A program made the position numbers and the translations under genes. Source: Geobacteraceae bacterium (GTDB lineage Bacteria > Desulfobacterota > Desulfuromonadia > Geobacterales > Pseudopelobacteraceae). From it: a DNA stretch of 64,000 bases. This document shows, one piece after another, positions 1 through 64,000 of the stretch (position 1 is its first letter; each line of letters opens with the position of its first letter). The notes beneath the pieces are model-generated. The model was given only the letters and a program-made list of their open reading frames with translations. It was not told the DNA's origin and ran no database searches. The stretch lies in contig JADKKR010000008.1 of the NCBI GenBank assembly GCA_016720395.1, positions 404 to 64,403 of the forward strand. The letters are read 5' to 3'.

Positions 1-233
1 TCTACCCTCCGTCACGTCTGGCAGAGTTCATCTGCTGCGTCGGTGAATTGAAGCTGGCCATTCTCCGGCTTCGCATGGTTCACGGAAATGAGCAGGCCGC
101 GGCAAAGATGTTCATGGTGGAACTTGCCAAGGGGCGTCGTGGGGACGTGACGGTTGAAGCGCCTTTGATCGTCTACGACACACATGGCGGGTATAGTGAT
201 GAAGTGGCTCGAATGCTGGGCATTGACACATAG
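1..233 (+). CDS. 3' end of an unidentified protein (gene begins upstream of the window)
   Basis: The frame is open from nt 3 to TAG 231-233 and is followed directly by a hairpin terminator. No motif recognised. Confidence 0.35.
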   Translation, partial: YPPSRLAEFICCVGELKLAILRLRMVHGNEQAAAKMFMVELAKGRRGDVTVEAPLIVYDTHGGYSDEVARMLGIDT

Positions 234-236
234 TAC

Positions 237-277
237 AAAAAGGCCTTCCGGATGAATCGATCCGGAAGGCCTTTTTG
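237..277. terminator. bidirectional rho-independent terminator
   Basis: AAAA-AGGCCTTCCGGA-tgaatcga-TCCGGAAGGCCT-TTTTT lies between convergent genes. Confidence 0.8.
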
Positions 278-297
278 CTGTGAGTTGTCAGGTCGGA

Positions 298-1164
298 TTA
301 TTGTCTGATGAACAGGACCAGTTCCATTTTATCGTTTTCACCGACGTGAATCGGGAAGCAGAGGGCAATACAACCGGAGGGGATCTGCAGCCCCGTTGCC
401 GGTGGGTGGAGTGCGACCGGTGGATTGATGTTCATGACCTTGCCCATCTGGGAGGCTTTGGCAGCTACGTTGCCGCAGACCACATTGACGAACTCCATTA
501 CGGTGTCTTCAAGCACTTCAACCGGTTCAGTGTCGACTGACTTCTCCCGAAGGATGGCCTTGGCGATCTCTTTCTGAATCCCTTCCGATACTGATAAGAT
601 AAAGCGCGCTTCAACATCTCCGACCAGATCCAGGGCAGCCATCATGAAATTACTGTCAACTGTTGTCACCGCCTGGCATTTTCCGGCGCGGAACGGAAGA
701 CCGAGTACGCGGGTAATCATCTTGTAGGTCAGGTCTGCGGTCATTTCCCACACCAGACCATCGGCAATTCCGGCCGGCAGTTCGATTCTGTCGGATACGA
801 AGCGGGCCTGATCTTTTTTGAATGCATCCAGATGTGCCTGAAGCTGCTCGCTGCTTAATGCACCCACCTGAACCAGGGCTTCTCCGATATAGAGATGCGT
901 GTTCTGCTGGCGTGTGATGATGTCGTTAAGCTGGTTGAGGGTGAGGATGCCAAGCTCCACCAGCAGGTCTCCCAGCTTCATGTCCCGGGAAAGCTGCAGG
1001 TTGTGGGCACGTTCGATTTCTTCCTTGGTCACATAGCCTGTACTGATCGCCATTTCACCAAACTTGAGATTTTTCTGTTCCTGCAGATCAATTGCCTTGA
1101 GAAGGGCTTCGCGAGTGACGAGGTTGTTTTCCACAAGAAACTGCCCGAAGAATTTTACGGCCAT
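298..1164 (-). CDS. cheX: CheX-family CheY-P phosphatase with N-terminal tandem MshEN/T2SSE_N-like repeats
   Basis: The C-terminal half has a CheX-like ExxN motif (MEFVNVVCGN). The N-terminal 130 aa carry four 24-aa repeats, one fitting the c-di-GMP-binding motif (KLGDLLVELGILTLNQLNDIITRQ). RBS AAGGGGA. cheY lies next door. Confidence 0.8.
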   Translation of the reverse strand: MAVKFFGQFLVENNLVTREALLKAIDLQEQKNLKFGEMAISTGYVTKEEIERAHNLQLSRDMKLGDLLVELGILTLNQLNDIITRQQNTHLYIGEALVQVGALSSEQLQAHLDAFKKDQARFVSDRIELPAGIADGLVWEMTADLTYKMITRVLGLPFRAGKCQAVTTVDSNFMMAALDLVGDVEARFILSVSEGIQKEIAKAILREKSVDTEPVEVLEDTVMEFVNVVCGNVAAKASQMGKVMNINPPVALHPPATGLQIPSGCIALCFPIHVGENDKMELVLFIRQ

Positions 1165-1204
1165 ATCACATCCCCTTACCTAGTGATTTAATTCTGAAGC
1201 CTGC

Positions 1205-1564
1205 TTAAAGTTCACGCAGGATCTGCAGTACATTTTCAGCCTCAAACGGCTTGGAAATTACATTTTTTGCACCCAGTTTGAGCGCCTCGGTGAATTTATC
1301 TCCGACTCCGCCCAGGGAGGTCACCATGACCACCTTCACGTCTTTGTCCAACACCACCAGGCTGCGCAGAGCCGTCAAGCCGTCCATCCCCGGCATGTTC
1401 ATGTCCATGCAGATGATGTCGGGGTTCTCGGTGTGATTCATCTTGATGGCTTCGGCGCCGTTCTTGGCATGGCCGACACTGGTGAAATCACCGGAATCAG
1501 CTATGATCTTTTCAAGTTGGCGAGCCACAGAAAGGCTGTCGTCTACGACTAGAACCTTTTTCAT
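1205..1564 (-). CDS. cheY: CheY-like single-domain response regulator
   Basis: MKKVLVVDDS...DIICMDMNMPGMDG...KP receiver motifs. ATG at 1564 preceded by GGAGGA; the longer track ORF start (1651) has no RBS. Confidence 0.85.
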   Translation of the reverse strand: MKKVLVVDDSLSVARQLEKIIADSGDFTSVGHAKNGAEAIKMNHTENPDIICMDMNMPGMDGLTALRSLVVLDKDVKVVMVTSLGGVGDKFTEALKLGAKNVISKPFEAENVLQILREL

Positions 1565-1805
1565 AAGGGTGTATTCCTCCTGGGTGCATGTGACGATTAA
1601 GGGGGACGAAAAGCCCCCTGAGTTGTGCGCCTTATAAGAATCGCCGCGCAAATGTATCTGAATACCGGTAAAATGTCAAAAGTATGTTTGCCTTTTCATG
1701 CCGTCAAAAAGATGCTATAAAATCCCTGCTCCACTCGACGAAATCACGTACTTTCACCAAATCATGTCTTCAATATACAAATAACTACAAAGGAGATTTT
1801 ACGAA

Positions 1806-2825
1806 ATGCACGTATCACGCCAAACACTGCATGCTGCCGGACTGATGATTGTCGCACTGCTATCCTGCGGGTCCCCGTCCATTGCGGCTGACTCCGAAAC
1901 AAAGATCGTGGTACCGAAGGTTGAATCTGCTGCTGTCGGTCAGGATGTCGTTGCCCGGGTAAACGGCGTTGCAATTAGCGCTCTTGAGCTGAAAAGGGCA
2001 AATAAGGTCATGCTGGCCGGGCAGCGGGGCACCTCGCCTTCTGCCGATCAACAGAAGGAGTTTGAGAAGCAGGCTCTTTCCCAACTGGTCTCTGCTGAAC
2101 TGCTGTATCAGGCCGGCCAGAAACTTGAAGTCAAGGACCTTGACAAGCAGATCACTGACAAGCTTGCTCAAGGCAGGGCCAGATTCTCCAGCGAGCAGGA
2201 TTTTATCAAGGCCCTGAAAGATATGGATATGGAGGAGAAGGACCTCCGGGATTATACCCGTCGCGACGCGATCATAACGAATTTCATCGAGAAAACGATT
2301 GTTCCCAAAGTGACGGTTACGGAAGAGGAGGCCAGGAAATTCTATGACCAGAACCCGGACAAGTTCTCCAGGCCTGAGTCGGTAAAGGCAAGCCATATCC
2401 TGCTGGGGGTTGATCAGAAGGCCAGTGCGGAAGATAAGAAGACGGCCAGGGAAAAGGCTGAGAAACTGCGTAAGGAACTGGCCGGCGGAGCTGATTTTGC
2501 AGCGCTTGCCAAAGGGAATTCCACCTGTCCCAGCAGCCAGCAGGGTGGCGACCTGGGCTTTTTCGGCAAGGGACAGATGGTTCCAGCCTTTGAGCAGGCA
2601 GCCTTCGCGCTCAAACCGGGTGAGATCAGCGATGTGGTCGAAACCCAGTTCGGATATCACATCATCAAGCTGACAGAGAAGAAGGCCGCTGAAAAGGTCG
2701 ACTTTACCAAGGAAGCCCGACCGCGGATCGAGGAGTACCTGAAAAACCAGAAGGTTGGGGCAGCAGTCAACGAGTTCCTGACAGAAACACGTAAAACCGC
2801 CAAGATCGAGTTGTTTTTGAAGTAG
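1806..2825 (+). CDS. periplasmic PpiC/parvulin-type peptidyl-prolyl isomerase (SurA/PrsA-like)
   Basis: Signal peptide. Parvulin motif GDLGFFGKGQMVPAFEQAAF...FGYHIIKL. RBS AAGGAG. Confidence 0.85.
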   Translation: MHVSRQTLHAAGLMIVALLSCGSPSIAADSETKIVVPKVESAAVGQDVVARVNGVAISALELKRANKVMLAGQRGTSPSADQQKEFEKQALSQLVSAELLYQAGQKLEVKDLDKQITDKLAQGRARFSSEQDFIKALKDMDMEEKDLRDYTRRDAIITNFIEKTIVPKVTVTEEEARKFYDQNPDKFSRPESVKASHILLGVDQKASAEDKKTAREKAEKLRKELAGGADFAALAKGNSTCPSSQQGGDLGFFGKGQMVPAFEQAAFALKPGEISDVVETQFGYHIIKLTEKKAAEKVDFTKEARPRIEEYLKNQKVGAAVNEFLTETRKTAKIELFLK

Positions 2826-2843
2826 TAATGATCAAGTCTGCAC

Positions 2844-2881
2844 GTACATGGCCGGCCTGTGTTCATCGGCCGGCCATGTAC
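2844..2881. terminator. bidirectional hairpin terminator
   Basis: Perfect 14-bp stem GTACATGGCCGGCC / GGCCGGCCATGTAC between convergent stop codons. Confidence 0.7.
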
Positions 2882-3865
2882 CTATATTCCCGTAGAAAAG
2901 ACCTTGTTTCGCCCTGATGAAATCCCCTCGAACCTGAACCTTCCAACATACTCCCCGTTTTTGTAGAGACTGGCCTCTCCGCCCGGCAGGTACAGTTGCT
3001 CTGAATTCTTCAGCACGCACGAAAACGAGCTTGAAATGCCCGGTCCGAAACGCACCTCCGATACCGGCAGGCGAAAGCTGGCCATCCTGGCAGTCGGACC
3101 AGGATTAACCGGAAACACCCGGGCGATGCCATGTTCGGCAAGTGGTGCAGGTGAGGCCTGGAGCAGATATCGGGCAAATGTGCCCTGGAACTGTCCTGAC
3201 AGGTTCAGCAGGGCTGTGCTGCTGCCGTCAAGGTACAGGTCATATCGCGGCATCCATCCCTCACCGGCAATCGCATAGCGTACGGTAACATTGCCCCGCT
3301 GCGGTGATACGAGAATACGTGCAGCGCGCTCCGCTTTCCGGGGACTGTTCTTTGCTGCCGCAATGCGGCTGTCAATGCGCCTGATCTCCTGTTCTGTCTT
3401 GCGCCGGGAGGTGTAGACCGCTTCCAACTGCGCGATGGCAAACTCGGTTCCCTGGCGAATGGTCTGCATCGGGTCAGGATTGGCTTTGGTTTTACGCGGC
3501 GCCTTGCCGCTCTGGGATTTGGCGGCAGTTGTAAAGATCTCTTCGCGGGTTGCCAGCGCCTGCAGGCGATCACCCAGCCGGTTTCTCTGTTCAATCAGTG
3601 TCTCCAGGTCTTTTTCGCCGTTACCCGGATCCTTTTTGACAGAAACGATGTCAACCCGCTGCAGGGCGGTACCCTTGCCCGGCTGTATCCTCAGGGAGCC
3701 CTCGATCATGTTCGACGGCAGAGGGATTTCACACGAGCCTTTCGCGGCAGCGGCCTCCAGTTCGACCACAGCACCGTCCAGGTAGAACGTCACGGTTCTG
3801 CTTTCAGCCGGAGCGGTCTGTACCGCGAGCAGTGTCAGGGCCAGCAGGGGAATAACGATCTTCAT
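2882..3865 (-). CDS. secreted hypothetical protein (possibly DUF4139-like)
   Basis: Signal peptide MKIVIPLLALTLLAVQTAPA. RBS AAAGGAA. 327 aa with a coiled-coil middle segment. Family assignment is from memory only. Confidence 0.6.
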   Translation of the reverse strand: MKIVIPLLALTLLAVQTAPAESRTVTFYLDGAVVELEAAAAKGSCEIPLPSNMIEGSLRIQPGKGTALQRVDIVSVKKDPGNGEKDLETLIEQRNRLGDRLQALATREEIFTTAAKSQSGKAPRKTKANPDPMQTIRQGTEFAIAQLEAVYTSRRKTEQEIRRIDSRIAAAKNSPRKAERAARILVSPQRGNVTVRYAIAGEGWMPRYDLYLDGSSTALLNLSGQFQGTFARYLLQASPAPLAEHGIARVFPVNPGPTARMASFRLPVSEVRFGPGISSSFSCVLKNSEQLYLPGGEASLYKNGEYVGRFRFEGISSGRNKVFSTGI

Positions 3866-3999
3866 GATAATTCCTTTTGTGGCATGGTAATCAGAGTGTT
3901 GCGCTTGTTATCTGATCCGGCTATACTTCCGCGGTCCTGATAATCAGGACGCGCAGTGTTTACGAATCGGTTTCTAACATACTAAAAAAAGGATGAAAG

Positions 4000-5571
4000 G
4001 TGTCTCTAATGGATCACGAAGATGAAGTATCCGTCAAGGACATTGTAAATTTCTACATAAAAATAAATGATGCCGTCAAGGCCAAGAAAGATCTCGCTCA
4101 GCTTTCATCCAGAGACAAGGCGACCGCGTTAGAGGTCATTGTTGCATCTTCAGGCAGTCGGGAGTTCAAGATCGAGATTGCCAAGTACTTTCTCTACGAT
4201 CTGGACAACCGGGTCCGGAAAAAAGCGGAATTCATGATGGAGGATCTTGTGCCGGACTGGGTCTCCGATCCGGCCGAAAGCATCCTGAAACTGCTTAAGA
4301 CCGCCGATCATCAAGGTTCTGTGAAACGAAACGCAGCGGTCAAGTTTCTTTTCGGAATTGTCGACTCGGTCAGTCTGCGGGGCACATTCATGACGCTGCT
4401 CAGCAGCCGCAACCGCTCTCACATGGCAGAGATCATTGCCATACTGGAAGACTATATCGATGCATCCGGAGATGAACATGAGCAGGTGAAGATTTTTGAC
4501 GCCTGCCTGGACATCATCCTCTCCGATGACACCGACAACAATATGAAACATTATGCATCCACCCTGCTGAGTGTGTTCTTCAAGAAGGTCCAGGCGACAA
4601 ATCTGGGTGAGGCCCTGCGTAAGAAGTATATTGAAAAACAGCTGGAAAAGTCTGAATCGGTCTATCGCTACCTGTGCAGTGGCACCTCCGGGCTTAATGC
4701 CACGTATCTCGATGACCTTCTCCGCCCGCTTACCGGGGGTGGAACTCCGTATCAGATCAAGATTCTGAGCTATCTTAATCATGTCATGGACAAGATCAGG
4801 CGTTCGGAAGAAGTCGACAGGGTGCTGGATATCTATCCGGATTACTGGAACCAGGAGGAACCGGCCAAAGAGGACAAAATCAAGGCCATCTGCCGCAGGA
4901 TCATCGCAGCGGTGGATGAGCTGTGGGATTTCAGTGATGATGCCGACGTACGTGGTATGATCGTCAGGGTGCGCTATGGCGAGTATGCCAACAAGCGTGA
5001 ATTGCTGGAGCAGATCAGGTCAAAGATAGAGGTTGAGGAGCCACCCGCCGCAAGCGCCCGCGAGAAGATTGCCCTCATGCTGCACTGTTTCCTGCTGCCC
5101 GAAGAGGATGATACCCTTAAACTGCTGGTCGCACATCTCCTGCTGTTCAAGCTGGGCGGGAGAGAGAACCAGATTGCTGCCCTGGGCTACCTGCAGTACT
5201 ACGTCGAGAACAAGAGCCTCAATTATGCAGAAAAAGGCAGCATTGCAGCGGTAATCGACCAGCTGCTCAAGGATAATGCCCTGGCCGCTGATATTCGGAA
5301 CACCGCACGCTATATCCTGTTTATCTCCGCACCTGAGCGCTTCACGAGTGAAGATGAGCAGAAAGAGATCCTGGGATACCTGCGGAAGGTTGTCGACGGC
5401 AAGGGGTTCGGGTATGAAGAGGCGGAAATGCGTGTCGTGCAGTCACTGATCATCCTGTCCGACAAGATGCTCAAGAATGAAAAATTCAAGAAAGCCGCCC
5501 AGTACCTGGAGTATAAGATCCGCAACCCCAACAGCGCACCGAGTCTGGTCAAGGCGAGAGCTAAGAAGTAA
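4000..5571 (+). CDS. hypothetical alpha-helical repeat (HEAT/ARM-like) protein
   Basis: 523-aa ORF with coding-like composition and no shadow competitor. Start is GTG 4000 or ATG 4009. Confidence 0.6.
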   Translation: MSLMDHEDEVSVKDIVNFYIKINDAVKAKKDLAQLSSRDKATALEVIVASSGSREFKIEIAKYFLYDLDNRVRKKAEFMMEDLVPDWVSDPAESILKLLKTADHQGSVKRNAAVKFLFGIVDSVSLRGTFMTLLSSRNRSHMAEIIAILEDYIDASGDEHEQVKIFDACLDIILSDDTDNNMKHYASTLLSVFFKKVQATNLGEALRKKYIEKQLEKSESVYRYLCSGTSGLNATYLDDLLRPLTGGGTPYQIKILSYLNHVMDKIRRSEEVDRVLDIYPDYWNQEEPAKEDKIKAICRRIIAAVDELWDFSDDADVRGMIVRVRYGEYANKRELLEQIRSKIEVEEPPAASAREKIALMLHCFLLPEEDDTLKLLVAHLLLFKLGGRENQIAALGYLQYYVENKSLNYAEKGSIAAVIDQLLKDNALAADIRNTARYILFISAPERFTSEDEQKEILGYLRKVVDGKGFGYEEAEMRVVQSLIILSDKMLKNEKFKKAAQYLEYKIRNPNSAPSLVKARAKK

Positions 5572-5587
5572 ACCTTATTCCGGATCG

Positions 5588-6649
5588 TTACTGCCGGAGG
5601 CGAAGCGCCGAAACGATCCTGCCGCCTCCCAGGACTTCATCCCCCCGGTAGAAGACCACCGACTGCCCCGGGGTGACCGCTTTCTGCGGATCGGTGAAAC
5701 GCACCTCGCAGGTCCCGTTCTCCATTATCAGGGCCCGACAGGCAACCGGCTGATGCCGGTAGCGGATCTTGCAGGTGACGTCGCATCCGGTCTCCAGAGG
5801 TTTGATGACCCAACTGAGGTCTGTCGCCAGGAGCCCCTCTGCAAAGACATGCTGCTGTTCTGCCACCACCACCCGGTTGTCTTTTATCTCCAGCGCAACA
5901 ACATACAACGGTTCGCTCCAGGCAATGCCTAACCCTTTTCGCTGTCCGATCGTGTAGCGGTGTGTGCCCGCATGTCGCCCAACCACCTGCCCGTTCAGGT
6001 GAACGATCTCACCACCCGTATCAGCCAGCGCAGCATTCCCCTCAAGAAACGCAACATAGTCATCGCCCGGGATGAAGCAGACCTCCTGGCTGTCACTCTT
6101 TTCTGCAACCGGCAGGCCGAATTCCCTGGCCAGGCGGCGCACCTCGTCCTTGCTTGCTACATCACCAAGCGGAAGGAGCAACCGGCTGAGGCGCTCCTGT
6201 GTCAGGGTGTAGAGGAAATAGGACTGGTCCTTGTGGATGTTGCGAGCCATGCGCAGGTGGCAGGTGCCATCAGGGTCGATGCTCTTTCTGACGTAATGTC
6301 CGGTGGCCAGAAGCTCTGCGCCAAGTTCGCGGGCCTTGTCCAGCAGCAGTCCGAACTTGATGAAGCGGTTACAGCGTATGCAGGGGTTGGGTGTGTGGCC
6401 GCAGCCGTACTCAGCGATGAAGTCGTTGATGATCAGTTCACGGAATTCATCTTCAAAATCAACCACATGATGCGGGATGCCCAGATGGTCGGCAACAACG
6501 GCTGCATCATGGGCGGCCGAGCCGCTGCCGGTGGTGCAGGGGACGAACAGCCGCATGGTGATGCCGACCACCTCATGGCCCTGCTGTTTCAGGAGTGCGG
6601 CGGTCACGGATGAATCCACTCCGCCGCTCATGGCAACAGCGATCCTCAT
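5588..6649 (-). CDS. mnmA: tRNA 2-thiouridine(34) synthase MnmA
   Basis: PP-loop MSGGVDSS, conserved CIRCN and the full-length MnmA pattern. Confidence 0.9.
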   Translation of the reverse strand: MRIAVAMSGGVDSSVTAALLKQQGHEVVGITMRLFVPCTTGSGSAAHDAAVVADHLGIPHHVVDFEDEFRELIINDFIAEYGCGHTPNPCIRCNRFIKFGLLLDKARELGAELLATGHYVRKSIDPDGTCHLRMARNIHKDQSYFLYTLTQERLSRLLLPLGDVASKDEVRRLAREFGLPVAEKSDSQEVCFIPGDDYVAFLEGNAALADTGGEIVHLNGQVVGRHAGTHRYTIGQRKGLGIAWSEPLYVVALEIKDNRVVVAEQQHVFAEGLLATDLSWVIKPLETGCDVTCKIRYRHQPVACRALIMENGTCEVRFTDPQKAVTPGQSVVFYRGDEVLGGGRIVSALRLRQ

Positions 6650-7449
6650 CCTTCTTCTCCCAGGATAATCCTGATCACCTGATTGGCCTGGTGTCCGGCG
6701 GCAATGCCGACCCGCGGGGCCATCAGGCCGCTGCCGGGCTGTGCCTCTGAGGTGCCGTCTCCGCAGAGATACAGCCGGGAGGAAATGCGTCTGGTCGTAA
6801 TGGCATTGTTCGGGCCGTATCCGGCCAGTCCCGACGCGGCGACCACCGTTACCCCGGCCATCTGCTCCAGGACCGTATCCACCAGCATGGCCTTCATATC
6901 GGCCCGGTCGAAGGCCTCCACGATGATGCCGCAGGCGGCAAAGATGACCGGGATATTCGCCGGATCAAGCAGGGACACATGCGGTTCAACGCTGACATAG
7001 GGGTTGATGCGCTGCAGGTTGTCGGCCAGCGCCACAACCTTGGGCTGTCCGATCTGGTCGATGAAATACTGCTGGCGGTTGAGGTTGGAGGGCTCGACCA
7101 CATCGAAATCGGCAATGACGAGCGTCCCGATCCCCACCCGCGCCAGGGCTACTGCCACAGCCGACCCCAATCCACCGGCACCGGCGATCCCCACGCGTGC
7201 CTCTTTGAGGCGTGCATGCACACCGGGTGTGTGCCGGGCTGACATGAGGCGTTCCAGCTCTGCTTTCTCGGGCTGCTCGCCGCGTCGGATCAGGAACAGC
7301 TCGTCCCCTTCCTGCAGCAGGGTTCCCGCCGATGCCGGGAAACCGTTCAGGATCAGCACGTCGGCCCCGGGTTTGTGAATGCTTGCAAGATCACCCAGTG
7401 TGGTGTTTTCGGTGACTGCAACATCATGTTCGTTAATGCGAATGTTCAT
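6646..7449 (-). CDS. thiF: ThiS-like beta-grasp domain fused to a ThiF/MoeB-type E1 adenylyltransferase
   Basis: N-terminal ~65 aa are ThiS-like (VNG-type LILNGF...GDELFLI). Then GIAGAGGLGS Rossmann motif and DFDVVEPSNLNRQ. 4-nt overlap with mnmA. Confidence 0.8.
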   Translation of the reverse strand: MNIRINEHDVAVTENTTLGDLASIHKPGADVLILNGFPASAGTLLQEGDELFLIRRGEQPEKAELERLMSARHTPGVHARLKEARVGIAGAGGLGSAVAVALARVGIGTLVIADFDVVEPSNLNRQQYFIDQIGQPKVVALADNLQRINPYVSVEPHVSLLDPANIPVIFAACGIIVEAFDRADMKAMLVDTVLEQMAGVTVVAASGLAGYGPNNAITTRRISSRLYLCGDGTSEAQPGSGLMAPRVGIAAGHQANQVIRIILGEEG

Positions 7450-7502
7450 GGCAGGATTATCCTGGATCGGTTCAAAAATAAAAAATAAAAATCAACTCTC
7501 AC

Positions 7503-7589
7503 AGAGCTCACAGAGGCACGGAGAACATCCAGAGAAATACTTTCGGGGTAACTGATAAACCGGTTTTCTCCGTGTGCTCTGTGAGCTCT
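7503..7589. repeat. long inverted repeat / REP-like hairpin downstream of the metC-like gene
   Basis: AGAGCTCACAGAGGCACGGAGAA (7503-7525) pairs with TTCTCCGTGTGCTCTGTGAGCTCT (7566-7589), with one indel and a 40-nt loop. Confidence 0.6.
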
Positions 7590-7625
7590 AGCGAACGTAG
7601 TGAGCGGGTGAGAGAACGGTCTTTA

Positions 7626-8759
7626 CTATCCCATGGCCTGTTCAAGGTCGGCGATCAGGTCATCCGGATCCTCCAGCCCGACCGAAAGGCGCACGAGGGT
7701 ATCGGTGATTCCTTTGCGCAGACGCTCTTCCGCAGGAACCGAGGCGTGCGACATGCGGGCAGGGTAGGAGATGATGCTTTCCACACCGCCCAGGCTGACG
7801 GCAAAGGCGGCCAGCTTCGAACCTTCCAGCAGGTGTTTGGTGGTCTCGAACGAGTCCAGCTCAAACGAGAAGACCGCACCCGGTCCATCTGCCTGACCGG
7901 CATGTACGGCGTAGCCGGGATGCTCCGCCAGGCCGGGATAGTGCACTGCAGTGACCCGCGGATGTGACTTCAGCCAGGCGGCTATCCTGATCGTGCTCAG
8001 CTGGCTCTGATCCATCCTGACCTTGAGGGTCTTGACGCCGCGCAGGGTCAGAAACGAATCCTGCGGTCCCAGCCCGGTGCCAAAGGCGTTCTGAATATAG
8101 CGTATGCGCTGGCCCAGTTCGGTGTCGTTGACTACAGCAAAACCGCAGATAACGTCACTGTGGCCATTGAGGAACTTGGTGCCGCTGTGCAGGACGATGT
8201 CGCAGCCCAGATCGAGCGGGCGCTGCAGGTAAGGGGTCATGAAGGTATTATCCACCAGCGTGATGATGCCGTGCCGCCGTGCAATCCCGACAGCGCCGCG
8301 CAGGTCGGTTATCTTGAGCAGCGGGTTGGAGGGGGTCTCCAGATAGAGGCCTTTGGTTTCCGGCCTGATGGCCGATTCTACGGCAGCCAGGTCGGTCGCA
8401 TCCACAAAGGTGGAGCTGATGCCCATGCGGCTGAAGATCGTGGACAGAACCCGGTAGGCGCCGCCGTAGACATCATCGCAGACCACCAGATGGTCGCCCG
8501 GGGAGAAGATCATCAGGGTTGTGGAGATGGCCGCCATGCCGGAGGAGAAGGCCAGGCAGCGGGCGCCTCCTTCCAGTGCGGCAATAGTCTCTTCCAGCGC
8601 CTCGCGGGTAGGGTTGTCTCCCCGGGCGTAGTCGTATTTCCTGAAGTGATCGACCGAGGTCTGTTGATAGGTGGAGATCTGGTAGATCGGCACCCCCAGC
8701 GCCCCGGTCTGGGGGTCGATGGTCGGGCCGCTATGGATCAGTTTGGTGGCGATCTTCAT
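7626..8759 (-). CDS. metC: Cys/Met-metabolism PLP enzyme, cystathionine beta-lyase-like
   Basis: PLP-lysine motif HSGTKFLNGHSDV. 377 aa. Second gene of the riboswitch-controlled pair. Confidence 0.75.
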   Translation of the reverse strand: MKIATKLIHSGPTIDPQTGALGVPIYQISTYQQTSVDHFRKYDYARGDNPTREALEETIAALEGGARCLAFSSGMAAISTTLMIFSPGDHLVVCDDVYGGAYRVLSTIFSRMGISSTFVDATDLAAVESAIRPETKGLYLETPSNPLLKITDLRGAVGIARRHGIITLVDNTFMTPYLQRPLDLGCDIVLHSGTKFLNGHSDVICGFAVVNDTELGQRIRYIQNAFGTGLGPQDSFLTLRGVKTLKVRMDQSQLSTIRIAAWLKSHPRVTAVHYPGLAEHPGYAVHAGQADGPGAVFSFELDSFETTKHLLEGSKLAAFAVSLGGVESIISYPARMSHASVPAEERLRKGITDTLVRLSVGLEDPDDLIADLEQAMG

Positions 8760-8771
8760 GGTGTTACCTCT

Positions 8772-9908
8772 CTATGCTTCCAGCGCGTGGCGCAGGTCTT
8801 CGATCAGATCGTCGGCATCTTCGATGCCGACCGACAGGCGCAGCAGCACATTGTTGATGCCCAGCCTGGCCCGCAGCTCCGGCGGGATATCGGCATGGGT
8901 CTGCACCTCGGGGAAGGTGATCAGGCTCTCCACCCCGCCCAGGCTTTCGGCAAACGAGATCAGTTGCGTCTTGAGCAGAACCTGTTCGACCAGGGCGTGG
9001 TCGTCAACCTCGAAGGCGATCATAGCTCCGAAACCCCGTGCATCACGCTTCATCAGGTCATGGTCGGGATGATCTTTCAGGCCGGGATAAAACACTTTAC
9101 CCACACGCGGATGATTTTTCAACCAGTCTGCAATTCTGGCAGCATTCTCCTGATGACGGTCGAGGCGCACCCCCAGAGTCTTCATGCCTCGGATGGTCAG
9201 CCAGGAGTCCTGTGGACCAAGCACGGCGCCGACCGAGTTCTGGTGGAAGTAGACCAGATCAGCCAGTTGCGGGTCCTTGACAACCACCAGCCCGGCGACG
9301 GTGTCATTGTGCCCGGAAAGGTATTTCGTGGCGCTGTAGACGGTGATATCAGCCCCGAGGTCCAGAGGCCGCAGCAGGTAGGGGGTCAGGAAGGTGTTGT
9401 CGGCAATCATCAGCAGGTTGTGTTCGCGACAGATCGTCGAGAGCGCTCCCAGATCAGCGAACTTCAGGAGCGGATTGGTGAGTGTCTCTACGAAAAGCGC
9501 CTTTGTGGCAGGAGTGACAGCAGCCTTCACGGCAGCGGCATTGCTGGTATCCACGTAGGTAAAGCTCAGGCCGTACTGGCAGAAGATCTTGTCGAACAAA
9601 CGGCAGGTACCGCCGTAGAGGTCTTCGGTGACGATCAGGTGGTCGCCGCTCTTGAACAGCAGCAGCAGGTTGGTGATGGCTGCCATGCCCGAGGAGTAGG
9701 CGAATCCGCGGGCTCCGCCATCCAGGCGGGCGATGCCGTCTTCCAGGGTCTGGCGGGTCGGGTTGCCGGAACGGCTGTAATCATAGCCGGTGCTCTGTCC
9801 GAGCCCGGGGTGCCGGAAGGTGGCTGTCTGGTAGATGGGTACGGCCACTGACCCGGTCCGCGTGTCCCACTCCAATCCTGTCTGAACCGCCTGTGTTGAA
9901 ATGTGCAT
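8772..9908 (-). CDS. metB: Cys/Met-metabolism PLP enzyme, cystathionine gamma-synthase / O-acylhomoserine thiolyase-like
   Basis: YDYSRSGNPTR and YSATKYLSGHNDT motifs. RBS GGAGG 7 nt upstream of ATG 9908. Confidence 0.75.
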   Translation of the reverse strand: MHISTQAVQTGLEWDTRTGSVAVPIYQTATFRHPGLGQSTGYDYSRSGNPTRQTLEDGIARLDGGARGFAYSSGMAAITNLLLLFKSGDHLIVTEDLYGGTCRLFDKIFCQYGLSFTYVDTSNAAAVKAAVTPATKALFVETLTNPLLKFADLGALSTICREHNLLMIADNTFLTPYLLRPLDLGADITVYSATKYLSGHNDTVAGLVVVKDPQLADLVYFHQNSVGAVLGPQDSWLTIRGMKTLGVRLDRHQENAARIADWLKNHPRVGKVFYPGLKDHPDHDLMKRDARGFGAMIAFEVDDHALVEQVLLKTQLISFAESLGGVESLITFPEVQTHADIPPELRARLGINNVLLRLSVGIEDADDLIEDLRHALEA

Positions 9909-10003
9909 ATCATACCTCCGTACCCTGGTACACAGGGTAATCAGGATAAGTGCGTTAACAAAATCATTCTGCCAGAGACCGCAGAACTGATTTTTATCGC
10001 ACT

Positions 10004-10160
10004 AAAAATGGAAATCCCCATCCAGGGGTTGGAAGGGGATTGCTCCATCCTTCCTTATCTTCCGGGATCAGGGTGATCCCGCTGGAATTGGCACCTTGCC
10101 CTTACAGGCTGGTTGCCGCGACGTCTCAGGGCCAGTCCCTCAGTCGCTCTCGATAAGTAG
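10004..10160 (-). promoter_or_regulatory. SAM-I (S-box) riboswitch with intrinsic terminator
   Basis: The minus strand reads CTTATCGAGAGCGACTGAGGGACTGGCCCTGAGACGTCGCGGCAACC...GGTGCCAATTCCAGC...GGAAGATAAGG, which is the canonical S-box core. Then hairpin ATCCCCTTCCA/TGGATGGGGAT followed by TTCCATTTTT. Confidence 0.9.
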
Positions 10161-10203
10161 TGCAGGTATGTTTACTTTTTTGTGTGTAAACGATGAAAAT
10201 AAA

Positions 10204-10231
10204 ATTATCAGTATTACACTTCAATTGTCAA
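10204..10231 (-). promoter_or_regulatory. sigma70-type promoter of the riboswitch-met operon
   Basis: TTGACA, 16-nt spacer, GATAAT on the minus strand, about 40 nt upstream of riboswitch helix P1. Confidence 0.6.
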
Positions 10232-10318
10232 TAATATTTTTTATTACAAGTTGTAAAGTACTTTAATTTAGTCGGCAATCTTCTGCGCATGGGTACCGGC
10301 CGTCGTCGGGCATCATTT

Positions 10319-10822
10319 TCAGGGCAATTGCTTCGCCATGACAAAATCATCCATGGCAAATCCGTTGCCGATGTCAACCACGACGGTCTCGGCAACCTGC
10401 CATCCTGCACGTTCATAGGCCCGGATGGCCTTGGTGTTATGCCTGTTGACGTTCAGGACCAGTGCGGATGCAGCGTTCAGTCTGGCTATCCGCTCCACCT
10501 CAGCCAACGCCCGTGCTCCGATACCTGTCCCGTGATGCTCCGGAAGCAGGTAGAGCTTGTGAAGCTTCATGACGCCCGGCGCGTGGGGGCCAAGAGCAGC
10601 AAACCCGATCATGCTGTCGCCGGACTTGATTGTCAGCCAGATCACGCCCTGGTTGTGGATCTCGTCCAGAATAACCTGCCTGGTGTAGCCGCGTTCCAGC
10701 ATGTAATCGATCTGTTCCACGGAGATAATCTCGGGATAGTGGGCGTGCCAGATGCGGTATGCCAGGGGGATAAGCATATCGATGTCTGATTCGTCCAGCA
10801 GTGAAATGGAAACCTGATCCAT
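10319..10822 (-). CDS. GNAT family N-acetyltransferase
   Basis: Acetyl-CoA motif HHGTGIGARAL. ATG 10822 preceded by GAGGAG; the track start at 10870 is less likely. Confidence 0.8.
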   Translation of the reverse strand: MDQVSISLLDESDIDMLIPLAYRIWHAHYPEIISVEQIDYMLERGYTRQVILDEIHNQGVIWLTIKSGDSMIGFAALGPHAPGVMKLHKLYLLPEHHGTGIGARALAEVERIARLNAASALVLNVNRHNTKAIRAYERAGWQVAETVVVDIGNGFAMDDFVMAKQLP

Positions 10823-11017
10823 GGTAAACTCCTCAATGAAATAACGCTGCTGAGGCCGGTATTGTAGCATTGCCGGCGATGTCTGTCATCACAGCGAGTG
10901 AAAAAAAGTGCATGAATAGTATTTGTAATCGTTCCTGATTACGATATGCTTGGACAAAAGAAGTCCCGAACGAATCCGCTTCCATGAACCATTCGAAAAC
11001 CCCTGAAAGGAGTTGGT

Positions 11018-12289
11018 ATGAAACGATCTTGGACAGCAGGCATAACGGTTGTATGCGGTTTTTACCTGGCCATGGCACTACCCGGCCAGGCGGCTGAGAA
11101 GACCAAACCCTATCCCCATTACTGGATGAGTGTGTCTACCTCCAACCAGAGCATACCCGGCATGTCGGCGGAAATGTCCGGTTTAGCCGGGCTGTTCGGC
11201 GGCAAAAACGCCTTTGGTCCGCGGCGGGATCTGCTTCTGCAGCTCGAATCGCCCATGCCCGCATCCGGTCCCCCCCAGGCCTCCCACGGGATACCCCCCG
11301 GGCAGAACATGGGGGCTTCGCTGCCGCTTGTGACGCCCAAGATCGAAAAGAGCGACTACGTGCCGGCTGAGCGAGGTACACCGGAAAAATATGAAAAGCC
11401 GAAAGCACGCATGCTGATCTACTGGGGGTGTGGCGAGACGGTGGGCAAAGGACAGCCCCGGGTAATTGACACCGCCAAAATGTCTACTGCCGATTTCGGC
11501 AAGGCCTTTGCCGGGCGGACGCCGACGCGCCAGACTCCTCCATCCCCCCGCAAGGGCTGGGTCTATGGAGAATGGCCCAATCAGGAGGACAAAACCGATG
11601 TGCCCAAGGATGCCTCAATGGTCGGAAACCATCTGGTGACAGGTAATTACCTGCCGGATATCCCCTTTTCGCTGGATAAGAAACGCGATTTCATGGCGCC
11701 GGTGGAGTTCTCTCCGATTCAGGCTGCGGCCAACGGGGCTTTGAAGGTGGAGTGGCTGGCCATCCCTACGGCAATAGGATACTTCGCCTCTGCCATGGGC
11801 CATGACCAGAATTCCGGAGATTCCATTTTCTGGTCCTCCAGCGAGGTGCCCGAGATCGGCTTTGGTTTGCAGGATTATCTGACACCGGCCGATGTCAGCC
11901 GCTTTATCAAGGAAAAGGTCGTTATGGAGTCCACCCGGACGACCTGTACCGTCCCGCCTGTTTTCAAGGAGCAGGCAGCCATGCTTCAGTTCATAGCCTA
12001 TGGCGAGGAGTTGAATCTGGTGCAGCCGCCCAAGCCGAAGGATCCCAAAAAAGCATGGAACCCCACGTGGTCGGTCAAGGTACGCCTTAAATCTACCGGT
12101 ATGACGACCCTGACGGCCGGCGATGACGGAAGCGCCAGCAAGCGTAAGTCCTCATCAAAACGCAGGCAGGCCGCACCGGTTTCTGATGAGGAAAGTACCA
12201 CCAAGGCTGGAGAAGAAGAGACTGATTCCAGCGCTACGAAGTCAAAGAACGGGGTAGGGGACCGTATAAAGGGTCTGTTCGGCTTCTAG
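11018..12289 (+). CDS. secreted hypothetical protein with Ser/Lys-rich C-terminus
   Basis: RBS GAAAGGAG, signal peptide ...AMALPGQA, 423 aa. No known motif. Confidence 0.65.
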   Translation: MKRSWTAGITVVCGFYLAMALPGQAAEKTKPYPHYWMSVSTSNQSIPGMSAEMSGLAGLFGGKNAFGPRRDLLLQLESPMPASGPPQASHGIPPGQNMGASLPLVTPKIEKSDYVPAERGTPEKYEKPKARMLIYWGCGETVGKGQPRVIDTAKMSTADFGKAFAGRTPTRQTPPSPRKGWVYGEWPNQEDKTDVPKDASMVGNHLVTGNYLPDIPFSLDKKRDFMAPVEFSPIQAAANGALKVEWLAIPTAIGYFASAMGHDQNSGDSIFWSSSEVPEIGFGLQDYLTPADVSRFIKEKVVMESTRTTCTVPPVFKEQAAMLQFIAYGEELNLVQPPKPKDPKKAWNPTWSVKVRLKSTGMTTLTAGDDGSASKRKSSSKRRQAAPVSDEESTTKAGEEETDSSATKSKNGVGDRIKGLFGF

Positions 12290-12339
12290 ATCTGTTATCC
12301 ACCCGCAGCACGAGAGACTGCAGAGATGGCACGGCAGAC

Positions 12340-12966
12340 TCAGGGCCTTTTCTTTCTGTCAGGACCGCAGACAAGACTTCGCAGGGTGTCGGTGGTCGTT
12401 CCCGGCCGGATGGGTGAGAATTTCTGGTTTTTTCCGGCGGAAGCATACTCGGCCAGCAGCTCCCTGTAGTAGCCGTGTACGCTTATCTGAGGCTGGCGGT
12501 AGGTTCGCCTGAAGCAGTTGATCTCTGTAAGGAAGGTGATCTTTCTGATCTTGATGTGATCGGAATAGACAGAGTTGTAGAGTTCCGTCCTGTTGGGGTT
12601 CGGATAAACCGCCACCAGTGCCGTCACCCTGCTGCCGTCCCGTTTCAGGCTCTGGGCATCATAAAACCATGGACCGCTGTCAACAGACCTGCTGAAACTC
12701 TTCCAGCGGCTGGTGTCCAGTTCGATGCTTCTGAGCATGGCGTCGTAGAAGATGTCATACTGATCAGGATCCGGTTCAGACTGGACCGACCCGGCCTCTT
12801 CGGCGAGGACTGAGGCGCCGGTTGTCACCATCATGAGTGCCAGCACGAGTACGAGCGTGAGGCCCGTGCGTTGCAGGCATGCCGGTGCGGAATTCCATAA
12901 CCATCTAAATCTACTCAAAGTGTTCATGACCTGTGCCGTTGGTACCATCATCTTCACTGCGGCCAC
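12340..12966 (-). CDS. hypothetical membrane-anchored/secreted protein (possibly Adhesin_E-like fold)
   Basis: Hydrophobic N-terminus LTLVLVLALMMVTTGASVLA. Conserved Cys pair pattern C...VC at the C-terminus. Start uncertain (GTG 12966 or ATG 12927). Confidence 0.5.
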   Translation of the reverse strand: MAAVKMMVPTAQVMNTLSRFRWLWNSAPACLQRTGLTLVLVLALMMVTTGASVLAEEAGSVQSEPDPDQYDIFYDAMLRSIELDTSRWKSFSRSVDSGPWFYDAQSLKRDGSRVTALVAVYPNPNRTELYNSVYSDHIKIRKITFLTEINCFRRTYRQPQISVHGYYRELLAEYASAGKNQKFSPIRPGTTTDTLRSLVCGPDRKKRP

Positions 12967-13074
12967 AAATTACTACCCCCTGATCTCTCAAGTCAACTTA
13001 ATCAGAAGTTGCACGCCTGATCGACCGCTCCCGGCACAGCCATATTACCAGCCGTATGAGCAGTTTCAGCAGTA

Positions 13075-13107
13075 ACAAAAAATCCCTGATGGCAGAAGCC
13101 ATCAGGG
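13075..13107 (-). terminator. rho-independent terminator (minus strand)
   Basis: Perfect 10-bp stem CCCTGATGGC-agaa-GCCATCAGGG followed on the minus strand by ATTTTTTG. Confidence 0.55.
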
Positions 13108-13487
13108 CATAGTGCTGACGGCAGAAAAGGAGAGCGTCAGCGGCAACCGGTAGATTTTTATTGTTATAGGTCTAATCGTTGATAAATGTTTACAGGTAAT
13201 CAGCCGGCTTGTCTGTAGGGAGAACTTGAGAATGGAAAATATATATTTGACAGAATGACGGAATCAGTCGTGATATTTAAAAGGGCTTGCAGAAGAATCC
13301 GCAAGCCTTGAATTTTTTGAGCAGTTTGCCGGATTCAAGCCGACGGACTCATTATTGCGAGTGCATGGCTCGCGAGGCTCCTGGGTGCACTCAGGAGCCT
13401 CACATATGAACCAATTCTTTGTTGCATCATCCGCGTGGAGACCGGGATGTTTCAACTCCCGGGCTACCCTCTCTGAGCCGTTTTCCG

Positions 13488-15893
13488 CTACTCTGTGCTC
13501 AGGTATTCCAGCGTGATAGTCACTGTCCTGTTGAATGAACGGGCTTCCGGAGACAGGTTGTCGAACAGAGGACTGTTCGGACCGACTCCCGAGTAACGGA
13601 TACGTTCGCCAGGTGCTTCTCCGTAAGCAGCCGCCAGCAGCTTGTAAATCGCCACTGCCCGACGCTCGGAGAGTTTGAGGTTGTAGGCTTCCCTGCCGAT
13701 GTTGTCGGTGTGACCGACGATCTCGACGGTAGCCTGGGGAAGAGACTTGATGCGTTCCACAATCCTGGTGACGATCTCCCGGTTCTGAGCTTCGATCGTA
13801 TCCTTGTCGAATTCGAACAGGATCAGGGCGTATTTTTCCTGAACCCGCAACTCCTGCTTCTGGGCGAGCCGCTGACTGGTCTGGATGAAGGTGACTTTGA
13901 CCGGATCAGGAGCAAGCACCATACTCTGTCCCCTGCTGTCCTGCAGTTCCATCTTCACCGTGATGTCGCCGGCGGCGGCCAGCGCCTTGAGGTCTCCGGT
14001 GACCAGCGGAATCGAGATCTCCTTGCCAGGTGATCCCTTCCCGCTCAGTCCAGCCAAGCTTCCCGCAGAGTTGGCGGCTGTCAGCTTCCAGCCTGCAATC
14101 CCGTTCGGCGCAACGACGTCCGGCCGCACCGTCAGGGTGGATGCATCGATCCGGGTTGTCAGGTAGGTGCTCCGGATCGGGGCAAGGATTGCCGGATCAG
14201 TCGAAATGATCTCAACCCTGCGGTTCTCCTCCTGTCCTTGCTTGAGCCGGGTGGAACTCGGTTTCTCCGGCAGGTTGCGGACCTGGATCGTCATCCGCTC
14301 CGGGGCAACACTCCAGACCGTCTGCAGATAATCCCGTACCGCCTCGGCGCGCCGGGCAGAAAGTTTTTTGTTGCCCTTTTCCTTGCCGGTGTTGTCATTG
14401 CAGCCGACCAGCGTGATCGTGGCCGCGGGCCTGGCGGTCAGCCGTTTGCCGACGATATTCAGATCCTGGTAGTATTTTTCGAGGGTACCGCTGAAGGTCT
14501 GCTCATCGAAGCCGGCCGTATCGCCAGGGCCGCTGAAACGGACATAGCGGGGCTGAATCTCGCCGGCCGCCTTGGCGAAGTAGATATGGCCGAGCATCGG
14601 CGAGGAATCGATGGTCTTGATCTCTTCGATCGTCAGGCTTGCAGGTACAACCGACAGACCGGCACGGGTCTGCACGAGTGTAATTTTGACCGGCGCCGCG
14701 GTCAGCTGCAGGCGCTGTCCATTGCGATCCTCCAGTTCCATCCTCACCGCAAGGTCACCACCGGCGGCAAGCGCCTGCAGGTCTGTCGTCGGCAAGGGGA
14801 TCTTCAGCTCCGGAGCAGGTGCACCTTCCGCAGCCAGTTCTGCCACGACACCCCTGGCGTTGGTGACGACCGCCTTCCAGCGTACGATCCCGGATTCCGC
14901 ATCCACCACCGGCCGCAGCGTCAGCTCTGATGTGCTGATTCTCAAGGAGGGTGAGATGGCCCCCATGGAGCGGACCTCATCGATAGTCAGGCCGGTTGGG
15001 GCGACACTGAATGTGCCCGTGGGGAGGAACAGGTAATTGACGACGTAATAATGCTCCATCTTGGAGGCGACCTTCTGGAAGATGGGGACAAGATTTGTCT
15101 CGGACGTGGCCTTCCAGGTTTCTCCGCGGTTCTGTCTGGTAAATGCGGTCAGGAACTTGTCGGTAGACGAGCCCTGCATGTAATCGATTGCATAGGCATT
15201 AAAACCTTTGATGCCCCGTGACGCTTTGGAGACAACCTCGCTCTTGAAGCCGCTGTTCAGGTCCTGCCCGTCGGAAAAGACCACCATGAAGCGGGGTTCC
15301 GTGGACGGCATATTCTTGATGATCTCAAGGCCGGCATACATCCCCTCATGAAGAAAGGTCTTGGAGGTGATGCCGTCGCTGTAAGCCTTAGCCGTAAAGG
15401 CCTTCAGTTCGTCTGGCTGGTTTGATTTGTATGTCCGCACATGCAGATTGCGGCCTCCCATATTAACCGTATTCTTGTTGTCAAATACGACAATCTGCAC
15501 ATCATCGACCGGCCGGACAATCTTCAGCAGTTCGCTTACGCCGGCAAGCAGTGAGTCGACAGCGTGGCGTTCTTCCATCGAGTACGAATTGTCCAGAACC
15601 AGCACAATATGCCGGGGAACGTCCTGGCTTTCTGCGATCGGCTGCACCGAGGTGACCTTGGCAGTCCGGCCGGATTGGGTTACGGAAAAGTCAGCGGTAC
15701 TCAACCCAAGCAGCGGTTTCTTCTTGGCATTCTCTACACTTGCCAGGATCCTGCCGTCCTTGATGACCCGATCGATTGTCACCTTTGCGCCGGGCTTGGC
15801 GACACGGACCATTAATCCGGTGCCAACGGCAGCGAGGGCCGTCCCGCTCACCAGCATTGCAATCAGTACTATCCAGATTTGTTTGATCAACAT
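13488..15893 (-). CDS. vWA-domain protein with two OmpA-like peptidoglycan-binding domains
   Basis: MIDAS motif LDNSYSM. OmpA motifs LVGCNDNTGKEKGNKKLSARRA and IVGHTDNIGREAYNLKLSERRA. Start ATG 15893 (RBS AAGGAG, signal peptide MLIKQIWIVLIAMLVSGTALA); the track ORF extends to 16181 without support. Confidence 0.85.
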   Translation of the reverse strand: MLIKQIWIVLIAMLVSGTALAAVGTGLMVRVAKPGAKVTIDRVIKDGRILASVENAKKKPLLGLSTADFSVTQSGRTAKVTSVQPIAESQDVPRHIVLVLDNSYSMEERHAVDSLLAGVSELLKIVRPVDDVQIVVFDNKNTVNMGGRNLHVRTYKSNQPDELKAFTAKAYSDGITSKTFLHEGMYAGLEIIKNMPSTEPRFMVVFSDGQDLNSGFKSEVVSKASRGIKGFNAYAIDYMQGSSTDKFLTAFTRQNRGETWKATSETNLVPIFQKVASKMEHYYVVNYLFLPTGTFSVAPTGLTIDEVRSMGAISPSLRISTSELTLRPVVDAESGIVRWKAVVTNARGVVAELAAEGAPAPELKIPLPTTDLQALAAGGDLAVRMELEDRNGQRLQLTAAPVKITLVQTRAGLSVVPASLTIEEIKTIDSSPMLGHIYFAKAAGEIQPRYVRFSGPGDTAGFDEQTFSGTLEKYYQDLNIVGKRLTARPAATITLVGCNDNTGKEKGNKKLSARRAEAVRDYLQTVWSVAPERMTIQVRNLPEKPSSTRLKQGQEENRRVEIISTDPAILAPIRSTYLTTRIDASTLTVRPDVVAPNGIAGWKLTAANSAGSLAGLSGKGSPGKEISIPLVTGDLKALAAAGDITVKMELQDSRGQSMVLAPDPVKVTFIQTSQRLAQKQELRVQEKYALILFEFDKDTIEAQNREIVTRIVERIKSLPQATVEIVGHTDNIGREAYNLKLSERRAVAIYKLLAAAYGEAPGERIRYSGVGPNSPLFDNLSPEARSFNRTVTITLEYLSTE

Positions 15894-16262
15894 AGATTCG
15901 ATACTCCTTTTATTACTGCGAGTTGGCATCCATACGTAAGCTCTGGATGCGATAATAGCTGCCCAGAGTAGTCCGAAACTGAAATTCCGGCGTCGGTATT
16001 TCAATATGTTGGATGGGCATATTGATTCGTTGCAAATACAGGTTGTCTTTTTCCAGATACTGTCCAATAAGGCAACTAATGTGCCACTGATGATCCGGAG
16101 AGGTTTCGGGTCTAACAGTCTGATTCTACTTGAAATGACAAATAGAGAGCGGGATGGTAAAACGGGGTCACGACATGTCATCCCGTCGGGTTTAGCATAA
16201 ATGCCATATATGACGGGCAGCGTCGGGTTGGATGATGTGGTTAAGAATACGGAAGGGTATTT

Positions 16263-16301
16263 GAAAAGTAAAAGGACTTACACCGTGTGGCATAAGTCCT
16301 T
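16263..16301 (-). terminator. terminator downstream of tRNA-Thr
   Basis: AAGGACTTA-loop-TAAGTCCTT followed on the minus strand by TTTTACTTTTC. Confidence 0.7.
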
Positions 16302-16308
16302 GTTCAGT

Positions 16309-16384
16309 TGGAGCCGTTTGTCGGAATCGAACCGACGACCTCATCATTACGAGTGATGTGCTCTACCAACTGAGCTAAAACGGC
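16309..16384 (-). tRNA. tRNA-Thr (anticodon CGT)
   Basis: The reverse complement GCCGTTTTAGCTCAGTTGGTAGAGCACATCACTCGTAATGATGAGGTCGTCGGTTCGATTCCGACAAACGGCTCCA folds as a cloverleaf with anticodon loop CTCGTAA and an encoded CCA. Confidence 0.95.
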
Positions 16385-16543
16385 ACGGTAAATATGAGGC
16401 TCATTTTCTATAACAAAAACGAGCCGTCGTCAATGGTAAAGGCACAGGTCGCTTTATCCACGTACTGCATCCAAGGCTTCCCGGACTGGCACGAGATTGT
16501 CCCTAGCAACATTGCAGTTACTTTTTCAGGCACAAAATAATTC

Positions 16544-16587
16544 TTGACACGAATAATAATTTTGTTTATCTATAGTCTTAATAGATA
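16544..16587 (+). promoter_or_regulatory. rrf2 promoter with overlapping 21-bp palindromic operator
   Basis: TTGACA (16544-49), 17-nt spacer, TATCTA. Palindrome TATCTAT-N7-ATAGATA at 16567-16587 reaches the ATG, so the mRNA would be nearly leaderless. Confidence 0.6.
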
Positions 16588-17048
16588 TGATATCCAAGAA
16601 AACAATATACGCCTTCAAAGCGCTGATACATCTTGCCGGGACTCCCAGCGGTCAACCAGTGCTGATCGCCGACCTGGCCAGGGTTGAGAACATACCCAAG
16701 AAATTTCTTGAGTTCATACTGCTGTCCTTACGCAAAGGCGGACTGCTTCAAAGCAGGGTTGGAAAAGGGGGCGGGTATACCCTGGCTCTGCCGGCTAACA
16801 GGATTAGCATCGGTTCGATCGTGCGGATACTTGAGGGTGATATCGCTCCGGTACAATGTCTCAGTACAACCAATTATGCGCGCTGCGAAGAATGTCAGGA
16901 TGAGGCTACCTGTGGAATCCGGCTTACCATGGCCGATGTGAATGTGGCCCTCTGCACTGTTCTTGACGGACTGACCCTGGCGGATATGATCGAGCGAAGT
17001 GAGGCGGAGCGAAATAAGCGGCAGAATGTAGTCGATTACAACATATAA
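16587..17048 (+). CDS. Rrf2-family transcriptional regulator (CymR/IscR-like, probable Fe-S ligand cysteines)
   Basis: N-terminal wHTH MISKKTIYAFKALIHLA...GGGYTL. Cys cluster CLSTTNYARCEECQDEATC. Lies upstream of cysK. Confidence 0.85.
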   Translation: MISKKTIYAFKALIHLAGTPSGQPVLIADLARVENIPKKFLEFILLSLRKGGLLQSRVGKGGGYTLALPANRISIGSIVRILEGDIAPVQCLSTTNYARCEECQDEATCGIRLTMADVNVALCTVLDGLTLADMIERSEAERNKRQNVVDYNI

Positions 17049-17114
17049 TTTTTTTCAGCGTAATGCCTATGTATTCTATAGAAAATTAAATAGTGGCTAC
17101 GAAAGGAGATTTCA

Positions 17115-18068
17115 ATGAGCAAGATCTATGCAGACAACTCCCAGTCCATCGGCAACACTCCCCTGGTTAAGCTGAACAACATTGTCGGAAACGCAAAGGC
17201 CACCATCCTGGTCAAGGTTGAGGGACGTAACCCTGCCTATTCGGTCAAGTGCCGCATCGGTGCCAACATGATCTGGGATGCTGAGAAGCGGGGGATCCTC
17301 AAGCCGGGAGTCGAGATCATCGAGCCGACCTCAGGAAACACCGGCATCGCACTGGCTTACGTGGCCGCCGCCCGTGGCTATAAGCTGACCCTTACCATGC
17401 CTGAGACCATGAGCATCGAGCGCCGCCGCGTATTGGCCGCCCTGGGTGCCAACCTGATCCTGACCCCGGGTGCCGAAGGAATGAAGGGTGCTATCAGCCG
17501 GGCCGAAGAGATCGCCGCTGCCGAACCTGACAAATATTTTCTGCCCCAGCAGTTCAAGAACCCGGCCAACCCGGAGATTCACGAGAAGACCACCGGTCCC
17601 GAAATCTGGAACGACACCGACGGTGCAATCGACGTCCTGGTTGCCGGGGTCGGTACGGGGGGGACCATTACCGGTATATCCCGCTATATCAAGAACACCA
17701 GGGGCAAGAAGATCATCTCTGTAGCGGTGGAGCCCAAGGAAAGCCCGGTTATCAGCCAGAAGCTGGCCGGTCAGGAAATTAAGCCGGCACCGCACAAGAT
17801 TCAGGGAATCGGTGCCGGTTTCATCCCCGACACCCTTGACCTCTCTGTCGTCGACCGGGTGGAGCAGGTATCCAGTGACGAAGCGATTGAGTTTGCCAAG
17901 CGTCTGGCCAAGGAGGAGGGCCTGCTTGTGGGCATCTCCTGCGGCGCTGCGGTTGCTGCCGCAGTCAGGCTCGCCAACCTTGATGAATTTGCCGGCAAGA
18001 CGATTGTTGTCATACTGCCTGACGGTGCCGAGCGCTATCTTTCCACGGCGCTGTTCGAAGGGATCTGA
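17115..18068 (+). CDS. cysK: cysteine synthase A (O-acetylserine sulfhydrylase)
   Basis: [12 protein letters not shown] lysine in [15 protein letters not shown] loop. RBS AAAGGAG. Confidence 0.92.
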
Positions 18069-18212
18069 TGCTGCTGCACAACTCCGAAGCATGGAACCGG
18101 TGTCTTGTGTGTTGATCAGAACGTGCCGGCTTCGATACGGTTCCGGCACTTTCATCTGGTTTCACAGAGTGACTGACATATAGATAGAGTAGACAGACTA
18201 TCCAGTTTTATT

Positions 18213-18252
18213 GGCCGGAGCAGCTCCCGAAAGGACGCGTTCCGGCCTTTTT
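18213..18252 (+). terminator. rho-independent terminator after cysK
   Basis: GGCCGGA...TCCGGCC stem followed by TTTTTG. Confidence 0.7.
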
Positions 18253-18633
18253 GTGTTCGGAAGATATGAGCAGAGGTAGCTGACAAGGCAAAACAGTGTT
18301 GAGTATGGTCAATTCACGGAAGTTATCTATCATCAAAATTATATAACATAGTATTAAATGTTTTTACTGTGCTGTTTTTTCAGTTAAATAAGAATGTTGG
18401 GTGCGGTAAAGGGCCAGAACTGATCGTATAGGCATCTTCGTTGCATATGATAATGTATATACATCAATATTGTGATACCAAAATAGTAGGGAATGTTAAT
18501 GCTTGCTCAGATTTATTAGACAATTACCGTCATGGACAAGGAGGTGGATTTTGGAAATTGCTGGTTTGTTTATACGCGTAATGACGGATGTGGTTTCACC
18601 GGGTAGATCAATTACAACACGAGGGAGACTCCT

Positions 18634-20424
18634 ATGAAGAAAACAGTATTGAAGCTGGCACTCGCGGCACTGGTTGCAGGGACGGTCCTGCCTTTGTCGG
18701 CTCAGGCGGCAGATGATGCGCTCATGAAAAAAATTGAGCAGCTATCGCAGGAGCTTGAGCAGTTAAAGACACAAGTGAAAGCGAATGAGGCAAAGGCCGC
18801 TAAAGCAGCCGAAGATAAGAAAGGCCCGGTTCAGAAGTCCGATACGAAAGAAATTGAGGAGTTGAAAAACAAGATCGCCAAGGTCGAAGAAAAATCATTA
18901 AGCAAATGGTTGACAATTGGTGGTGATTACCGATTCCGCGTAGATTCTCTGCATGGGCAGACTAAGGCATATACAGATCCCAATGTGATGTTCACAAATG
19001 TTGGGCAACAACTGCAGATGGCTGCTTTTGTAAACCCAACAGCACCCAGTGCCTTTATGCCCGGTTTTACAGCTGGGCAGGCGCTGACCGGATTTATGCA
19101 GTTCGGTAATCAAATGAAAGCGACTAATACCTATGCCGGAGCGCTTGCATTTCTAAATCCAGCAAATCCCTTCGTAGCAGGGTTACCAATGCTTGCACCT
19201 GCCGGTGCTGTTGCATCCTTCAAACCCAAGAATGAAACCCTCTACACCAACAAGTTCGGTCTCGACCTTACCGCCAAGGCAACCCAGAACATTACCGTAC
19301 ATGCCAAGCTGGACATGTACAAAACGTTCGGTTCCCAGAATGATTCCCAGGTTACCGGCAACTACTTCGCCGATCGTGTCGGGGTATTTGACGGCACACT
19401 CGGGCATGTACCGTCTGACGGGCTCCTGAATGTTGACCGGGCCTTTGCCACCTGGAGCAATATCCTCGACCAGCCGATGTGGTTCTCCGTTGGCCGTCGT
19501 CCCTCAACCAATGGTGCACCGAGCAATCTGCGTCTGAACAACGAGCGTCCCGGCAATGGCGGAACTCCTTCTTTACTTGTTGATTACGCATTCGATGGCA
19601 TGACCATTGGATACGCCCCCGATATCGAAATGCTGCCGGGAGCATATGCCAAAGTATGTTACGGCAGAGGATTTGACAGCGGAATTAAAACTTCGACTAA
19701 CAGCATCAAGGACACGGATATGCTCGGAGTGGCCGTGATTCCGGTTGACACAGATCCATTGCGGGTCTGGATGCAGTGGAATCGTGGATTCGATATCTTC
19801 GATTTTCCGGTTATGAACAATACGGTCTTCGGCGACACCGCTCCCGCTGTCAATCTTGGTGACATCGACTGGTATGGAGTCGGCGCCATGAGTACCCTCA
19901 AGAAAGTCGGCCCGGGAAACCTGAATGTGTTCACTGACTTTGGTCTGAGCGTAACGCATCCCAACAGCAATGTGTCGGGACAGGCTGGATTCCAGGGCTT
20001 AATGACCGGGGCATTCTTTGCGCCTGAAGCCCCGACCAGCAAGACCGGCTGGGCAATATTTGCAGGCGTGCGCTATGATCTGCCCTCGAAGACCAAGATC
20101 GGTTTCGAGTTCAATCACGGATCTAAGGACTGGATCACCTTCGCTCCTGCAGCAGACGATATGTGGACCAGCAAAGTCGGAACCCGCGGCAATGTGTATG
20201 AACCCTATATCATCCAGGAACTGGATCTTAAACCAATCTCATCCTACTTGAGCAAAGCATTCTTCAGGCTCGGATACCAGTATTACGATTTTGAATACAC
20301 CGGCAGCAACAACTGGGTCGGCGCACCACAGAAGATTTCCGATATAAAGTCTTCCGATATGATGCTCATGGCACCGGTAAGCAAGGCGCATGACGTTTAT
20401 GCCACCTTTGAGGTTAAGTTCTAG
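18634..20424 (+). CDS. outer-membrane porin-like protein with N-terminal coiled coil (DUF3373-like)
   Basis: Signal peptide ...PLSAQA, heptad-rich segment IEQLSQELEQLKTQVK...IEELKNKIAKVEEK, beta-strand-rich body, C-terminal YATFEVKF (terminal Phe). RBS GAGGGAG. Confidence 0.75.
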   Translation: MKKTVLKLALAALVAGTVLPLSAQAADDALMKKIEQLSQELEQLKTQVKANEAKAAKAAEDKKGPVQKSDTKEIEELKNKIAKVEEKSLSKWLTIGGDYRFRVDSLHGQTKAYTDPNVMFTNVGQQLQMAAFVNPTAPSAFMPGFTAGQALTGFMQFGNQMKATNTYAGALAFLNPANPFVAGLPMLAPAGAVASFKPKNETLYTNKFGLDLTAKATQNITVHAKLDMYKTFGSQNDSQVTGNYFADRVGVFDGTLGHVPSDGLLNVDRAFATWSNILDQPMWFSVGRRPSTNGAPSNLRLNNERPGNGGTPSLLVDYAFDGMTIGYAPDIEMLPGAYAKVCYGRGFDSGIKTSTNSIKDTDMLGVAVIPVDTDPLRVWMQWNRGFDIFDFPVMNNTVFGDTAPAVNLGDIDWYGVGAMSTLKKVGPGNLNVFTDFGLSVTHPNSNVSGQAGFQGLMTGAFFAPEAPTSKTGWAIFAGVRYDLPSKTKIGFEFNHGSKDWITFAPAADDMWTSKVGTRGNVYEPYIIQELDLKPISSYLSKAFFRLGYQYYDFEYTGSNNWVGAPQKISDIKSSDMMLMAPVSKAHDVYATFEVKF

Positions 20425-20435
20425 TCTGATTGCTA

Positions 20436-20474
20436 TCCGGGCAGGAGTGTCCTGCCCGGATCATGCTTGTTTTT
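20436..20474 (+). terminator. hairpin (attenuator or weak terminator) after the porin gene
   Basis: Perfect 10-bp stem TCCGGGCAGG-agtgt-CCTGCCCGGA. The T-run begins 9 nt later. Confidence 0.5.
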
Positions 20475-20555
20475 AGCCGCTTGCACATTTACAAAACTCT
20501 GGCAGAATTGTCTGGCAGAACTAACGAGATCAACACAGCAGGTAAGGAGTTCAAC

Positions 20556-20879
20556 ATGAAAAGAATAGTTTCAATCGTTATGCTGGTAGCCTTGATGGTT
20601 TTTTCGACACTTGCCTTCGTGCAAAACGCCAGTGCAGAAGAAGCTAAGATGGTCGGAACCATATCCAAAATCGAGATGTCTGCCGACAAAAAGTCTGCTA
20701 CTGCAATCCTTAAAGACACAAAATCCGGTGAAGAGGTAACAATCATAATCACTGACGAACAGACGCTCGACAAATTCATGGACAAGCGAATTGTCGAAGG
20801 TGATGAAATCCGCTGCAAATACGAAAAAGTAGATGGAAAGAACAATAGCAAGATATTTAAGAAAACGGCCGGCTGTTAA
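20556..20879 (+). CDS. small secreted protein ending in ...KKTAGC (C-terminal Cys)
   Basis: RBS AAGGAG 7 nt upstream of ATG 20556. Signal peptide MKRIVSIVMLVALMVFSTLAFVQNASA. 107 aa. The upstream part of track ORF 20430 is unsupported. Confidence 0.7.
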   Translation: MKRIVSIVMLVALMVFSTLAFVQNASAEEAKMVGTISKIEMSADKKSATAILKDTKSGEEVTIIITDEQTLDKFMDKRIVEGDEIRCKYEKVDGKNNSKIFKKTAGC

Positions 20880-20902
20880 TATAAAAAGGGAGGGATTACC
20901 GT

Positions 20903-22312
20903 ATGCGTTCTGAAACTCAATTATCTGCTGTACTTGCACTTGTGGCTGGCCTTTCATTCTCGGCTGCCATTGCCACTGCTGCAGAGCCCGCTGCACCAGC
21001 GGCAAAACCGTCCATCGCCAAAATCTGTACCAACTGCCACAAGGCCGAACCTAATGCAGTACGAGGCTATTTTGACAATGTCGCATTCAAGGCCAAGACC
21101 ATTCAAATCAAGATCGACGACGCCATCGAACTGATCAAGTTTGACGAGGACGAGATCAAGGTTGTAAACGGCGCGGGCAAGACTGGTGATGGTGAGTTTC
21201 TTAAAGATAACAAGGTGAAAAAAGGTCACGAGGTCAAAGTCGAGTATATCGAGAAAGCCGGTGTTAAAACGGCTGTCAGGCTGATTGAAAAGCCGCCGGT
21301 CAAGATCCCGGCTGAAATGATGATAAGCACCGCAGAAGTGGAGAAACTGGTCGCGCAGGGGCCGGAAAAAGGGAAGTACTTCCTGTTCGACTCACGCCCA
21401 TTGCCGCGCTTCCAGCAAGGAGCCATCCCGACAGCTCTAAACCTCCCGTTCCCGGCCTTTGATAAACTGGCTGACAAACTGCTTCCCAAGCAGAAAGATG
21501 CCTTGATAATTTTCTATTGTCAGGGGCCTTCGTGTAACATGAGCCCCGGTTCTGCTGATAAAGCTAAAAAACTAGGCTATACCAATATTAAGGTATACAA
21601 GGACGGCATTCCGGCATGGCAACTGAGAAACTACGCTGTTGTATCCGCCGCATTCCTCAAAGAAGCCTGGATTGACAAAGACATCCCGCATGTTTTATTG
21701 GATGCCCGCGCTGCAAAAGTTGCAGCAAAAGGCTACATAAAAGGCGCAGTAACATCTTCTGTCAAAGCTGGTGCTAAGTTTGTTAAGGCACTTGATGTCA
21801 AGAAAAGTGCTCCGATCGTTGTTTATGACCAGCAGGGCGGTAAGGATGCCGCATCCGTTGCCGCCAGACTTATTAAGGCCGGCTTCAATAATGTGCAGGT
21901 CTTGACAGGTGGTTATGATGGCTGGCTGTCAGCTAAATATGAAGTTGTAACCGGTGAGCTTGCCAAGAAAGCGGTCTATGTGCCCAAACCGCGTCCGGGC
22001 GAAATTAATCTGGAAGAGTTCAAGAAGTATGTTGCCGAACTGCCGGCAAACGTCATGATCATTGATGTCCGTAACACCGATGAAGGCAACTCCGGCATGC
22101 TCAAGGTCGCCAAACTGATTCCGGCCGAAGAGATCAAGGATCGCGCAGCAGAAATCCCTAAAGACAAGTTGCTTGTTACTCTCTGCTCAACCGGTGTTCG
22201 GGCGGAGATGGCGTATCATACGCTGAAAGAGCTTGGTTACACCAATGTCAAGTTTGTCAACGCCAAGATGGAATTTGAAAAGAGCGGCTCGTATAAGATT
22301 ACAAAGGATTGA
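20903..22312 (+). CDS. periplasmic monoheme c-type cytochrome fused to three rhodanese domains
   Basis: Signal peptide, one CTNCH motif. Rhodanese loops FYCQGPSCN (domain 1), VYDQQGG (domain 2, no Cys) and TLCSTGVRA (domain 3). Confidence 0.85.
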   Translation: MRSETQLSAVLALVAGLSFSAAIATAAEPAAPAAKPSIAKICTNCHKAEPNAVRGYFDNVAFKAKTIQIKIDDAIELIKFDEDEIKVVNGAGKTGDGEFLKDNKVKKGHEVKVEYIEKAGVKTAVRLIEKPPVKIPAEMMISTAEVEKLVAQGPEKGKYFLFDSRPLPRFQQGAIPTALNLPFPAFDKLADKLLPKQKDALIIFYCQGPSCNMSPGSADKAKKLGYTNIKVYKDGIPAWQLRNYAVVSAAFLKEAWIDKDIPHVLLDARAAKVAAKGYIKGAVTSSVKAGAKFVKALDVKKSAPIVVYDQQGGKDAASVAARLIKAGFNNVQVLTGGYDGWLSAKYEVVTGELAKKAVYVPKPRPGEINLEEFKKYVAELPANVMIIDVRNTDEGNSGMLKVAKLIPAEEIKDRAAEIPKDKLLVTLCSTGVRAEMAYHTLKELGYTNVKFVNAKMEFEKSGSYKITKD

Positions 22313-22320
22313 GAACTCAG

Positions 22321-22364
22321 CGCGTGCGATTTCAGCCTTAACCTGAAATCGCACGCGTGTTTTA
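22321..22364 (+). terminator. rho-independent terminator
   Basis: 15-bp stem CGCGTGCGATTTCAG-ccttaac-CTGAAATCGCACGCG followed by TGTTTT. Confidence 0.8.
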
Positions 22365-22492
22365 CTGCAGCAGTCAGTCTCTTTTTATTTGTCAACACAT
22401 ATACATAAATACATATAAACAGAACAAACGTTGTGTTTGCTGTTGTATGATCTAGCCCGTTGGGTCTGCCTGAACTTGAAAGGAACTGAAAG

Positions 22493-23860
22493 ATGTCTGG
22501 AAAAATTGTAGCAATACTGGTGGGATGTTCTTTGCTTGCAGCAACTGTTCAGGCTAAGGATCATCCAGGAAAAGAATATGTTCTAAAAAATGGCTACCAG
22601 GGTCCAAAAACCTGTGAAACATGCCATCCGGGCAAAGCCAGGGAGTTTCTTGGAACCGTACATTGGAAACACGCCTCAAAAGTGGATCATGTAGACAATA
22701 TTAACCCGAATGAAGAGCATGGGATGAAAGATCGTATCTACACCATGTGTAACGGTAACGATATCGTCAATAACCTTAAGGAAGTGCCACCGAATGCTCT
22801 TGGCAAGACCAAATTTACCGGATGCAATACCTGCCATCCGGGGGATCATACAAGTGATGTCGGCAGTACCGGCCCCCAGGCGGAACAGGCCATAGACTGC
22901 CTGATCTGCCATTCCAGCAAGTATGACTTCAGCAAAAGAAAAGCGGTCAAGGATAAGGACGGCAAGGTTGTGATGACCCAGGACCGCAGTACCGAGGCAG
23001 CGGCCAACATCGGCCGGCCAACCATCAAGAACTGCATGATCTGCCACGAGGCTGCCGGCGGCGGTGCCATGATCAAGCGGGGATTTTCAATGGCAAAAGA
23101 CGCTGAGGTCCACGTTACCAAAGGCATCATCTGCATTGACTGTCATCAGGTGAAAAACCACAAGTTTCCCACCGGCCGTGATCCAAACAACTGGGCCCAT
23201 GACGGCATCTACATGACCTGTGTCGGTGAATGTCATAGTGCCAAGCCGCACAGTGATGCCGACTATAACAGGCATACTGCAACGATTGCCTGCCAGACAT
23301 GCCACATCCCCAAAACCGGGGGAGCCTTTTCCAAAGACTTCACCAAATGGGAAAAACAATCCAACGGGTTTTACGAGCCTTCTACCTTGAAGCGCGAGGT
23401 GAATGAAACCGCACCGGTATACGCCTGGTACAATCTGACCGTCAGCAATACCCCGCACTTTATCGGCCCCAAGGGTAGTAGAACTGATGGAAAGAGCAAA
23501 ATCTACCCATTCAAGATTTTCCAGGGCAAGGCATATTTCAACAAGAAAGACGGACAACTGCTCTCAATGGATTTTGCGCCGCCGATTGCAAACGGCGACA
23601 CCCTTGCCGGTGTGGCTTCTGCTGCCAGGATACTTGGAATCAAGGACTATGAACCGGTTCCGGGGTGGCAGACGATCTACTTTGGCAGCAACCATCAGGT
23701 TACACCAAAAAACAAGGCTTTGAACTGTGCCAACTGCCATGCGCTCAACGGCGTGCTTAATTTTAAAGAACTGGGATACAGTTCCAAGGAAGTGGAGCGG
23801 CTTACCAATCCTGAACTCTATTTTGAAAAACTGCTCAAGCTGCAGCAGGAGAACGAATAA
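22493..23860 (+). CDS. periplasmic octaheme-class c-type cytochrome
   Basis: Signal peptide. Seven CXXCH motifs (CETCH, CNTCH, CLICH, CMICH, CIDCH, CQTCH, CANCH) plus one CX3CH (CVGECH). Confidence 0.85.
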   Translation: MSGKIVAILVGCSLLAATVQAKDHPGKEYVLKNGYQGPKTCETCHPGKAREFLGTVHWKHASKVDHVDNINPNEEHGMKDRIYTMCNGNDIVNNLKEVPPNALGKTKFTGCNTCHPGDHTSDVGSTGPQAEQAIDCLICHSSKYDFSKRKAVKDKDGKVVMTQDRSTEAAANIGRPTIKNCMICHEAAGGGAMIKRGFSMAKDAEVHVTKGIICIDCHQVKNHKFPTGRDPNNWAHDGIYMTCVGECHSAKPHSDADYNRHTATIACQTCHIPKTGGAFSKDFTKWEKQSNGFYEPSTLKREVNETAPVYAWYNLTVSNTPHFIGPKGSRTDGKSKIYPFKIFQGKAYFNKKDGQLLSMDFAPPIANGDTLAGVASAARILGIKDYEPVPGWQTIYFGSNHQVTPKNKALNCANCHALNGVLNFKELGYSSKEVERLTNPELYFEKLLKLQQENE

Positions 23861-23903
23861 CATACGTATCTCCTTAAACCACGTCTCCCATAGGAGGTAA
23901 GCC

Positions 23904-26102
23904 GTGTCACCCAAATTTTCTCGAAGGACATTTTTCAAGGTGTCAGGCGCAGCTACTGCCGGCTTGACCGTAGCGGCATCGGTACCGAAAAAGTTCCTAT
24001 CCTGGGCCGAAGAGGCCGGGCAGAAAGATATGAAACAGATTCCCACCTTCTGCGAACTCTGTTTCTGGAACTGCGGCCTTGTCGCCAAGGTGGAAAATGG
24101 CAAGGTCATCAAGGTCGATGGAAATCCACTCAGCCTGCGTGGCCGCGGCCGTCTCTGCGGCCGTGGCAATGCCGCACTGGGAGCGTTGTACGACCCGGAC
24201 CGGCTCAAGTACCCGATGATCAATACCGGCAAGCGCGGCGAGCCGGTCTGGAAACGGGCCACCTGGGACGAGGCGCTTGGTCTGATCGCCGAAAAAATGA
24301 ACGCTATCAAGCAAAAACATGGTGCCGAGTCCATGGCGCTCTTCTCACACGGAACCGGTGGGGCTTTCTGGAAACATCTGCTCAAGTCATATGGCTGTAG
24401 CAACTACACCGCCCCTTCGTTTGCACAGTGCCGCGGTCCGCGTGATATGGGTTTTTACCTGACCTACGGGTCAGACGTCGGATCGCCTGAATACTACGAT
24501 TTCAGCAAAAGCAAGTACATCGTCCTGCTTGGCTCGCATCTCGGTGAAAATGCCCATAACAGCCAGGTGCAGGACATCATGAACGGGTTGGCCGATGGCG
24601 CGCGTTTGACCGTGGTGGATCCGCGCCTCTCCAATATCGCCTCCAAGGCCGATCGCTGGCTGGCTATCAAACCTGCCAGCGACTTGGCGCTGCTTCTGGC
24701 CTGGATCAGGATCATTATTGAAGAGGGGTTGTACGACAAGGAATATATCGAAAAATACGCATCCGGATTCGATGAGCTGCGGGCTGCTGTTCAGCAGTAT
24801 ACTCCTGAGTGGGCCGAGGCCGAGACAACCATTCCGAGTGATACCATTGTCAAGGTGGCCCGCGAGATGGGCAGGAATGCACCTCATGTCTGTGTCGGTG
24901 CCGGCCGCTATGCTGTCTGGTATGGAGACGATACGCAACGCAGTCGTGCGATTGCGATACTCAACGCCCTGCTTGGTTCCTGGGGCCGTGAGGGGGGCTA
25001 TTTCTTTCCTGCCAAGGGTGGTGTGCCCGAATATCCAGGACTGCCGGAGTATCCACCCCACGCGGATGTGCCCAAGCTGGATGAAGCTTATCCGTTCGCT
25101 GCACTGCAGACAACGACTTCCATCAAGCATGCCTCAATCACCGGCAAGCCGCACCCGATCAAAGGGTGGTTCATCTACGGCTGCAACCTGATGAAGACCA
25201 TGCCGGACAAGCAGGAGACCATCAAGGCCCTGCAGAATCTTGAGCTCGTAGTCGCCATCGACGTTCTGCCGGCCGATATCATCGCCTGGGCCGATGTTGT
25301 CCTCCCGGAGTGCACCTATATGGAGCGCTACGATAATATCAACGTCGGCAAATTCAAGGATCTGGAGATCTCCCTGCGCCAGCCGACCATCGAGCCGCTC
25401 TGGGAGACCAAGCCATCCTGGTGGATGACCAAGGAACTTGGCGGCAAGCTTGGCCTGTCTGCCTACTTCCCCTGGAAGGACGGCGAGGAATATCTGGCCA
25501 AACGTTGTGAGGCGGGCGGCATCGATTTTGCCGAACTGAAGAAAAAAGGCGTCATAGTCAAGACAGACAAGTCGGCTCCCTACATAACCGATGAGAGTCA
25601 ACCGGAATTCGGGACCCCTTCCGGCAAGATCGAGCTGTATTCCAAGCAGCTGGAGGAGAAGGGTTTTGATCCCGTGCCGAAGTACACCAGGCATCCCCAG
25701 CCGCCGGCCGGCCACTTCCGGCTGCTGTTCGGGCGGTCGCCACTGCACACCTTCTCCCGGACAACCAACAATTTCATGTTGACCGACCTGCAGAAAGAAA
25801 ATGCACTCTGGATCAATACGAAAAAAGGGAAAGAACTGGGGTTAAAGGACGGCGAATATGTCTCGCTCGTCAATCAGGACGGGGTCAAGGCGCCCGGCCG
25901 GATCAAGGTCAAGCTGACCCAGCGTATGCGTGATGATGCCGTGTACATGTACCATGGCTTCGGTGTTCATGCCAAGGGTATGACCCGGGCCAACAATCAG
26001 GGGATAGCGGATGATGACCTGATTTCAAAATATGTCATTGACCCGATCATGGGCGGCACTGCCATGCGCGGGAATTTTGTCAAGATCGTGAAGGGGGCCT
26101 GA
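23904..26102 (+). CDS. Tat-exported molybdopterin oxidoreductase catalytic subunit, polysulfide/thiosulfate/tetrathionate reductase-like (PsrA/PhsA class)
   Basis: GTG start with RBS TAGGAGGTAA. Twin-arginine motif SRRTFFK. N-terminal FeS motif CELCFWNCG. 732 aa MopB pattern. Confidence 0.88.
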   Translation: MSPKFSRRTFFKVSGAATAGLTVAASVPKKFLSWAEEAGQKDMKQIPTFCELCFWNCGLVAKVENGKVIKVDGNPLSLRGRGRLCGRGNAALGALYDPDRLKYPMINTGKRGEPVWKRATWDEALGLIAEKMNAIKQKHGAESMALFSHGTGGAFWKHLLKSYGCSNYTAPSFAQCRGPRDMGFYLTYGSDVGSPEYYDFSKSKYIVLLGSHLGENAHNSQVQDIMNGLADGARLTVVDPRLSNIASKADRWLAIKPASDLALLLAWIRIIIEEGLYDKEYIEKYASGFDELRAAVQQYTPEWAEAETTIPSDTIVKVAREMGRNAPHVCVGAGRYAVWYGDDTQRSRAIAILNALLGSWGREGGYFFPAKGGVPEYPGLPEYPPHADVPKLDEAYPFAALQTTTSIKHASITGKPHPIKGWFIYGCNLMKTMPDKQETIKALQNLELVVAIDVLPADIIAWADVVLPECTYMERYDNINVGKFKDLEISLRQPTIEPLWETKPSWWMTKELGGKLGLSAYFPWKDGEEYLAKRCEAGGIDFAELKKKGVIVKTDKSAPYITDESQPEFGTPSGKIELYSKQLEEKGFDPVPKYTRHPQPPAGHFRLLFGRSPLHTFSRTTNNFMLTDLQKENALWINTKKGKELGLKDGEYVSLVNQDGVKAPGRIKVKLTQRMRDDAVYMYHGFGVHAKGMTRANNQGIADDDLISKYVIDPIMGGTAMRGNFVKIVKGA

Positions 26103-26103
26103 T

Positions 26104-27261
26104 ATGCGGCTATTCGGAGTTCTCATTCCTGAAAAGGAACAGCTTGTTGCCACAGCATCTGATGTCGTTAAAGGGAAAGCCGGCCTGACACTGTACGTAT
26201 CCCTGTTCGGTCTGGCGATCGGATTCTATGCCATCGCCGCCATCTTCATCAAGGGACATGCCCACACCATCAACACCTCCAACCTGGTGCCCTGGGGGAT
26301 GCAGATATCGACCTATATTTATTTTGCACTTCTCAGCACCGGCTGCACCTTTGTGAATTTTTTCGGCCACGTTTTCTTTGAAAAGCAGTACCGGCCATTT
26401 GCCTCGCGGATCATATTTGTCGGCATCATCACGGCGGTGGCAGCCTTCTTCTCCCTGGCAACCGAGATGGGGCATATCGAGCGGATGTACTACTTCCTGC
26501 TGTCACCAAACCCGAAGTCTCCCATGTTCTGGATGGCTATCTGGTACACCTGCTATGTGATCGCAATCACGTGGGAATACATAAATATCCAGAACAACAG
26601 GCATTCCAACAGGGTCATGTGGGGGGCTTTCTTTATCGCGATCTTTACCCATAGCACGCTGGGAAGCCTGCTTGGGTCGGTCAGTTCACGAGTCTACTAC
26701 TATAGCGCACTGATGCCGATCTACTTTCTGTTTATCGCCTTTCTGACCGGTTGCTCACTGACAACGATTATTGCCGCCCTTACGGTCAAACAGAAAAATC
26801 TGGACGAGAACTACCATCTGCATCCGTTTGTGACCTTGCTCAAGGTCGGTTTGGGACTGGCGCTGCTGATCACCTTCTGGCGAACCATGATCGGCCTGTC
26901 GGCGCACCTGGAGGGGTCCGAGGTGTTCTCTCTGACGCTGATCAACAGCGTGCTGTTCGGGATCGTGGTCGTCATCATGATCCCCTACTTCCTGCTCAAG
27001 ATGGGCAAGAGTGCCAACTGGCTGATCTTTGTAGGTCTGTTTATCATGGGAACCCAACTCAAGGCCCGTAACGACCTGGTTGTCGGCGCTTTCAAGATTC
27101 CGCTCTTCAGAGTTTATGACATGCCTGAGGTTGTGCACTACACGCCATCAATCTATGAGAATCTTGTTGTTGTGGCGTCCGCTTCGCTCGTGATGGTGCT
27201 GTATATTATTTTCGAACGATCAGGCGTTTTTGAGGCGCGGAACATCAAGGAGGACCACTGA
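26104..27261 (+). CDS. NrfD/PsrC-type integral membrane quinol-interacting subunit
   Basis: 385 aa, highly hydrophobic multi-span protein. Starts 1 nt after the MopB stop. Confidence 0.85.
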   Translation: MRLFGVLIPEKEQLVATASDVVKGKAGLTLYVSLFGLAIGFYAIAAIFIKGHAHTINTSNLVPWGMQISTYIYFALLSTGCTFVNFFGHVFFEKQYRPFASRIIFVGIITAVAAFFSLATEMGHIERMYYFLLSPNPKSPMFWMAIWYTCYVIAITWEYINIQNNRHSNRVMWGAFFIAIFTHSTLGSLLGSVSSRVYYYSALMPIYFLFIAFLTGCSLTTIIAALTVKQKNLDENYHLHPFVTLLKVGLGLALLITFWRTMIGLSAHLEGSEVFSLTLINSVLFGIVVVIMIPYFLLKMGKSANWLIFVGLFIMGTQLKARNDLVVGAFKIPLFRVYDMPEVVHYTPSIYENLVVVASASLVMVLYIIFERSGVFEARNIKEDH

Positions 27262-27263
27262 CT

Positions 27264-27981
27264 ATGGAACAGTTCGACGGTAAAGATATTCTGGAGATCA
27301 TGCACGCTGATCTGCAGCGGGCCTTGAAAAAACCGCGTAAAGAGCGTCGCTGGGCCATGGCGATCGATCTGAAGAAGTGTATCGGCTGCCATGCCTGCAC
27401 CACCGGCTGCATGTCCGAAAACCTGACCCCGCCCGAGATCCACTATCGTCCTGTCAAGGAAGAGGAGATCGGTGAGTTCCCCAATACCGGCATTCGATTT
27501 CTGCCGCGTCCCTGCTTTCAGTGCGATTCGCCGACCTGCACCCCGGTCTGCCCGGTGACCGCCACCTATAAACGGGACGATGGCCTGGTTGTCATCGATT
27601 ACAAAAGGTGCATCGGCTGCCGCTACTGCATTGTCGCCTGTCCCTACGGGGCCCGTTCAGCAGATTCGGGGCATTACTATACCGGAGATTTTCATGACAA
27701 GACCTACGAGGTGGAGAACTCAGGCGAGTACGGCGAAACGTTCAAGCGCAAGAGTCACTGGCACTCTCCGATCGGTAATGCCCGCAAATGCCATTTTTGC
27801 ATCCATCGCGTGGAAAAGGGGGAACTGACCCGCTGTACGACCACCTGCCTGGGCAGTGCCACCTACTTCGGTGACATCAATGATCCCGCATGCGCTGATA
27901 ACAAAGCTGATATCAAAGCCGAACGTTTTTCGATACAAGGAAGAGATGGGAACAAAGCCGATGGTGTACTACATACCCTAG
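27264..27981 (+). pseudogene. 4x[4Fe-4S] ferredoxin subunit (PsrB-like) with a +1 indel near 27885-27887
   Basis: Four Cys clusters (CIGCHACTTGC, CFQCDSPTCTPVCP, CIGCRYCIVACP, CHFC...CTTTC). After GDINDP the family C-terminus ...LITKLISKPNVFRYKEEMGTKPMVYYIP* continues in the next frame, ending at TAG 27979-27981. Confidence 0.8.
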
Positions 27982-28043
27982 CACTGATGGCCCGACGGAG
28001 TCGGCAGGCATCGTTGCAGAAAAATTGCTGTGGAGGAGGGATT

Positions 28044-28388
28044 ATGAGGCTGAAATCAATCTGGCTGTTGGCAGCATTACCGGTGTTGCTGTGCGGAATT
28101 GCTTACGGCGCAGCCATGCAGGACATCATCTATAAGGGCGATAAGGCCACGGATGAGGCCATATTCCATGGAGACAAGCATCTGAAGAGGGGCTTTACCT
28201 GTAATGACTGCCACAACAGGGAGATGTTCCCGAAAAAGGAAAAAGGGGCAACGGTCATAACCATGAAGGCCATCCAGCAGGGTAAACTCTGTGGGAAATG
28301 CCATAACGGGAAGATTGCATTCGGGATCGACCATCACTGTGACAGGTGTCACCCACGGAAAGGTCCTGACACGCTCATTTATGACTGA
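28044..28388 (+). CDS. triheme cytochrome c7/c3-family protein
   Basis: Own RBS GGAGGAGGG and signal peptide MRLKSIWLLAALPVLLCGIAYGA. CNDCH, CGKCH, CDRCH. Hidden inside track ORF 27264-28388. Confidence 0.8.
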   Translation: MRLKSIWLLAALPVLLCGIAYGAAMQDIIYKGDKATDEAIFHGDKHLKRGFTCNDCHNREMFPKKEKGATVITMKAIQQGKLCGKCHNGKIAFGIDHHCDRCHPRKGPDTLIYD

Positions 28389-28538
28389 TTGCGGTCAACC
28401 CGGTCCGTGTGCACATGCCGGTCATGGATTGATCTGGTACCGTGAAAGAAAACTGGACTTTTAAAATGAAACTCGCTAAAAAAGCTTAAATAAATCTTAC
28501 CGGCCTGCCGGGATATTTCACTACAAAGGAGACTCACC

Positions 28539-28787
28539 ATGAAGAAGATTCTGACCCTGTTAGTTGCCGCCCTGACCGCTGTTTCGTTTGCTTCCGTAGC
28601 CATGGCCGACCATCACATGAAAAAGGAAGAAGTAAAGCCTGCTGAAGCTGCCGCACCGGCCGCCGAGAAGAAGGAAGGCGAAAAAAAGGATGTTAAGAAA
28701 GAGAAGAAGGCAAAGAAAGCAGTTAAGAAAAAAGAGGGCGAAGCAAAGCCGGCTGTCAAGGGTAAAAAAGAAGTCTCCGGCTGCTGA
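28539..28787 (+). CDS. secreted Lys/Glu/Ala-rich low-complexity protein ending in ...EVSGC
   Basis: RBS AAAGGAGA, signal peptide ...SFASVAMA, mature N-terminus DHHM, 82 aa. Confidence 0.6.
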   Translation: MKKILTLLVAALTAVSFASVAMADHHMKKEEVKPAEAAAPAAEKKEGEKKDVKKEKKAKKAVKKKEGEAKPAVKGKKEVSGC

Positions 28788-28814
28788 TTTGTAAAAACTG
28801 CCTGATGTTTGACC

Positions 28815-28850
28815 AAAGACCTCCGGGAGCGTTTCCGGAGGTCTTTGTGT
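28815..28850 (+). terminator. hairpin terminator/attenuator
   Basis: 12-bp stem AAAGACCTCCGG-gagcgttt-CCGGAGGTCTTT followed by GTGT. Confidence 0.6.
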
Positions 28851-28859
28851 AGGATTCCC

Positions 28860-30695
28860 ATGCGGCTATCTGCATTAATCATATCACTGCTTGCCTGCCT
28901 GGTCTCTGCCTGTACGCTGACGGATAGTAACCGCTCGACTTGTCTCAGTTGCCATAATGCACTGGAGCATGCCTCGCCGGCTCATGACGACTGTGTCAAC
29001 TGTCACGGCGGCGATCCAAAGGCACGTAATAAAGGCACGGCTCATGCCACCATGCGCGGACCGGCCAATCCATCGGCACCCGATACCTGGGAAGAAGCCT
29101 GTGGCCGCTGTCACCGTTATCAGTTAGAGCGGGTCAAATCGACGATCATGCAGACCAATGCCGGTATGATCCGCAATGTCCAGCTGACCTGGGAGGGTGA
29201 GGATGGACGTACATATACCACCACCGGCGGAAAACAGTTTGCTGCCGACGGCCAACCGGTAGAGTTTGCTGCCGTTGAGGACCTGGACAATCTGTCCGGA
29301 GAGCTGTATCGCAAATTCTGCTCCCGTTGCCACGTCGGCTCCAGCAATGCAGAGTCATACGGTGCCGCCCATGCATCCGGTTGTGCGGCCTGCCACTTTC
29401 CGTGGAACGATACGGCCACGTACCAGGGGCGTGACAAAACCATGAAGGGCCGGGCCGGCCATTCTGCCAGCCATGCCATGATTGCACTTCCCGACACACA
29501 GGTGTGCTCGCGCTGCCATAACCGAAGCGGCCGGATCGCAATCTCGTATCAGGGGCTGTATGACGGCAACAATGGGCTGGTTCCCACCAGCGGCGGGGAG
29601 GGGGGACCGCTGATGACCAGTGGCGCCCGTAACCTGACCAGCATCGCTCCCGACGTGCACTTTGCCGCCGGCATGGAATGTATCGACTGTCACACCTCGC
29701 GAGATGTCATGGGTGACGGTTTTGCCTATCGCAACATGTACCTGCAGACGGAGGTCGCCTGCGAGGACTGCCACGGCAGCGGCAGCCAGGTGCCGCGTTA
29801 CCGTGAGACAGTCCGCGAGAATGAAGAATCACTGCGGGAGTCAAAGGGGTACAAGCAGCCTGCGACGTCCGGCATGAAAATGATCCAGACATCCAAAGGG
29901 CGCAGCTACTCCAACGTATTCTACCGCGATGGTGCGGTCTGGCTGCAGGGGAAGCGCAGCGGCAAACTTCATCGCAGCAAGGTCATTACCGGCACACCGG
30001 AGCATACCATTGCCGGCCATGGACGTCTGGAATGCTATGCCTGCCATTCGCACACATCGGTACAGTGCTACGGCTGCCATACCCGCTACGACAAGGGAAA
30101 ACGCGGTATGGACTTTATCAAGGGCGAAGAGACTGCCGGGTTCTTCAGCGAGACCGAGGACTACCGCATGCTCTATCCCTTTCCACTGGCACTCAATCAG
30201 CGAGGCCGCATCTCGCCGGTCACGCCCGGTTGCCAGACCTTTGTTACCGTGGCAGAGGCTGACGGCACACAATCCAAGACGGAATACGTCGCTAAATTTA
30301 AAGGCAGGCAGCAGCTTCGCTTTGCCCCGTTCTATTCTCACAACACCGGTAAAAAATCTGTCGGCTGTTCAGAGTGCCACGGCAATCCTCAATTTTTAGG
30401 TTTCGGTCAGCATATTGTCGAAGGAAACAGCATCAAAGGGACCCTGATCTGTGAACGTTCCGACAGCAAGCCGCTGGACGGCTTCCTGAGCATGGACAGG
30501 GGGCGGGTCACTGCATATTCTGCGATAACCCGCGAGAACGCCCGTCCGATGAATGCCTCCGAGATAAAACGGGCGCTGTCCGTAAACCTCTGCCTGCCCT
30601 GCCATTCCAAGGCAGGCGACCGGATCTACCGGAAAGGAATAAATCTGCGTGCATTGGATGACTCCCTACATCGCCGGCTTCTGTCTGCTCCTTAG
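28860..30695 (+). CDS. dodecaheme c-type cytochrome lipoprotein
   Basis: ATG 28860. Lipobox LVSAC. Twelve CXXCH motifs. The track TTG start at 28809 lies inside the preceding hairpin. Confidence 0.85.
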   Translation: MRLSALIISLLACLVSACTLTDSNRSTCLSCHNALEHASPAHDDCVNCHGGDPKARNKGTAHATMRGPANPSAPDTWEEACGRCHRYQLERVKSTIMQTNAGMIRNVQLTWEGEDGRTYTTTGGKQFAADGQPVEFAAVEDLDNLSGELYRKFCSRCHVGSSNAESYGAAHASGCAACHFPWNDTATYQGRDKTMKGRAGHSASHAMIALPDTQVCSRCHNRSGRIAISYQGLYDGNNGLVPTSGGEGGPLMTSGARNLTSIAPDVHFAAGMECIDCHTSRDVMGDGFAYRNMYLQTEVACEDCHGSGSQVPRYRETVRENEESLRESKGYKQPATSGMKMIQTSKGRSYSNVFYRDGAVWLQGKRSGKLHRSKVITGTPEHTIAGHGRLECYACHSHTSVQCYGCHTRYDKGKRGMDFIKGEETAGFFSETEDYRMLYPFPLALNQRGRISPVTPGCQTFVTVAEADGTQSKTEYVAKFKGRQQLRFAPFYSHNTGKKSVGCSECHGNPQFLGFGQHIVEGNSIKGTLICERSDSKPLDGFLSMDRGRVTAYSAITRENARPMNASEIKRALSVNLCLPCHSKAGDRIYRKGINLRALDDSLHRRLLSAP

Positions 30696-31854
30696 TTCGG
30701 AGGCTATGGCTGCACACGGCGGACTTGTGTGTGGATCCTGTCACCGCCCGCCCGGAGGTTCTGTTGTAACGGCTGTTCGTGCAGCCTCAAGCCTGGCAGA
30801 TGGTTGTGTCGTGTGCCACAGGGGCTATGGCAGGATCTTTGATCAGTCCATGGCGCACAGGAAGGGTGAAAAGCAGTTTGTTCAGCGCAGCTATGCACGT
30901 GTTGATTCGGGATTCTGGGAGAAGAATTGCAGTTCCTGCCACCTCAAGAGCTGCCTGGACTGCCACGACGAAGGTGAACCGAAAAAACCGACCGTGGCGG
31001 CATGCCAGAGATGTCACAAAGGATACTATACCGGTTGGGACTACTCGGGTCGGGCTCCCCGGGAAGACAATATGCGTTATCAGCGCGGTCTCGCCATCAA
31101 TGACGAGACCTTCCTGAAAATGCTGCCTGATGTTCATTCACGGGCCGGATTGACCTGCGGCGACTGCCACTCCATGAGCAGTCTGTCGCAGGGGAAAAAA
31201 TCATCAAAGGGCTGTATCGACTGTCACAAACCGGATTTGAAGATTCTTGAACACCGGATATCAGTTCATATGGAGCGTCTGGAGTGTTACGCCTGCCATT
31301 CAGCCTGGGGAGCTCAGGAATACGCCACATTTTTTCTCCGGTTCCGCGACCCGAAGATGAAAGAAGACTTTGACCTCAAGGCCGGTCCAAGCGAAGATTA
31401 CCTGCGCAGTTCCTACCTCAGGAAGCAGGATGCGCCGCCGCTCGGCATTAACGACAGGGGGCGCATCAGCCCGATCAGGCCACTGTTTATCGCCTACTAT
31501 ACCGATATCATGTCGGCCCGCAACGGTGGCCCGGAGAACACACTGCTGGTCGCTGAGTGGCGTGCCTGGTTTCCGCATACGGTCCAACGCGGCAGCGTGA
31601 CCTGTGAGCGGTGTCATGATAACCCGGCCCGGTTCCTGCTGGAACCAGAGGCCGGTCGTATCTTTCAGCTGAAAAAGGACCGTCTGCAGTTAGAATCGTT
31701 CTGGGTCCAGGAAGGCCAGCGGATGGTCAACGGCAGTTTTATGTCCGCCAACCGCTATCTAAGGATGAGCAGCAAGAGCCCGGCCTACACAAAGGCATAC
31801 ATCGAAAAATGGAAAACATTGCTCAATCACGTCGAAAATTCATCACGACCCTAA
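30649..31854 (+). CDS. nonaheme c-type cytochrome
   Basis: Signal peptide ...LLLSSEAMA. Nine CXXCH motifs. GTG 30649 (alternative ATG 30658). Confidence 0.85.
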   Translation: MHWMTPYIAGFCLLLSSEAMAAHGGLVCGSCHRPPGGSVVTAVRAASSLADGCVVCHRGYGRIFDQSMAHRKGEKQFVQRSYARVDSGFWEKNCSSCHLKSCLDCHDEGEPKKPTVAACQRCHKGYYTGWDYSGRAPREDNMRYQRGLAINDETFLKMLPDVHSRAGLTCGDCHSMSSLSQGKKSSKGCIDCHKPDLKILEHRISVHMERLECYACHSAWGAQEYATFFLRFRDPKMKEDFDLKAGPSEDYLRSSYLRKQDAPPLGINDRGRISPIRPLFIAYYTDIMSARNGGPENTLLVAEWRAWFPHTVQRGSVTCERCHDNPARFLLEPEAGRIFQLKKDRLQLESFWVQEGQRMVNGSFMSANRYLRMSSKSPAYTKAYIEKWKTLLNHVENSSRP

Positions 31855-32204
31855 CCCTGGCCTCTGTTTCGCTGGGCTTACTCTGGCGCTACCTGTCGCC
31901 GCCGGCCGTTTCGCGCCGCCGGGTTGTGGCACGGGTACCCAGGACGGATATACCGGCCGAAGGAGCACTGGTCTTTCTACAGGAACGGCTGGCGCTGATG
32001 CGGGAAGGTGATACAATCTTCGCTCTGGACCTGGTCTGTACCCACCTGGGGTGCACCGTGACGGTCACCGGCAGCGGGTTGTCCTGCCCCTGTCATGGCA
32101 GTCGCTTCGACCGGCAGGGGAGAGTGCTGAACGGGCCGGCTGACCGTCCTCTGGGCAGGCTGAAGGTTGAGGAGCATGACGGGATGATCGAGGTCGTGAC
32201 ATAA
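31809..32204 (+). CDS. Rieske [2Fe-2S] protein
   Basis: Tat-like SRRKFI, then CTHLGC and CPCHGS boxes. Confidence 0.9.
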   Translation: MENIAQSRRKFITTLTLASVSLGLLWRYLSPPAVSRRRVVARVPRTDIPAEGALVFLQERLALMREGDTIFALDLVCTHLGCTVTVTGSGLSCPCHGSRFDRQGRVLNGPADRPLGRLKVEEHDGMIEVVT

Positions 32205-32824
32205 TGGTATCTGACTTTCTCAAACATCTCTTTCCCCGCGTGGTGCTGGAACGGAACCTGCGCCTCAGCTACACCTTCTGCCTGGGGGGGCTGGCCTTCA
32301 GCGCTTTTCTGGTTATGCTGGCCAGCGGGATGCTGCTGCTGGTCTATTACCAGCCGACACCGGAGCGGGCCTTCAATTCGATCCTGTTCCTGGAATCAGC
32401 GGTGTGGGGCGGTAAATACCTGCGCAGTCTGCACCGCCTGACATCTCATTTTCTGCTGATCCTGCTGTTTCTCCATATGCTCCGTGTTGTCCTGACCGGC
32501 GCCTATCAGCGCCCGCGCCAGCTTAACTGGGTTATCGGCATGCTCCTGCTGCTGCTGTGCGTCTTCGAGGCCTATACCGGTTACCTGCTCCCCATGGACC
32601 AGCTGGCCTACTGGGCCACCCAGACCGGCATGGAACTGCTGCTGACCGCTCCCTTCGGGGGCTTTGTCCGTGCATTGCTGGTGCCGGACGGCGTCGGTCA
32701 GCCGCTGTCACTGCTGCGTTTCTATGCCCTGCATGTCGTGGTGGTCCCGCTGTCGGTATCACTGCTTTCCCTGCTGCATTTCTACCGGGTCAGGAAAAAC
32801 AAGGGGGTGCTTCCCTACCTATGA
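32204..32824 (+). CDS. cytochrome b6-type (N-terminal four-helix) cytochrome b
   Basis: 206 aa. Paired His in helices (LHRLTSH / LHML ; ALHVV / LLHFY). TAATG overlap with the Rieske gene. Confidence 0.88.
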   Translation: MVSDFLKHLFPRVVLERNLRLSYTFCLGGLAFSAFLVMLASGMLLLVYYQPTPERAFNSILFLESAVWGGKYLRSLHRLTSHFLLILLFLHMLRVVLTGAYQRPRQLNWVIGMLLLLLCVFEAYTGYLLPMDQLAYWATQTGMELLLTAPFGGFVRALLVPDGVGQPLSLLRFYALHVVVVPLSVSLLSLLHFYRVRKNKGVLPYL

Positions 32825-33231
32825 AAACCGGATTCGTCAAAAGCTCCCCGCACTTTTTCCAACTGATCAGCCGCTCCTTCTGGCTGCTGATGACCGTCCT
32901 GCTGGCGCTGGCGGCATTTGTCCCGGCCCCGCTGCAGACTGCCGCCGACCCGTCCTCTACCCCTAATCCGGTCAAATCGGCCTGGTTCCTGTTGTGGATT
33001 CAGGAGCTGGTCAGCTGGTCGCGTTTCATGATCTGGCCGGTGCTGCTGCTGTGTCTCGCCTGCTTTCTGCTTCCCTGGCTGCCGGGACAGGTGCGCGGTC
33101 ACCATGCCAGCTGGCTGCCGCCGGGCCAGCGGCTGATTTCGATCAGTACGATCCTGGTCACTGCAGCGCTGCTGCTGCTTACCGTCATAGGTCTGTATTT
33201 TCGGGGGGCGGATTGGTCGCTGGTTTTCTGA
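32821..33231 (+). CDS. subunit IV-like (cytochrome b C-terminal domain) membrane protein
   Basis: ATGA overlap with cyt b6. Three hydrophobic spans. SAWFLLWIQEL occupies the position of the PEWY-type motif. Confidence 0.7.
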   Translation: MKTGFVKSSPHFFQLISRSFWLLMTVLLALAAFVPAPLQTAADPSSTPNPVKSAWFLLWIQELVSWSRFMIWPVLLLCLACFLLPWLPGQVRGHHASWLPPGQRLISISTILVTAALLLLTVIGLYFRGADWSLVF

Positions 33232-34052
33232 CTATCATAGCGGCGGCAGCCATGGTTACTACACCTGCAAGTGGCCTGGCTTCCCGGCAGCTCTGCCAGT
33301 CATGCCACCCTGACCATTACGTCGAGCGCGGTGTCTGCACCAGCTGCCACCGGGGTAACCCTGCCTCCGGCCGCCGGAATATCGCCCACCAGCAGCTGAT
33401 CGCCGGACGCTACGCCGCCTTTACCCTTGGCGACACACAGAAACTCCGGACCGGTGAGCGCCTCATCGATCTTTATGCCTGCCGGCGCTGCCATGTCATC
33501 GGCGATCGGGGGAACCGGCTCTCGGCCAATCTGGACCGGTCGTCGGCCCGCAGGGCGCCCGGTGAGATGACCGAATCCATCTTGAACCCGGTAAAAAATA
33601 TGCCTGATTTCCGCATGGAGAAGCAACAGGCTGTCCTGCTGGTGAACGCTCTGCTGGCGGCATCCAGCCGTCAGAAGGCTGCTTCCGGTGGGCAACGCCA
33701 GGTTGTTCATTTTGATCGCACCGGCACGGCAGGGGAGGATGTCTTCAGCAAAAAGTGCGGATCATGCCATCGTGCACTGACGTCAGGTCTGGGCGGTTTG
33801 GGACTGGGCGACGCGGGACCGAATCTGTCGGGCCTGTTGTCACCGTCTTATCCGGAAACATTCAAAGACAGGTACCGCTGGACAGAGCGCAATCTGGAGA
33901 ACTGGCTGAAGAATCCCCGGCGGATCAGGCCACAGAGCCGGATGCAGCCGGTTCAGTTGACAGAGCTTGAATTCAGGCAACTAACGGATATACTTACAGT
34001 GAAACAACCTCAAAAAAAACAACAGGAGGGTCAAGGCCGAGCGTTATTTTGA
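33213..34052 (+). CDS. membrane-anchored tetraheme c-type cytochrome
   Basis: CQSCH, CTSCH, CRRCH, CGSCH. A TTG 33213 start gives an N-terminal anchor MVAGFLTIIAAAAMV; alternative ATG 33252. Confidence 0.78.
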   Translation: MVAGFLTIIAAAAMVTTPASGLASRQLCQSCHPDHYVERGVCTSCHRGNPASGRRNIAHQQLIAGRYAAFTLGDTQKLRTGERLIDLYACRRCHVIGDRGNRLSANLDRSSARRAPGEMTESILNPVKNMPDFRMEKQQAVLLVNALLAASSRQKAASGGQRQVVHFDRTGTAGEDVFSKKCGSCHRALTSGLGGLGLGDAGPNLSGLLSPSYPETFKDRYRWTERNLENWLKNPRRIRPQSRMQPVQLTELEFRQLTDILTVKQPQKKQQEGQGRALF

Positions 34053-34230
34053 TGCGGTGCCACAGCGGCAGAAACAGGTTCGTAGGTACCTGCCGGCCCC
34101 TTCAGTATGGACCGCAGTACCTGCATGGCATCACGTGTTGTTTCGGCTGTTCCGTTTTCAGCCGGCTGGGTGGCGACAAGAGACATATACGGTGTCTGGT
34201 CTAACCGTTAAAAGATTCCGGAAATTTCAG

Positions 34231-34260
34231 TTGACATTATATTTTTAATATATATTATAA
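34231..34260 (+). promoter_or_regulatory. putative sigma70 promoter of the RND operon
   Basis: TTGACA, 17-nt AT-rich spacer, ATTATA. Overlaps the near-palindrome TTTTTAATATATATTATAAAAA. Confidence 0.4.
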
Positions 34261-34285
34261 AAAATATGTATTGAAGGAGCTATAT

Positions 34286-35626
34286 ATGATCAACCATGTT
34301 CTTGTCATCATCACGCTGGTCCTGTGTGCAAATATCGCCGTGGCAGAAACCTACCGCCTCAGTCTCAAAGATGCCATTGCTCTGTCACTGGACAGGAACA
34401 ATCTGGTGCGGTCAGCAGGTTTTGCTGCTGACGCCGCACGCCAGGATGTCGCGATAACCACGGCCCGTTACTATCCGGGGGTTTTCTTTGAGGAAGCCTT
34501 CGTCGCATCGAATGCGCCCACGCAGACCTTCATGATGAAACTTGATGAAGGTAGATTTTCCCAGAACGATTTCCAGATCGACAACCTCAACCATCCGCAG
34601 ACCAGTCATGACTTCAGGACCGCCCTGACAATCCAGCAGCCGATCTACAATCCGTCAACATCGCCGGCCAGGGAGATGGCAGTCAAGGAGTCTGAAAAGC
34701 AGACCTTGGCTTACGATGCGGGCAAGGAGGATACCGCCTTCCAGGTCTTCCGGCTCGTTCTGGAGGTGCAGAAGTCAAAAGCACAGCTGCGTGCCGTTGA
34801 GCAGGCCCTTGGAGACGCACGGGAGAATAAGCGCCTGGCAGCGGTTCGCACCGGAGCAGGGGTGGGGCTGAAGTCTGACGAACTCAGGGCACGAACGCAT
34901 CTTGGCTCGGTCGAGCAGCAGTTCATAACGGCCGGCAACAATCTGATGCTGGCCAGGATGCAGCTGGCGAACGTGGTCGGCCTCAAGGAAGGCGACAGCA
35001 TCGATATTACTGAATCCATCATCCCTCTTACTTCAGGCATGCCTCCCGAAGAGCTGGTCAAGGTGGCGCTGGAAAGCAGGAAAGACCTGAAGCAGTCCAT
35101 GGTTGAGCTTGAAAAGAGTGATGCCGCTCTCCGGCTTGCGCGGAGTGGTTACCTGCCTTCTGTCGGGTCATTTGCAACCTACCAGATGAATTCAAAGGAT
35201 ACGCCCTTCGGCTCTGATAACGATTCATGGATTGCCGGCATCAGCCTCAAGTGGCAGCTGTTCGACGGATTCAAGCGCTACCATGAGAAGGATCGCGCAG
35301 TTGCAGCACGTTCCGCTGCGGCAGAGTTGCTGGAAGCCAGGCTGCGCGAGGTCAGGTACCGGGTCAGGGAAAGTGTCATGCGGCGCGAGGAAATGGGCAA
35401 GCGACTGGAAGTGGTGCGGAATTCCCTGGAGGATGCCGAAGAAACCGTGCGGCTCCTGACCAGGCGCTTTGAGAATTCTCTGGCCACCATGGTCGAGCTG
35501 CTGGACGCACAGACGGCACTGAATCAGGTGCGGGCAGGGCTGGTGGAGTCCGAGGCAAACTACTCTCTGGCCGGCGGTAATGTGTATTATTCTGCAGGGA
35601 TATTCATGAAGGAGATGCTGAAATGA
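34286..35626 (+). CDS. TolC-family outer membrane efflux protein
   Basis: RBS GAAGGAG, signal peptide, two-repeat TolC pattern. Confidence 0.85.
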   Translation: MINHVLVIITLVLCANIAVAETYRLSLKDAIALSLDRNNLVRSAGFAADAARQDVAITTARYYPGVFFEEAFVASNAPTQTFMMKLDEGRFSQNDFQIDNLNHPQTSHDFRTALTIQQPIYNPSTSPAREMAVKESEKQTLAYDAGKEDTAFQVFRLVLEVQKSKAQLRAVEQALGDARENKRLAAVRTGAGVGLKSDELRARTHLGSVEQQFITAGNNLMLARMQLANVVGLKEGDSIDITESIIPLTSGMPPEELVKVALESRKDLKQSMVELEKSDAALRLARSGYLPSVGSFATYQMNSKDTPFGSDNDSWIAGISLKWQLFDGFKRYHEKDRAVAARSAAAELLEARLREVRYRVRESVMRREEMGKRLEVVRNSLEDAEETVRLLTRRFENSLATMVELLDAQTALNQVRAGLVESEANYSLAGGNVYYSAGIFMKEMLK

Positions 35627-36736
35627 AAAACAGATTCCTGTTGGCCACCTTTCTCATGGCAGTATTCATGTTCGCCGGCTGCAGCAAGAAGAACTCTACC
35701 GATGAGACGAAAGCCGCCGTGCCTGCGGCTGTGGTGAAAGGGGTTCTGACAGAAACCGTCAAAACCGCCTCTGTCCCTGAAACCATGGAGGTCGTGGGCA
35801 CAGTCCGTGCCCGAACCAGCGCAGTGGTTTCTGCACGCATATCCGGTGTTGTCAGCCTGCTGAAGGTACGGGAAGGTGACCGGGTAAAGAAGGGACAGCT
35901 GCTTGCGCAGCTCGATGCCCAGGAGAATCAGGCGCATGCCGCTGGAGCGGCCGCAGGGGTCGAGGAAGCCGGGCGCGGCCTGGATGAAGCTCTGTCACGT
36001 AAACGGCTGTCTGATGCAACCTTCGAACGCTATCAGAACCTCTTCAAAGAACAGGCTATTACCCGCCAGGAATTCGATGTCAAGCAGACGGAACGCGATC
36101 TGGCCTCTCAGGCGGTTGCGCGTGCCGAAGCCCGTCTGCAGCAGGCCCGGGAAGGATCGCGGGCTGCATCCGCCATCGCCGGCTATACCAGGATCGTAGC
36201 CCCGCTTTCGGGTATCATAACCAGCAGGCAGGCTGATCTGGGTGCCACGGTATTTCCGGCCCAGCCGTTGATGACGATTGAAGACGAGGGGAGCTACCAG
36301 CTTGAACTGTCGGTGCCGGAGTCGATTGCGCTCTCCGTGAAACCGGGTACAGCCGTTCACGTTACACTGGATGCCGTGAATACATCGTTCAAGGCAAAGA
36401 TCGCCGAAACAGTACCCTCTACTGATCCGGCCAGCCGCACCTTCATCGCTAAAATCCTGTTGGATCAAAAAGGACTCAAGTCCGGTATGTTCGGCCGGTG
36501 CCCTGAGCCTGGGAACCAGTGTCAACGGCACGCTGGTACCAAGGAAGGCCATTGTAGATCGGGGTGCTCTGACATCGATCTGGATCGTTGAAAAAGACGC
36601 CACCGCCCGGATGCGGTTAGTGAGGATCGGCAAAACCGTCGGTGACAGGGTGGAGATTCTTTCAGGCCTCTCCGATGGTGAGCGCATTGTTGTCGATGGC
36701 GTAGAGAAAGTCAGCGAAGGGTCAAAGGTGGAATGA
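35623..36736 (+). pseudogene. RND efflux periplasmic adaptor (MFP) lipoprotein, one frame break near 36497
   Basis: Lipobox FMFAGC. After ...SGMFGR the conserved tail ALSLGTSVNGTLVPRKAIVDRGALTSIWIV...EGSKVE* continues in the +1 frame to TGA 36734-36. Confidence 0.85.
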
Positions 36737-36739
36737 GTC

Positions 36740-39700
36740 ATGGCCAACCTCGGCTTTGCAGGTAAAATTGCCCGCGCATTCATAAACTCGAAACTGACCC
36801 CGCTGATCGTAGGAGCATCCTTATTGCTGGGGCTCTTTGCTGTCAAGATGACCCCCCGCGAGGAAGAACCGCAGATCGTGGTGCCCATGGTGGATATCTA
36901 CCTCCCCATGCCCGGTTCCACCCCGCAGGAGGTTCAGGAGCGGGTAGTCAAGCCTTTGAGGCCAAATTGTGGGAGATCAAGGGGGGTCGAGTACCTCTAT
37001 TCCATGAGCCGGCCGGGCATGGGGATTATCACCGTGCGCTTCCTGGTGGGACAGCCGATGGAGGAGTCGCTGGTCAAGCTCTACAACAAGGTCATGAGCA
37101 ATCGCGGCGTTCTGCCGCCGGGTGCCGGTGAACCGCTGGTGGTGCCGAAGTCCATCGACGACGTGCCGATCATGGCCCTGACGCTCTGGTCGGAACGTTA
37201 TGACCATGGCACCCTGCGTACCCTGGCCAGGGAAGTGGCCGATGAACTGAAGAAAAGCGAAAACAGCGCTGAGGTGGAGATCAAGGGAGGGCTGCCCCGC
37301 CAGCTGCGGGTGACTCTGGATGCCCCTCGTCTGGCCGGTTACGGTCTGTCCCCGCTGCAGGTGGCGGGAGCCCTTCAGAAGGGTAATGCTTCTCTGCCGT
37401 CGGGGTCATTTTCCGGTGCCGACAAGGAAACCACCGTGGTGACCGGCGGCTTCCTTGACAGTGCCGATGCGGTAGAGCGAACGGTAGTTGGGGTCTACGG
37501 CAACAAGCCGGTCTACCTGAGTGACGTTGCGCAGATCCAGGACGGTGTTCAGGAACCGGAGGATTATGTCTTCATGGGCATGGGACCGGGAGCCGCCCAT
37601 AAGAAGCTCACCGGGAAACCCCGGCAGGACTATGCTGCGGTGACTATCTCCGTGGCAAAGAGGAAGGGGGCCAACGCCACCTGGGTAGCCGAGGACCTGG
37701 TAAGAAAGGTCGAGTCACTCAAGGGCAAGGTGATCCCCTCCGATGTGCAGGTAACGATCACCCGCAACTACGGCGAGACCGCCAAGGAAAAGAACAATGA
37801 GCTGCTCTTTCACATGTTCCTGGCTGCCATCTCGGTCACGATCCTGATTGCGGTCTTCATGGGCTGGCGCGCAGGAGCAGTAGCCGCCATAGCCATCCCG
37901 GTCACCCTGGCGTTGACCATGCTGATCTTCTACCTGATCGGCTACACCCTCAACCGGATCACGCTCTTCGCCCTGATCTTCTCCATCGGCATTCTGGTGG
38001 ACGACGCCATCGTGGTGGTAGAGAACATCCACCGCTACTTTACCACTACGGTAATGAAGCCGCTGGATGCCGCCATCAAGGCGGTGGATGAGATCGGCAA
38101 CCCCACGATGCTGGCCACTTTTGCCGTCATTGCCTCGATCCTGCCCATGGGGTTCGTGGGCGGCCTGATGGGCCCCTACATGCGCCCGATACCGGTCGGT
38201 GCCAGCATGGCCATGCTTTTCTCCATGCTGATAGCCTTTATCGTCACACCATACTTTGCCTTCCGTTTCACGAAGGGCGAGTCCCACCACGGCTCAGGTG
38301 AGGCACCGGAGGATTCCCGGCTTACGGCCTTTACCGTCTCTGGATGGGGCGCCTGATCCACGAGAAGGGTCTGCGCTACGGTTTCCTGTCCGCGGTGGTG
38401 GTCATGCTGCTGCTCTCCTGTTCCCTGATCCTGTTCAAGGCCGTGACGGTCAAGATGCTCCCCCTTCGACAACAAGAACGAACTGCAGGTGATCATCGAT
38501 GCCCCGGACGGAACGTCGCTGGAGCAGACCGCCCGCATAACCCGCGAGATGGGCGATGCCCTGCGTACGGTGCCGGAGGTGACTGATTTCCAAATGTATA
38601 TCGGTCCAGCGCCCCGTTCAATTTCAACGGCCTGGTGCGTCATTATTACCTGCGCAAGGGCTCGAATCTGGCAGACATTCAGGTCAACCTGCTGCCCAAG
38701 GATCAGCGCAAGGATCAGTCCCACGCCATAGCCAAGCGCATCCGCCCGCTGGTCAAGTCCATCGCCGACAGGCATGGCGCCCGGGTCAAGGTGGCCGAGA
38801 TTCCCCCCGGCCCGCCGGTACTCTCCACGCTGGTAGCCGAGATCTACGGCCCTGATGATGCCAGCCGCCGGCATTGCCGGCAAGGTCAGGATATTCTCAC
38901 CCGGACCGCCGGCGTTGTTGATGTGGATATGTACCGTGAAGATGATCAGAAGAAAGTCACGTTTGCCGTGGACAGTGAAAAAGCAGCCCTCTCGGGCATT
39001 GCAAGAGGATGTCGCCCGTACACTATCCATCGCCCTGGGAGGACAGAATACCGGCATGCTGCATCTGCCCAGGGAAAAGGAGCCGGTCTATATACATCTC
39101 CGCCTGCCTGCCGGACAACGCAGTTCTGTGGCCGATCCTCGTCGATCCAGGTCCCGGGTCAGAAGGGAGTGTTCCGCTCTCCCAGCTGGTGAAGGTATCG
39201 ACAGGCAGCGAAGAGAAGACCCTTTACCGTAAAAACCTGAAGAACGTAGTCTATGTCATCGGTGATGTGGCCGGTGAGATCGAGGCCCCGGTCTATGCGA
39301 TCCTCAAGATGCAGAAAGAAATTGCCGACCTGCCAACCCCGGACGGCTCGAAGATCGAAGTCCTGGCATCCCGGCAGCCTTGGAGCGAGGAAAAGATGGG
39401 CATGAAGTGGGACGGTGAATGGCACATCACCTACGAGGTATTCCGTGATCTGGGCATCGCTTTCGGTGCGGTTATGGTGCTGATCTATATCCTGGTGGTG
39501 GCCTGGTTCAAGGATTTCACCACACCGCTGGTGATCATGGCCCCCATTCCGCTGACCCTGATCGGTATCCTGCCTGGCCATGCCATGTTCGGCGCCTTTT
39601 TACCGCCACTTCCATGATAGGCTTCATCGCACTGGCAGGGATCATTGTGCGCAACTCGATTATCCTGATCGATTTTGCCGAGATGAAACGTCGCGAGGGA

Positions 39701-39950
39701 ATGGCCCTGGACGAGGCCATAATAGAAGCCGGCGCGGTGCGTTTCCGCCCCATGCTGCTGACAGCCGCAGCAGTGGTGGTGGGAAGTTTCGTGATCGTCT
39801 TCGACCCGATATTCCAGGGCCTGGCCTGGCCATGATGTTCAGGAGATTGCATCGACCACCCTTTCCCGTGTTACAATCCCATACTGTATTATATGGTACA
39901 GAGCTGGAAAGAGCGGCACCATGCAGGAGAACCAAAAGGAGACGATGTGA
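36740..39950 (+). pseudogene. RND (AcrB/CzcA-like) inner-membrane efflux pump, at least 13 frame breaks
   Basis: Continuous RND-like sequence can be stitched from track ORFs 36740, 38344, 38489, 38635, 38855, 39009, 39614 and 39580. Breaks near 36954/36984, 38325, 38462, 38604, 38866/38889, 39000, 39137, 39167, 39598, 39826 and 39841. The 3' end is uncertain. Confidence 0.85.
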
Positions 39951-39994
39951 TTTTCTGGTCGAAAAAAGCAAAACCTTCACTGGAAGGAATGGAA

Positions 39995-40375
39995 ATGGCT
40001 GAAATATGCCAGCTGGAGGCTGAGGCGCTCTACCGGTCCGGCAGGTACCACTGTGCAGAAGCGGTACTGGAGGTCGTCAGGAAGCACTTTTCGCCCGGGA
40101 CGCCGGAGTCGGTGGTGGGAACGGTGTCAGGATTCGGCGGCGGTTCGGGGCCGGATGTGTCTGCGGTGCGGTGTCGGGTGGCACGGTCGCGCTGGGAATG
40201 GTGCTGAACGATAAAAAAGCTACCACGCACCTGACCAAGGAACTGCATACCTGGTCTCAAGGAGAAGTACGGAGTCACCTGCTGCAAGACCATCCGCCAG
40301 ACCCACAAAGGGGCCTGTCCGGTCCTGACCGGCGAGGTGGCGGGGAAAGTGGCCGAGATGCTGGGAAGAAAATAA
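39995..40375 (+). pseudogene. C_GCAxxG_C_C family redox-type protein, two frame breaks (~40151, ~40255)
   Basis: MAEICQ...YHCAEAVL...GFGGGSG | GCVCGAVSGGTVALG...HTW | KEKYGVTCCKTIRQTHKGACP...GRK*. RBS GGAAGGA. Confidence 0.7.
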
Positions 40376-40408
40376 AAAGCGAACACTTTTCGCAATATCT
40401 GCGCATAT

Positions 40409-40470
40409 CTTCAGGATTCCTTGTGCGGCGTAGCGTTGCTAGGCCTCCGCGCAATCCTTGACATCCTTGA
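40409..40470 (+). repeat. REP/MITE-like element, copy 1
   Basis: CTTCAGGATTCCTTGTGCGGCGTAGCGTTGCTAGGCCTCCGCGCAATCCTTGACATCCTTG. Related copies at 47724-47795 (inverted) and 48770-48840. Confidence 0.75.
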
Positions 40471-40546
40471 TCTTGCGAAAATTGCCCACTTCTGGAAAAT
40501 GGAATGGCTTGATCTGCTGTAAATTTTTTATAAAGGAGACGTACAT

Positions 40547-40789
40547 ATGAAAGAAGAATTCTACATCGAGCGCATTGTCCGTATCGTGGCCGGGACGTTT
40601 GTCATGATCTCGCTGCTGCTGGCGCATTTCCACTCGCCCAACTGGCTCTGGTTCACCGGCTTCGTCGGGCTTAACCTGTTCCAGTCCGGCTTCACCCAGT
40701 TCTGCCCGATGTTCAACATTCTGGCTAAAATGGGTGTGCCCCGTTTCCCGAAGAGTACGTGCTGTAAAATAAACCCCCCAAATTTTTAA
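40547..40789 (+). CDS. DUF2892 (YgaP-like) small membrane protein
   Basis: [18 protein letters not shown]...[19 protein letters not shown] pattern. Confidence 0.75.
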
Positions 40790-41658
40790 TCTTCCGATCT
40801 TCCGAATCACCATCCTCTGCGAGAACTCCGTCGGCCCGATCAGCGGAACACTCGGTGAACACGGTTTTTCTGCCCTGATAGAACCGGCCCAGGGAGACCC
40901 GCTGCTGTTCGACACCGGGCAGGGGTTGACGCTGCTCCACAACGCCCGCCGCATGAACAGGGACCTTTCAAAGATCGGGAGAGTCGTGTTGTCACATGGG
41001 CACTACGATCACTGCGGCGGCCTGCTGCCGCTTCTTCAGGAGAATGGCCCGAAAAGAGTCTATGGCCATCCGGCTCTGTTCAGGGCCCGCCACCGCATAA
41101 AAGACACGGGAGAGTGCTGGCCCATCGGCATCCCTCATACGCGGCAGGAGCTGGAATCTGCCGGTGCCGATTTTGATCTGTCGGACGAATTCCGTGAAAT
41201 CGCACCGCAGATTTATCTGTCGGGTGAGGTGCCACGCGCTACCGTGTTTGAAACGGGTGATCAGGGGCTCTACTGTGATTGCACCGGACAGGAGGTTGAC
41301 GCAACACCGGACGATCAGTCCCTGGTCCTGGAAACGGACAAGGGTCTGGTTATCATTGTGGGCTGCTGTCATGCAGGGCTGGTCAACACAATGGAGCATG
41401 TTGCCTATTCCCTGGGCCGCCGCGATATCTACGCTGTGATCGGCGGAACGCACCTCGGTTTCTGCGGGCAGGAACAGTTTGACATGACAGTTTCCGCACT
41501 GAAATGCTGGGGAGTGCAAAAAAATAGCCGCCGGTCATTGTACCGGATTTGCAGCATCAGCACGTCTGTCGAGGGAGATGCCGAAGGAGTTTCAGGTGGC
41601 GCTGGTCGGTTTTTACGCTGAGTTTAGTTGTGCACATAATACCAATAGGAGAAGGTAG
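40773..41658 (+). pseudogene. MBL-fold metallo-hydrolase, no canonical start and a frame break in an A7 run (41518-41524)
   Basis: RITILCENSVG...GEHGFSALIE...LSHGHYDHCGGL. After ...ALKCWGVQK the family tail IAAGHCTGFAASARL... continues in the +1 frame to TAG 41656-58. Confidence 0.72.
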
Positions 41659-41660
41659 CG

Positions 41661-42036
41661 ATGAAGAAGCTGGTTCTGGCTGTCATAATGGTCTGTATGG
41701 TGTGGTCTCTGGCCCTTGCCGCCGCAAAGGATATTTCCTCACGTGAGGCGAAGGCACTGATCGAAAAAAACAAGAATATATTTCTGCTGGATGTCCGTAC
41801 CCCGCAGGGAAAACAGTCAGGCCCGGCTTCCCGGAACCGTGCTGATACCCATCAACGAGTTTGAAGGCCGTATCAAAGAAGTGCCCAGGAACAAGACCAT
41901 TCTTGTCTACTGTGCTGTCGGTTCGCGCTCGAAACCGGTGGCGGAGTACCTCTCAAGGAGCGGTTACAAGGATGTTTACAACATGTCAGACGGCATTGTC
42001 GGCTGGTACCGCAACGGTTTTCAGATTGTGAGATAG
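41661..42036 (+). pseudogene. secreted single-domain rhodanese, frame break near 41807-41809
   Basis: Signal peptide MKKLVLAVIMVCMVWSLALAAA. Active-site loop VYCAVGSRS. Stitched from track ORFs 41661 and 41791. Confidence 0.8.
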
Positions 42037-42038
42037 GC

Positions 42039-42320
42039 ATGAATACCTTCGATACCTCCGCGCATATCCTTAAAATACTCGGTCATCCATTGCGCTTGAA
42101 GATCGTCGCCGGATTGGTAAGGCAGCCGAAATGCGTCAAAGATATCTGGGGTTGCCTTGGATTGCCGCAGGCTGTCATCTCCCAGCAGCTTGCAATGCTT
42201 AAGGCAAGCGGCATTATTGAAGGCACGCGTCACGGCGTTGAGATGCACTATACTGTTATTGACCCGCTTGCAAAAGTACTCGTTGATTTCATCGAGCAGG
42301 ATTCATTTCCAGCGAGGTGA
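42039..42320 (+). CDS. ArsR/SmtB-family transcriptional regulator
   Basis: HTH ILKILGHPLRLKIV...CVKDIWGCLGLPQAVISQQLAMLKASGII. Starts 2 nt after the rhodanese stop. Confidence 0.85.
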   Translation: MNTFDTSAHILKILGHPLRLKIVAGLVRQPKCVKDIWGCLGLPQAVISQQLAMLKASGIIEGTRHGVEMHYTVIDPLAKVLVDFIEQDSFPAR

Positions 42321-42717
42321 CGTGTGAATGTTTTCCTGCCTTTGTTGATACTTCCAGCAACGCTTGTTCACACCTGAGTGTGCAGACCGTGCGACCGCGG
42401 GGGAAGAGTTTTGAGCGACACAGTCCATACAAGGCGTATTTCGTAAAACAGCCGAGATTGAAGAGCATTATCGCACAAATTACCGGTACGTCCGCATACA
42501 GGCAGAGAAAATAACGTCGCAGCTGGAAGGTCGTTATCCCTCTATGTACTTCACTAATAAGTAGTACAATAGTGCAAAATATTTATTGACAAAAAAAGTG
42601 TAATATAGTAAATGTATGAACACCGTTAACGATATGAAGTATCAGGTACTGATGGAAGACCGGCCCAGAAAAGCCATATCTTCATAGGCAGGTACGTGGC
42701 GTATAACAAACTTTTTT

Positions 42718-42748
42718 TTGACAACTATATCTATTAGGTCTATAGATA
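42718..42748 (+). promoter_or_regulatory. sbp/cys operon promoter with the same 21-bp palindrome as rrf2
   Basis: TTGACA (42718-23), 17-nt spacer, TATAGA (42741-46). TATCTAT-N7-ATAGATA at 42728-42748. Confidence 0.6.
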
Positions 42749-42764
42749 ATAACAGGAGATGAAG

Positions 42765-43764
42765 ATGGACTATAAAAAAATAGCAACGACTCTGGCTTCA
42801 CTGGCCATGGTCCTGTTCACATCGGTGGCGTCACCTGCGGCGGGCATAACCCTGTTAAATGTGTCTTATGACCCGACCCGTGAATTGTACACAGAATTTA
42901 ACGGCGCCTTTACCCGCTACTGGCAGAAGAAAACCGGTGATAAAGTCACGATCAAGCAGTCCCACGGTGGTTCCGGCAAGCAGGCCCGGTCTGTTATTGA
43001 CGGTTTGGAGGCTGACGTCGTTACACTGGCACTGGCCTATGATATCGATGCACTTGCAGAGAAGGGGCTGATCAAGCCGGGTTGGCAGAAAGAGCTGCCC
43101 CACAACAGTTCACCTTTTACATCGACAATTGTCTTCCTGGTACGCAAGGGTAACCCCAAGAAAATCAAGAACTGGGATGACCTGATCAAGCCGGGTGTCT
43201 CGGTCATCACCCAATCCCAAGACCTCAGGCGGAGCGCGTTGGAACTACCTGGCTGCCTGGGCCTTTGCCCTGCACCAACCGGGTGGTACGGATGCCAAGG
43301 CAAGATTGTTTGTCGCCAAACTCTTCAAGAACGTTCCGGTGCTGGACTCCGGTGCCCGCAGTTCAACCAACACCTTCGTTCAGCGCGGACTCGGTGATGT
43401 ACTCCTGGCCTGGGAGAACGAAGCCTTCCTGGCGATCAATGAGCTGGGACCGGACAAGTTTGAGGTTGTGACCCCATCGGAGAGCATTCTGGCCGAACCG
43501 CCGGTAGCCGTAATCGACAAGGTGGTTGACCGGCACGGGACCCGCAAAGTGGCCGAAGAGTACCTGAAATACCTTTACACCGACGAAGGTCAGAAGATCG
43601 CGGCCAAACACTACTACCGCCCGATCAACACCAAGATTCCGACGAAACTGGCCAAGGTGAAGCTCTTTACCATCGACAAGACCTTTGGTGGCTGGCAGAA
43701 GGCTCAAAAGACACATTTTGCAGACGGTGGTACGTTTGACCAGATCTACGCACCTGCTAAATAA
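42765..43764 (+). pseudogene. sbp: sulfate/thiosulfate ABC transporter substrate-binding protein, frame break near 43210
   Basis: Signal peptide. ...KPGVSVIT | [20 protein letters not shown]... is the classical Sbp/CysP motif, reached by switching from track ORF 42759 to 43195. Confidence 0.85.
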
Positions 43765-44001
43765 GCAGGGAGCGGGTAAGTTCAGGCCTCTCCCCGGCGA
43801 AAGAGCAGGTTGCAACATCTTCGAGTGTTTTTGCCGGGAAAAGTATTTCTTTTATGCACGATCTCCTTTCACCGGTTAGCGGGCTGTACAGCATTCCTGA
43901 AGAGGTCCCGCGCATGAGCTGCACATCAAAAAATCTTCTATCCAGGCCGATAATGGGTTATTGTCACAATTTATGTGCATGCCGGATACTGGGATAACCC
44001 T

Positions 44002-44832
44002 ATGAGATTGTTCAAACGTCAGAATAATGTGCTGCCGGGCTTCGGACTGACTCTGGGTTTCACGATCTTCTACCTGAGTGTGATCGTACTGATCCCGCTC
44101 TCGGCGCTGGTTTTCAGAACCTCCGGTCTGACTTGGGGGGAGTTCGTCACGACGGTCACCGCTCCGCGGGTACTGGCCTCCTATAAGGTGACCTTCGGTT
44201 CCGCCATGATCGCGGCTCTGATCAACTCGGTCTTTGGCGTTCTGGTGGCCTGGGTGCTGGTCCGTTACCGTTTCCCCGGCAGGCGGATTGTGGATGCGCT
44301 GGTGGATCTTCCTTTTGCCCTGCCGACCGCCGTTGCCGGCATCACCCTGGCCACCATTTACTCACCCAACGGCTGGGTGGGGCGCTTTCTGGAGCCGCAT
44401 GGCATCAAGGTGGCTTTCACCCCCCTCGGTATTGTCCTGGCTATGACATTCATCGGTCTGCCATTCGTGGTTCGCACCGTTCAGCCGGTAATAGAGGAAA
44501 TCGAGATCGAGCTGGAAGAGGCCGCCTCCTGCCTGGGGGCCAACCGCTGGCAGACCCTGCAGCTGGTGATCTTCCCGATGCTGCTGCCTTCGATTCTGAC
44601 CGGTTTTGCCCTGTCATTCGCCCGGGCCGTCGGTGAGTACGGCTCGATCATCTTTATTGCCGGAAACATGCCGATGGTCTCGGAGATAACACCGCTGCTG
44701 ATCATCACCAAGCTGGAGCAGTTTGACTATCGTGGCGCCACGGCTATCGCCTGTGTGATGCTGCTGACATCGTTCTCAATGCTGCTGGTCATCAATCTTC
44801 TGCAGAAGTGGAGCAGACGATACGCTGATTAG
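44002..44832 (+). CDS. cysT: sulfate ABC transporter permease CysT
   Basis: MRLFKRQNNVLPGFGLTLGFT... with EAA-loop region. Confidence 0.9.
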   Translation: MRLFKRQNNVLPGFGLTLGFTIFYLSVIVLIPLSALVFRTSGLTWGEFVTTVTAPRVLASYKVTFGSAMIAALINSVFGVLVAWVLVRYRFPGRRIVDALVDLPFALPTAVAGITLATIYSPNGWVGRFLEPHGIKVAFTPLGIVLAMTFIGLPFVVRTVQPVIEEIEIELEEAASCLGANRWQTLQLVIFPMLLPSILTGFALSFARAVGEYGSIIFIAGNMPMVSEITPLLIITKLEQFDYRGATAIACVMLLTSFSMLLVINLLQKWSRRYAD

Positions 44833-44934
44833 TAAGTTAGAAATCAGTTTCTGCGGCCTTTGCAGAAAATGAGTTCGTTAAATGATGAGTTCGTTAACCA
44901 CGTATCCTGTTCATTAGGGCAACGGAGACTTGCC

Positions 44935-45805
44935 ATGTCGGCACCGGTAACATCCATACCTACATCGAACGGCTCGAAAAAAAGGACCCAGACCGAACCT
45001 GCTGCGGTGCGCTGGTTGCTGATCTCCATTGCCCTGGTCTTTCTGACCCTGTTCCTGGCGCTGCCACTGTTCGCCGTCTTCAGCCAGGCGTTCGAGAAGG
45101 GTCTCACGGTCTACCTTGCGGCTCTCAAAGAGCCGGATACTCTGTCATCTATCAAGTTGACACTGATAACCGCAGCCGTGACCGTGCCGCTCAATCTCTT
45201 TTTCGGTGTGACTGCAGCCTGGGCCATCGCCAAGTTCAGTTTTCCCGGTAAAAACCTGCTGATCACCCTGATCGACCTGCCGTTTTCGGTTTCACCGGTT
45301 ATCTCCGGCCTGATCTACGTTCTGATCTTCGGATTGCAGGGCTGGCTGGGACCATGGCTGCAGGCGCATGATATCAGGATCGTCTTCGCCGTGCCGGGCA
45401 TCATCCTGGCCACCATATTTGTGACATTCCCTTTCGTGGCCCGCGAACTGATTCCGCTGATGGAAGCCCAGGGCAAGGAAGAGGAGGAGGCAGCCCTGGT
45501 GCTGGGGCCAGCGGCCTGCAGACCTTCTTTCGTGTGACCCTGCCCAACGTGAAGTGGGGCATCATCTATGGTGTGATCCTCTGTAACGCCCGGGCCATGG
45601 GAGAGTTTGGTGCCGTTTCGGTCGTCTCGGGACATATCCGCGGCATGACCAATACCGTGCCGCTGCATGTGGAAATCCTCTACAACGAGTACAACTACAC
45701 GGCCGCTTTGCCGTGGCCTCGCTGCTTGCCTTCCTGGCCCTGATCACTCTTGCGGTCAAGACCGTCGCCGAGTGGAAGGTCCGGCAGCAGTTGGACAACA
45801 ACTGA
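44935..45805 (+). pseudogene. cysW: sulfate ABC transporter permease CysW, frame breaks near 45505 and 45706
   Basis: ATG 44935 (RBS ACGGAGA). ...AALVLG | [22 protein letters not shown]...NEYNYTAA | [18 protein letters not shown]...DNN*. Confidence 0.85.
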
Positions 45806-45821
45806 TCGGCAGGAACTGACT

Positions 45822-46894
45822 ATGGGCATAGAAATCGAAAACATACACAAACAGTTCGGCGCATTCAGCGCCCTGGGAGATGTGAGCCTGTCGATTCCCT
45901 CAGGCGAACTGGTGGCCCTTCTGGGACCCTCCGGTTGCGGCAAGACTACGTTGTTGCGCATCATCGCCGGACTGGAGACACCCGATAGCGGCCGGATACT
46001 GTTTAACGGTGAAGATACGACCCGCAGCCACGTTCGCGAGCGGCGCGTCGGTTTTGTCTTCCAGCACTATGCCCTCTTCAGGCACATGACCGTTTTTGAC
46101 AACGTGGCCTTCGGCCTGAATGTGCGCCCCAGGCAGACACGCCCTCCAAAGAGGAGATCAGCGAGAAGGTAATGAAGCTTCTCCGCCTGGTGCAACTGGA
46201 AAATATGGCCAGCCGTTATCCATCCCAGCTTTCCGGTGGCCAGCGCCAGCGCATCGCCCCTGGCGCGTGCCCTGGCAGTGGAGCCGCAGGTGTTATTGCT
46301 GGACGAACCCTTCGGTGCGCTCGATGCCCAGGTGCGGGCCGAACTGCGGCGCTGGCTGCGCAGGCTTCATGACGAGATCCATGTCACCAGCGTATTTGTT
46401 ACGCATGACCAGGAAGAGGCCCTGGAAGTGGCTGACCGGATTGTAGTCATGAACAGGGGGAAAATAGAGCAGGCCGGCACGCCCGACGAGGTTTACGAAC
46501 AGCCGGCTACAGCTTTCGTGCTCAACTTCCTGAATAATGTCAACCTGTTTCACGGCAGGGAAATCTCAGAGACAGACGCAACAGGGTGGACAGCCGGCTG
46601 ATGCAAACGTTTCTGGCGGCGTGGACGACACACAGGCTGTTGCTTATGTCCGTTCCCCATGATATAGAGATCGAACGAAGTCGACAGGATGCGACAGCTC
46701 TCAAGGCCGAAATCAGGCATATACAGAAACTGGGCCCTGCGGTGCGTGTCACCCTTGCCATTGAAGAGAGCGGTGAGTTCCTCGAGGCTGAATTAACCCG
46801 TGATGTTTACCAGAATCTTGGTCTCCAGCAGGGAGAGCAGGTGTTTGTACGTCCACGTCAAGTAAGGGTGTTCGTGGAGGATTACCAGATTTGA
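45822..46894 (+). pseudogene. cysA: sulfate ABC transporter ATPase CysA, at least 4 frame breaks (~46143, ~46258, ~46570, ~46653)
   Basis: Walker [10 protein letters not shown], signature [10 protein letters not shown], Walker [13 protein letters not shown]-terminal domain in track ORF 46586. Confidence 0.85.
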
Positions 46895-46978
46895 CACATT
46901 AGAACCTGTTGCAGTGCTGGTATGCTTCTCTGGAATCTGATACGACACGAATCCTGCAAGTAGAACCGAGGACAGATA

Positions 46979-47674
46979 ATGTCGCAACGAATCCCCGATA
47001 GTGACTCCGGCGCCACGCCGGCTGAAATCCTGCGATCCGGCATCGAAGCGGCCGGTGGGCCGGTATCTCTGGCCTGTTCTTTTTCCCTGGAAGACGTGGC
47101 TGTAATCGATATCGCCCACAAGGCAGGGCTGCCGCTCCGCGTCTTTGCCATTGACACCGGCCGGTTGAACGAGGAGACCTATGAAGTGGCTGAGGCCCTT
47201 GCGGAGCGCTATCGTCTGAAGATCGACTGGTATCTGCCCCGACACGGTGATGTTGAGAATCTGGAACGTACCGAGGGACTGTTTTCGTTCCGCGAGTCGC
47301 TGGAAAAGCGCCTTGCCTGCTGTGCGATCCGCAAGGTAGAGCCGCTTTCACGGGCTCTCACAGGGCTTTCCGGCTGGGTGACCGGCATGCGCCGCGAGCA
47401 GAGCATTACCCGCAGTGACCTGAAAGCTGTTGAACAGGATGACATGCATGGTGGTATCATAAAGATAAATCCTCTCATCGACTGGAGCGAGGAACAGCTT
47501 CTGATCTACACAGAAGAACATCATCTGCCAAAGAACCGGCTCTATGGTATGGGTTACCGCTCCATCGGCTGTGCTCCCTGTACCCGGGCTGTCAAGCCAG
47601 GCGAGGAGGGCAGGGCGGGCAGGTGGTGGTGGGAGAATCCGGAGAATAAAGAGTGCGGTCTTCATAGACGCTGA
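46979..47674 (+). CDS. cysH: assimilatory adenylylsulfate (APS)/PAPS reductase, Fe-S type
   Basis: CC pair in LACCAIRKVEPL, CAPC in SIGCAPCTRAV, C-terminal ECGLH. Confidence 0.9.
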   Translation: MSQRIPDSDSGATPAEILRSGIEAAGGPVSLACSFSLEDVAVIDIAHKAGLPLRVFAIDTGRLNEETYEVAEALAERYRLKIDWYLPRHGDVENLERTEGLFSFRESLEKRLACCAIRKVEPLSRALTGLSGWVTGMRREQSITRSDLKAVEQDDMHGGIIKINPLIDWSEEQLLIYTEEHHLPKNRLYGMGYRSIGCAPCTRAVKPGEEGRAGRWWWENPENKECGLHRR

Positions 47675-47700
47675 TCAATAGCTGTATTTTAGATTTTGAC

Positions 47701-47818
47701 CGGATGCGGATTTTACGTCAGAGCAAGGCTGTCAAGGGATTGCGCGGAGGCGTAGCAGCGCTACGCCGCACAAGGTATCCCGAAGACTTACGCAGCTCTG
47801 GTGTAATAGCCGCATCCG
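47701..47818. repeat. REP/MITE-like element, copy 2 (inverted), with outer inverted repeats
   Basis: Outer arms CGGATGCGG / CCGCATCCG. The core 47724-47795 contains hairpin GGCGTAGC-agc-GCTACGCC. Fills the cysH-cysD spacer. Confidence 0.75.
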
Positions 47819-47834
47819 TACTACGGAGAAAACA

Positions 47835-48741
47835 ATGAGCAGCAGCAATCTGACCCACCTGCAGCAGCTGGAAGCTGAAAGCATCCATATCCTCCGTGAG
47901 GTGGTGTCAGAATTCGCCAATCCGGTAATGCTCTATTCCATCGGCAAGGATTCGGCGGTCATGCTGCACCTGGCCCGAAAGGCTTTTTATCCCGCCCCGC
48001 CGCCGTTTCCCCTGCTGCATGTCGATACCACCTGGAAGTTTCGCGAGATGATCCAGTTTCGCGACCGGATGGCAACCGAGTGTGGTCTCGACCTGATCGT
48101 TCACGTCAATGAAGAAGGGGTCCGTCAGGGAATATCGCCTTTTACCCACGGTTCGGCGCTCTATACCGATATCATGAAAACAGAAGGGTTGAAGCAGGCG
48201 CTGGACCGCTACAGATTCGACGCAGCCTTCGGCGGTGCCCGTCGGGACGAGGAAAAATCGCGGGCCAAGGAGCGGATTTTCTCCTTCGAAGCGCCAATCA
48301 CCGCTGGGACCCCAGGACCAGCGGCCGGAGCTCTGGAACCTCTACAACACCCGCATCAAGCCGGGTGAAAGCATCCGGGTCTTTCCCATATCCAACTGGA
48401 CCGAGTTGGATGTCTGGCAGTACATCCACCTGGAGCAGATTCCTATCGTTCCGCTCTACTATGCTGCCGTAAGGCCGGTAGTGGAAAGGGATGGCATGCT
48501 GATCATGGTGGATGACGAGCGTCTGGATCTCAAGCCGGGAGAGACGATCCAGTATAAATCGGTCCGTTTCCGCACTCTCGGGTGCTACCCCTTGACCGGC
48601 GCCGTGGAATCGGAAGCCGACAACCTGCCCCAGATCATCCAGGAGATGCTGCTGACCCGCACCTCGGAACGCCAGGGGCGCCTGATCGACCATGATCAGG
48701 CCGGGTCGATGGAGAAGAAGAAGCAGGAAGGCTACTTTTAG
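47835..48741 (+). pseudogene. cysD: sulfate adenylyltransferase subunit 2 CysD, two frame breaks (~48287, ~48313)
   Basis: PP-loop YSIGKDSAV. ...ERIFSF | RSANHRWDP | [12 protein letters not shown]...GYF*. Confidence 0.88.
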
Positions 48742-48769
48742 ACGGAAACGGTTCTTTTTCGCCCTGGCG

Positions 48770-48840
48770 GCGTAAGTCTTCGTCAGTGCTTGTGCGACGT
48801 AGCCCTGCTACGTCTCCGCCCACTGTCTCGACAGCCTTGC
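48770..48840 (+). repeat. REP/MITE-like element, copy 3
   Basis: GCGTAAGTCTTCGTCAGTGCTTGTGCGACGTAGCCCTGCTACGTCTCCGCCCACTGTCTCGACAGCCTTGC lies in the cysD-cysN spacer. Confidence 0.75.
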
Positions 48841-48914
48841 CAGGACAAAAAACTCCTCGTTTCAAATTACCGCATTCTTTTGAAACGGCGTACTGCGTCG
48901 TATGAGGTTTTTTT

Positions 48915-50593
48915 ATGGCACACCAGTCTGACCTGATAGAAAACGACATCCTTGCTTATCTGAAAAGCCAGGAGGAGAAATCACACTGCGCTTCATCACC
49001 TGCGGCAGCGTCGATGATGGCAAAAGCACCCTGATCGGACGACTGCTCTGGGATTCGAAGATGGTCTTCGAGGACCAGTTGGCGGCACTGGAGGCCGACA
49101 GCAAAAGGGTCGGAACACAGGGCGGCGCCATTGACTACGCCCTGCTGCTGGACGGGCTGCAGGCAGAGCGGGAACAGGGGATTACCATCGACGTGGCCTA
49201 CCGTTTCTTCTCCACCGATCTGCGCAAATTCATCGTTGCCGACACTCCCGGCCACGAGCAGTATACCCGCAACATGGTCACCGGAGCCTCCACCGCCCAG
49301 GTGGCGGTGATCCTGGTTGATGCCCGCAAGGGACTGCTGACCCAGACCAGACGCCACAGTTTCCTAGTCTCACTGGTCGGTATCAGGCACGTGGTGCTGG
49401 CGATCAACAAGATGGACCTGATCGGCTTTGATGCTGATACCTTCAACGCAATCCGGCGCGACTACCTGCAATTCGCTGCACCGCTGGGGTTTGATTCCAT
49501 TACTGCGATCCCGCTCTCGGCTCTGAACGGCGACAATATGATCGAAGCCAGTACCAATACACCCTGGTACTCCGGTCCCACCCTGATGAACTATCTGGAG
49601 ACCTTCCAGGTGGAGGGGGATAACCGGGCCCAGCCATTCCGCATGCCGGTCCAGTGGGTCAACCGCCCTAATCCTGACTTCCGCGGTTTCTGCGGCACCA
49701 TTGCCGCCGGTACGATCCGTCCGGGAGACGAACTGCGGGTGGCTTCGTCAGGTCGCACCAGCCGCGTGGACCGCATTGTAACTCTGGATGGCGATCTGCT
49801 CGAAGCGGTTTCCGGCCAGGCGGTGACACTGATGCTGGCGGACGAGATTGATGTCAGTCGGGGGGATATGCTCACCGCCTCCGAATCCCCGCCGATCCAT
49901 GCCCGGCACCCGGAGGCGCATCTGGTCTGGATGCATGACGAACCCCTGCAGCCGGGACAGATCTACTTGATCAAAACAGCTACTGCTGTTACACCCGGCC
50001 GGGTCACCGCTGTACAGTATGGGATGGATGTCAATACCCTGGAGCAGAAACAGCTGCCGACACTGGGGCTGAACGAAATCGGTGTGGTCCGCATGGAACT
50101 TGACCGCCCGATCTCTTTCGATACCTACCGGCAGAACCGTAATACCGGCTGCTTTATCATGATCGATCGGTTCACCAACGCCACGGTGGCTGCCGGTATG
50201 GTGATCACGGCAGCACCTCTGGAGACTCAGAAATCGCAGCTTTCGGGGATCAGCACGGACCAGCCTGAAGAGGCCGGCGGACCCTGCCGTCGAATCAGTC
50301 TGAGTGAAGCCTCCATCAGCGGCACCGGGGTGAGTGTTTTTGATCTGAGCGGAGAATGGGGAGACATCGAATTCGATGTATCGACCAGCTTCCTTGATTA
50401 CCTTGGCAAAGGAAACCGGATTCTCTTCCGTCTGCGGGATCTGGCTCAACTTGAAGCGCTGGCACTGCTGGCATACGAGCACACATTGTCATTCGAATTC
50501 GATCGCACTGCGAAGGGGGTCAGTATCCTGATTTTCAAACGGGGAACCCAGTCCGGAAACAGGCCATCGGCAGACGACGGGACAGGCATATGA
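48915..50593 (+). pseudogene. cysN: sulfate adenylyltransferase subunit 1 CysN (GTPase) with a ~125-aa non-kinase C-terminal extension, frame break near 48975
   Basis: MAHQSDLIENDILAYLKSQEEK | ITLRFITCGSVDDGKSTLIGRLL (G1), DTPGH, NKMD. Confidence 0.88.
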
Positions 50594-51408
50594 GCGATAC
50601 TGTCGATCCGCAGCAGTTCCACAAACTCGAGTGCCTGGAACATATCCTGGCAGAGCTCGGAAGTGCGGTAGTCGCCTTCTCCGGGGGCGTTGATTCCACC
50701 TTTCTGCTGGCGGTTGCGGTCAGGGTGCTCGGGGTGCGGGCCCTGGCAGTGACTGCAACATCAGAAACCTATCCCGAGCGTGAATTGATCGAAGCCAGAT
50801 CACTTGCCGCGCAATTGGGCGCACGACACCGTGAAGTGGTCTCTGAAGAGCTTGATATCCCCGAATTCAAGCATAATCCACGCAACCGGTGTTACTACTG
50901 CAAAAAAGAACTGTTCGGTAAACTTCGACAGATTGCCGATCTGGAAGGTTTTGCCCATGTGCTGGACGGCACCAACCTGGACGACCGCAGCGATCACCGT
51001 CCCGGCCGTCAGGCGGCAGAGGAACTGGGCGTTCGCAGTCCTCTGGAGGAGGCCGGTTTTACAAAGACCGACATCAGGGTGCTGTCAAAGCATCTGGGAC
51101 TGTCGACGTGGGAAAAACCGGCCTTTGCCTGTCTCTCCAGCCGGTTTCCCTACGGCACCTCAATTACACCGGAACGTGTCAGCAGGGTTGGCAAGGCTGA
51201 GGATGCACTGCGTGGATTGGGGTTCCGTGTGCTGCGGGTCCGTTATCATGATACGGTGGCTCGACTGGAGCTTGGGCCGGAGGAGTTTGCCCTGGCAACC
51301 GGGACGCTGCGCGACGAGGTAAGCAGGCTCGTCAAAGAAGCTGGTTTTGTGTATGTTGCACTGGACCTGCAGGGGTATCGCACCGGGGCGATGAATGAGA
51401 CCGTGTAG
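50590..51408 (+). CDS. larE: LarE-family PP-loop ATP-dependent sulfurtransferase (TIGR00268-like)
   Basis: AFSGGVDSTF PP-loop, CYYC and FACLSSRFPYG cysteines. ATGA overlap with cysN. Confidence 0.8.
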   Translation: MSDTVDPQQFHKLECLEHILAELGSAVVAFSGGVDSTFLLAVAVRVLGVRALAVTATSETYPERELIEARSLAAQLGARHREVVSEELDIPEFKHNPRNRCYYCKKELFGKLRQIADLEGFAHVLDGTNLDDRSDHRPGRQAAEELGVRSPLEEAGFTKTDIRVLSKHLGLSTWEKPAFACLSSRFPYGTSITPERVSRVGKAEDALRGLGFRVLRVRYHDTVARLELGPEEFALATGTLRDEVSRLVKEAGFVYVALDLQGYRTGAMNETV

Positions 51409-51703
51409 CCGCTTCTTTCGAAACACCTTATCCGGCTGTTGCAGAGAGTGGAAAGAAAGTCGCTGACGTAAGATGTGTCTATCAACCGTGTCATAACCAT
51501 TTCTGCTGAAGAGTGCTTCCGGGATATACTGGAATACTACGGCAGGGACTTTGCCAAACCGAAGAAAAGGCAACCAGCAACAGTCGCGTACAGTCAAACA
51601 ATTCCCTTCCCGCTGCAACCGATTAATTTACCGCAACAAAAAGAAACCCCGAACCTTCCATGTAAAACCTTCTGATGAAAGTTTTAGTGAAAGTCGGGGC
51701 AAA

Positions 51704-51729
51704 CAAAAAGGAATCCCGAAGGATTCCTT
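51704..51729 (-). terminator. terminator downstream of tRNA-Gly
   Basis: AGGAATCC-cgaa-GGATTCCT followed on the minus strand by TTTTTG. Confidence 0.75.
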
Positions 51730-51738
51730 ATAGTTAAA

Positions 51739-51813
51739 TGGAGCGGGAAACGGGATTCGAACCCGCGACTTCGACCTTGGCAAGGTCGCACTCTACCACT
51801 GAGTTATTCCCGC
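51739..51813 (-). tRNA. tRNA-Gly (anticodon GCC)
   Basis: The reverse complement GCGGGAATAACTCAGTGGTAGAGTGCGACCTTGCCAAGGTCGAAGTCGCGGGTTCGAATCCCGTTTCCCGCTCCA is close to E. coli tRNA-Gly(GCC). Confidence 0.95.
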
Positions 51814-51936
51814 GCAGTGAGTTTTGTTATTTATCAGACTGGAGAGCCGGTGTCAACATCTTTGTTGTCTCTGAGGAAAATTCACTCATTTCTCCGCACA
51901 AAAAGCTGAGGACGTTGAGTCTGTTCTTGTGTGTAA

Positions 51937-53184
51937 TCAGGGCTGCTGAGTGAGCATGACCCGGTAAACCTCGGACAATTGACGCCCGCGGGTATTCCAG
52001 GAATGTTCACGCAGGGCTTTATTGCGAACCTTGTCTGAGATGCCGGACCTGGTATCGATGCCTTCAAGCAGAGTCGTAATCTTTGCGGCCAGATCCTGAG
52101 AATCGCCGTATGTGGCGTAAACCCCTGTATTGCCTAGAACCTCACGGTTGACCGGAGTATCAAAGGCAACCACCGGCAGGCCGCAGGCCATGTAGTTGAA
52201 TATCTTGCCGTTGGCCTCGGTCGGCGACAGTTTCGGTGTCACGGCGATGTCGGCTGCCGAGAGCATCAGCGGGGCCTTGTTATAATCGACCTTTCCTGTG
52301 AAATGGATCATGTCCGACAGTCCTCGTGCCTCTGCTTCACGACGGTAGCGCTCATCGGGAAAGCCCATGATCAGGAAGAGTGCCCTGATGCCGCCAGTTT
52401 TCAACAGTTCAATGCAGTCGAGCAGCAGGTCCGTGCCCTGGTAGCGGCTCAGAATCCCCAGGTAGGCGACGACAAAGCTGTCGGGGGAGATCCCCAGCAA
52501 CTCACGTCCCTCTCGTTGTGTCCCCGGACAGAAAATATCCGTATCTACTGCATCGATCAGCGGGGTCACGCGCTGCGGTTGAACTCCCCAGTTTTTGACG
52601 AGATCGTCCGTGGCGGCGCTGGAACTGGTGATGACCCGGTCGGCAAAACCGTTGATCATGCGTTCGATCCTTCTGAACAGCGCTGCCATCCTGGATGTCG
52701 CCCCGAAAAAACCATGATCGATGCATTCGCCGGTCAGGCTTCCTTGATAATCAAAAACAAGTGGTACACCGGCTAGCTTTTTCAGAAAATACCCGATGAA
52801 GGCGCCTTCGTGAAGATGCGCATGAATCAGGTCGGGACGAAAATCAGGTATCAGGAAGGCTGCCTTGAAAAACAGAAGCAGATCCAGGTAGAGCTTATGC
52901 AGGGAAGGGCCGGCTTCGAGCCTGGAGTACCATGGTATGTTGGGAATGCGGATGGTCGGGATATCAGGCATGTCCCGTCCCAGATGATAAGTGACGATGC
53001 GGACGTCATGCCCCTGCTTGCGGAGTGCCCGCGCTTCTTCATATATCCTGACATGGCACCCGCGATCGGCAAAATAGGGTGTGGGCGCCAGCATAAGGAT
53101 CTTCAGACGCGAATCAGCCAAGATTGACCCTGTCCCTGACGACATAGATCGGCTTACCCTGGGCCTCGTAATATGTCCGTGCAT
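51937..53184 (-). CDS. GT4-family (GT-B) glycosyltransferase
   Basis: LKILMLAPTPYFADRGCH N-terminus and E-x7-E-type C-terminal region. Start uncertain (53184 or 53145). Confidence 0.8.
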   Translation of the reverse strand: MHGHITRPRVSRSMSSGTGSILADSRLKILMLAPTPYFADRGCHVRIYEEARALRKQGHDVRIVTYHLGRDMPDIPTIRIPNIPWYSRLEAGPSLHKLYLDLLLFFKAAFLIPDFRPDLIHAHLHEGAFIGYFLKKLAGVPLVFDYQGSLTGECIDHGFFGATSRMAALFRRIERMINGFADRVITSSSAATDDLVKNWGVQPQRVTPLIDAVDTDIFCPGTQREGRELLGISPDSFVVAYLGILSRYQGTDLLLDCIELLKTGGIRALFLIMGFPDERYRREAEARGLSDMIHFTGKVDYNKAPLMLSAADIAVTPKLSPTEANGKIFNYMACGLPVVAFDTPVNREVLGNTGVYATYGDSQDLAAKITTLLEGIDTRSGISDKVRNKALREHSWNTRGRQLSEVYRVMLTQQP

Positions 53185-54058
53185 TCAGTTCACCCAGCAG
53201 TCCCAGGACGATGAACTGGATGCCCATGAACAACAGGAAGGCAGTCAGGATTAAAAGAGGGTTGCGGTTCATGCTGTAATGTTCGAAGACCTTCATATAG
53301 ATGGTCATGCTTCCGCTTCCCAGGCCTGCCAGCAGGGTGTAAACGCCCCATTTGCCAAAGAGCTGAATCGGCTTGGTGGAGTAAGCCAGCAGGAATTTCA
53401 CTGTCATCAGATCAAGGATAACCCGCAGGGTCCGGGAGATGCCGTATTTACTGGTCCCGTGCAGTCGGGGATGGTGGTTTACCGGAATCTCGGCGACCTT
53501 TGCGCCTACCTGGGATGCCAGTGCCGGCACAAAGCGGTGCATCTCACCATACAGGTTGATACCGTCGAGCACCTCGCGGCGGTAGGCCTTCAGCGTACAG
53601 CCGTAATCATGGAGATGAACGCCGGTGAGCCGTGAGATCAGGGCATTTGCAAGAATGGAAGGGATCTTGCGGGTGACAAAGGTGTCTTTCCGGTCGCTGC
53701 GCCAGCCGGAAACGACGTCGTATCCTTCGTGGAGTTTTTCTATGAGTCGCGGGATGTCAGCCGGGTCATTCTGAAGATCTCCGTCCATGGGAATGATAAT
53801 GTCGCCTGAAGCGGCATCAAAGCCGGCGGACATGGCGGCGGTCTGCCCGAAATTGCGGCGGAAACGAATGACCTTCACACGCAGGTCCTGTGCGGCTATG
53901 GCCTTGAGAGCGCTGAAGGAGCCGTCTGCAGAGCCGTCATCAACCATGATGATTTCATAGTCGGTGTCAGTGGCATCCAGGGCGGTGATGATCGCCCGGT
54001 ACAGATCTGAAATGTTATCTTCCTCATTATAAATCGGAACCACAATGCTGAAATTCAC
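53114..54058 (-). CDS. GT2-family polyprenyl-phosphate glycosyltransferase (ArnC/DPM1-like) with C-terminal TM helices
   Basis: GTG 54058 with RBS GGAG. FSIVVPIYNEEDNI, DDGSADGS, MDGDLQND. Confidence 0.82.
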   Translation of the reverse strand: MNFSIVVPIYNEEDNISDLYRAIITALDATDTDYEIIMVDDGSADGSFSALKAIAAQDLRVKVIRFRRNFGQTAAMSAGFDAASGDIIIPMDGDLQNDPADIPRLIEKLHEGYDVVSGWRSDRKDTFVTRKIPSILANALISRLTGVHLHDYGCTLKAYRREVLDGINLYGEMHRFVPALASQVGAKVAEIPVNHHPRLHGTSKYGISRTLRVILDLMTVKFLLAYSTKPIQLFGKWGVYTLLAGLGSGSMTIYMKVFEHYSMNRNPLLILTAFLLFMGIQFIVLGLLGELNARTYYEAQGKPIYVVRDRVNLG

Positions 54059-54149
54059 AGAAACGCTCCAGATAAATTCACGAAATATCGGTGAACAATG
54101 CGTAAACATAACAGAATCTTCTTTTTCTGCACACAGTTTATTGCATCGT

Positions 54150-55157
54150 TCACCAGGTCATTTGTCCAAACTCCTTTATCCTGCGAATGTTTAAGCCGGC
54201 ATTTCCGCACGTGTCAGACCTGCCGCGCTTTCCGCCGAACAGGCCGCAGAGGAGTCCCCAGCCGTTCGACAGGTGCATAACGGGATAGAGCGGGATCAGC
54301 AGCAGCCTCGACAGTGATCCGGATGTTATGGCAGCAGCAACAGAGAAGCTGAGCACCAGTGCCAGATAAGTGAAGAGAGGTGCCGAAGTGAGACGGGTAA
54401 ACGGCAGAAACGGAAGAATGATCAGGTAGAGGAGAAACAGCAGTGGAGCAAAACCGGTAATCGTACCCGGTCCGGCTATCAGGGTCTGTTGGGACCGCCC
54501 GCGACCATATGTGGCCATCTGCCGGATAAAGAGCTTCAGTGTTCGTCGTTGGCTGCGCTGGACAGCCATTCCGGGGGCGTGAATCAGCTTAAGGCCCTGG
54601 GAGGAAATCCTGTCAAGCAGTTCGTTTTCTTCGTTAGGGTACAGGCGCTCATCAAATCCGCCTGAATCAATAAAAACGTTGCGGCGTATTGCCAGGTTGC
54701 AGAGTATCAGTTCCTTGTCGGTGGTGCTGCGGGTGACACCGCTGGCCCGGTAACGGTTGCGTACGGCTCCGGCACCCAGAAGTGATGAAAGGGCGCTCCC
54801 GAAGAGTTGTTGCAGCAGGGAATCGCCGGTCGGGGTCAATGAAGGTCCACCTGCGACGGCAACGAGCGGGTCATCCATGATCTGTGCGCACAGCGCCAGG
54901 CCTTCCGCAGTGACGTGGGAGTCGTCGTCGAGAAAGTAGATGATGTCACCTTTAGCATCGTTCGCAGCCGTGTTGCGCTGCCTGCTCGGCGAACACCCCT
55001 CGGCGACAAGAACCTCGAACGGATGAAGTTCGGTTTCTTCCAGCAGGCGGAGCGGGCCGAGTGCGGAAACAAATCCGTCCGGTTTCACGGGAATGATAAA
55101 TGAAAAGGTCGCCATGATAGTATCCTGAACCTCTGCCGGATTCATGCGTTGCCGCAA
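54150..55157 (-). CDS. GT2-family glycosyltransferase with C-terminal membrane domain
   Basis: FSFIIPVKP..., DDDS motif (IIYFLDDDSHV). Alternative start ATG 55115. Confidence 0.75.
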   Translation of the reverse strand: MRQRMNPAEVQDTIMATFSFIIPVKPDGFVSALGPLRLLEETELHPFEVLVAEGCSPSRQRNTAANDAKGDIIYFLDDDSHVTAEGLALCAQIMDDPLVAVAGGPSLTPTGDSLLQQLFGSALSSLLGAGAVRNRYRASGVTRSTTDKELILCNLAIRRNVFIDSGGFDERLYPNEENELLDRISSQGLKLIHAPGMAVQRSQRRTLKLFIRQMATYGRGRSQQTLIAGPGTITGFAPLLFLLYLIILPFLPFTRLTSAPLFTYLALVLSFSVAAAITSGSLSRLLLIPLYPVMHLSNGWGLLCGLFGGKRGRSDTCGNAGLNIRRIKEFGQMTW

Positions 55158-55254
55158 TACGGTGAAGCCCCCTTGAACATGAACGGTACAGGATCACGAA
55201 AAAGGAGGCTTCGGAGACGACACCCGAGAGGTGTCCATCAGTTGCAGTTTTTCT

Positions 55255-56114
55255 CTACATCTTTGGAGTGCTGCCGTAGCTGTGCAGACCTGACAGGAAC
55301 AGGTTGACGCCCAGGTAGCAGAAGATCGTGGCGGCGAAGCCGATGATCGACAGCCATGCGGCACGCTTGCCGACCCAGCCCCTGGTGAAGCGGGCGTGCA
55401 GGAAGGCGGCGTAGACGAACCAGACGATCAGTGACCAGGTCTCCTTGGGGTCCCAGCTCCAGTAGGTGCCCCAGGCATAGTTGGCCCAGGCGGCGCCGGT
55501 GATGATCCCCAGGGTCAAGAGCGGAAATCCGATCATGATGGCGCGGTAGTTGAGGTCGTCCAGCACCCGGATGGGGGGAACATGCTCATGACGCTGGATT
55601 CTCCGGCGGTCTGGCCGCTCTCGTCGTGAGAGGCCTTGATCAGGTACATGATCGAGACGCCGCAGGCCACGGCAAAGGCGGCGTAGCCGAGGAAGCAGGT
55701 GATGACGTGATAGGTGAGCCAGTTGCTCTGCAGGGCCGGTACGAGGGGTTCGATGCCGGTGTTCAGGCCGAGCTGGGCCCAGGCCATGCCCAGCAGTGCA
55801 AAGGGCATGACAAAGGCGCCGATGACCCGGTACTTGTACTTCAGGTCCAGCAGGGAGTAGATCAGTACGATTGTCCAGGAGAAGAAGACCACCGACTCGT
55901 AGAGGTTGGAGAGCGGTGCGTGGCCGACGCCCATGTCGTAGGACTCCTTCCAGCGCAGGGCGATGGCCCCGGTCTGGGCCAGCAGTCCGAAATAGGCTAC
56001 ATAAATACCGCCGGTGCCGAGGGCCTTGGAGCGGCTGGCCATGTGGGCGAAGAACAGCAGCATGGAGACAAGATAGGCAAAGGTGGTGACGTTAAACAGA
56101 AGCGAACTGGTCAT
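55255..56114 (-). pseudogene. ccsA: cytochrome c biogenesis protein CcsA (System II), frame break in a G6/C6 run (55573-55578)
   Basis: WWD motif [13 protein letters not shown]. ...SMFPP | [15 protein letters not shown] joins track ORFs 55533-56114 and 55255-55566. Confidence 0.85.
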
Positions 56115-56131
56115 AATGGTTGAAACCTCCG

Positions 56132-57547
56132 CTAGATTTTAAGAGTGGTGAGTTTATCGGCCAGATCATCAAACTGCATACTGAAGGCCGCGTGGTTTTT
56201 GTTGGCATTGGCATACATGCGGGCATGCCCTTTCGATACGATGACCCAGACCCGCTTGTGTGACATGAAAAAAGCAATGTACAGGCCGATGCACATCAGG
56301 GTACACCCCACCCAGACGATCTCGACCCCCGGGTCTTTGGCTACCTGCAGGCCGGTGAACATGCGGGCGTTAGTGCCCTCATAATTGAATGTGAGTTCGT
56401 CTCCCCGCTGAGCATTCATCTCCGGGTAGTTCTTGAGGACAATAAAGGTCTGGGGGGCCTTGCCTTTGAATGTGACTTCGACGCGCGCCGCCGGGCCGGT
56501 GAAACCGGGCATGAACTGTCGAACTTCCTCGGTTGATTCCAGCAATTTGAAAGTCGTGCCGTCCTTCAAAGCCGTCGCGGCGCCTGCACGGATAGCGATT
56601 TTTTCAGCAGCACCACCTGAACGGGGTATTGCGCTGAAGAAATGATCGCTGCCTTCACTGGCCTGGCCGTAGCTGGACTGGTAAAAGGTGATGCCCTTGT
56701 AGGTCATCGGGTCGTTGACGATGACTTTCACCTTCTCGTAACCCGGGACCGGCTTCCCGTTTTCCAGAACCGTCAGGATACTTCTGAATTCTTTAGGAGC
56801 ACCGTTGTTATACAGGGTCACATTGAAATTTTCGCAGAAAACTTCGAAGCCGAGAGGGATTGGAGAGCCGTTCTGGCCTTCTATGCTGGTAACCCCGGAG
56901 CCTTCTGCGATGTTGATCATACCTTTGTAGCCGAACAGGGAACCGATGATGGCACCGACAAAGATCACCAGAATGCTGGAGTGCACAACATAAACTCCCA
57001 GTCGGCTCCAGGCGCTCTTCTGTGAAAATATGTGGTAATCACCGCTATGTTCGGTTACCACCGGTGCACTGAACTCCTTGCCGAGGAATTCGGCAAACTT
57101 TGCTTGTGCGCTTTCAGCCGACCCGGAGAATGTGACCTCCTTTTTCAGGGAGAACGAGTTTCTCATTGAATCGCCCAGCACCAGTGTCGGCTCGCTGATG
57201 AATTTGAACACATGGGGCAGTCGCTTGATGGAACAGGAGACCAGGTTGAGGCTGAATACATACAGCAGGGTGATGAACCACCAGGAGTGGTACATGTCGA
57301 AGAAGCCAAGCTTCCCGTAGATCTGCAGTTTCGTGGGGCTTATCTTGGCAATGTACTCAGGAGGGATCGCCCCCTGGGGGAGGATTGTGCCGATGATCGA
57401 GGTAAGGGCCAGAGAAATGAGCAGGAACATCGTGAGTTTGAGTGAACAGAAAAAATCCCAGACGATTTGAACAAAGTTGCGTTCGTTGGTTGCCAATGGT
57501 ATCTCCAAGTATAGAGTGGTGTAATAAGCGCAACGGACCTTCTGCAC
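56132..57547 (-). CDS. ccsB: cytochrome c biogenesis protein ResB/Ccs1 (System II)
   Basis: N-terminal TM pair, large periplasmic domain, C-terminal TM. Adjacent to ccsA. Alternative TTG start 57496 with RBS TGGAGA. Confidence 0.82.
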   Translation of the reverse strand: MQKVRCAYYTTLYLEIPLATNERNFVQIVWDFFCSLKLTMFLLISLALTSIIGTILPQGAIPPEYIAKISPTKLQIYGKLGFFDMYHSWWFITLLYVFSLNLVSCSIKRLPHVFKFISEPTLVLGDSMRNSFSLKKEVTFSGSAESAQAKFAEFLGKEFSAPVVTEHSGDYHIFSQKSAWSRLGVYVVHSSILVIFVGAIIGSLFGYKGMINIAEGSGVTSIEGQNGSPIPLGFEVFCENFNVTLYNNGAPKEFRSILTVLENGKPVPGYEKVKVIVNDPMTYKGITFYQSSYGQASEGSDHFFSAIPRSGGAAEKIAIRAGAATALKDGTTFKLLESTEEVRQFMPGFTGPAARVEVTFKGKAPQTFIVLKNYPEMNAQRGDELTFNYEGTNARMFTGLQVAKDPGVEIVWVGCTLMCIGLYIAFFMSHKRVWVIVSKGHARMYANANKNHAAFSMQFDDLADKLTTLKI

Positions 57548-57671
57548 TTATATAATCAAGAAATAATAGCCCAAAACAATAAAAAACGGTACATTTTTTT
57601 ATACTGCAGGCAAAGAAAAGGGGTAGCAATGTCCCCATTGCTACCCCTTTTAAGTCAAATGTTCCGAAGTC

Positions 57672-57932
57672 TTACTTGTGGCATTCCTTGCAGGACGTAG
57701 GCCCTTTCTTCATGTCGGCATGGCAGCCTTTGCAGGTCTTGTGTGACCACTCTTTGCCAAAGCCTTCGATTTTTCCGGGACCTTTCTCGTGGCATTTTTT
57801 GCAGTCACCCACTGCAGTCTGGTGAGCTTTGTGGTTGAATTTCACACCTTTTTTCAGATCCATGACGTCAGCGGCACATGCAGTGCCAGCAAATGCGACT
57901 ACAGCAAACAGGGCGATAACAACTTTCTTCAT
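57672..57932 (-). CDS. ppcA: PpcA-family periplasmic triheme cytochrome c7
   Basis: ATG 57932 with RBS GGAGG. The mature sequence ...KFNHKAHQTAVGDCKKCHEKGPGKIEGFGKEWSHKTCKGCHADMKKGPTSCKECHK closely parallels G. sulfurreducens PpcA as I recall it. Confidence 0.88.
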   Translation of the reverse strand: MKKVVIALFAVVAFAGTACAADVMDLKKGVKFNHKAHQTAVGDCKKCHEKGPGKIEGFGKEWSHKTCKGCHADMKKGPTSCKECHK

Positions 57933-58014
57933 TTCTACTACCTCCAAAAAGATTTTAAAAAAAACTATACTGTCTGTGATCAATAATTGTCAAGCCAAAT
58001 GTATACACAACCAA

Positions 58015-58518
58015 CTACCCCTGCAGTGCGGCATCTTTCGCCTCTACTTCCTTATCCATATCACTTCGATAGTCGTTCAGTGCCTTGGCTAGACGCTCAT
58101 CGTTCAGGGCCAGGATCTGTATGCAGAACAGCCCTGCATTCTTGGCGCCGGCCTTGCCGATCGCCATGGTGGCAACCGGAATGCCTCCGGGCATCTGCAC
58201 GGTGGAGTAGAGCGCGTCCACACCATTCAGGGCGCCTCCCGGCATGGGAACACCGATCACCGGCAGGGTGGTCTTGGCGGCGACGACACCGGCCAGATGG
58301 GCAGCCATTCCGGCTCCGGCGATGATGATCCGGATGCCCCGTCCGGCGGCTTCCGAAGCCAGCGCCATGGTCCTGACAGGCGATCTGTGGGCCGAGGAGA
58401 TGCGGATCTCATAGGCCACTCCAAACTTAACAAGAATATCAGCTGCTTCCTGCATGACCGGCAGATCGGAATCGCTGCCCATCATGATCAGAACCTTCGG
58501 CATATCAGCCATACACAT
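58015..58518 (-). CDS. purE: N5-carboxyaminoimidazole ribonucleotide mutase
   Basis: MGSDSDLPVM...SAHRSP...AGMAAHLAG motifs. Confidence 0.92.
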   Translation of the reverse strand: MCMADMPKVLIMMGSDSDLPVMQEAADILVKFGVAYEIRISSAHRSPVRTMALASEAAGRGIRIIIAGAGMAAHLAGVVAAKTTLPVIGVPMPGGALNGVDALYSTVQMPGGIPVATMAIGKAGAKNAGLFCIQILALNDERLAKALNDYRSDMDKEVEAKDAALQG

Positions 58519-58539
58519 CTCCTCTTCTCCAATAAAATT

Positions 58540-59814
58540 CTATGTCCGTCCGAGCGCCTTCCTGCCGATATCGCTGCGGAACTGAACACCATTCCAGCTG
58601 ATACAGTCAACCGCACCGTACGCGGTTGAGATAGCCTGCTGCACGGAGTCGCCCAGGGCCGTCACGCCCAGGACCCGCCCACCGTTGGTCACACAGCGGC
58701 CTTCCTTGACGGCGGTGCCGGCATGGAACACATACACGTCATCGATCCGGGCGGCTTCCGCCAGGCCGTTGATAACATCAGCTCTTCGATAGTCACCGGG
58801 GTAGCCCTCTGCAGCCATGACGACGCAGACGGCTGCCTTGTCGTGCCATTCGATTGAGTGTGAGCCAAGATCACCTTCGGCCACCGCCATCAGGACCGGT
58901 ACGATATCCGACTTCATCCGCATCAGCAGCGGCTGGCACTCCGGGTCTCCGAACCGGGCATTGAATTCCAGGGTTTTGACCTGTCCGTCCTTGACCATCA
59001 GTCCTGCATAGAGTACTCCGCGATAGGGTCGACCTTCTGCGGCCATGCCTTTCACGGTCGGGAGGATCACCTGCTGCATGGCCTTTTCATGGATATCACG
59101 TGTAACCACCGGTGCGGGCGAATAGGCACCCATTCCGCCTGTATTGGGCCCCTGGTCGCCATCAAAGATAGCTTTGTGATCCTGGGCGCTTGCCAGCGGG
59201 ACTATCTTTGTCCCATCCGTGATGACCAGGAACGAGGCCTCTTCTCCGGTCAGGAACTCTTCGATGACGACCCGTGAGCCGGCACTTCCGAAGGCGTTTC
59301 CGCTGAGCATCTCCCGGACTGCATCAACAGCCTCTTCGCACGTCCGGGCAATGATGACACCTTTACCGGCGGCCAGGCCATCGGCCTTGACTACGATCGG
59401 CGCCCCGGTCCGTTTGATGAAGGCTTCAGCCTCTGCCTGATCGGTAAAAACACCGTAGGCTGCCGTCGGTACGCCGTATTTCTGCATCAGATCTTTCGAG
59501 AAGGCCTTACTGCCCTCGATGAAGGCTGCCTTTTGTGAAGGTCCGAACACTTTGAGCCCGTGAGATTCGAACAGATCGACGATTCCCAGGGAGAGCGGCT
59601 GTTCGGGGCCCACAACTGTCAGATCGATCCTGTTTTCGAAGGCAAATGCCAGCAGTTTGTCCAACTGGTCAACGGCAATCGGGAGGTTCTCGGCCAGAGC
59701 CGCCGTGCCCGGGTTGCCCGGCGCACAGTACAGCTTTGTTACCAGCGGCGACTGTGCAATTTTCCAGGTCAGTGCATGTTCGCGGCCACCGCCGCCGACT
59801 ACCAGAACTTTCAT
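58540..59814 (-). CDS. purD: phosphoribosylamine-glycine ligase
   Basis: MKVLVVGGGGREHAL... with ATP-grasp pattern, 424 aa. Confidence 0.93.
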   Translation of the reverse strand: MKVLVVGGGGREHALTWKIAQSPLVTKLYCAPGNPGTAALAENLPIAVDQLDKLLAFAFENRIDLTVVGPEQPLSLGIVDLFESHGLKVFGPSQKAAFIEGSKAFSKDLMQKYGVPTAAYGVFTDQAEAEAFIKRTGAPIVVKADGLAAGKGVIIARTCEEAVDAVREMLSGNAFGSAGSRVVIEEFLTGEEASFLVITDGTKIVPLASAQDHKAIFDGDQGPNTGGMGAYSPAPVVTRDIHEKAMQQVILPTVKGMAAEGRPYRGVLYAGLMVKDGQVKTLEFNARFGDPECQPLLMRMKSDIVPVLMAVAEGDLGSHSIEWHDKAAVCVVMAAEGYPGDYRRADVINGLAEAARIDDVYVFHAGTAVKEGRCVTNGGRVLGVTALGDSVQQAISTAYGAVDCISWNGVQFRSDIGRKALGRT

Positions 59815-59876
59815 ATCAGTACCTCAAATAGTTAATCACTCCGCCATATGTCCTTACACTGTGTAAACAAAAACTT

Positions 59877-59970
59877 CAGAAAACATTATTACTCACGCTA
59901 CGACGCAACGACACAACGATAGTCTGAAAACATTATGGTGTTAATCGTTGCCTCGTCGCGTCGTTGCGTG
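59877..59970. repeat. composite direct + inverted repeat element in the purD-purH spacer
   Basis: Arms CACGCTACGACGCAACGACACAACGAT (59894-59920) and ATCGTTGCCTCGTCGCGTCGTTGCGTG (59944-59970). Each arm is preceded by C(A/T)GAAAACATTAT. Confidence 0.6.
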
Positions 59971-59998
59971 AAAAAGCTTTATTATGTTTAAGCTACAA

Positions 59999-61555
59999 TC
60001 AGTGACGGAAGTGCCGCATACCGGTGAAAATCATGGCAATCCCATGCTCATTGGCGGCCTTGATCACCTCTTCATCTCGTACGCTGCCGCCCGGTTGGAT
60101 AATGGCAGTTACTCCGGCTTCGGCAGCCGCATCCACTCCATCCCTGAAAGGGAAAAACGCGTCCGAGGCCAGTACCGTTCCCTTAGTGGGCAGCAGGGAC
60201 TTCTGGACAGCGATGCGGGAAGAATCAACCCGTGACATCTGGCCGGCTCCGATGCCCACGGTCTGGTCGCGGCTGGTAAACACGATAGCGTTGGACTTGA
60301 CGTGTTTGCAGACCCGCCATGCGAAATCAAGCGCTTCACACTCGCTCAAGGTTGGAGTGCGCTCGGACACCACCTTGCAGTCAGCTGCCCGGATCATGCC
60401 CAGGTCCCGTCCCTGAACGAGCAGGCCGCCGGTGACCTTCTTCAGGTCGTATCCGCCGGCCCGGTATTCTGTCAGCAGCGGTACCTGCATGACGCGGATG
60501 TTCTTTTTGGCGGTGAAGATGTTCAGTGCCTCATCGCTGTATCCCGGGGCGATCACCGCTTCCAGAAAGGTCGAGGTTAATTCCCTGGCTGTGTCTGCAT
60601 CCACCGTACGGTTAAAGCCGACAATACCTCCGAAGGCCGAAACCGGATCACATTCGCGTGCCTTGAGGTATGCGCTCAGCGGAGAATCTGCCAGGGCGAC
60701 GCCGCAGGGATTGGTGTGTTTGATGATCACAGCCGCCGACTGTTCGAACTCCTTGACGGTCTCGATGGCTGCGTCCAGATCGATGATGTTGTTGAAGGAA
60801 AGTTCCTTGCCCTGCAGTTGAACCGCTGTCGAGACACACGGTTCCGTGACGTTCTTCTCTGCATAGAACGCTGCTGTCTGTTGCGGGTTTTCTCCGTAGC
60901 GCAGGTCCTGGGTCTTGCTGACCTGGATTGTTAGGGTGGCCGGGTAGTCCGCGACACCTTCGCCGAGACGGGCTCCCAGATAGTTCGAGATGGCTCCGTC
61001 ATAGGCGGCCGTGTGCTGGAACACCTTGACCGCCAGGCCGAAATTGGTGGCAGCGGAAACAGTGCCGCCGGTGGATTCCATTTCATCGAGAACCGGTGCA
61101 TAGTCAGCGCAATCCACCAGCACCGTCACGTCGGGATAGTTCTTTGCGGCCGAGCGCAGCATGGTCGGCCCCCCGATGTCGATGTTCTCGATGGCGTCTT
61201 CAAGATGACAGCCTTCTTTGGCGGTCGTGGCTTCGAAGGGGTAGAGGTTGACCACCACCATATCGATGTTCTGGATGCCATGTTCCTTCATCTTGGCAAC
61301 GTGCTCAGGGTTGGAGCGCATTCCCAGCAGGCCGCCGTGCACCTTGGGGTGCAGGGTCTTGACCCGGCCGTCCAGCATCTCGGGGAACCCGGTGAATTCT
61401 GATACATCCATGACGTTCAGTCCGGCCTCGCGCAGCAGTTTTGCCGTACCGCCGGTGGAAAGAATCTCTACGCCGTACGCGGCCAGTTTCTTTGAAAACT
61501 CAATGATCCCCGTTTTGTCTGAGACGCTGATCAGCGCCCGGGTGATGTGTGCCAT
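59999..61555 (-). CDS. purH: bifunctional AICAR transformylase / IMP cyclohydrolase
   Basis: [10 protein letters not shown]...[11 protein letters not shown]... full-length PurH pattern. Confidence 0.93.
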
Positions 61556-61660
61556 TGGTGCCAGCTCCTTTTATGTATCGTAGTCAGTTCAGCAGGGAAG
61601 AAATACTCTGGTACACATATGATGCAGAAATGATTATCCCGCTGACGTGCGTAACCCGTT

Positions 61661-62929
61661 TCAGGGTGTCGGGAAGCCGATGTGCTGCATGAACAGCGTT
61701 TCAAACAGCGGTGTCCCGGAAAGCGGCACTACCCGAAAGTGTGTGCCGAGCAGCTCTGTCGAAGCGAAAGCGTCTCCCGCGATCAGGGCCCGTTCGACGC
61801 CCGTCAGGGCTCCTTCAGGGGTAAAACGGGTAATGTGTACCATGCCTTCATCGAAAATTCCAATGGTTTTGAGCCATTCCGGTTCTAATACCGCCCCGAA
61901 GGAACCGGTCAAAACCACCTCTGTCAAGGCCTGGAAACGTATACGCGCCTTGTCGGCCAGAACGTCCATGCCTGCGCGGATGGCACCCTTGGCCAGTTGT
62001 ATCTGGCGGATGTCTCCCTGGGTCAGCACGAGCAGATTCCTGGCATCACGATGCAGTACGAATGCGTTTTCACCATGATGATCAATGACCCGGTTCGCAA
62101 GGTTGGAAGGGATTTCACTGCTGTCACGTAAACGGCCTCCCGGTTCGACAATATCGTGCTGCAGCAGCGCTGTAATTGTCTCGATAGCCGCTGAACCGCA
62201 GATGCCGACGGGGGGCAGATTCCCGATGGTGGAGACCGTCACCCTGCCGTCGTTGATGGCTAGCGAACAGATTGCGCCCGGCAGCGCGGCCATGCCGCAG
62301 GAAAGGTTGCCCCCTTCGAAGGCGGGACCGGCAGCTGCCGATGTTGCCCAGATCGTGTCCTCTGCGACCAGGGCGATCTCCCCGTTTGTACCCATGTCGA
62401 GAAAAAGGTGCGGTTTGAGAGGGGGAGGGGCAGCTCCTGAATTCAGGCGGGCTGAAAGCTCACCATAGAGGAAGGCAACGGTGTCCCCACCAACAAAGCC
62501 GCCGGGGGAGGGGAAGATGTAGACCGGTGCGGCACCCTGCCAGCCGAGTTCTGCTGCGGTGCGTGTTGTGCCGGCAGTCTTCAGTGGACGGTAGGGCGGG
62601 AAGGCCAGGGACCTGACCGGCAACCCCAGCAGGATGTGCTGCATGGCCGGATTGCCGGCAACCGCGATCTGTTGCACCTCACACAAGGAGATGCCGGTTG
62701 TTGCGCACAGTTCACACACCAGACGCCAGAGTTCGACCCGGATCAGGGATGACAACTCTCCCAGAATGGCATCAGAGCAAACCGCCGCATCCAGGCGTGA
62801 AACCACATCGGTGCCAAAGCTGCGCTGCGGATTCAGACTGCCGGTCATTGCCAGGCGTCTGCCGCTGGCCGGCTCTATCAGAGAGGCGGCCAGAGTGGTG
62901 GTTCCCAGGTCGATGGCGATGGCATACAT
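61661..62929 (-). CDS. ASKHA-superfamily ATPase (DUF4445 / RACo C-terminal-domain-like), lacking a ferredoxin domain
   Basis: MYAIAIDLGTTT phosphate-1 motif, DMGTNGE, GSFG. ATG 62929 with GAGGTG upstream, 4 nt after the selD stop. Confidence 0.75.
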   Translation of the reverse strand: MYAIAIDLGTTTLAASLIEPASGRRLAMTGSLNPQRSFGTDVVSRLDAAVCSDAILGELSSLIRVELWRLVCELCATTGISLCEVQQIAVAGNPAMQHILLGLPVRSLAFPPYRPLKTAGTTRTAAELGWQGAAPVYIFPSPGGFVGGDTVAFLYGELSARLNSGAAPPPLKPHLFLDMGTNGEIALVAEDTIWATSAAAGPAFEGGNLSCGMAALPGAICSLAINDGRVTVSTIGNLPPVGICGSAAIETITALLQHDIVEPGGRLRDSSEIPSNLANRVIDHHGENAFVLHRDARNLLVLTQGDIRQIQLAKGAIRAGMDVLADKARIRFQALTEVVLTGSFGAVLEPEWLKTIGIFDEGMVHITRFTPEGALTGVERALIAGDAFASTELLGTHFRVVPLSGTPLFETLFMQHIGFPTP

Positions 62930-62933
62930 GCGC

Positions 62934-63962
62934 TCAGTACACCTCAAGGGAACTGGTTTGCAGCGGCAGGACCTCACCGATCCGGCGGGCGAAGATGCCG
63001 CTGCTTTCAGCTGACGTCATGAAGCGGTCTGCGTCTTCCGGTGCAAAGGAGATCAGCAGGCCTCCGGATGTCTGGGGGTCAAACAGCGGCAGCAGGGCAT
63101 CACCGTCACGATGAATTCCCGACAGCAGCGGCAGGTAGTGATCACGGTTGCGGTAGCAGCCGGCCGGCAGCATGCCGTCCGCAACCAGTCCCGTCAGTCC
63201 GTTCATCAGAGGTGTGGCGGCCAGGTCAATGCGCATAGTGATCCCCGCTCCCCGTGCCATCTCAGCGGCATGCCCGATCAGTCCGAAGCCGGTCACATCG
63301 GTTGCGGCCGTGGCGTGGCATTCAGCCATAAGTTGTGCAGCTGCGCGGTTGAGGGTCGTCATCCAGCGGACAGCTTCGGCGATGATCTGAGCGGAGGCCA
63401 TTTCTCCCTTGATGGCGGTGGAAATGATCCCGGTGCCCAACGGTTTGGTCAGAATCAGCACATCGCCCGGGCGGGCGGTTGAATTGCGGATGATTGCATC
63501 AGGCGAGACCAGTCCGGTCACAGACAGGCCGTACTTCAGTTCGTCGTCTTCTACCGTGTGACCGCCCACCAGGCAGACTCCAGCCTCCTGCAGGATGCTC
63601 TGGCCGCCGGCCAGTATCTCCCGCAGGATTTCTCCCGGCAGGGAGCAGGCCGGGAAAAAGACCAGGTTCATGGCGGTAACGGGCCGTCCTCCCATGGCAT
63701 AGACATCCGAGACGGCATTAGCAGCGGCGATCCGGCCGAAGGTATGGGGATCATCAACCAGCGGGGTGATCACGTCGGCCGTTTCCACCAGGGCGCACTC
63801 CGCCGCAATCCTGTAGACCCCGGCATCATCAGATGTCTCCGGTCCTACAAGCAGGTTTGCGTCGCGGTGATCCCAAAGCCCGTCCAGGGCTTTCGCCAGG
63901 CCCGCCGGGCCCAGTTTCGCGGCTCAACCGGCGGCTTTTACCAGCTGTGTCAGTCTGATCAT
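62934..63962 (-). CDS. selD: selenide, water dikinase SelD with in-frame UGA (selenocysteine) at 63924-63926
   Basis: ATG 63962: [26 protein letters not shown]... is in frame with track ORF 62934-63788. The UGA sits where E. coli SelD has the catalytic Cys (GAGCGCK). [11 protein letters not shown] motif. Confidence 0.85.
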
Positions 63963-64000
63963 GGTCTTTTCGTCCTATTCATCTGATATCATACCACACA

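Follow-up and report, generated by a model that had tools for sequence, protein, structure and literature searches.

Sud, the periplasmic polysulfide-sulfur transferase of Wolinella succinogenes, is an exported protein with a rhodanese fold and a catalytic cysteine. It is a cofactor-free homodimer of single-domain subunits and works with the polysulfide reductase PsrABC. In Npsr and the CoA-disulfide reductase-rhodanese fusions (PDB 3nta, 3icr, and 8a56), a rhodanese domain is joined to a redox cofactor module; these fusions are cytoplasmic, use FAD and NAD(P)H, and reduce persulfide. TsoB is a rhodanese/DsbD fusion-like selenoprotein with a UxxxxU motif in its rhodanese loop (PMC13188914). 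MccSep (ExtKL) of G. sulfurreducens is a pentaheme cytochrome in which Sec and a heme-linked Cys, itself a heme ligand, cleave polysulfide. Its authors pointed out in 2026 that the periplasm may contain additional components for sulfur transfer (PMC13510729), and the route by which anaerobes supply insoluble sulfur and polysulfide to their periplasmic reductases is a standing question in the field.

The window analyzed here is a stretch of 64,000 nucleotides from a Geobacteraceae contig (JADKKR010000008.1). An ORF at 20903..22312 on the + strand of the window encodes a 469-aa protein that combines an export signal, a probable heme c site, and three rhodanese modules. Searches of the literature for heme-rhodanese fusions found no account of this architecture. 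The protein belongs to a widespread family of more than 2,000 clusters at 90% identity in the Desulfobacterota, Betaproteobacteria, Acidobacteriota, Nitrospirota, and Myxococcota. The family is without description beyond the label "sulfurtransferase," the only database names met being "sulfurtransferase" and "rhodanese-like." We regard the family as a concrete candidate for the missing periplasmic sulfur-transfer component.

The family resembles Sud in being exported and in combining a rhodanese fold with a catalytic cysteine, and its link to psrABC is one of gene neighborhood in three phyla. It differs from Sud in having three modules, an OB-like domain with a CxxCH motif, and a Cys/Sec pair, and PDB searches with the triple-rhodanese protein gave no significant Sud match. 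Like the Npsr-type fusions it would join rhodanese to a redox cofactor module, but it is periplasmic and has a c-type heme motif rather than a flavin domain. It shares with TsoB the pairing of a rhodanese loop with an electron-supplying module, in our family the putative heme; unlike TsoB, which has a DsbD-like membrane relay and two Sec residues, it has no membrane domain and the first loop position is always Cys. It has no homology to MccSep, having a single heme motif and its Cys/Sec in a rhodanese loop, although a chemical analogy is possible (a periplasmic heme, Cys, and Sec acting on S-S bonds) and the ecological and genomic setting is the same. Our preferred reading, to which we assign a probability of about one-half, is that the protein is a periplasmic sulfane-sulfur transferase/reductase that serves the Psr system and in which the heme exchanges electrons with the Cys/Sec pair. 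The initial annotation had further held that heme-free rhodaneses cannot carry out redox-coupled transfer. This was too strong, since FAD-fused (Npsr) and DsbD-fused (TsoB) rhodaneses exist.

An exported protein with three rhodanese modules

The ORF is preceded by a Shine-Dalgarno sequence, GGGAGGG, 8 nt 5' of the ATG. By inspection, the N-terminus (MRSETQLSAVLALVAGLSFSAAIATA followed by AEP) is built like a Sec-type signal peptide, with n, h, and c regions (aa 1-27; 20903..20983, + strand), and cleavage is predicted between ATA and AEP. The cleavage motif, AxA followed by (A/E)P, was kept in homologs, in agreement with the signal peptide first proposed, and AF2 modeled residues 6-25 as a helix at low confidence. 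The signal peptide of the window protein has no lipobox Cys; a VTAC-like motif occurs at Cys-13 in some orthologs.

The Pfam Rhodanese family (PF00581) matched three stretches of the protein with 139.4 bits against a cut-off of 22.2, and NCBIfam rhodanese models matched aa 140-248, 263-348, and 379-462. The AF2 model of the full protein (pLDDT 90, pTM 0.79), examined with Foldseek, placed rhodanese folds at residues ~143-247, 249-345, and 370-467. Foldseek matched the model to the multi-rhodanese proteins 1yt8, EanB, YnjE, and SseA with E values of 1e-15 to 1e-10. Pfam, AF2, and Foldseek thus bear out the three modules of the initial annotation, which had allowed that the C-terminal ones might lack the rhodanese fold; profiles, AF2, and Foldseek all assigned that fold to them. 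The loops FYCQGPSCN, VYDQQGG, and CSTGVRA are likewise present as it described them.

Module 1 (21329..21643, + strand; Pfam and NCBIfam) carries FYCQGPSCN at aa 204-212 within the loop FYC206-QGPS-C211-NMSP (21512-21538). Of 240 homologs, 238 share the Cx4C motif of this loop, C206-x4-C211. Module 3 (22010..22303, + strand) carries at aa 428-434 the canonical persulfide-forming loop C428-STGVRA (22184-22204), in which Cys-428 is kept in 33 of 34 diverse homologs. The best PDB sequence matches of module 3 were rhodanese domains of persulfide and CoA-disulfide reductases, the Npsr-type fusions among them. In the model, Cys-206 and Cys-428 both lie right after the central β-strand of their modules.

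Module 2 (21647..21937, + strand; Pfam, NCBIfam, and AF2) has VYDQQGG at aa 307-313 (21821-21841) and no Cys. In the strand register of the model, Asp-309 lies just after the central strand as Cys-206 and Cys-428 do, consistent with the earlier assignment of Asp to the catalytic position; in the MAFFT alignment a one-residue shift puts Gln-310 there instead. The module is Cys-less either way, and with Asp-309 and no Cys it is presumably an inactive, non-catalytic copy. Between modules 2 and 3 lies a linker motif, YVPKPRPGE (aa 359-367; 21977..22003, + strand), that is invariant or nearly so in A1 and A3.

The CTNCH site and the OB-like domain

The mature protein has a single CTNCH site at aa 42-46 (Cys-42, Cys-45, and His-46; 21026..21040, + strand), in one copy as originally noted, which we regard from its conservation as a putative site of covalent heme c attachment. 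From the composition of the window protein itself, 0.00045 CxxCH motifs would be expected by chance. The motif was kept in 119 of 120 close homologs and in 239 of 240 relatives from two clades and five phyla, down to 47% identity. It was also found in 74 of ~76 full-length locus proteins (again down to 47% identity), in all 34 members of a diverse homolog set spanning 30-100% identity, and in 83 of 90 representatives of the N-domain, the remaining seven being mostly N-terminally cut or frameshifted fragments. One locus protein (L077) has a Cx3CH variant that keeps the Cys...Cys-His arrangement. As judged from these alignments, strong purifying selection maintains CxxCH across phyla. Its retention in 239 of 240 relatives, together with the one Cx3CH, argues for real heme attachment, and the insertion in L077 is not one that a dithiol CxxC motif would be expected to tolerate. 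We infer that heme c is covalently attached at Cys-42 and Cys-45 with His-46 as the proximal ligand.

The region after the motif, which had been taken for a β-rich linker of ~100 aa, turned out to be a domain: residues ~50-130 are confidently predicted as an OB-like β-barrel. This barrel with its CxxCH helix (aa ~50-132, ending at Lys-130; 21050..21298, + strand; AF2 and Foldseek) was modeled alone with a pLDDT of 92.6. The best PDB matches of the N-domain model were CusF and SilF (TM 0.5-0.67, E ~1e-3), and no cytochrome was found among its PDB structural matches. The N-domain is rare, with only 90 representatives among 1.84 billion proteins.

Pfam and NCBIfam found no cytochrome profile in the triple-rhodanese protein, and no conserved His or Met that could serve as a distal (sixth) heme ligand was found among the 34 diverse homologs. 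The remaining candidates for the distal ligand are Lys-130 (near-invariant, 33 of 34), Lys-63, Cys-206/Cys-211, or none. His-109 was considered for this role and rejected; it is invariant in close homologs and is replaced by Arg, Ala, or Glu in the beta-clade and other clades.

These features bear on the possibility that CTNCH is not a heme site, the Cys-Cys-His of a CusF-like barrel instead binding a metal ion or forming a redox disulfide. The metallochaperones CusF and SilF as best structural matches, the missing cytochrome profile, and the lack of a conserved distal ligand would all suit such a site. However, the His that directly follows the second Cys does not vary in more than 300 sequences, and even the Cx3CH variant keeps it adjoining the second Cys. 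System I (cytochrome c maturation) accepts essentially any exported CxxCH, and c-type cytochromes abound in all host lineages as well as in the cluster itself. CusF binds its metal through Met, His, and Trp, which are not the residues conserved in the N-domain of our family. On this balance a non-heme site appears highly improbable. The N-domain is nevertheless not a cytochrome fold, its nearest relatives in structure being copper/silver chaperones, and this stands against a heme-coupled mechanism.

Selenocysteine and cysteine at position 211

The codon for residue 211 in the window is TGT (21533-21535), so the window copy is the Cys form. At the same position an in-frame TGA was found in four loci (L047, L048, L050, and L081), and reading through the TGA of L081 gives a full-length protein. 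A hairpin at +19 to +35 from the TGA is conserved and includes one compensatory pair. The hairpin at the same position in the Cys-type window copy is weak (-8.9 kcal/mol, z -0.9). Furthermore, seven to nine representative ORFs from diverged relatives are 193-215 aa long and stop exactly one residue before position 211, and the cluster members of these truncated ORFs come from many contigs. The TGA and hairpin in the four loci and the ORFs that stop there show, at the level of the coding sequence, that the family alternates Sec and Cys at position 211.

The presence of Sec at this position in diverged relatives suggests that C206-x4-C211 is a redox or catalytic pair, and it looks like a redox pair. 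The U-x4-U pair of TsoB occupies the position of C206-x4-C211 in module 1. Module 1 matched the TsoB model NF045694 weakly (E 9e-15; 53.8 bits against a cut-off of 805) over profile positions 45-158 of 572 only. A rhodanese selenoprotein designated "form 1" (WP_010941598.1) has the motif UxxS.

The Cys residues of module 1 have been lost in several relatives that retain CxxCH (P0124/L076, L043/L045, and P0207). Since the heme site is kept after this loss, the heme cannot act only through the Cys-206/Cys-211 pair. This persistence would also be expected if the protein were purely a Sud-like shuttle to PsrA, with the heme a passive electron-relay or docking element within the periplasmic cytochrome network that has no part in the sulfur chemistry. 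Such a shuttle would accord with the canonical loop of module 3, with the tight psrABC synteny, which includes a four-gene operon in Betaproteobacteria, and with the electron path that Psr has of its own, as established for PsrABC (2vpw). We nevertheless consider it unlikely. A Sec residue at position 211 speaks for demanding chemistry of a redox or nucleophilic kind and not for simple carriage, and a relay heme usually has a conserved His or Met as distal ligand, of which none was found. In addition, the Sec-type genes occur without psr: those of Nitrospirota and L081 lie among housekeeping genes with no psr nearby. The latter observation also stands against service to Psr in our preferred reading, as does the fact that PsrABC needs no extra electron donor.

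A bolder version of the heme-coupled reading, which we put forward tentatively and regard as doubtful, is that the family forms a new periplasmic class of S-S-cleaving enzymes. The heme c of the OB domain, possibly ligated by or immediately next to the loop Cys/Sec (compare MccSep, TsdA, and SoxAX), would directly reduce the rhodanese Cys-x4-Cys/Sec pair. The protein would then be a persulfide/polysulfide reductase that operates without flavin, molybdenum, or a thiol relay, and its small partner protein (below) would be a SoxY-like swinging-arm carrier that works through its C-terminal Cys. If the heme and the Cys/Sec pair do cooperate, the family would provide a new link between persulfide chemistry and electron transfer, a new heme c-binding fold, a selenoprotein family now split at UGA by gene callers, and a testable function for the conserved small C-terminal-Cys protein.

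Gene neighborhood and the proposed sulfur relay

Upstream of the rhodanese gene, the window encodes a porin-like outer-membrane β-barrel of the DUF3373 family (18634..20424, + strand; Pfam PF11853, E 5.5e-158) and a small exported protein of 108 aa (20553..20879, + strand) that matches no Pfam family and whose gene ends 23 nt before the rhodanese gene begins. A terminator-like 16-bp hairpin with a T-rich tail directly follows the rhodanese stop codon (22320..22358, + strand), and a second hairpin follows the porin gene (20435-20461). These hairpins, one after the porin gene and one after the rhodanese gene, bracket the small and rhodanese genes, which therefore appear to form a co-transcribed two-gene unit.

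Further downstream are an octaheme cytochrome of the OTR (tetrathionate reductase) family with seven CxxCH motifs and one Cx3CH (22493..23860, + strand; NCBIfam TIGR04315; PDB 1sp3, E 8.5e-26), psrA (23904-26102, + strand), which matches Thermus polysulfide reductase 2vpw with an E value of 1e-207, psrC/NrfD (26104-27261, + strand; Pfam), and psrB (27264-28388, + strand; Pfam), which includes a c7-type triheme part in frame. Genes for 12- and 9-heme cytochromes also lie downstream.

The order porin, small protein, rhodanese, (OTR), psrA, psrC, psrB recurs in ~50 Geobacterales loci, throughout which the DUF3373 porin gene is syntenic; the OTR-type gene is found in only some of the related loci. 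Betaproteobacteria have a psrA-psrB-psrC-rhodanese operon with genes for YeeE-type sulfur transporters nearby and an SQR-like flavoprotein among the neighbors, and in Holophagae the rhodanese gene is associated with Psr or multiheme genes. The psrABC genes are the most conserved neighbors of the family, with synteny in three phyla (Geobacterales, Betaproteobacteria, and Holophagae). This synteny, the conservation of CxxCH, and Sec at position 211 favor the redox-coupled sulfurtransferase of the initial annotation; that proposal stands only in part, the protein having neither a cytochrome fold or profile nor a conserved distal ligand.

In the mechanism that we envisage for the preferred reading, modules 2 and 3 would form a classical tandem rhodanese in which Cys-428 takes up sulfane sulfur as a persulfide, with polysulfide or thiosulfate as the source. 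The sulfur would be passed among Cys-428, the C-terminal Cys of the small protein, and Cys-206. It might then be delivered to the neighboring PsrABC polysulfide reductase, a Sud-like role, or residue 211 (Sec in relatives) might attack the Cys-206 persulfide and release sulfide. The resulting Cys-206-Cys-211 disulfide, or selenenylsulfide in relatives, would be re-reduced by the heme one electron at a time, with electrons drawn from a periplasmic cytochrome pool that could include the c7 part of PsrB, the OTR-type octaheme protein, and the 12- and 9-heme cytochromes. The sulfur relay, the flow of electrons from heme to pair, and a reductive rather than oxidative direction are inferred.

The chemistry may run oxidatively in betaproteobacterial hosts. 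There, at least, sulfur could be taken from sulfide or persulfide and the heme electrons passed to periplasmic cytochromes, as in SoxAX and TsdA, whose His/Cys hemes function in oxidation (cited in PMC13510729). Members of the family are frequent among Burkholderiales-type MAGs and in Rubrivivax, and the SQR-like flavoprotein and sulfur transporters of the betaproteobacterial loci would suit this direction. No sequence feature fixes the direction, but the context in the window is that of sulfur- and metal-reducing Geobacterales with a Psr-type reductase, and we judge an oxidative role very unlikely.

A selenium or tellurium system, in which the Psr-like enzyme would be an Srr-type selenite reductase and selenium species would be the ligands or substrates of the rhodanese protein, also seems distinctly unlikely. 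In the srr operon of Bacillus selenitireducens, genes for two rhodanese-domain proteins do accompany that for a PsrA-family enzyme (PMC12481199). The ext cluster of G. sulfurreducens, with the porin ExtI and the rhodanese ExtH, has been implicated in selenite and tellurite reduction (PMC5877670), and MccSep reduces selenite too (PMC13510729). However, the closest solved relative of the molybdenum subunit in the window is polysulfide reductase (the E 1e-207 match), an OTR-type cytochrome adjoins, YeeE-type sulfur transporters accompany the family in other phyla, sulfur compounds are far more abundant as substrates, and no selenium-specific sequence feature was found. SrrE and SrrF are comparable to our protein as multi-rhodanese accessories alongside a PsrA-family molybdoenzyme; the Gram-positive host and the lack of a reported heme motif set them apart as described.

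The small protein ends in ...FKKTAGC, and TAGC or SAGC followed by the stop codon ends all 50 of 50 homologs at related loci. It is a candidate swinging-arm sulfur carrier. Two homologs of the rhodanese protein that have no small partner possess a Lys-rich tail of their own ending in Cys. BLASTP gave no match between the small protein and the N-domain of the rhodanese protein; an hhalign comparison of the two gave a probability of 56% over 24 columns, and a relationship between them is not counted as evidence.

The locus can be compared with the extHIJKL cluster, in which the gene for ExtH (GSU2940), a rhodanese-family protein of ~49 kDa, is accompanied by genes for a porin, a ~104-aa small protein, and cytochromes of the ExtM/N/O/P type. 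Unlike ExtH, which is described as a lipoprotein and not a cytochrome, the window protein has no lipobox and contains CxxCH. The gene order also differs, ExtH lying upstream of the Porin_O_P-type ExtI (order H-I-J-KL), whereas in the window the DUF3373 porin precedes the small protein and the rhodanese. Orthology of the window porin to ExtI is not supported, the former being DUF3373 and the latter classed as a phosphate-selective porin O/P (Porin_O_P). The 455-aa neighbor was rejected as an ortholog of ExtKL/MccSep, having eight heme motifs, matches to OTR and 1sp3, and no match to NF040886. G. sulfurreducens is not among the 80 loci listed for the family. Chan et al. mention "a different rhodanese-like protein" in 10 of 18 ext-type regions, and our family may be one of these.

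Architecture and distribution of the triple-rhodanese protein

The forward-strand open reading frame given in the initial annotation, 20903-22312, is present; it has a ribosome-binding site (GGGAGGG) 8 nt 5′ of its ATG and translates to 469 amino acids. The N terminus is organized like a Sec signal peptide (MRSETQLSAVLALVAGLSFSAAIATA, with AEP following the predicted cleavage site), in agreement with the signal peptide noted earlier. In many orthologs, for example P0007, P0009, and P0016, a cysteine at position 13 sits within a VTAC-like stretch that could be a lipobox, and the AxA/AEP site is also present; the window copy has no such cysteine. Some of these orthologs may be lipoproteins, like ExtH of Geobacter sulfurreducens.

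The three rhodanese modules proposed earlier were recognized by Pfam (Rhodanese in three stretches; score 139 bits, cut-off 22) and by NCBIfam rhodanese models (residues ∼140-248, 263-348, and 379-462). An AlphaFold2 model of the full-length protein, built on a 53-sequence alignment (mean pLDDT 90, pTM 0.79), comprises a signal helix, a short helix bearing CTNCH (residues 40-44), a β-barrel (strands within residues 52-129), and three α/β modules. In agreement with the profile matches, Foldseek comparison of this model with the PDB retrieved the multi-rhodanese proteins 1yt8, EanB, YnjE, SseA, and bovine rhodanese. The loops quoted in the initial annotation were located at residues 204-212 (FYCQGPSCN, module 1), 307-313 (VYDQQGG, module 2), and 428-434 (CSTGVRA, module 3). 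In the model Asp-309 has the same place in module 2, directly after the central strand, as Cys-206 and Cys-428 have in modules 1 and 3, in agreement with Asp at the catalytic position. A MAFFT alignment shifts the module 2 register by one residue, and cysteine is absent from the module under both registers. Together, modules 2 and 3 look like the classical tandem rhodanese with one inactive and one active domain. In sequence comparisons module 3 matched best to rhodanese domains from persulfide reductases and CoA-disulfide reductases.

A first search found more than 1,100 relatives, and a broader profile matched 2,177 clusters at E ≤ 1e-8. Where sources name these proteins, they use only "sulfurtransferase," "rhodanese-related sulfurtransferase," or "rhodanese-like." When one genome was scanned for each species, 80 loci were obtained, from Geobacterales, Desulfuromonadales, Nitrospirota, Betaproteobacteria (including the isolate Rubrivivax sp. 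A210), Holophagae (Geothrix), Anaeromyxobacter, and Oligoflexia. Precedents exist for rhodaneses in general, for Sud, and for fusions of rhodanese with redox modules; in our literature search neither a rhodanese carrying a c-type heme motif nor the OB-like heme-motif domain considered below was described.

The N-terminal domain and its CxxCH motif

The region after the heme motif had been described as a β-rich linker of ∼100 residues. It is β-rich (strands 52-129) but is not a linker, because the AlphaFold2 models place a folded barrel there; modelled alone, the domain reached a pLDDT of 92.6. Its best PDB matches were two OB-fold metallochaperones, CusF and SilF, along with cold-shock domains (E ∼1e-3, TM 0.5-0.67). 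No cytochrome was among the PDB matches of this model, and no cytochrome profile in Pfam or NCBIfam matched the protein sequence. A search with the domain recovered only 90 representatives among 1.84 billion, and every full-length one (∼441-470 amino acids) has the identical four-part architecture.

The single CTNCH reported earlier is present at residues 42-46 (21026-21040); a protein of this composition would contain 0.00045 CxxCH motifs by chance. The motif is found in 119/120 close homologs, 239/240 proteins of two clades combined, 74 of ∼76 full-length proteins from the loci (identity as low as 47%), and all 34 members of a deliberately diverse set. One homolog, from a Rubrivivax MAG (L077), has the Cx3CH variant CTAACH, in which the His still adjoins the second Cys; another (P0035) has Gly for the first Cys (IGTNCH). 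Such conservation, with the Cx3CH variant, would be expected of a heme c site, whereas a dithiol motif does not readily account for it. We consider it very improbable that CTNCH is a non-heme metal or disulfide site. Homolog alignments revealed no conserved His or Met able to serve as sixth ligand; His-109 is invariant in close relatives only, and Lys-130 is kept in 33/34 of the diverse set.

Cysteine and predicted selenocysteine at position 211

In three Nitrospirota loci (L047, L048, and L050) an in-frame TGA (at 10514, 5196, and 10529, respectively) aligns with Cys-211, the second Cys of the module 1 loop, and the frame beyond it is open through all remaining modules. A fourth locus, L081 (FFCAGAT-TGA-GLG, TGA at 8622), gives a read-through product of 467 amino acids that the gene caller had split into two rhodanese genes. 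All four loci have a GC-rich hairpin 19-35 nt 3′ of the UGA, with one compensatory pair. The window copy is of the Cys type (codon 211 TGT, 21533-21535) and has a weak hairpin remnant at the same place (-8.9 kcal/mol, z -0.9). In addition, 7-9 diverged representative ORFs (193-215 amino acids, 30-52% identity), whose cluster members come from many contigs, stop exactly one residue before position 211. From the TGA loci and these truncated ORFs we infer that selenocysteine and cysteine alternate at this position across the family. The Cx4C spacing is kept in 238/240 relatives. Gene callers render Sec-type relatives as two "rhodanese" genes or a ∼200-residue fragment, one of which carries the source name "nitrite reductase cytochrome c552 subunit."

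Leaving aside the rhodanese selenoprotein "form 1, UxxS" listed in a review (PMC13188914), our literature search found no description of Sec at module 1 position 211 in such a protein. The same review describes TsoB, a rhodanese selenoprotein with a DsbD-like fusion and a UxxxxU loop (PMC13188914), whose NCBIfam model weakly matches module 1. TsoB is thus a precedent for a chalcogen-pair rhodanese loop joined to an electron-supplying module, which is DsbD-like in TsoB whereas it would be the putative heme in the window protein. For the window protein a role in selenium handling, by analogy with the srr operon, appears unlikely.

Gene neighborhood and proposed function

A gene for a small exported protein of 108 amino acids (20553-20879, forward strand) ends 23 nt upstream of the rhodanese gene. 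Given this gap and strong hairpins at both ends, 3′ of the porin gene (12-bp stem, 20435-20461) and 3′ of the rhodanese gene (16-bp stem, 22320-22358), each terminator-like or processing-site-like, the two genes look like one transcription unit. The small protein matches no Pfam family, and its C terminus reads FKKTAGC. In every one of 50 homologs from related loci the last residues before the stop codon are KKTAGC (KKSAGC in one). Two triple-rhodanese proteins, from locus L067 (gene matched at 6212-7471) and P0143, have an extra Lys-rich C-terminal tail of their own ending in Cys (KKRARSEGC and KKKKAKAAGGGC) that resembles the small-protein tail, and no neighboring small gene was detected in L067. 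The invariant terminal Cys, together with such tails in two members without the small neighbor, suggests that the small protein is a swinging-arm sulfur carrier partnering the rhodanese protein; it may be SoxY-like.

One gene order is common to ∼50 Geobacterales loci: DUF3373 porin, small protein, triple-rhodanese protein, octaheme cytochrome (some loci only), psrA, psrC (NrfD), psrB, 12-heme cytochrome, 9/10-heme cytochrome, Rieske protein, and cytochrome b. The window molybdenum subunit matches Thermus polysulfide reductase (2vpw) with E 1e-207. The octaheme protein (22493-23860) is a cytochrome of the tetrathionate-reductase family (match to PDB 1sp3, E 8.5e-26), and its gene occurs in only about half of related loci. 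The seven CxxCH motifs and one Cx3CH (TCVGECH) of this cytochrome, and the lack of a match to the ExtKL model, rule it out as MccSep, the selenoprotein ExtKL of G. sulfurreducens. In Betaproteobacteria the rhodanese gene is fourth in an operon after psrA-psrB-psrC, with YeeE-type sulfur transporter genes nearby; in Holophagae it adjoins porin and Psr-like or multiheme genes; the Sec-type genes (Nitrospirota and L081) have housekeeping-gene surroundings.

The window layout recalls the G. sulfurreducens cluster extHIJKLMNOPQS, which encodes the rhodanese lipoprotein ExtH, the porin ExtI, the 104-residue ExtJ, ExtKL, the 12-heme ExtM, the 10-heme ExtN, the Rieske protein ExtO, and the cytochrome b ExtP (PMC5877670, PMC6148476). 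The two clusters differ considerably, however: gene order is not the same, ExtI is filed under phosphate-selective porins rather than DUF3373, and the window has an OTR-type cytochrome plus psrABC in place of ExtKL. In the literature ExtH is a lipoprotein and a non-cytochrome component, whereas the window protein has a CxxCH and no lipobox. The octaheme protein occupies the place of the pentaheme ExtKL. Chan et al. noted a "different rhodanese-like protein" in 10 of 18 such regions (PMC6148476), and the triple-rhodanese family may be one of these.

The best-supported reading, to which we assign a probability of roughly one half, makes the protein a transferase or reductase of sulfane sulfur that serves the Psr system in the periplasm. 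Module 1 carries the Cys/Sec pair, and the residue at position 211 would resolve a persulfide, leaving Cys-206 and Cys-211 joined in a disulfide (in relatives, a selenenylsulfide). If heme is attached, it could reduce this bond again with electrons from the many neighboring cytochromes. MccSep, with heme, Cys, and Sec, is able to cleave polysulfide according to 2026 work, whose authors noted that additional periplasmic sulfur-transfer components may exist (PMC13510729). Counting against this reading are the chaperone-like fold of the modelled N-terminal domain, retention of the heme motif in members without the module 1 Cys residues, and the absence of psr neighbors at Sec-type genes. Psr also requires no additional electron donor, a further point against it; a passive Sud-like shuttle is a less likely alternative, and oxidative operation seems distinctly improbable.

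The psrB frame (27264-28388, 4Fe-4S dicluster) continues into a c7-type triheme cytochrome across a junction with an internal Met and a signal-peptide-like segment (MRLKSIWLLAALPVLLCGIAYGA); the two parts match separately in several related loci, and in the window they may represent either a genuine fusion or a pair of genes. After OEP and HlyD genes, an AcrB-type RND transporter is in pieces, a 538-residue N-terminal half and a 202-residue fragment (36740-38356 and 39009-39617), which may reflect a frameshift or pseudogene. Sulfur-assimilation genes lie on both sides of the cluster, with an Rrf2 regulator and a PLP-dependent (cysteine synthase-like) enzyme upstream (16587-18068) and a sulfate-type binding protein, permease, and PAPS reductase downstream (42759-47674).

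Follow-up and report, generated by a model that had tools for sequence, protein, structure and literature searches.

The window examined here, by which we mean the whole stretch of 64,000 nucleotides from a Geobacteraceae bacterium, carries six genes for a dodecaheme cytochrome, a nonaheme cytochrome, a Rieske protein, a cytochrome b divided into two polypeptides and a tetraheme cytochrome (table 1), which together encode 25 c-type hemes (12 + 9 + 4 CxxCH motifs). Adjacent genes overlap at all five junctions, from ExtM to ExtS, by 47, 46, 1, 4 and 19 nt. The first overlap refers to the GTG start of ExtN at 30649 and shortens to 38 nt with the ATG start at 30658; the second spans 31809-31854; the third is a TAATG joining the Rieske and cytochrome b genes, and the fourth an ATGA joining the latter to the gene for the subunit-IV equivalent. 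The probable start of ExtS is the TTG at 33213, chosen from the N-termini of orthologues within a frame that is open from 32994. The coding overlaps, together with the absence of a strong terminator in our search between 22358 and 34052, support the view that the six genes form a single unit, in which the Rieske and cytochrome b genes would be co-transcribed with those of the 12- and 9-heme cytochromes. The best sigma-70-like match of the region falls in the 218-nt gap between ExtS and a TolC-like gene, and likely marks the downstream end of this transcription unit. The initial annotation had described the same layout correctly, from the two multiheme cytochromes upstream and the 46-nt overlap to the junctions around the 206-aa and 136-aa proteins; the objection that it had envisaged, namely transcription independent of the upstream cytochromes, is not supported, given that the genes overlap.

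Table 1. Coordinates of the six-gene cluster and neighboring features in the window.
Feature	Coordinates	Strand	Basis or remark
Psr/Phs-like molybdopterin subunit, NrfD membrane subunit and 4Fe-4S subunit with triheme c7 domain	23904..28388	+	context
ExtM, dodecaheme c-type cytochrome, probable lipoprotein	28860..30695	+	12 CxxCH; NF040943
ExtN, nonaheme periplasmic cytochrome	30649..31854	+	9 CxxCH; NF040967
ExtO, Rieske [2Fe-2S] protein, 131 aa, Tat signal/anchor	31809..32204	+	PF00355
ExtP, cytochrome b6-type N-terminal half of cytochrome b, 206 aa	32204..32824	+	PF00033, PDB matches
ExtQ, subunit-IV equivalent, 136 aa	32821..33231	+	NF040970, fused relatives
ExtS, tetraheme cytochrome c	33213..34052	+	4 CxxCH; NF040971
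Sigma-70-like promoter match	34231..34258	+	11/12 consensus positions; consensus match only

This gene set is almost certainly the ExtMNOPQS module of Geobacter-type bacteria, which is also named Cbc6 or CbcMNOPQR in the Geobacter literature (bioRxiv 10.1101/2021.04.15.440034; PMC13591261). Four of its six proteins exceed the curated cut-offs of NCBIfam equivalog models: ExtM (NF040943 cytoc3_ExtM, 1021.5 bits for a cut-off of 800), ExtN (NF040967 cytc_ExtN, 576.1 for 200), ExtQ (NF040970 memb_ExtQ, 169.9 for 150) and ExtS (NF040971 cytc_ExtS, 333.9 for 100). The identification follows from these matches, the conserved gene order and the agreement with published descriptions (PMC5877670; bioRxiv 10.1101/2021.04.15.440034). 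The cluster is the orthologue of GSU2935-2930 of Geobacter sulfurreducens and is not new, for exactly this six-gene set has already been named and curated (NCBIfam ExtMNOPQS; Jahan et al. 2018, PMC5877670). The two clusters share six genes in identical order, with the 12-heme, Rieske, b6-type cytochrome b, membrane and 4-heme proteins as published, but here ExtN has 9 hemes instead of 10 (the first motif is missing), ExtS is without a lipobox, ExtP remains under the cut-off of its model (NF040969, 227.5 vs 290 bits), and the upstream position is taken by a Psr-like molybdoenzyme and an octaheme cytochrome rather than by the selenoprotein ExtKL, or MccSep. Orthology of ExtP rests instead on its position and on 57-84% identity with the ExtP proteins of full clusters. 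The gene order is maintained in 10 genomes of the class or phylum, with protein identities of 37-84%, and most of 80 further loci show this arrangement of the six genes as well. Among the 55 related loci with at least 8 kb of upstream sequence, 45 have the complete order of 12-heme cytochrome, 9/10-heme cytochrome, Rieske, cytochrome b, small membrane protein and 4-heme cytochrome, and six have ExtPQS alone, with no Rieske gene nearby.

Turning to the individual subunits, ExtO matches Pfam PF00355 (E 3.4e-13), and its best NCBIfam matches are the PetC models of the b6f complex. Its CTHLGC and CPCHGSxF boxes, already recognized in the initial annotation as CTHLGC and CPCHGS, and its RR Tat motif are invariant in 10 orthologues, and it possesses the CxHxGC and CxCH signatures with the disulfide cysteines of Rieske proteins. 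ExtP, with four predicted hydrophobic transmembrane helices, matches PF00033 (E 2.8e-35) and the cytochrome b6 model PRK03735 (162 bits); its best PDB matches are cytochromes b6, at 122-138 bits, the other cytochromes b listed reaching at most 93 bits. All four heme-ligand histidines, the lack of which would have spoken against a complex of this kind, are present on alignment with 1q90_B: H77, H91, H177 and H192 correspond to His86, 100, 187 and 202 of cytochrome b6, are invariant in 12 orthologues and follow the b6 spacing of 13 residues in helix B and 14 in helix D. Equally invariant in the 12 orthologues is C26, within FCLGG, which aligns with b6 Cys35, the heme-ci cysteine.

The second half of cytochrome b is more elusive, since ExtQ stays under the cut-off of Pfam PF00032 (E 0.0097) and finds no sequence match in the PDB. 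However, in at least 13 of the 17 Desulfobacterota relatives examined, the rest being split, the N-domain of cytochrome b continues in frame into an ExtQ-like segment, and by this homology ExtQ, which has three predicted transmembrane helices, is identified as the C-terminal domain of cytochrome b. The likeness to subunit IV proposed beforehand for the 136-aa protein is therefore borne out, even if standard models miss it. Its PNPxKSAWFLLWxQE segment is invariant in 12 orthologues, all of which have SAWF instead of the PEWY Qo motif. The corresponding segment of the fused relatives reads PNPxKAPWYF..QE, with APWF in one of the 17, and SAWF is, on such comparisons, a derivative of APWY; hhalign also aligns it, weakly (E 0.11), with PEWY of the other cytochrome b of the genome. 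SAWF is devoid of the usual acidic residue, and ordinary Qo chemistry is not guaranteed. Taken together, the b6 proteins as closest solved relatives, the four b6-spaced histidines, the FCLGG cysteine, the 4+3 helices, the homology of ExtQ and the Rieske boxes with Tat motif show that ExtO, ExtP and ExtQ constitute a quinol-oxidizing core of b6f type, in line with the split b6f-like arrangement first annotated.

The cytochromes surrounding this core belong to different kinds: c3/c7-type motifs are found in ExtM, ExtN and the N-terminus of ExtS, and class I His/Met domains in ExtS. ExtM is 58-73% identical to its same-position orthologues in 10 genomes and has no sequence relative in the PDB; the lipobox LVSAC following its single, N-terminal hydrophobic segment agrees with its earlier designation as a dodecaheme lipoprotein. 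ExtN has a signal peptide with an AMA|A site and shares a C-terminal domain with ExtM, as seen in cross-matches of the NCBIfam search; the heme motif that it misses, present in 7 of 10 orthologues, is absent because the N-terminus is shorter. ExtS, which matches also Pfam Cytochrome_CBB3 and Cytochrom_C, combines two N-terminal hemes with two class I domains, the C-terminal of which matches mitochondrial-type c, c2, c552 and cy cytochromes in the PDB search. Its CRRCH...MPxF and CGxCH...M.P elements are kept in 10 orthologues, and these two conserved His/Met domains support the view that ExtS stands in for cytochrome c1 or f. Of the anchored tetraheme cytochrome initially suggested for this role, the replacement is retained but the anchoring is not, for ExtS lacks a helix at its C-terminus and has only a signal-like segment at its N-terminus, with a GLA|S site of AxA-like type.

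Compared with the b6f complex of cyanobacteria and chloroplasts (PetC, PetB, PetD, PetA), the Ext proteins share a split cytochrome b of 4+3 helices, the four histidines with 13/14 spacing, the CxGG cysteine for heme ci, and a Tat-type Rieske protein with the same boxes, cytochrome b6 being the best solved relative. They differ in the Qo motif (SAWF vs PEWY), in an ExtQ that PetD models do not detect and in the lack of cytochrome f: no gene for PetA or PetG/L/M/N is found in the operon, where the tetraheme ExtS follows subunit IV and 21 more hemes are encoded. Resemblances also emerge with the APWY-clade complexes of Desulfobacterota and others (Kao and Hunte 2014), whose cytochromes b have an adjacent Rieske gene and are, in some cases, followed by ExtS-like cytochromes; ExtQ is 26-41% identical to their C-terminal domain, with PNPxK-x-x-W-[YF]...QE in common, and ExtP 37-48% identical to their N-domain. 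Most of these complexes are unsplit and have APWY, whereas the Ext family is split and has SAWF in the 12 of 12 orthologues examined. The complexes of the anammox bacterium Kuenenia also associate, in one operon, a split cytochrome b bearing the heme-ci cysteine with multiheme c-type subunits (PMC3509893), but the six-gene module has neither their hydroxylamine-oxidoreductase-like octaheme subunit nor their NAD(P)-linked flavoprotein. Baymann et al. (2012; PMC3509893) assigned the split b6-like cytochrome b of Geobacter, with its heme-ci cysteine, to the "green clade".

The genes upstream of the module suggest a link to sulfur and selenium metabolism. In the window these are a gene for an octaheme cytochrome of the tetrathionate reductase (OTR) family at 22493-23860 and the Psr-like set (PhsA model, 534.6 bits; NrfD; Fer4_11 and Cytochrome_C7 matches), which occupies the place held by ExtKL in Geobacter. 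The ExtH-ExtI-ExtJ-ExtKL neighborhood of G. sulfurreducens is not found here; the window's porin gives no match to the ExtI model, and ExtKL was not detected in the genome, nor in three related genomes with ExtQ orthologues. Across the 55 loci, ExtM lies next to ExtKL in 17 and next to Psr-like genes in 15, as in our case, but never next to both; the module often has genes for rhodanese and the ExtI porin nearby, and one or another of these four kinds of gene stands beside it in 42 loci. ExtKL has been proven to reduce polysulfide, with an "unidentified electron donor" (PMC13510729), and the authors of PMC5877670 mention, as a preliminary observation, that selenite reduction was impaired when cytochrome genes located downstream of extI were disrupted. 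In a sample of 401 genomes of the phylum, however, 36 of the 42 that bear ExtKL have no ExtQ orthologue; therefore, the complex is not the universal donor of MccSep, which normally works without it.

How, then, could the module function? According to a 2026 review, "specific physiological roles remain unknown" for ExtMNOPQS (PMC13591261), as the initial annotation had maintained for its physiological partners, and our literature search found no experiment on any of the ExtM-S proteins. The best overall explanation, which we consider moderately probable, is that the module carries electrons from menaquinol to periplasmic reductases of sulfur or selenium compounds. Menaquinol would be oxidized at a Qo site to which ExtP, the SAWF loop of ExtQ and the Rieske head all contribute. 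The 2Fe-2S cluster would hand the first electron to the class I heme domains of ExtS, two in number, from which it would travel through the other two hemes of this protein to ExtN and the lipid-anchored ExtM, with 21 hemes between them, while the second electron would cross the membrane via the b hemes in Q-cycle fashion. From the multihemes, electrons might reach the reductases encoded next door: MccSep in most Geobacter relatives and here the c7-tagged Psr-like molybdoenzyme, perhaps also the octaheme cytochrome. Whether electrons flow this way and reach such a partner is a matter on which we regard the case as evenly balanced. Because it has its own NrfD quinol subunit, the Psr-like enzyme need not depend on the complex. 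Polysulfide is moreover disfavored as end acceptor of the Rieske branch because the polysulfide/sulfide potential is about -260 mV. Rieske clusters of menaquinol type lie instead at about +120 mV (PMC4122944).

That uphill step would be removed if electrons moved the other way, from the periplasmic cytochromes into the menaquinone pool by a reverse Q cycle assisted by the proton motive force, with sulfide, polysulfide or thiosulfate oxidation by the neighboring enzymes, a syntrophic partner or a cathode as the source. Such a cycle has been proposed for the Geobacter bc complex beside p-cresol methylhydroxylase (PMC4122944), and the neighboring enzymes, with their OTR-family, Psr/Phs-family and TsdA-like chemistry, could in principle work in either direction. 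Nevertheless, electron transfer from class I c hemes to menaquinone costs energy, the adjacent ExtKL works as a reductase when G. sulfurreducens respires S0 (PMC13510729), and none of the sequence features tested indicates a direction; we judge reverse flow rather unlikely. Still less probable, in our opinion, is that the complex serves the reduction of extracellular metals as a general quinol oxidase of the inner membrane, similar to ImcH, CbcL and CbcBA, with the sulfur and selenium neighbors being incidental. Cbc6 is listed as one of six clusters that could encode quinone oxidoreductases in G. sulfurreducens, and proteomic studies cited in PMC5877670 detected higher levels of ExtN and ExtQ with Fe(III) oxide. 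Yet the imcH cbcL double mutant, in which Cbc6 is intact, cannot reduce Fe(III) oxide, and deletion of extHIJKL causes no defect with Fe(III) oxide or electrodes (PMC5585712); the sulfur/selenium-type genes beside the module at 42 of the 55 loci also speak against mere coincidence.

The uphill passage from menaquinol to polysulfide by the ordinary route could also be circumvented if the module acted as a b6f-type complex with two outlets to the periplasm and bifurcated quinol electrons in the way proposed for the anammox Rieske/cytochrome b complexes. Its Rieske/ExtS branch would supply tetrathionate, selenite or Fe(III) as an acceptor of high potential, whose pull would let the low-potential electron of heme bL proceed through the bis-His multihemes of ExtM and ExtN to polysulfide. 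The presence of two chemically different c-heme sets in one operon, and in the same cluster of OTR-family and Psr-like enzymes, possibly reductases of high and low potential, respectively, accords with this scheme, but the apparent retention of hemes ci and bH suggests a normal Qi side, and sequence offers no test of it. To our knowledge, no bifurcating Rieske/cytochrome b complex has been demonstrated, and we deem this arrangement very improbable. Geobacter are menaquinone-type anaerobes; if true, bifurcation would give a reason for the association of a Rieske complex with sulfur reductases in an anaerobe having menaquinone only.

Returning to a module that would deliver menaquinol electrons to sulfur or selenium reductases, what is new here concerns both its core and its surroundings: ExtQ, as its fused relatives indicate, is the C-terminal domain of cytochrome b, with a SAWF Qo motif, and in 32 of the 55 loci the upstream neighbor is either ExtKL or a Psr-like set, never both, with most MccSep genomes of the phylum sample being without the complex.

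The six genes that fill positions 28860-34052 of the window on the plus strand belong to a cluster that is already known, named and curated, and this is the main result for the window. The initial annotation had described a split b6f-like Rieske/cytochrome b complex lying behind 12-heme and 9-heme cytochromes, an observation which is confirmed and an interpretation which is supported. Judging from their sequences, the six proteins are the counterparts of the products of GSU2935-GSU2930 in G. sulfurreducens, a set listed as 12-heme, 10-heme, Rieske protein, cytochrome b, "membrane protein" and 4-heme lipoprotein (Jahan et al. 2018; PMC5877670). In the Geobacter literature the complex is called Cbc6 or CbcMNOPQR and is counted among six candidates for a quinone oxidoreductase of the inner membrane. 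Four proteins exceed the cut-offs of their NCBIfam equivalog models (ExtM 1021.5 bits against 800, ExtN 576 against 200, ExtQ 169.9 against 150 and ExtS 333.9 against 100), whereas ExtP, with 227.5 bits, falls below its cut-off of 290. This last feature, together with the nine hemes of ExtN and a Psr-like enzyme that replaces ExtKL, constitutes the local variation of the cluster. The model NF040968 (FeS_ExtO, "iron-sulfur cluster-binding subunit ExtO") matched the 9-heme cytochrome ExtN (30649-31851) with 583 bits, nearly coinciding in extent with the ExtN model, and gave no match to the window Rieske protein (31809-32201); it seems to derive from ExtN-like sequences, the true Rieske ExtO thus being left without an equivalog.

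Features of the window and of related loci discussed in the text
Feature	Location	Strand	Remarks
ExtM	28860-30695	+	12 CxxCH
ExtN	30649-31854	+	9 CxxCH
ExtO (Rieske)	31809-32204	+	131 aa
ExtP	32204-32824	+	cytochrome b6-type
ExtQ	32821-33231	+	subunit IV equivalent
ExtS	33213-34052	+	4 CxxCH
Psr-like gene set	23904-28388	+	
Octaheme cytochrome	22493-23860		
Porin-like protein	18634-20424		
Terminator-like hairpin	22320-22358		16 pairs, 3' of heme-rhodanese gene
Promoter-like site	34231-34258		gap 3' of ExtS
Second Rieske/cytochrome b set, contig C1 of the source genome	L046:6421-8766	minus	Rieske protein, 139 aa; unsplit cytochrome b, 367 aa (C-domain recognised as subunit IV; reads PEWY); multiheme cytochrome, 270 aa
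ExtP of six ExtPQS-only loci	about 10001-10618; 8624-9241 in L056		
tblastn matches to ExtS	L034, ~15951-16679; L041, ~3245-4003		

The overlapping starts and stops reported earlier are borne out, with TAATG at the Rieske/cytochrome b junction and ATGA between cytochrome b and ExtQ, as is the 46-nt overlap of the 9-heme and Rieske genes. With GTG 30649 as its start, ExtN shares 47 nt with ExtM, and ExtS most likely begins at TTG 33213, 19 nt ahead of the preceding gene's stop. Between 22358 and 34052 there is no strong terminator-like hairpin, and the most promoter-like stretch in this region lies downstream of the cluster. From the gene overlaps and the lack of a strong internal terminator it follows that the six genes are translationally coupled; they may also be co-transcribed with the upstream Psr-like genes. 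The sole strong terminator-like site within 18-36 kb is the hairpin behind the heme-rhodanese gene, which would split the porin, ExtJ and rhodanese genes from a possible transcript of 11.6 kb that extends from the octaheme cytochrome gene as far as ExtS.

In a PDB search ExtP is closest to solved cytochromes b6, at 122-138 bits, and the other cytochromes b among the matches listed reach at most 93. In the alignment the four heme ligands of b6 correspond to H77, H91, H177 and H192 and the heme-ci cysteine to C26 (FCLGG), all five ExtP residues being invariant in 12 orthologues, and the helix D histidines have 14 residues between them, the same as in b6. The placement of ExtP was based on this score ranking and on the work of Baymann et al. 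(2012; PMC3509893), who found two Rieske/cytochrome b complexes in Geobacter species, one of which has a split seven-helix cytochrome b with the heme-ci cysteine and branches in the b6f-like "green clade." The source genome fits this two-complex picture, with its Ext copy and the set on contig C1. Four helices are predicted in ExtP and three in ExtQ. An apparent second copy of ExtN-S on contig C16 (L045:1-12000) was rejected, being a 96.6%-identical duplicate of window 30488-42547 with 192 gap positions in which frame shifts disrupt every gene. This would seem to be a duplicate contig that was left unpolished, an assembly artefact and not a paralogue.

ExtQ matches Pfam PF00032 marginally (E 0.0097) and no PDB chain, either as a single sequence or as a 12-sequence profile; its AlphaFold2 model is poor (pLDDT 62.6) and the Foldseek search was empty. 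Matches to the ExtQ model occur in 90 of 401 genomes of the phylum, and in at least 13 of the 17 relatives examined an ExtQ-like segment follows in frame right behind the cytochrome b N-domain. Because the same segment is fused to the N-domain in these relatives, ExtQ corresponds to the C-terminal domain of cytochrome b. The segment of the relatives, which belong to the APWY clade (Kao and Hunte 2014; PMC4122944), reads PNPxKAPWYF..QE (APWF in one of the 17), whereas ExtQ has PNPxKSAWFLLWxQE in all 12 orthologues. In a weak profile alignment SAWF pairs with the PEWY of the other cytochrome b of the genome; the Qo motif of ExtQ is thus SAWF, without an acidic residue.

The Rieske protein is minimal; it carries an RR Tat motif, and its two boxes, CTHLGC and CPCHGSxF, are invariant. 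In ExtS two hemes lie at the N-terminus, and after them come two class I domains whose methionines are conserved (CRRCH...MPxF and CGxCH...M.P), the last similar to mitochondrial-type cytochromes c, an arrangement that fits a substitute for cytochrome c1 or f. The initial annotation considered this tetraheme protein to be anchored, but only an N-terminal signal-like segment was found. The ExtS matches in L034 and L041, two other loci, cross an in-frame stop codon. The first heme motif of ExtN, found in 7 of 10 orthologues, is missing from the window protein, and hence the module has 25 c hemes, not 26. PDB sequence searches with ExtM and ExtN returned no match.

A pattern scan of species-representative genomes retrieved 235 relatives of ExtP, the best 80 of which are 66-92% identical and come mostly from Geobacterales, Desulfuromonadaceae, Geomonas, Citrifermentans, Geotalea and Geopsychrobacteraceae, some being labelled Desulfobacterales. 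Neighbourhood classes were drawn from 55 loci with at least 8 kb upstream.

Gene neighbourhoods of ExtP in 55 loci
Class	Loci
Full module (Rieske, ExtN and ExtM upstream of ExtP)	45
ExtM adjoined by ExtKL	17
ExtM adjoined by Psr-like gene set, window type	15
ExtKL and Psr-like set together	0
Full module adjoined only by rhodanese and/or porin genes	7
Full module, no recognised neighbour	6
ExtM absent	3
ExtPQS alone, without Rieske gene	6
Unclassified, ExtN-like match only	1

The ExtPQS-only loci (L051, L052, L056, L073, L092 and L094) are from Geobacterales/Desulfuromonadaceae genomes and have no Rieske, ExtN or ExtM genes in the available 8.6-10 kb of upstream flank; their ExtP is 73-86% identical to that of the window, the lowest value being for L092, where a NikR-like regulator gene lies immediately upstream. 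In a FastTree tree of ExtP orthologues rooted on APWY relatives, the ExtKL type appears as basal, the window within a derived clade without ExtKL, and Psr-like genes in two further places. ExtKL was not found in the source genome or in three related genomes with ExtQ orthologues. Rhodanese and porin genes are often near the module; the window porin has no NCBIfam match at E 1e-5, the porin_ExtI model included, unlike ExtI of canonical clusters (717 bits on that model), and across 69% of its length shares 71% identity with a truncated copy at the edge of locus L036.

ExtKL, or MccSep, the usual neighbour upstream of the module, is a pentaheme polysulfide reductase with selenocysteine that S0 respiration requires, as reported in August 2026 (PMC13510729). 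Since two unrelated types of polysulfide reductase occupy the slot next to ExtM, the module would serve sulfur/selenium respiration, and this slot pattern is the best available hint of such a role. The narrower proposal of a complex dedicated to supplying MccSep with electrons is weakened by the 401-genome sample of the phylum, in which 42 genomes have ExtKL above cut-off and 11 have ExtQ above it: the two occur together in only 6, counting one (G068) with ExtQ below cut-off but a full cluster, and 36 of the 42 ExtKL-bearing genomes have no ExtQ orthologue, while the source genome has the complex without ExtKL.

Beyond the cofactor-binding residues, topology, gene coupling and synteny, which are established, the module would work as a menaquinol:multiheme-cytochrome oxidoreductase with a Q-cycle core; the route from Rieske protein to ExtS and then to ExtN/ExtM, the direction of flow and the partners are what we infer. 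Energetics creates the main difficulty: How would a Rieske branch end on polysulfide, a couple near -260 mV? In complexes of the menaquinol type the Rieske cluster has a potential near +120 mV (PMC4122944), and with such potentials the branch would better suit selenite, tetrathionate or Fe(III). The same mismatch leaves room for reverse flow of electrons into the quinone pool, which has been stated for Cbc6 (PMC10553843), and for quinol-based bifurcation, which we consider less likely. The module is unlikely to serve metal reduction in general, given that a mutant lacking both imcH and cbcL fails to reduce Fe(III) oxide although Cbc6 is intact (PMC5585712).

The module considered here is one of a small number of cytochrome sets that have been conserved among the relatives of Geobacter. 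Even if the majority of MccSep-bearing genomes of the phylum have no such complex, which limits the connection with sulfur, the pattern of its neighbours makes it a candidate, open to experimental test, for connecting the menaquinone pool to sulfur/selenium respiration in Desulfuromonadia.
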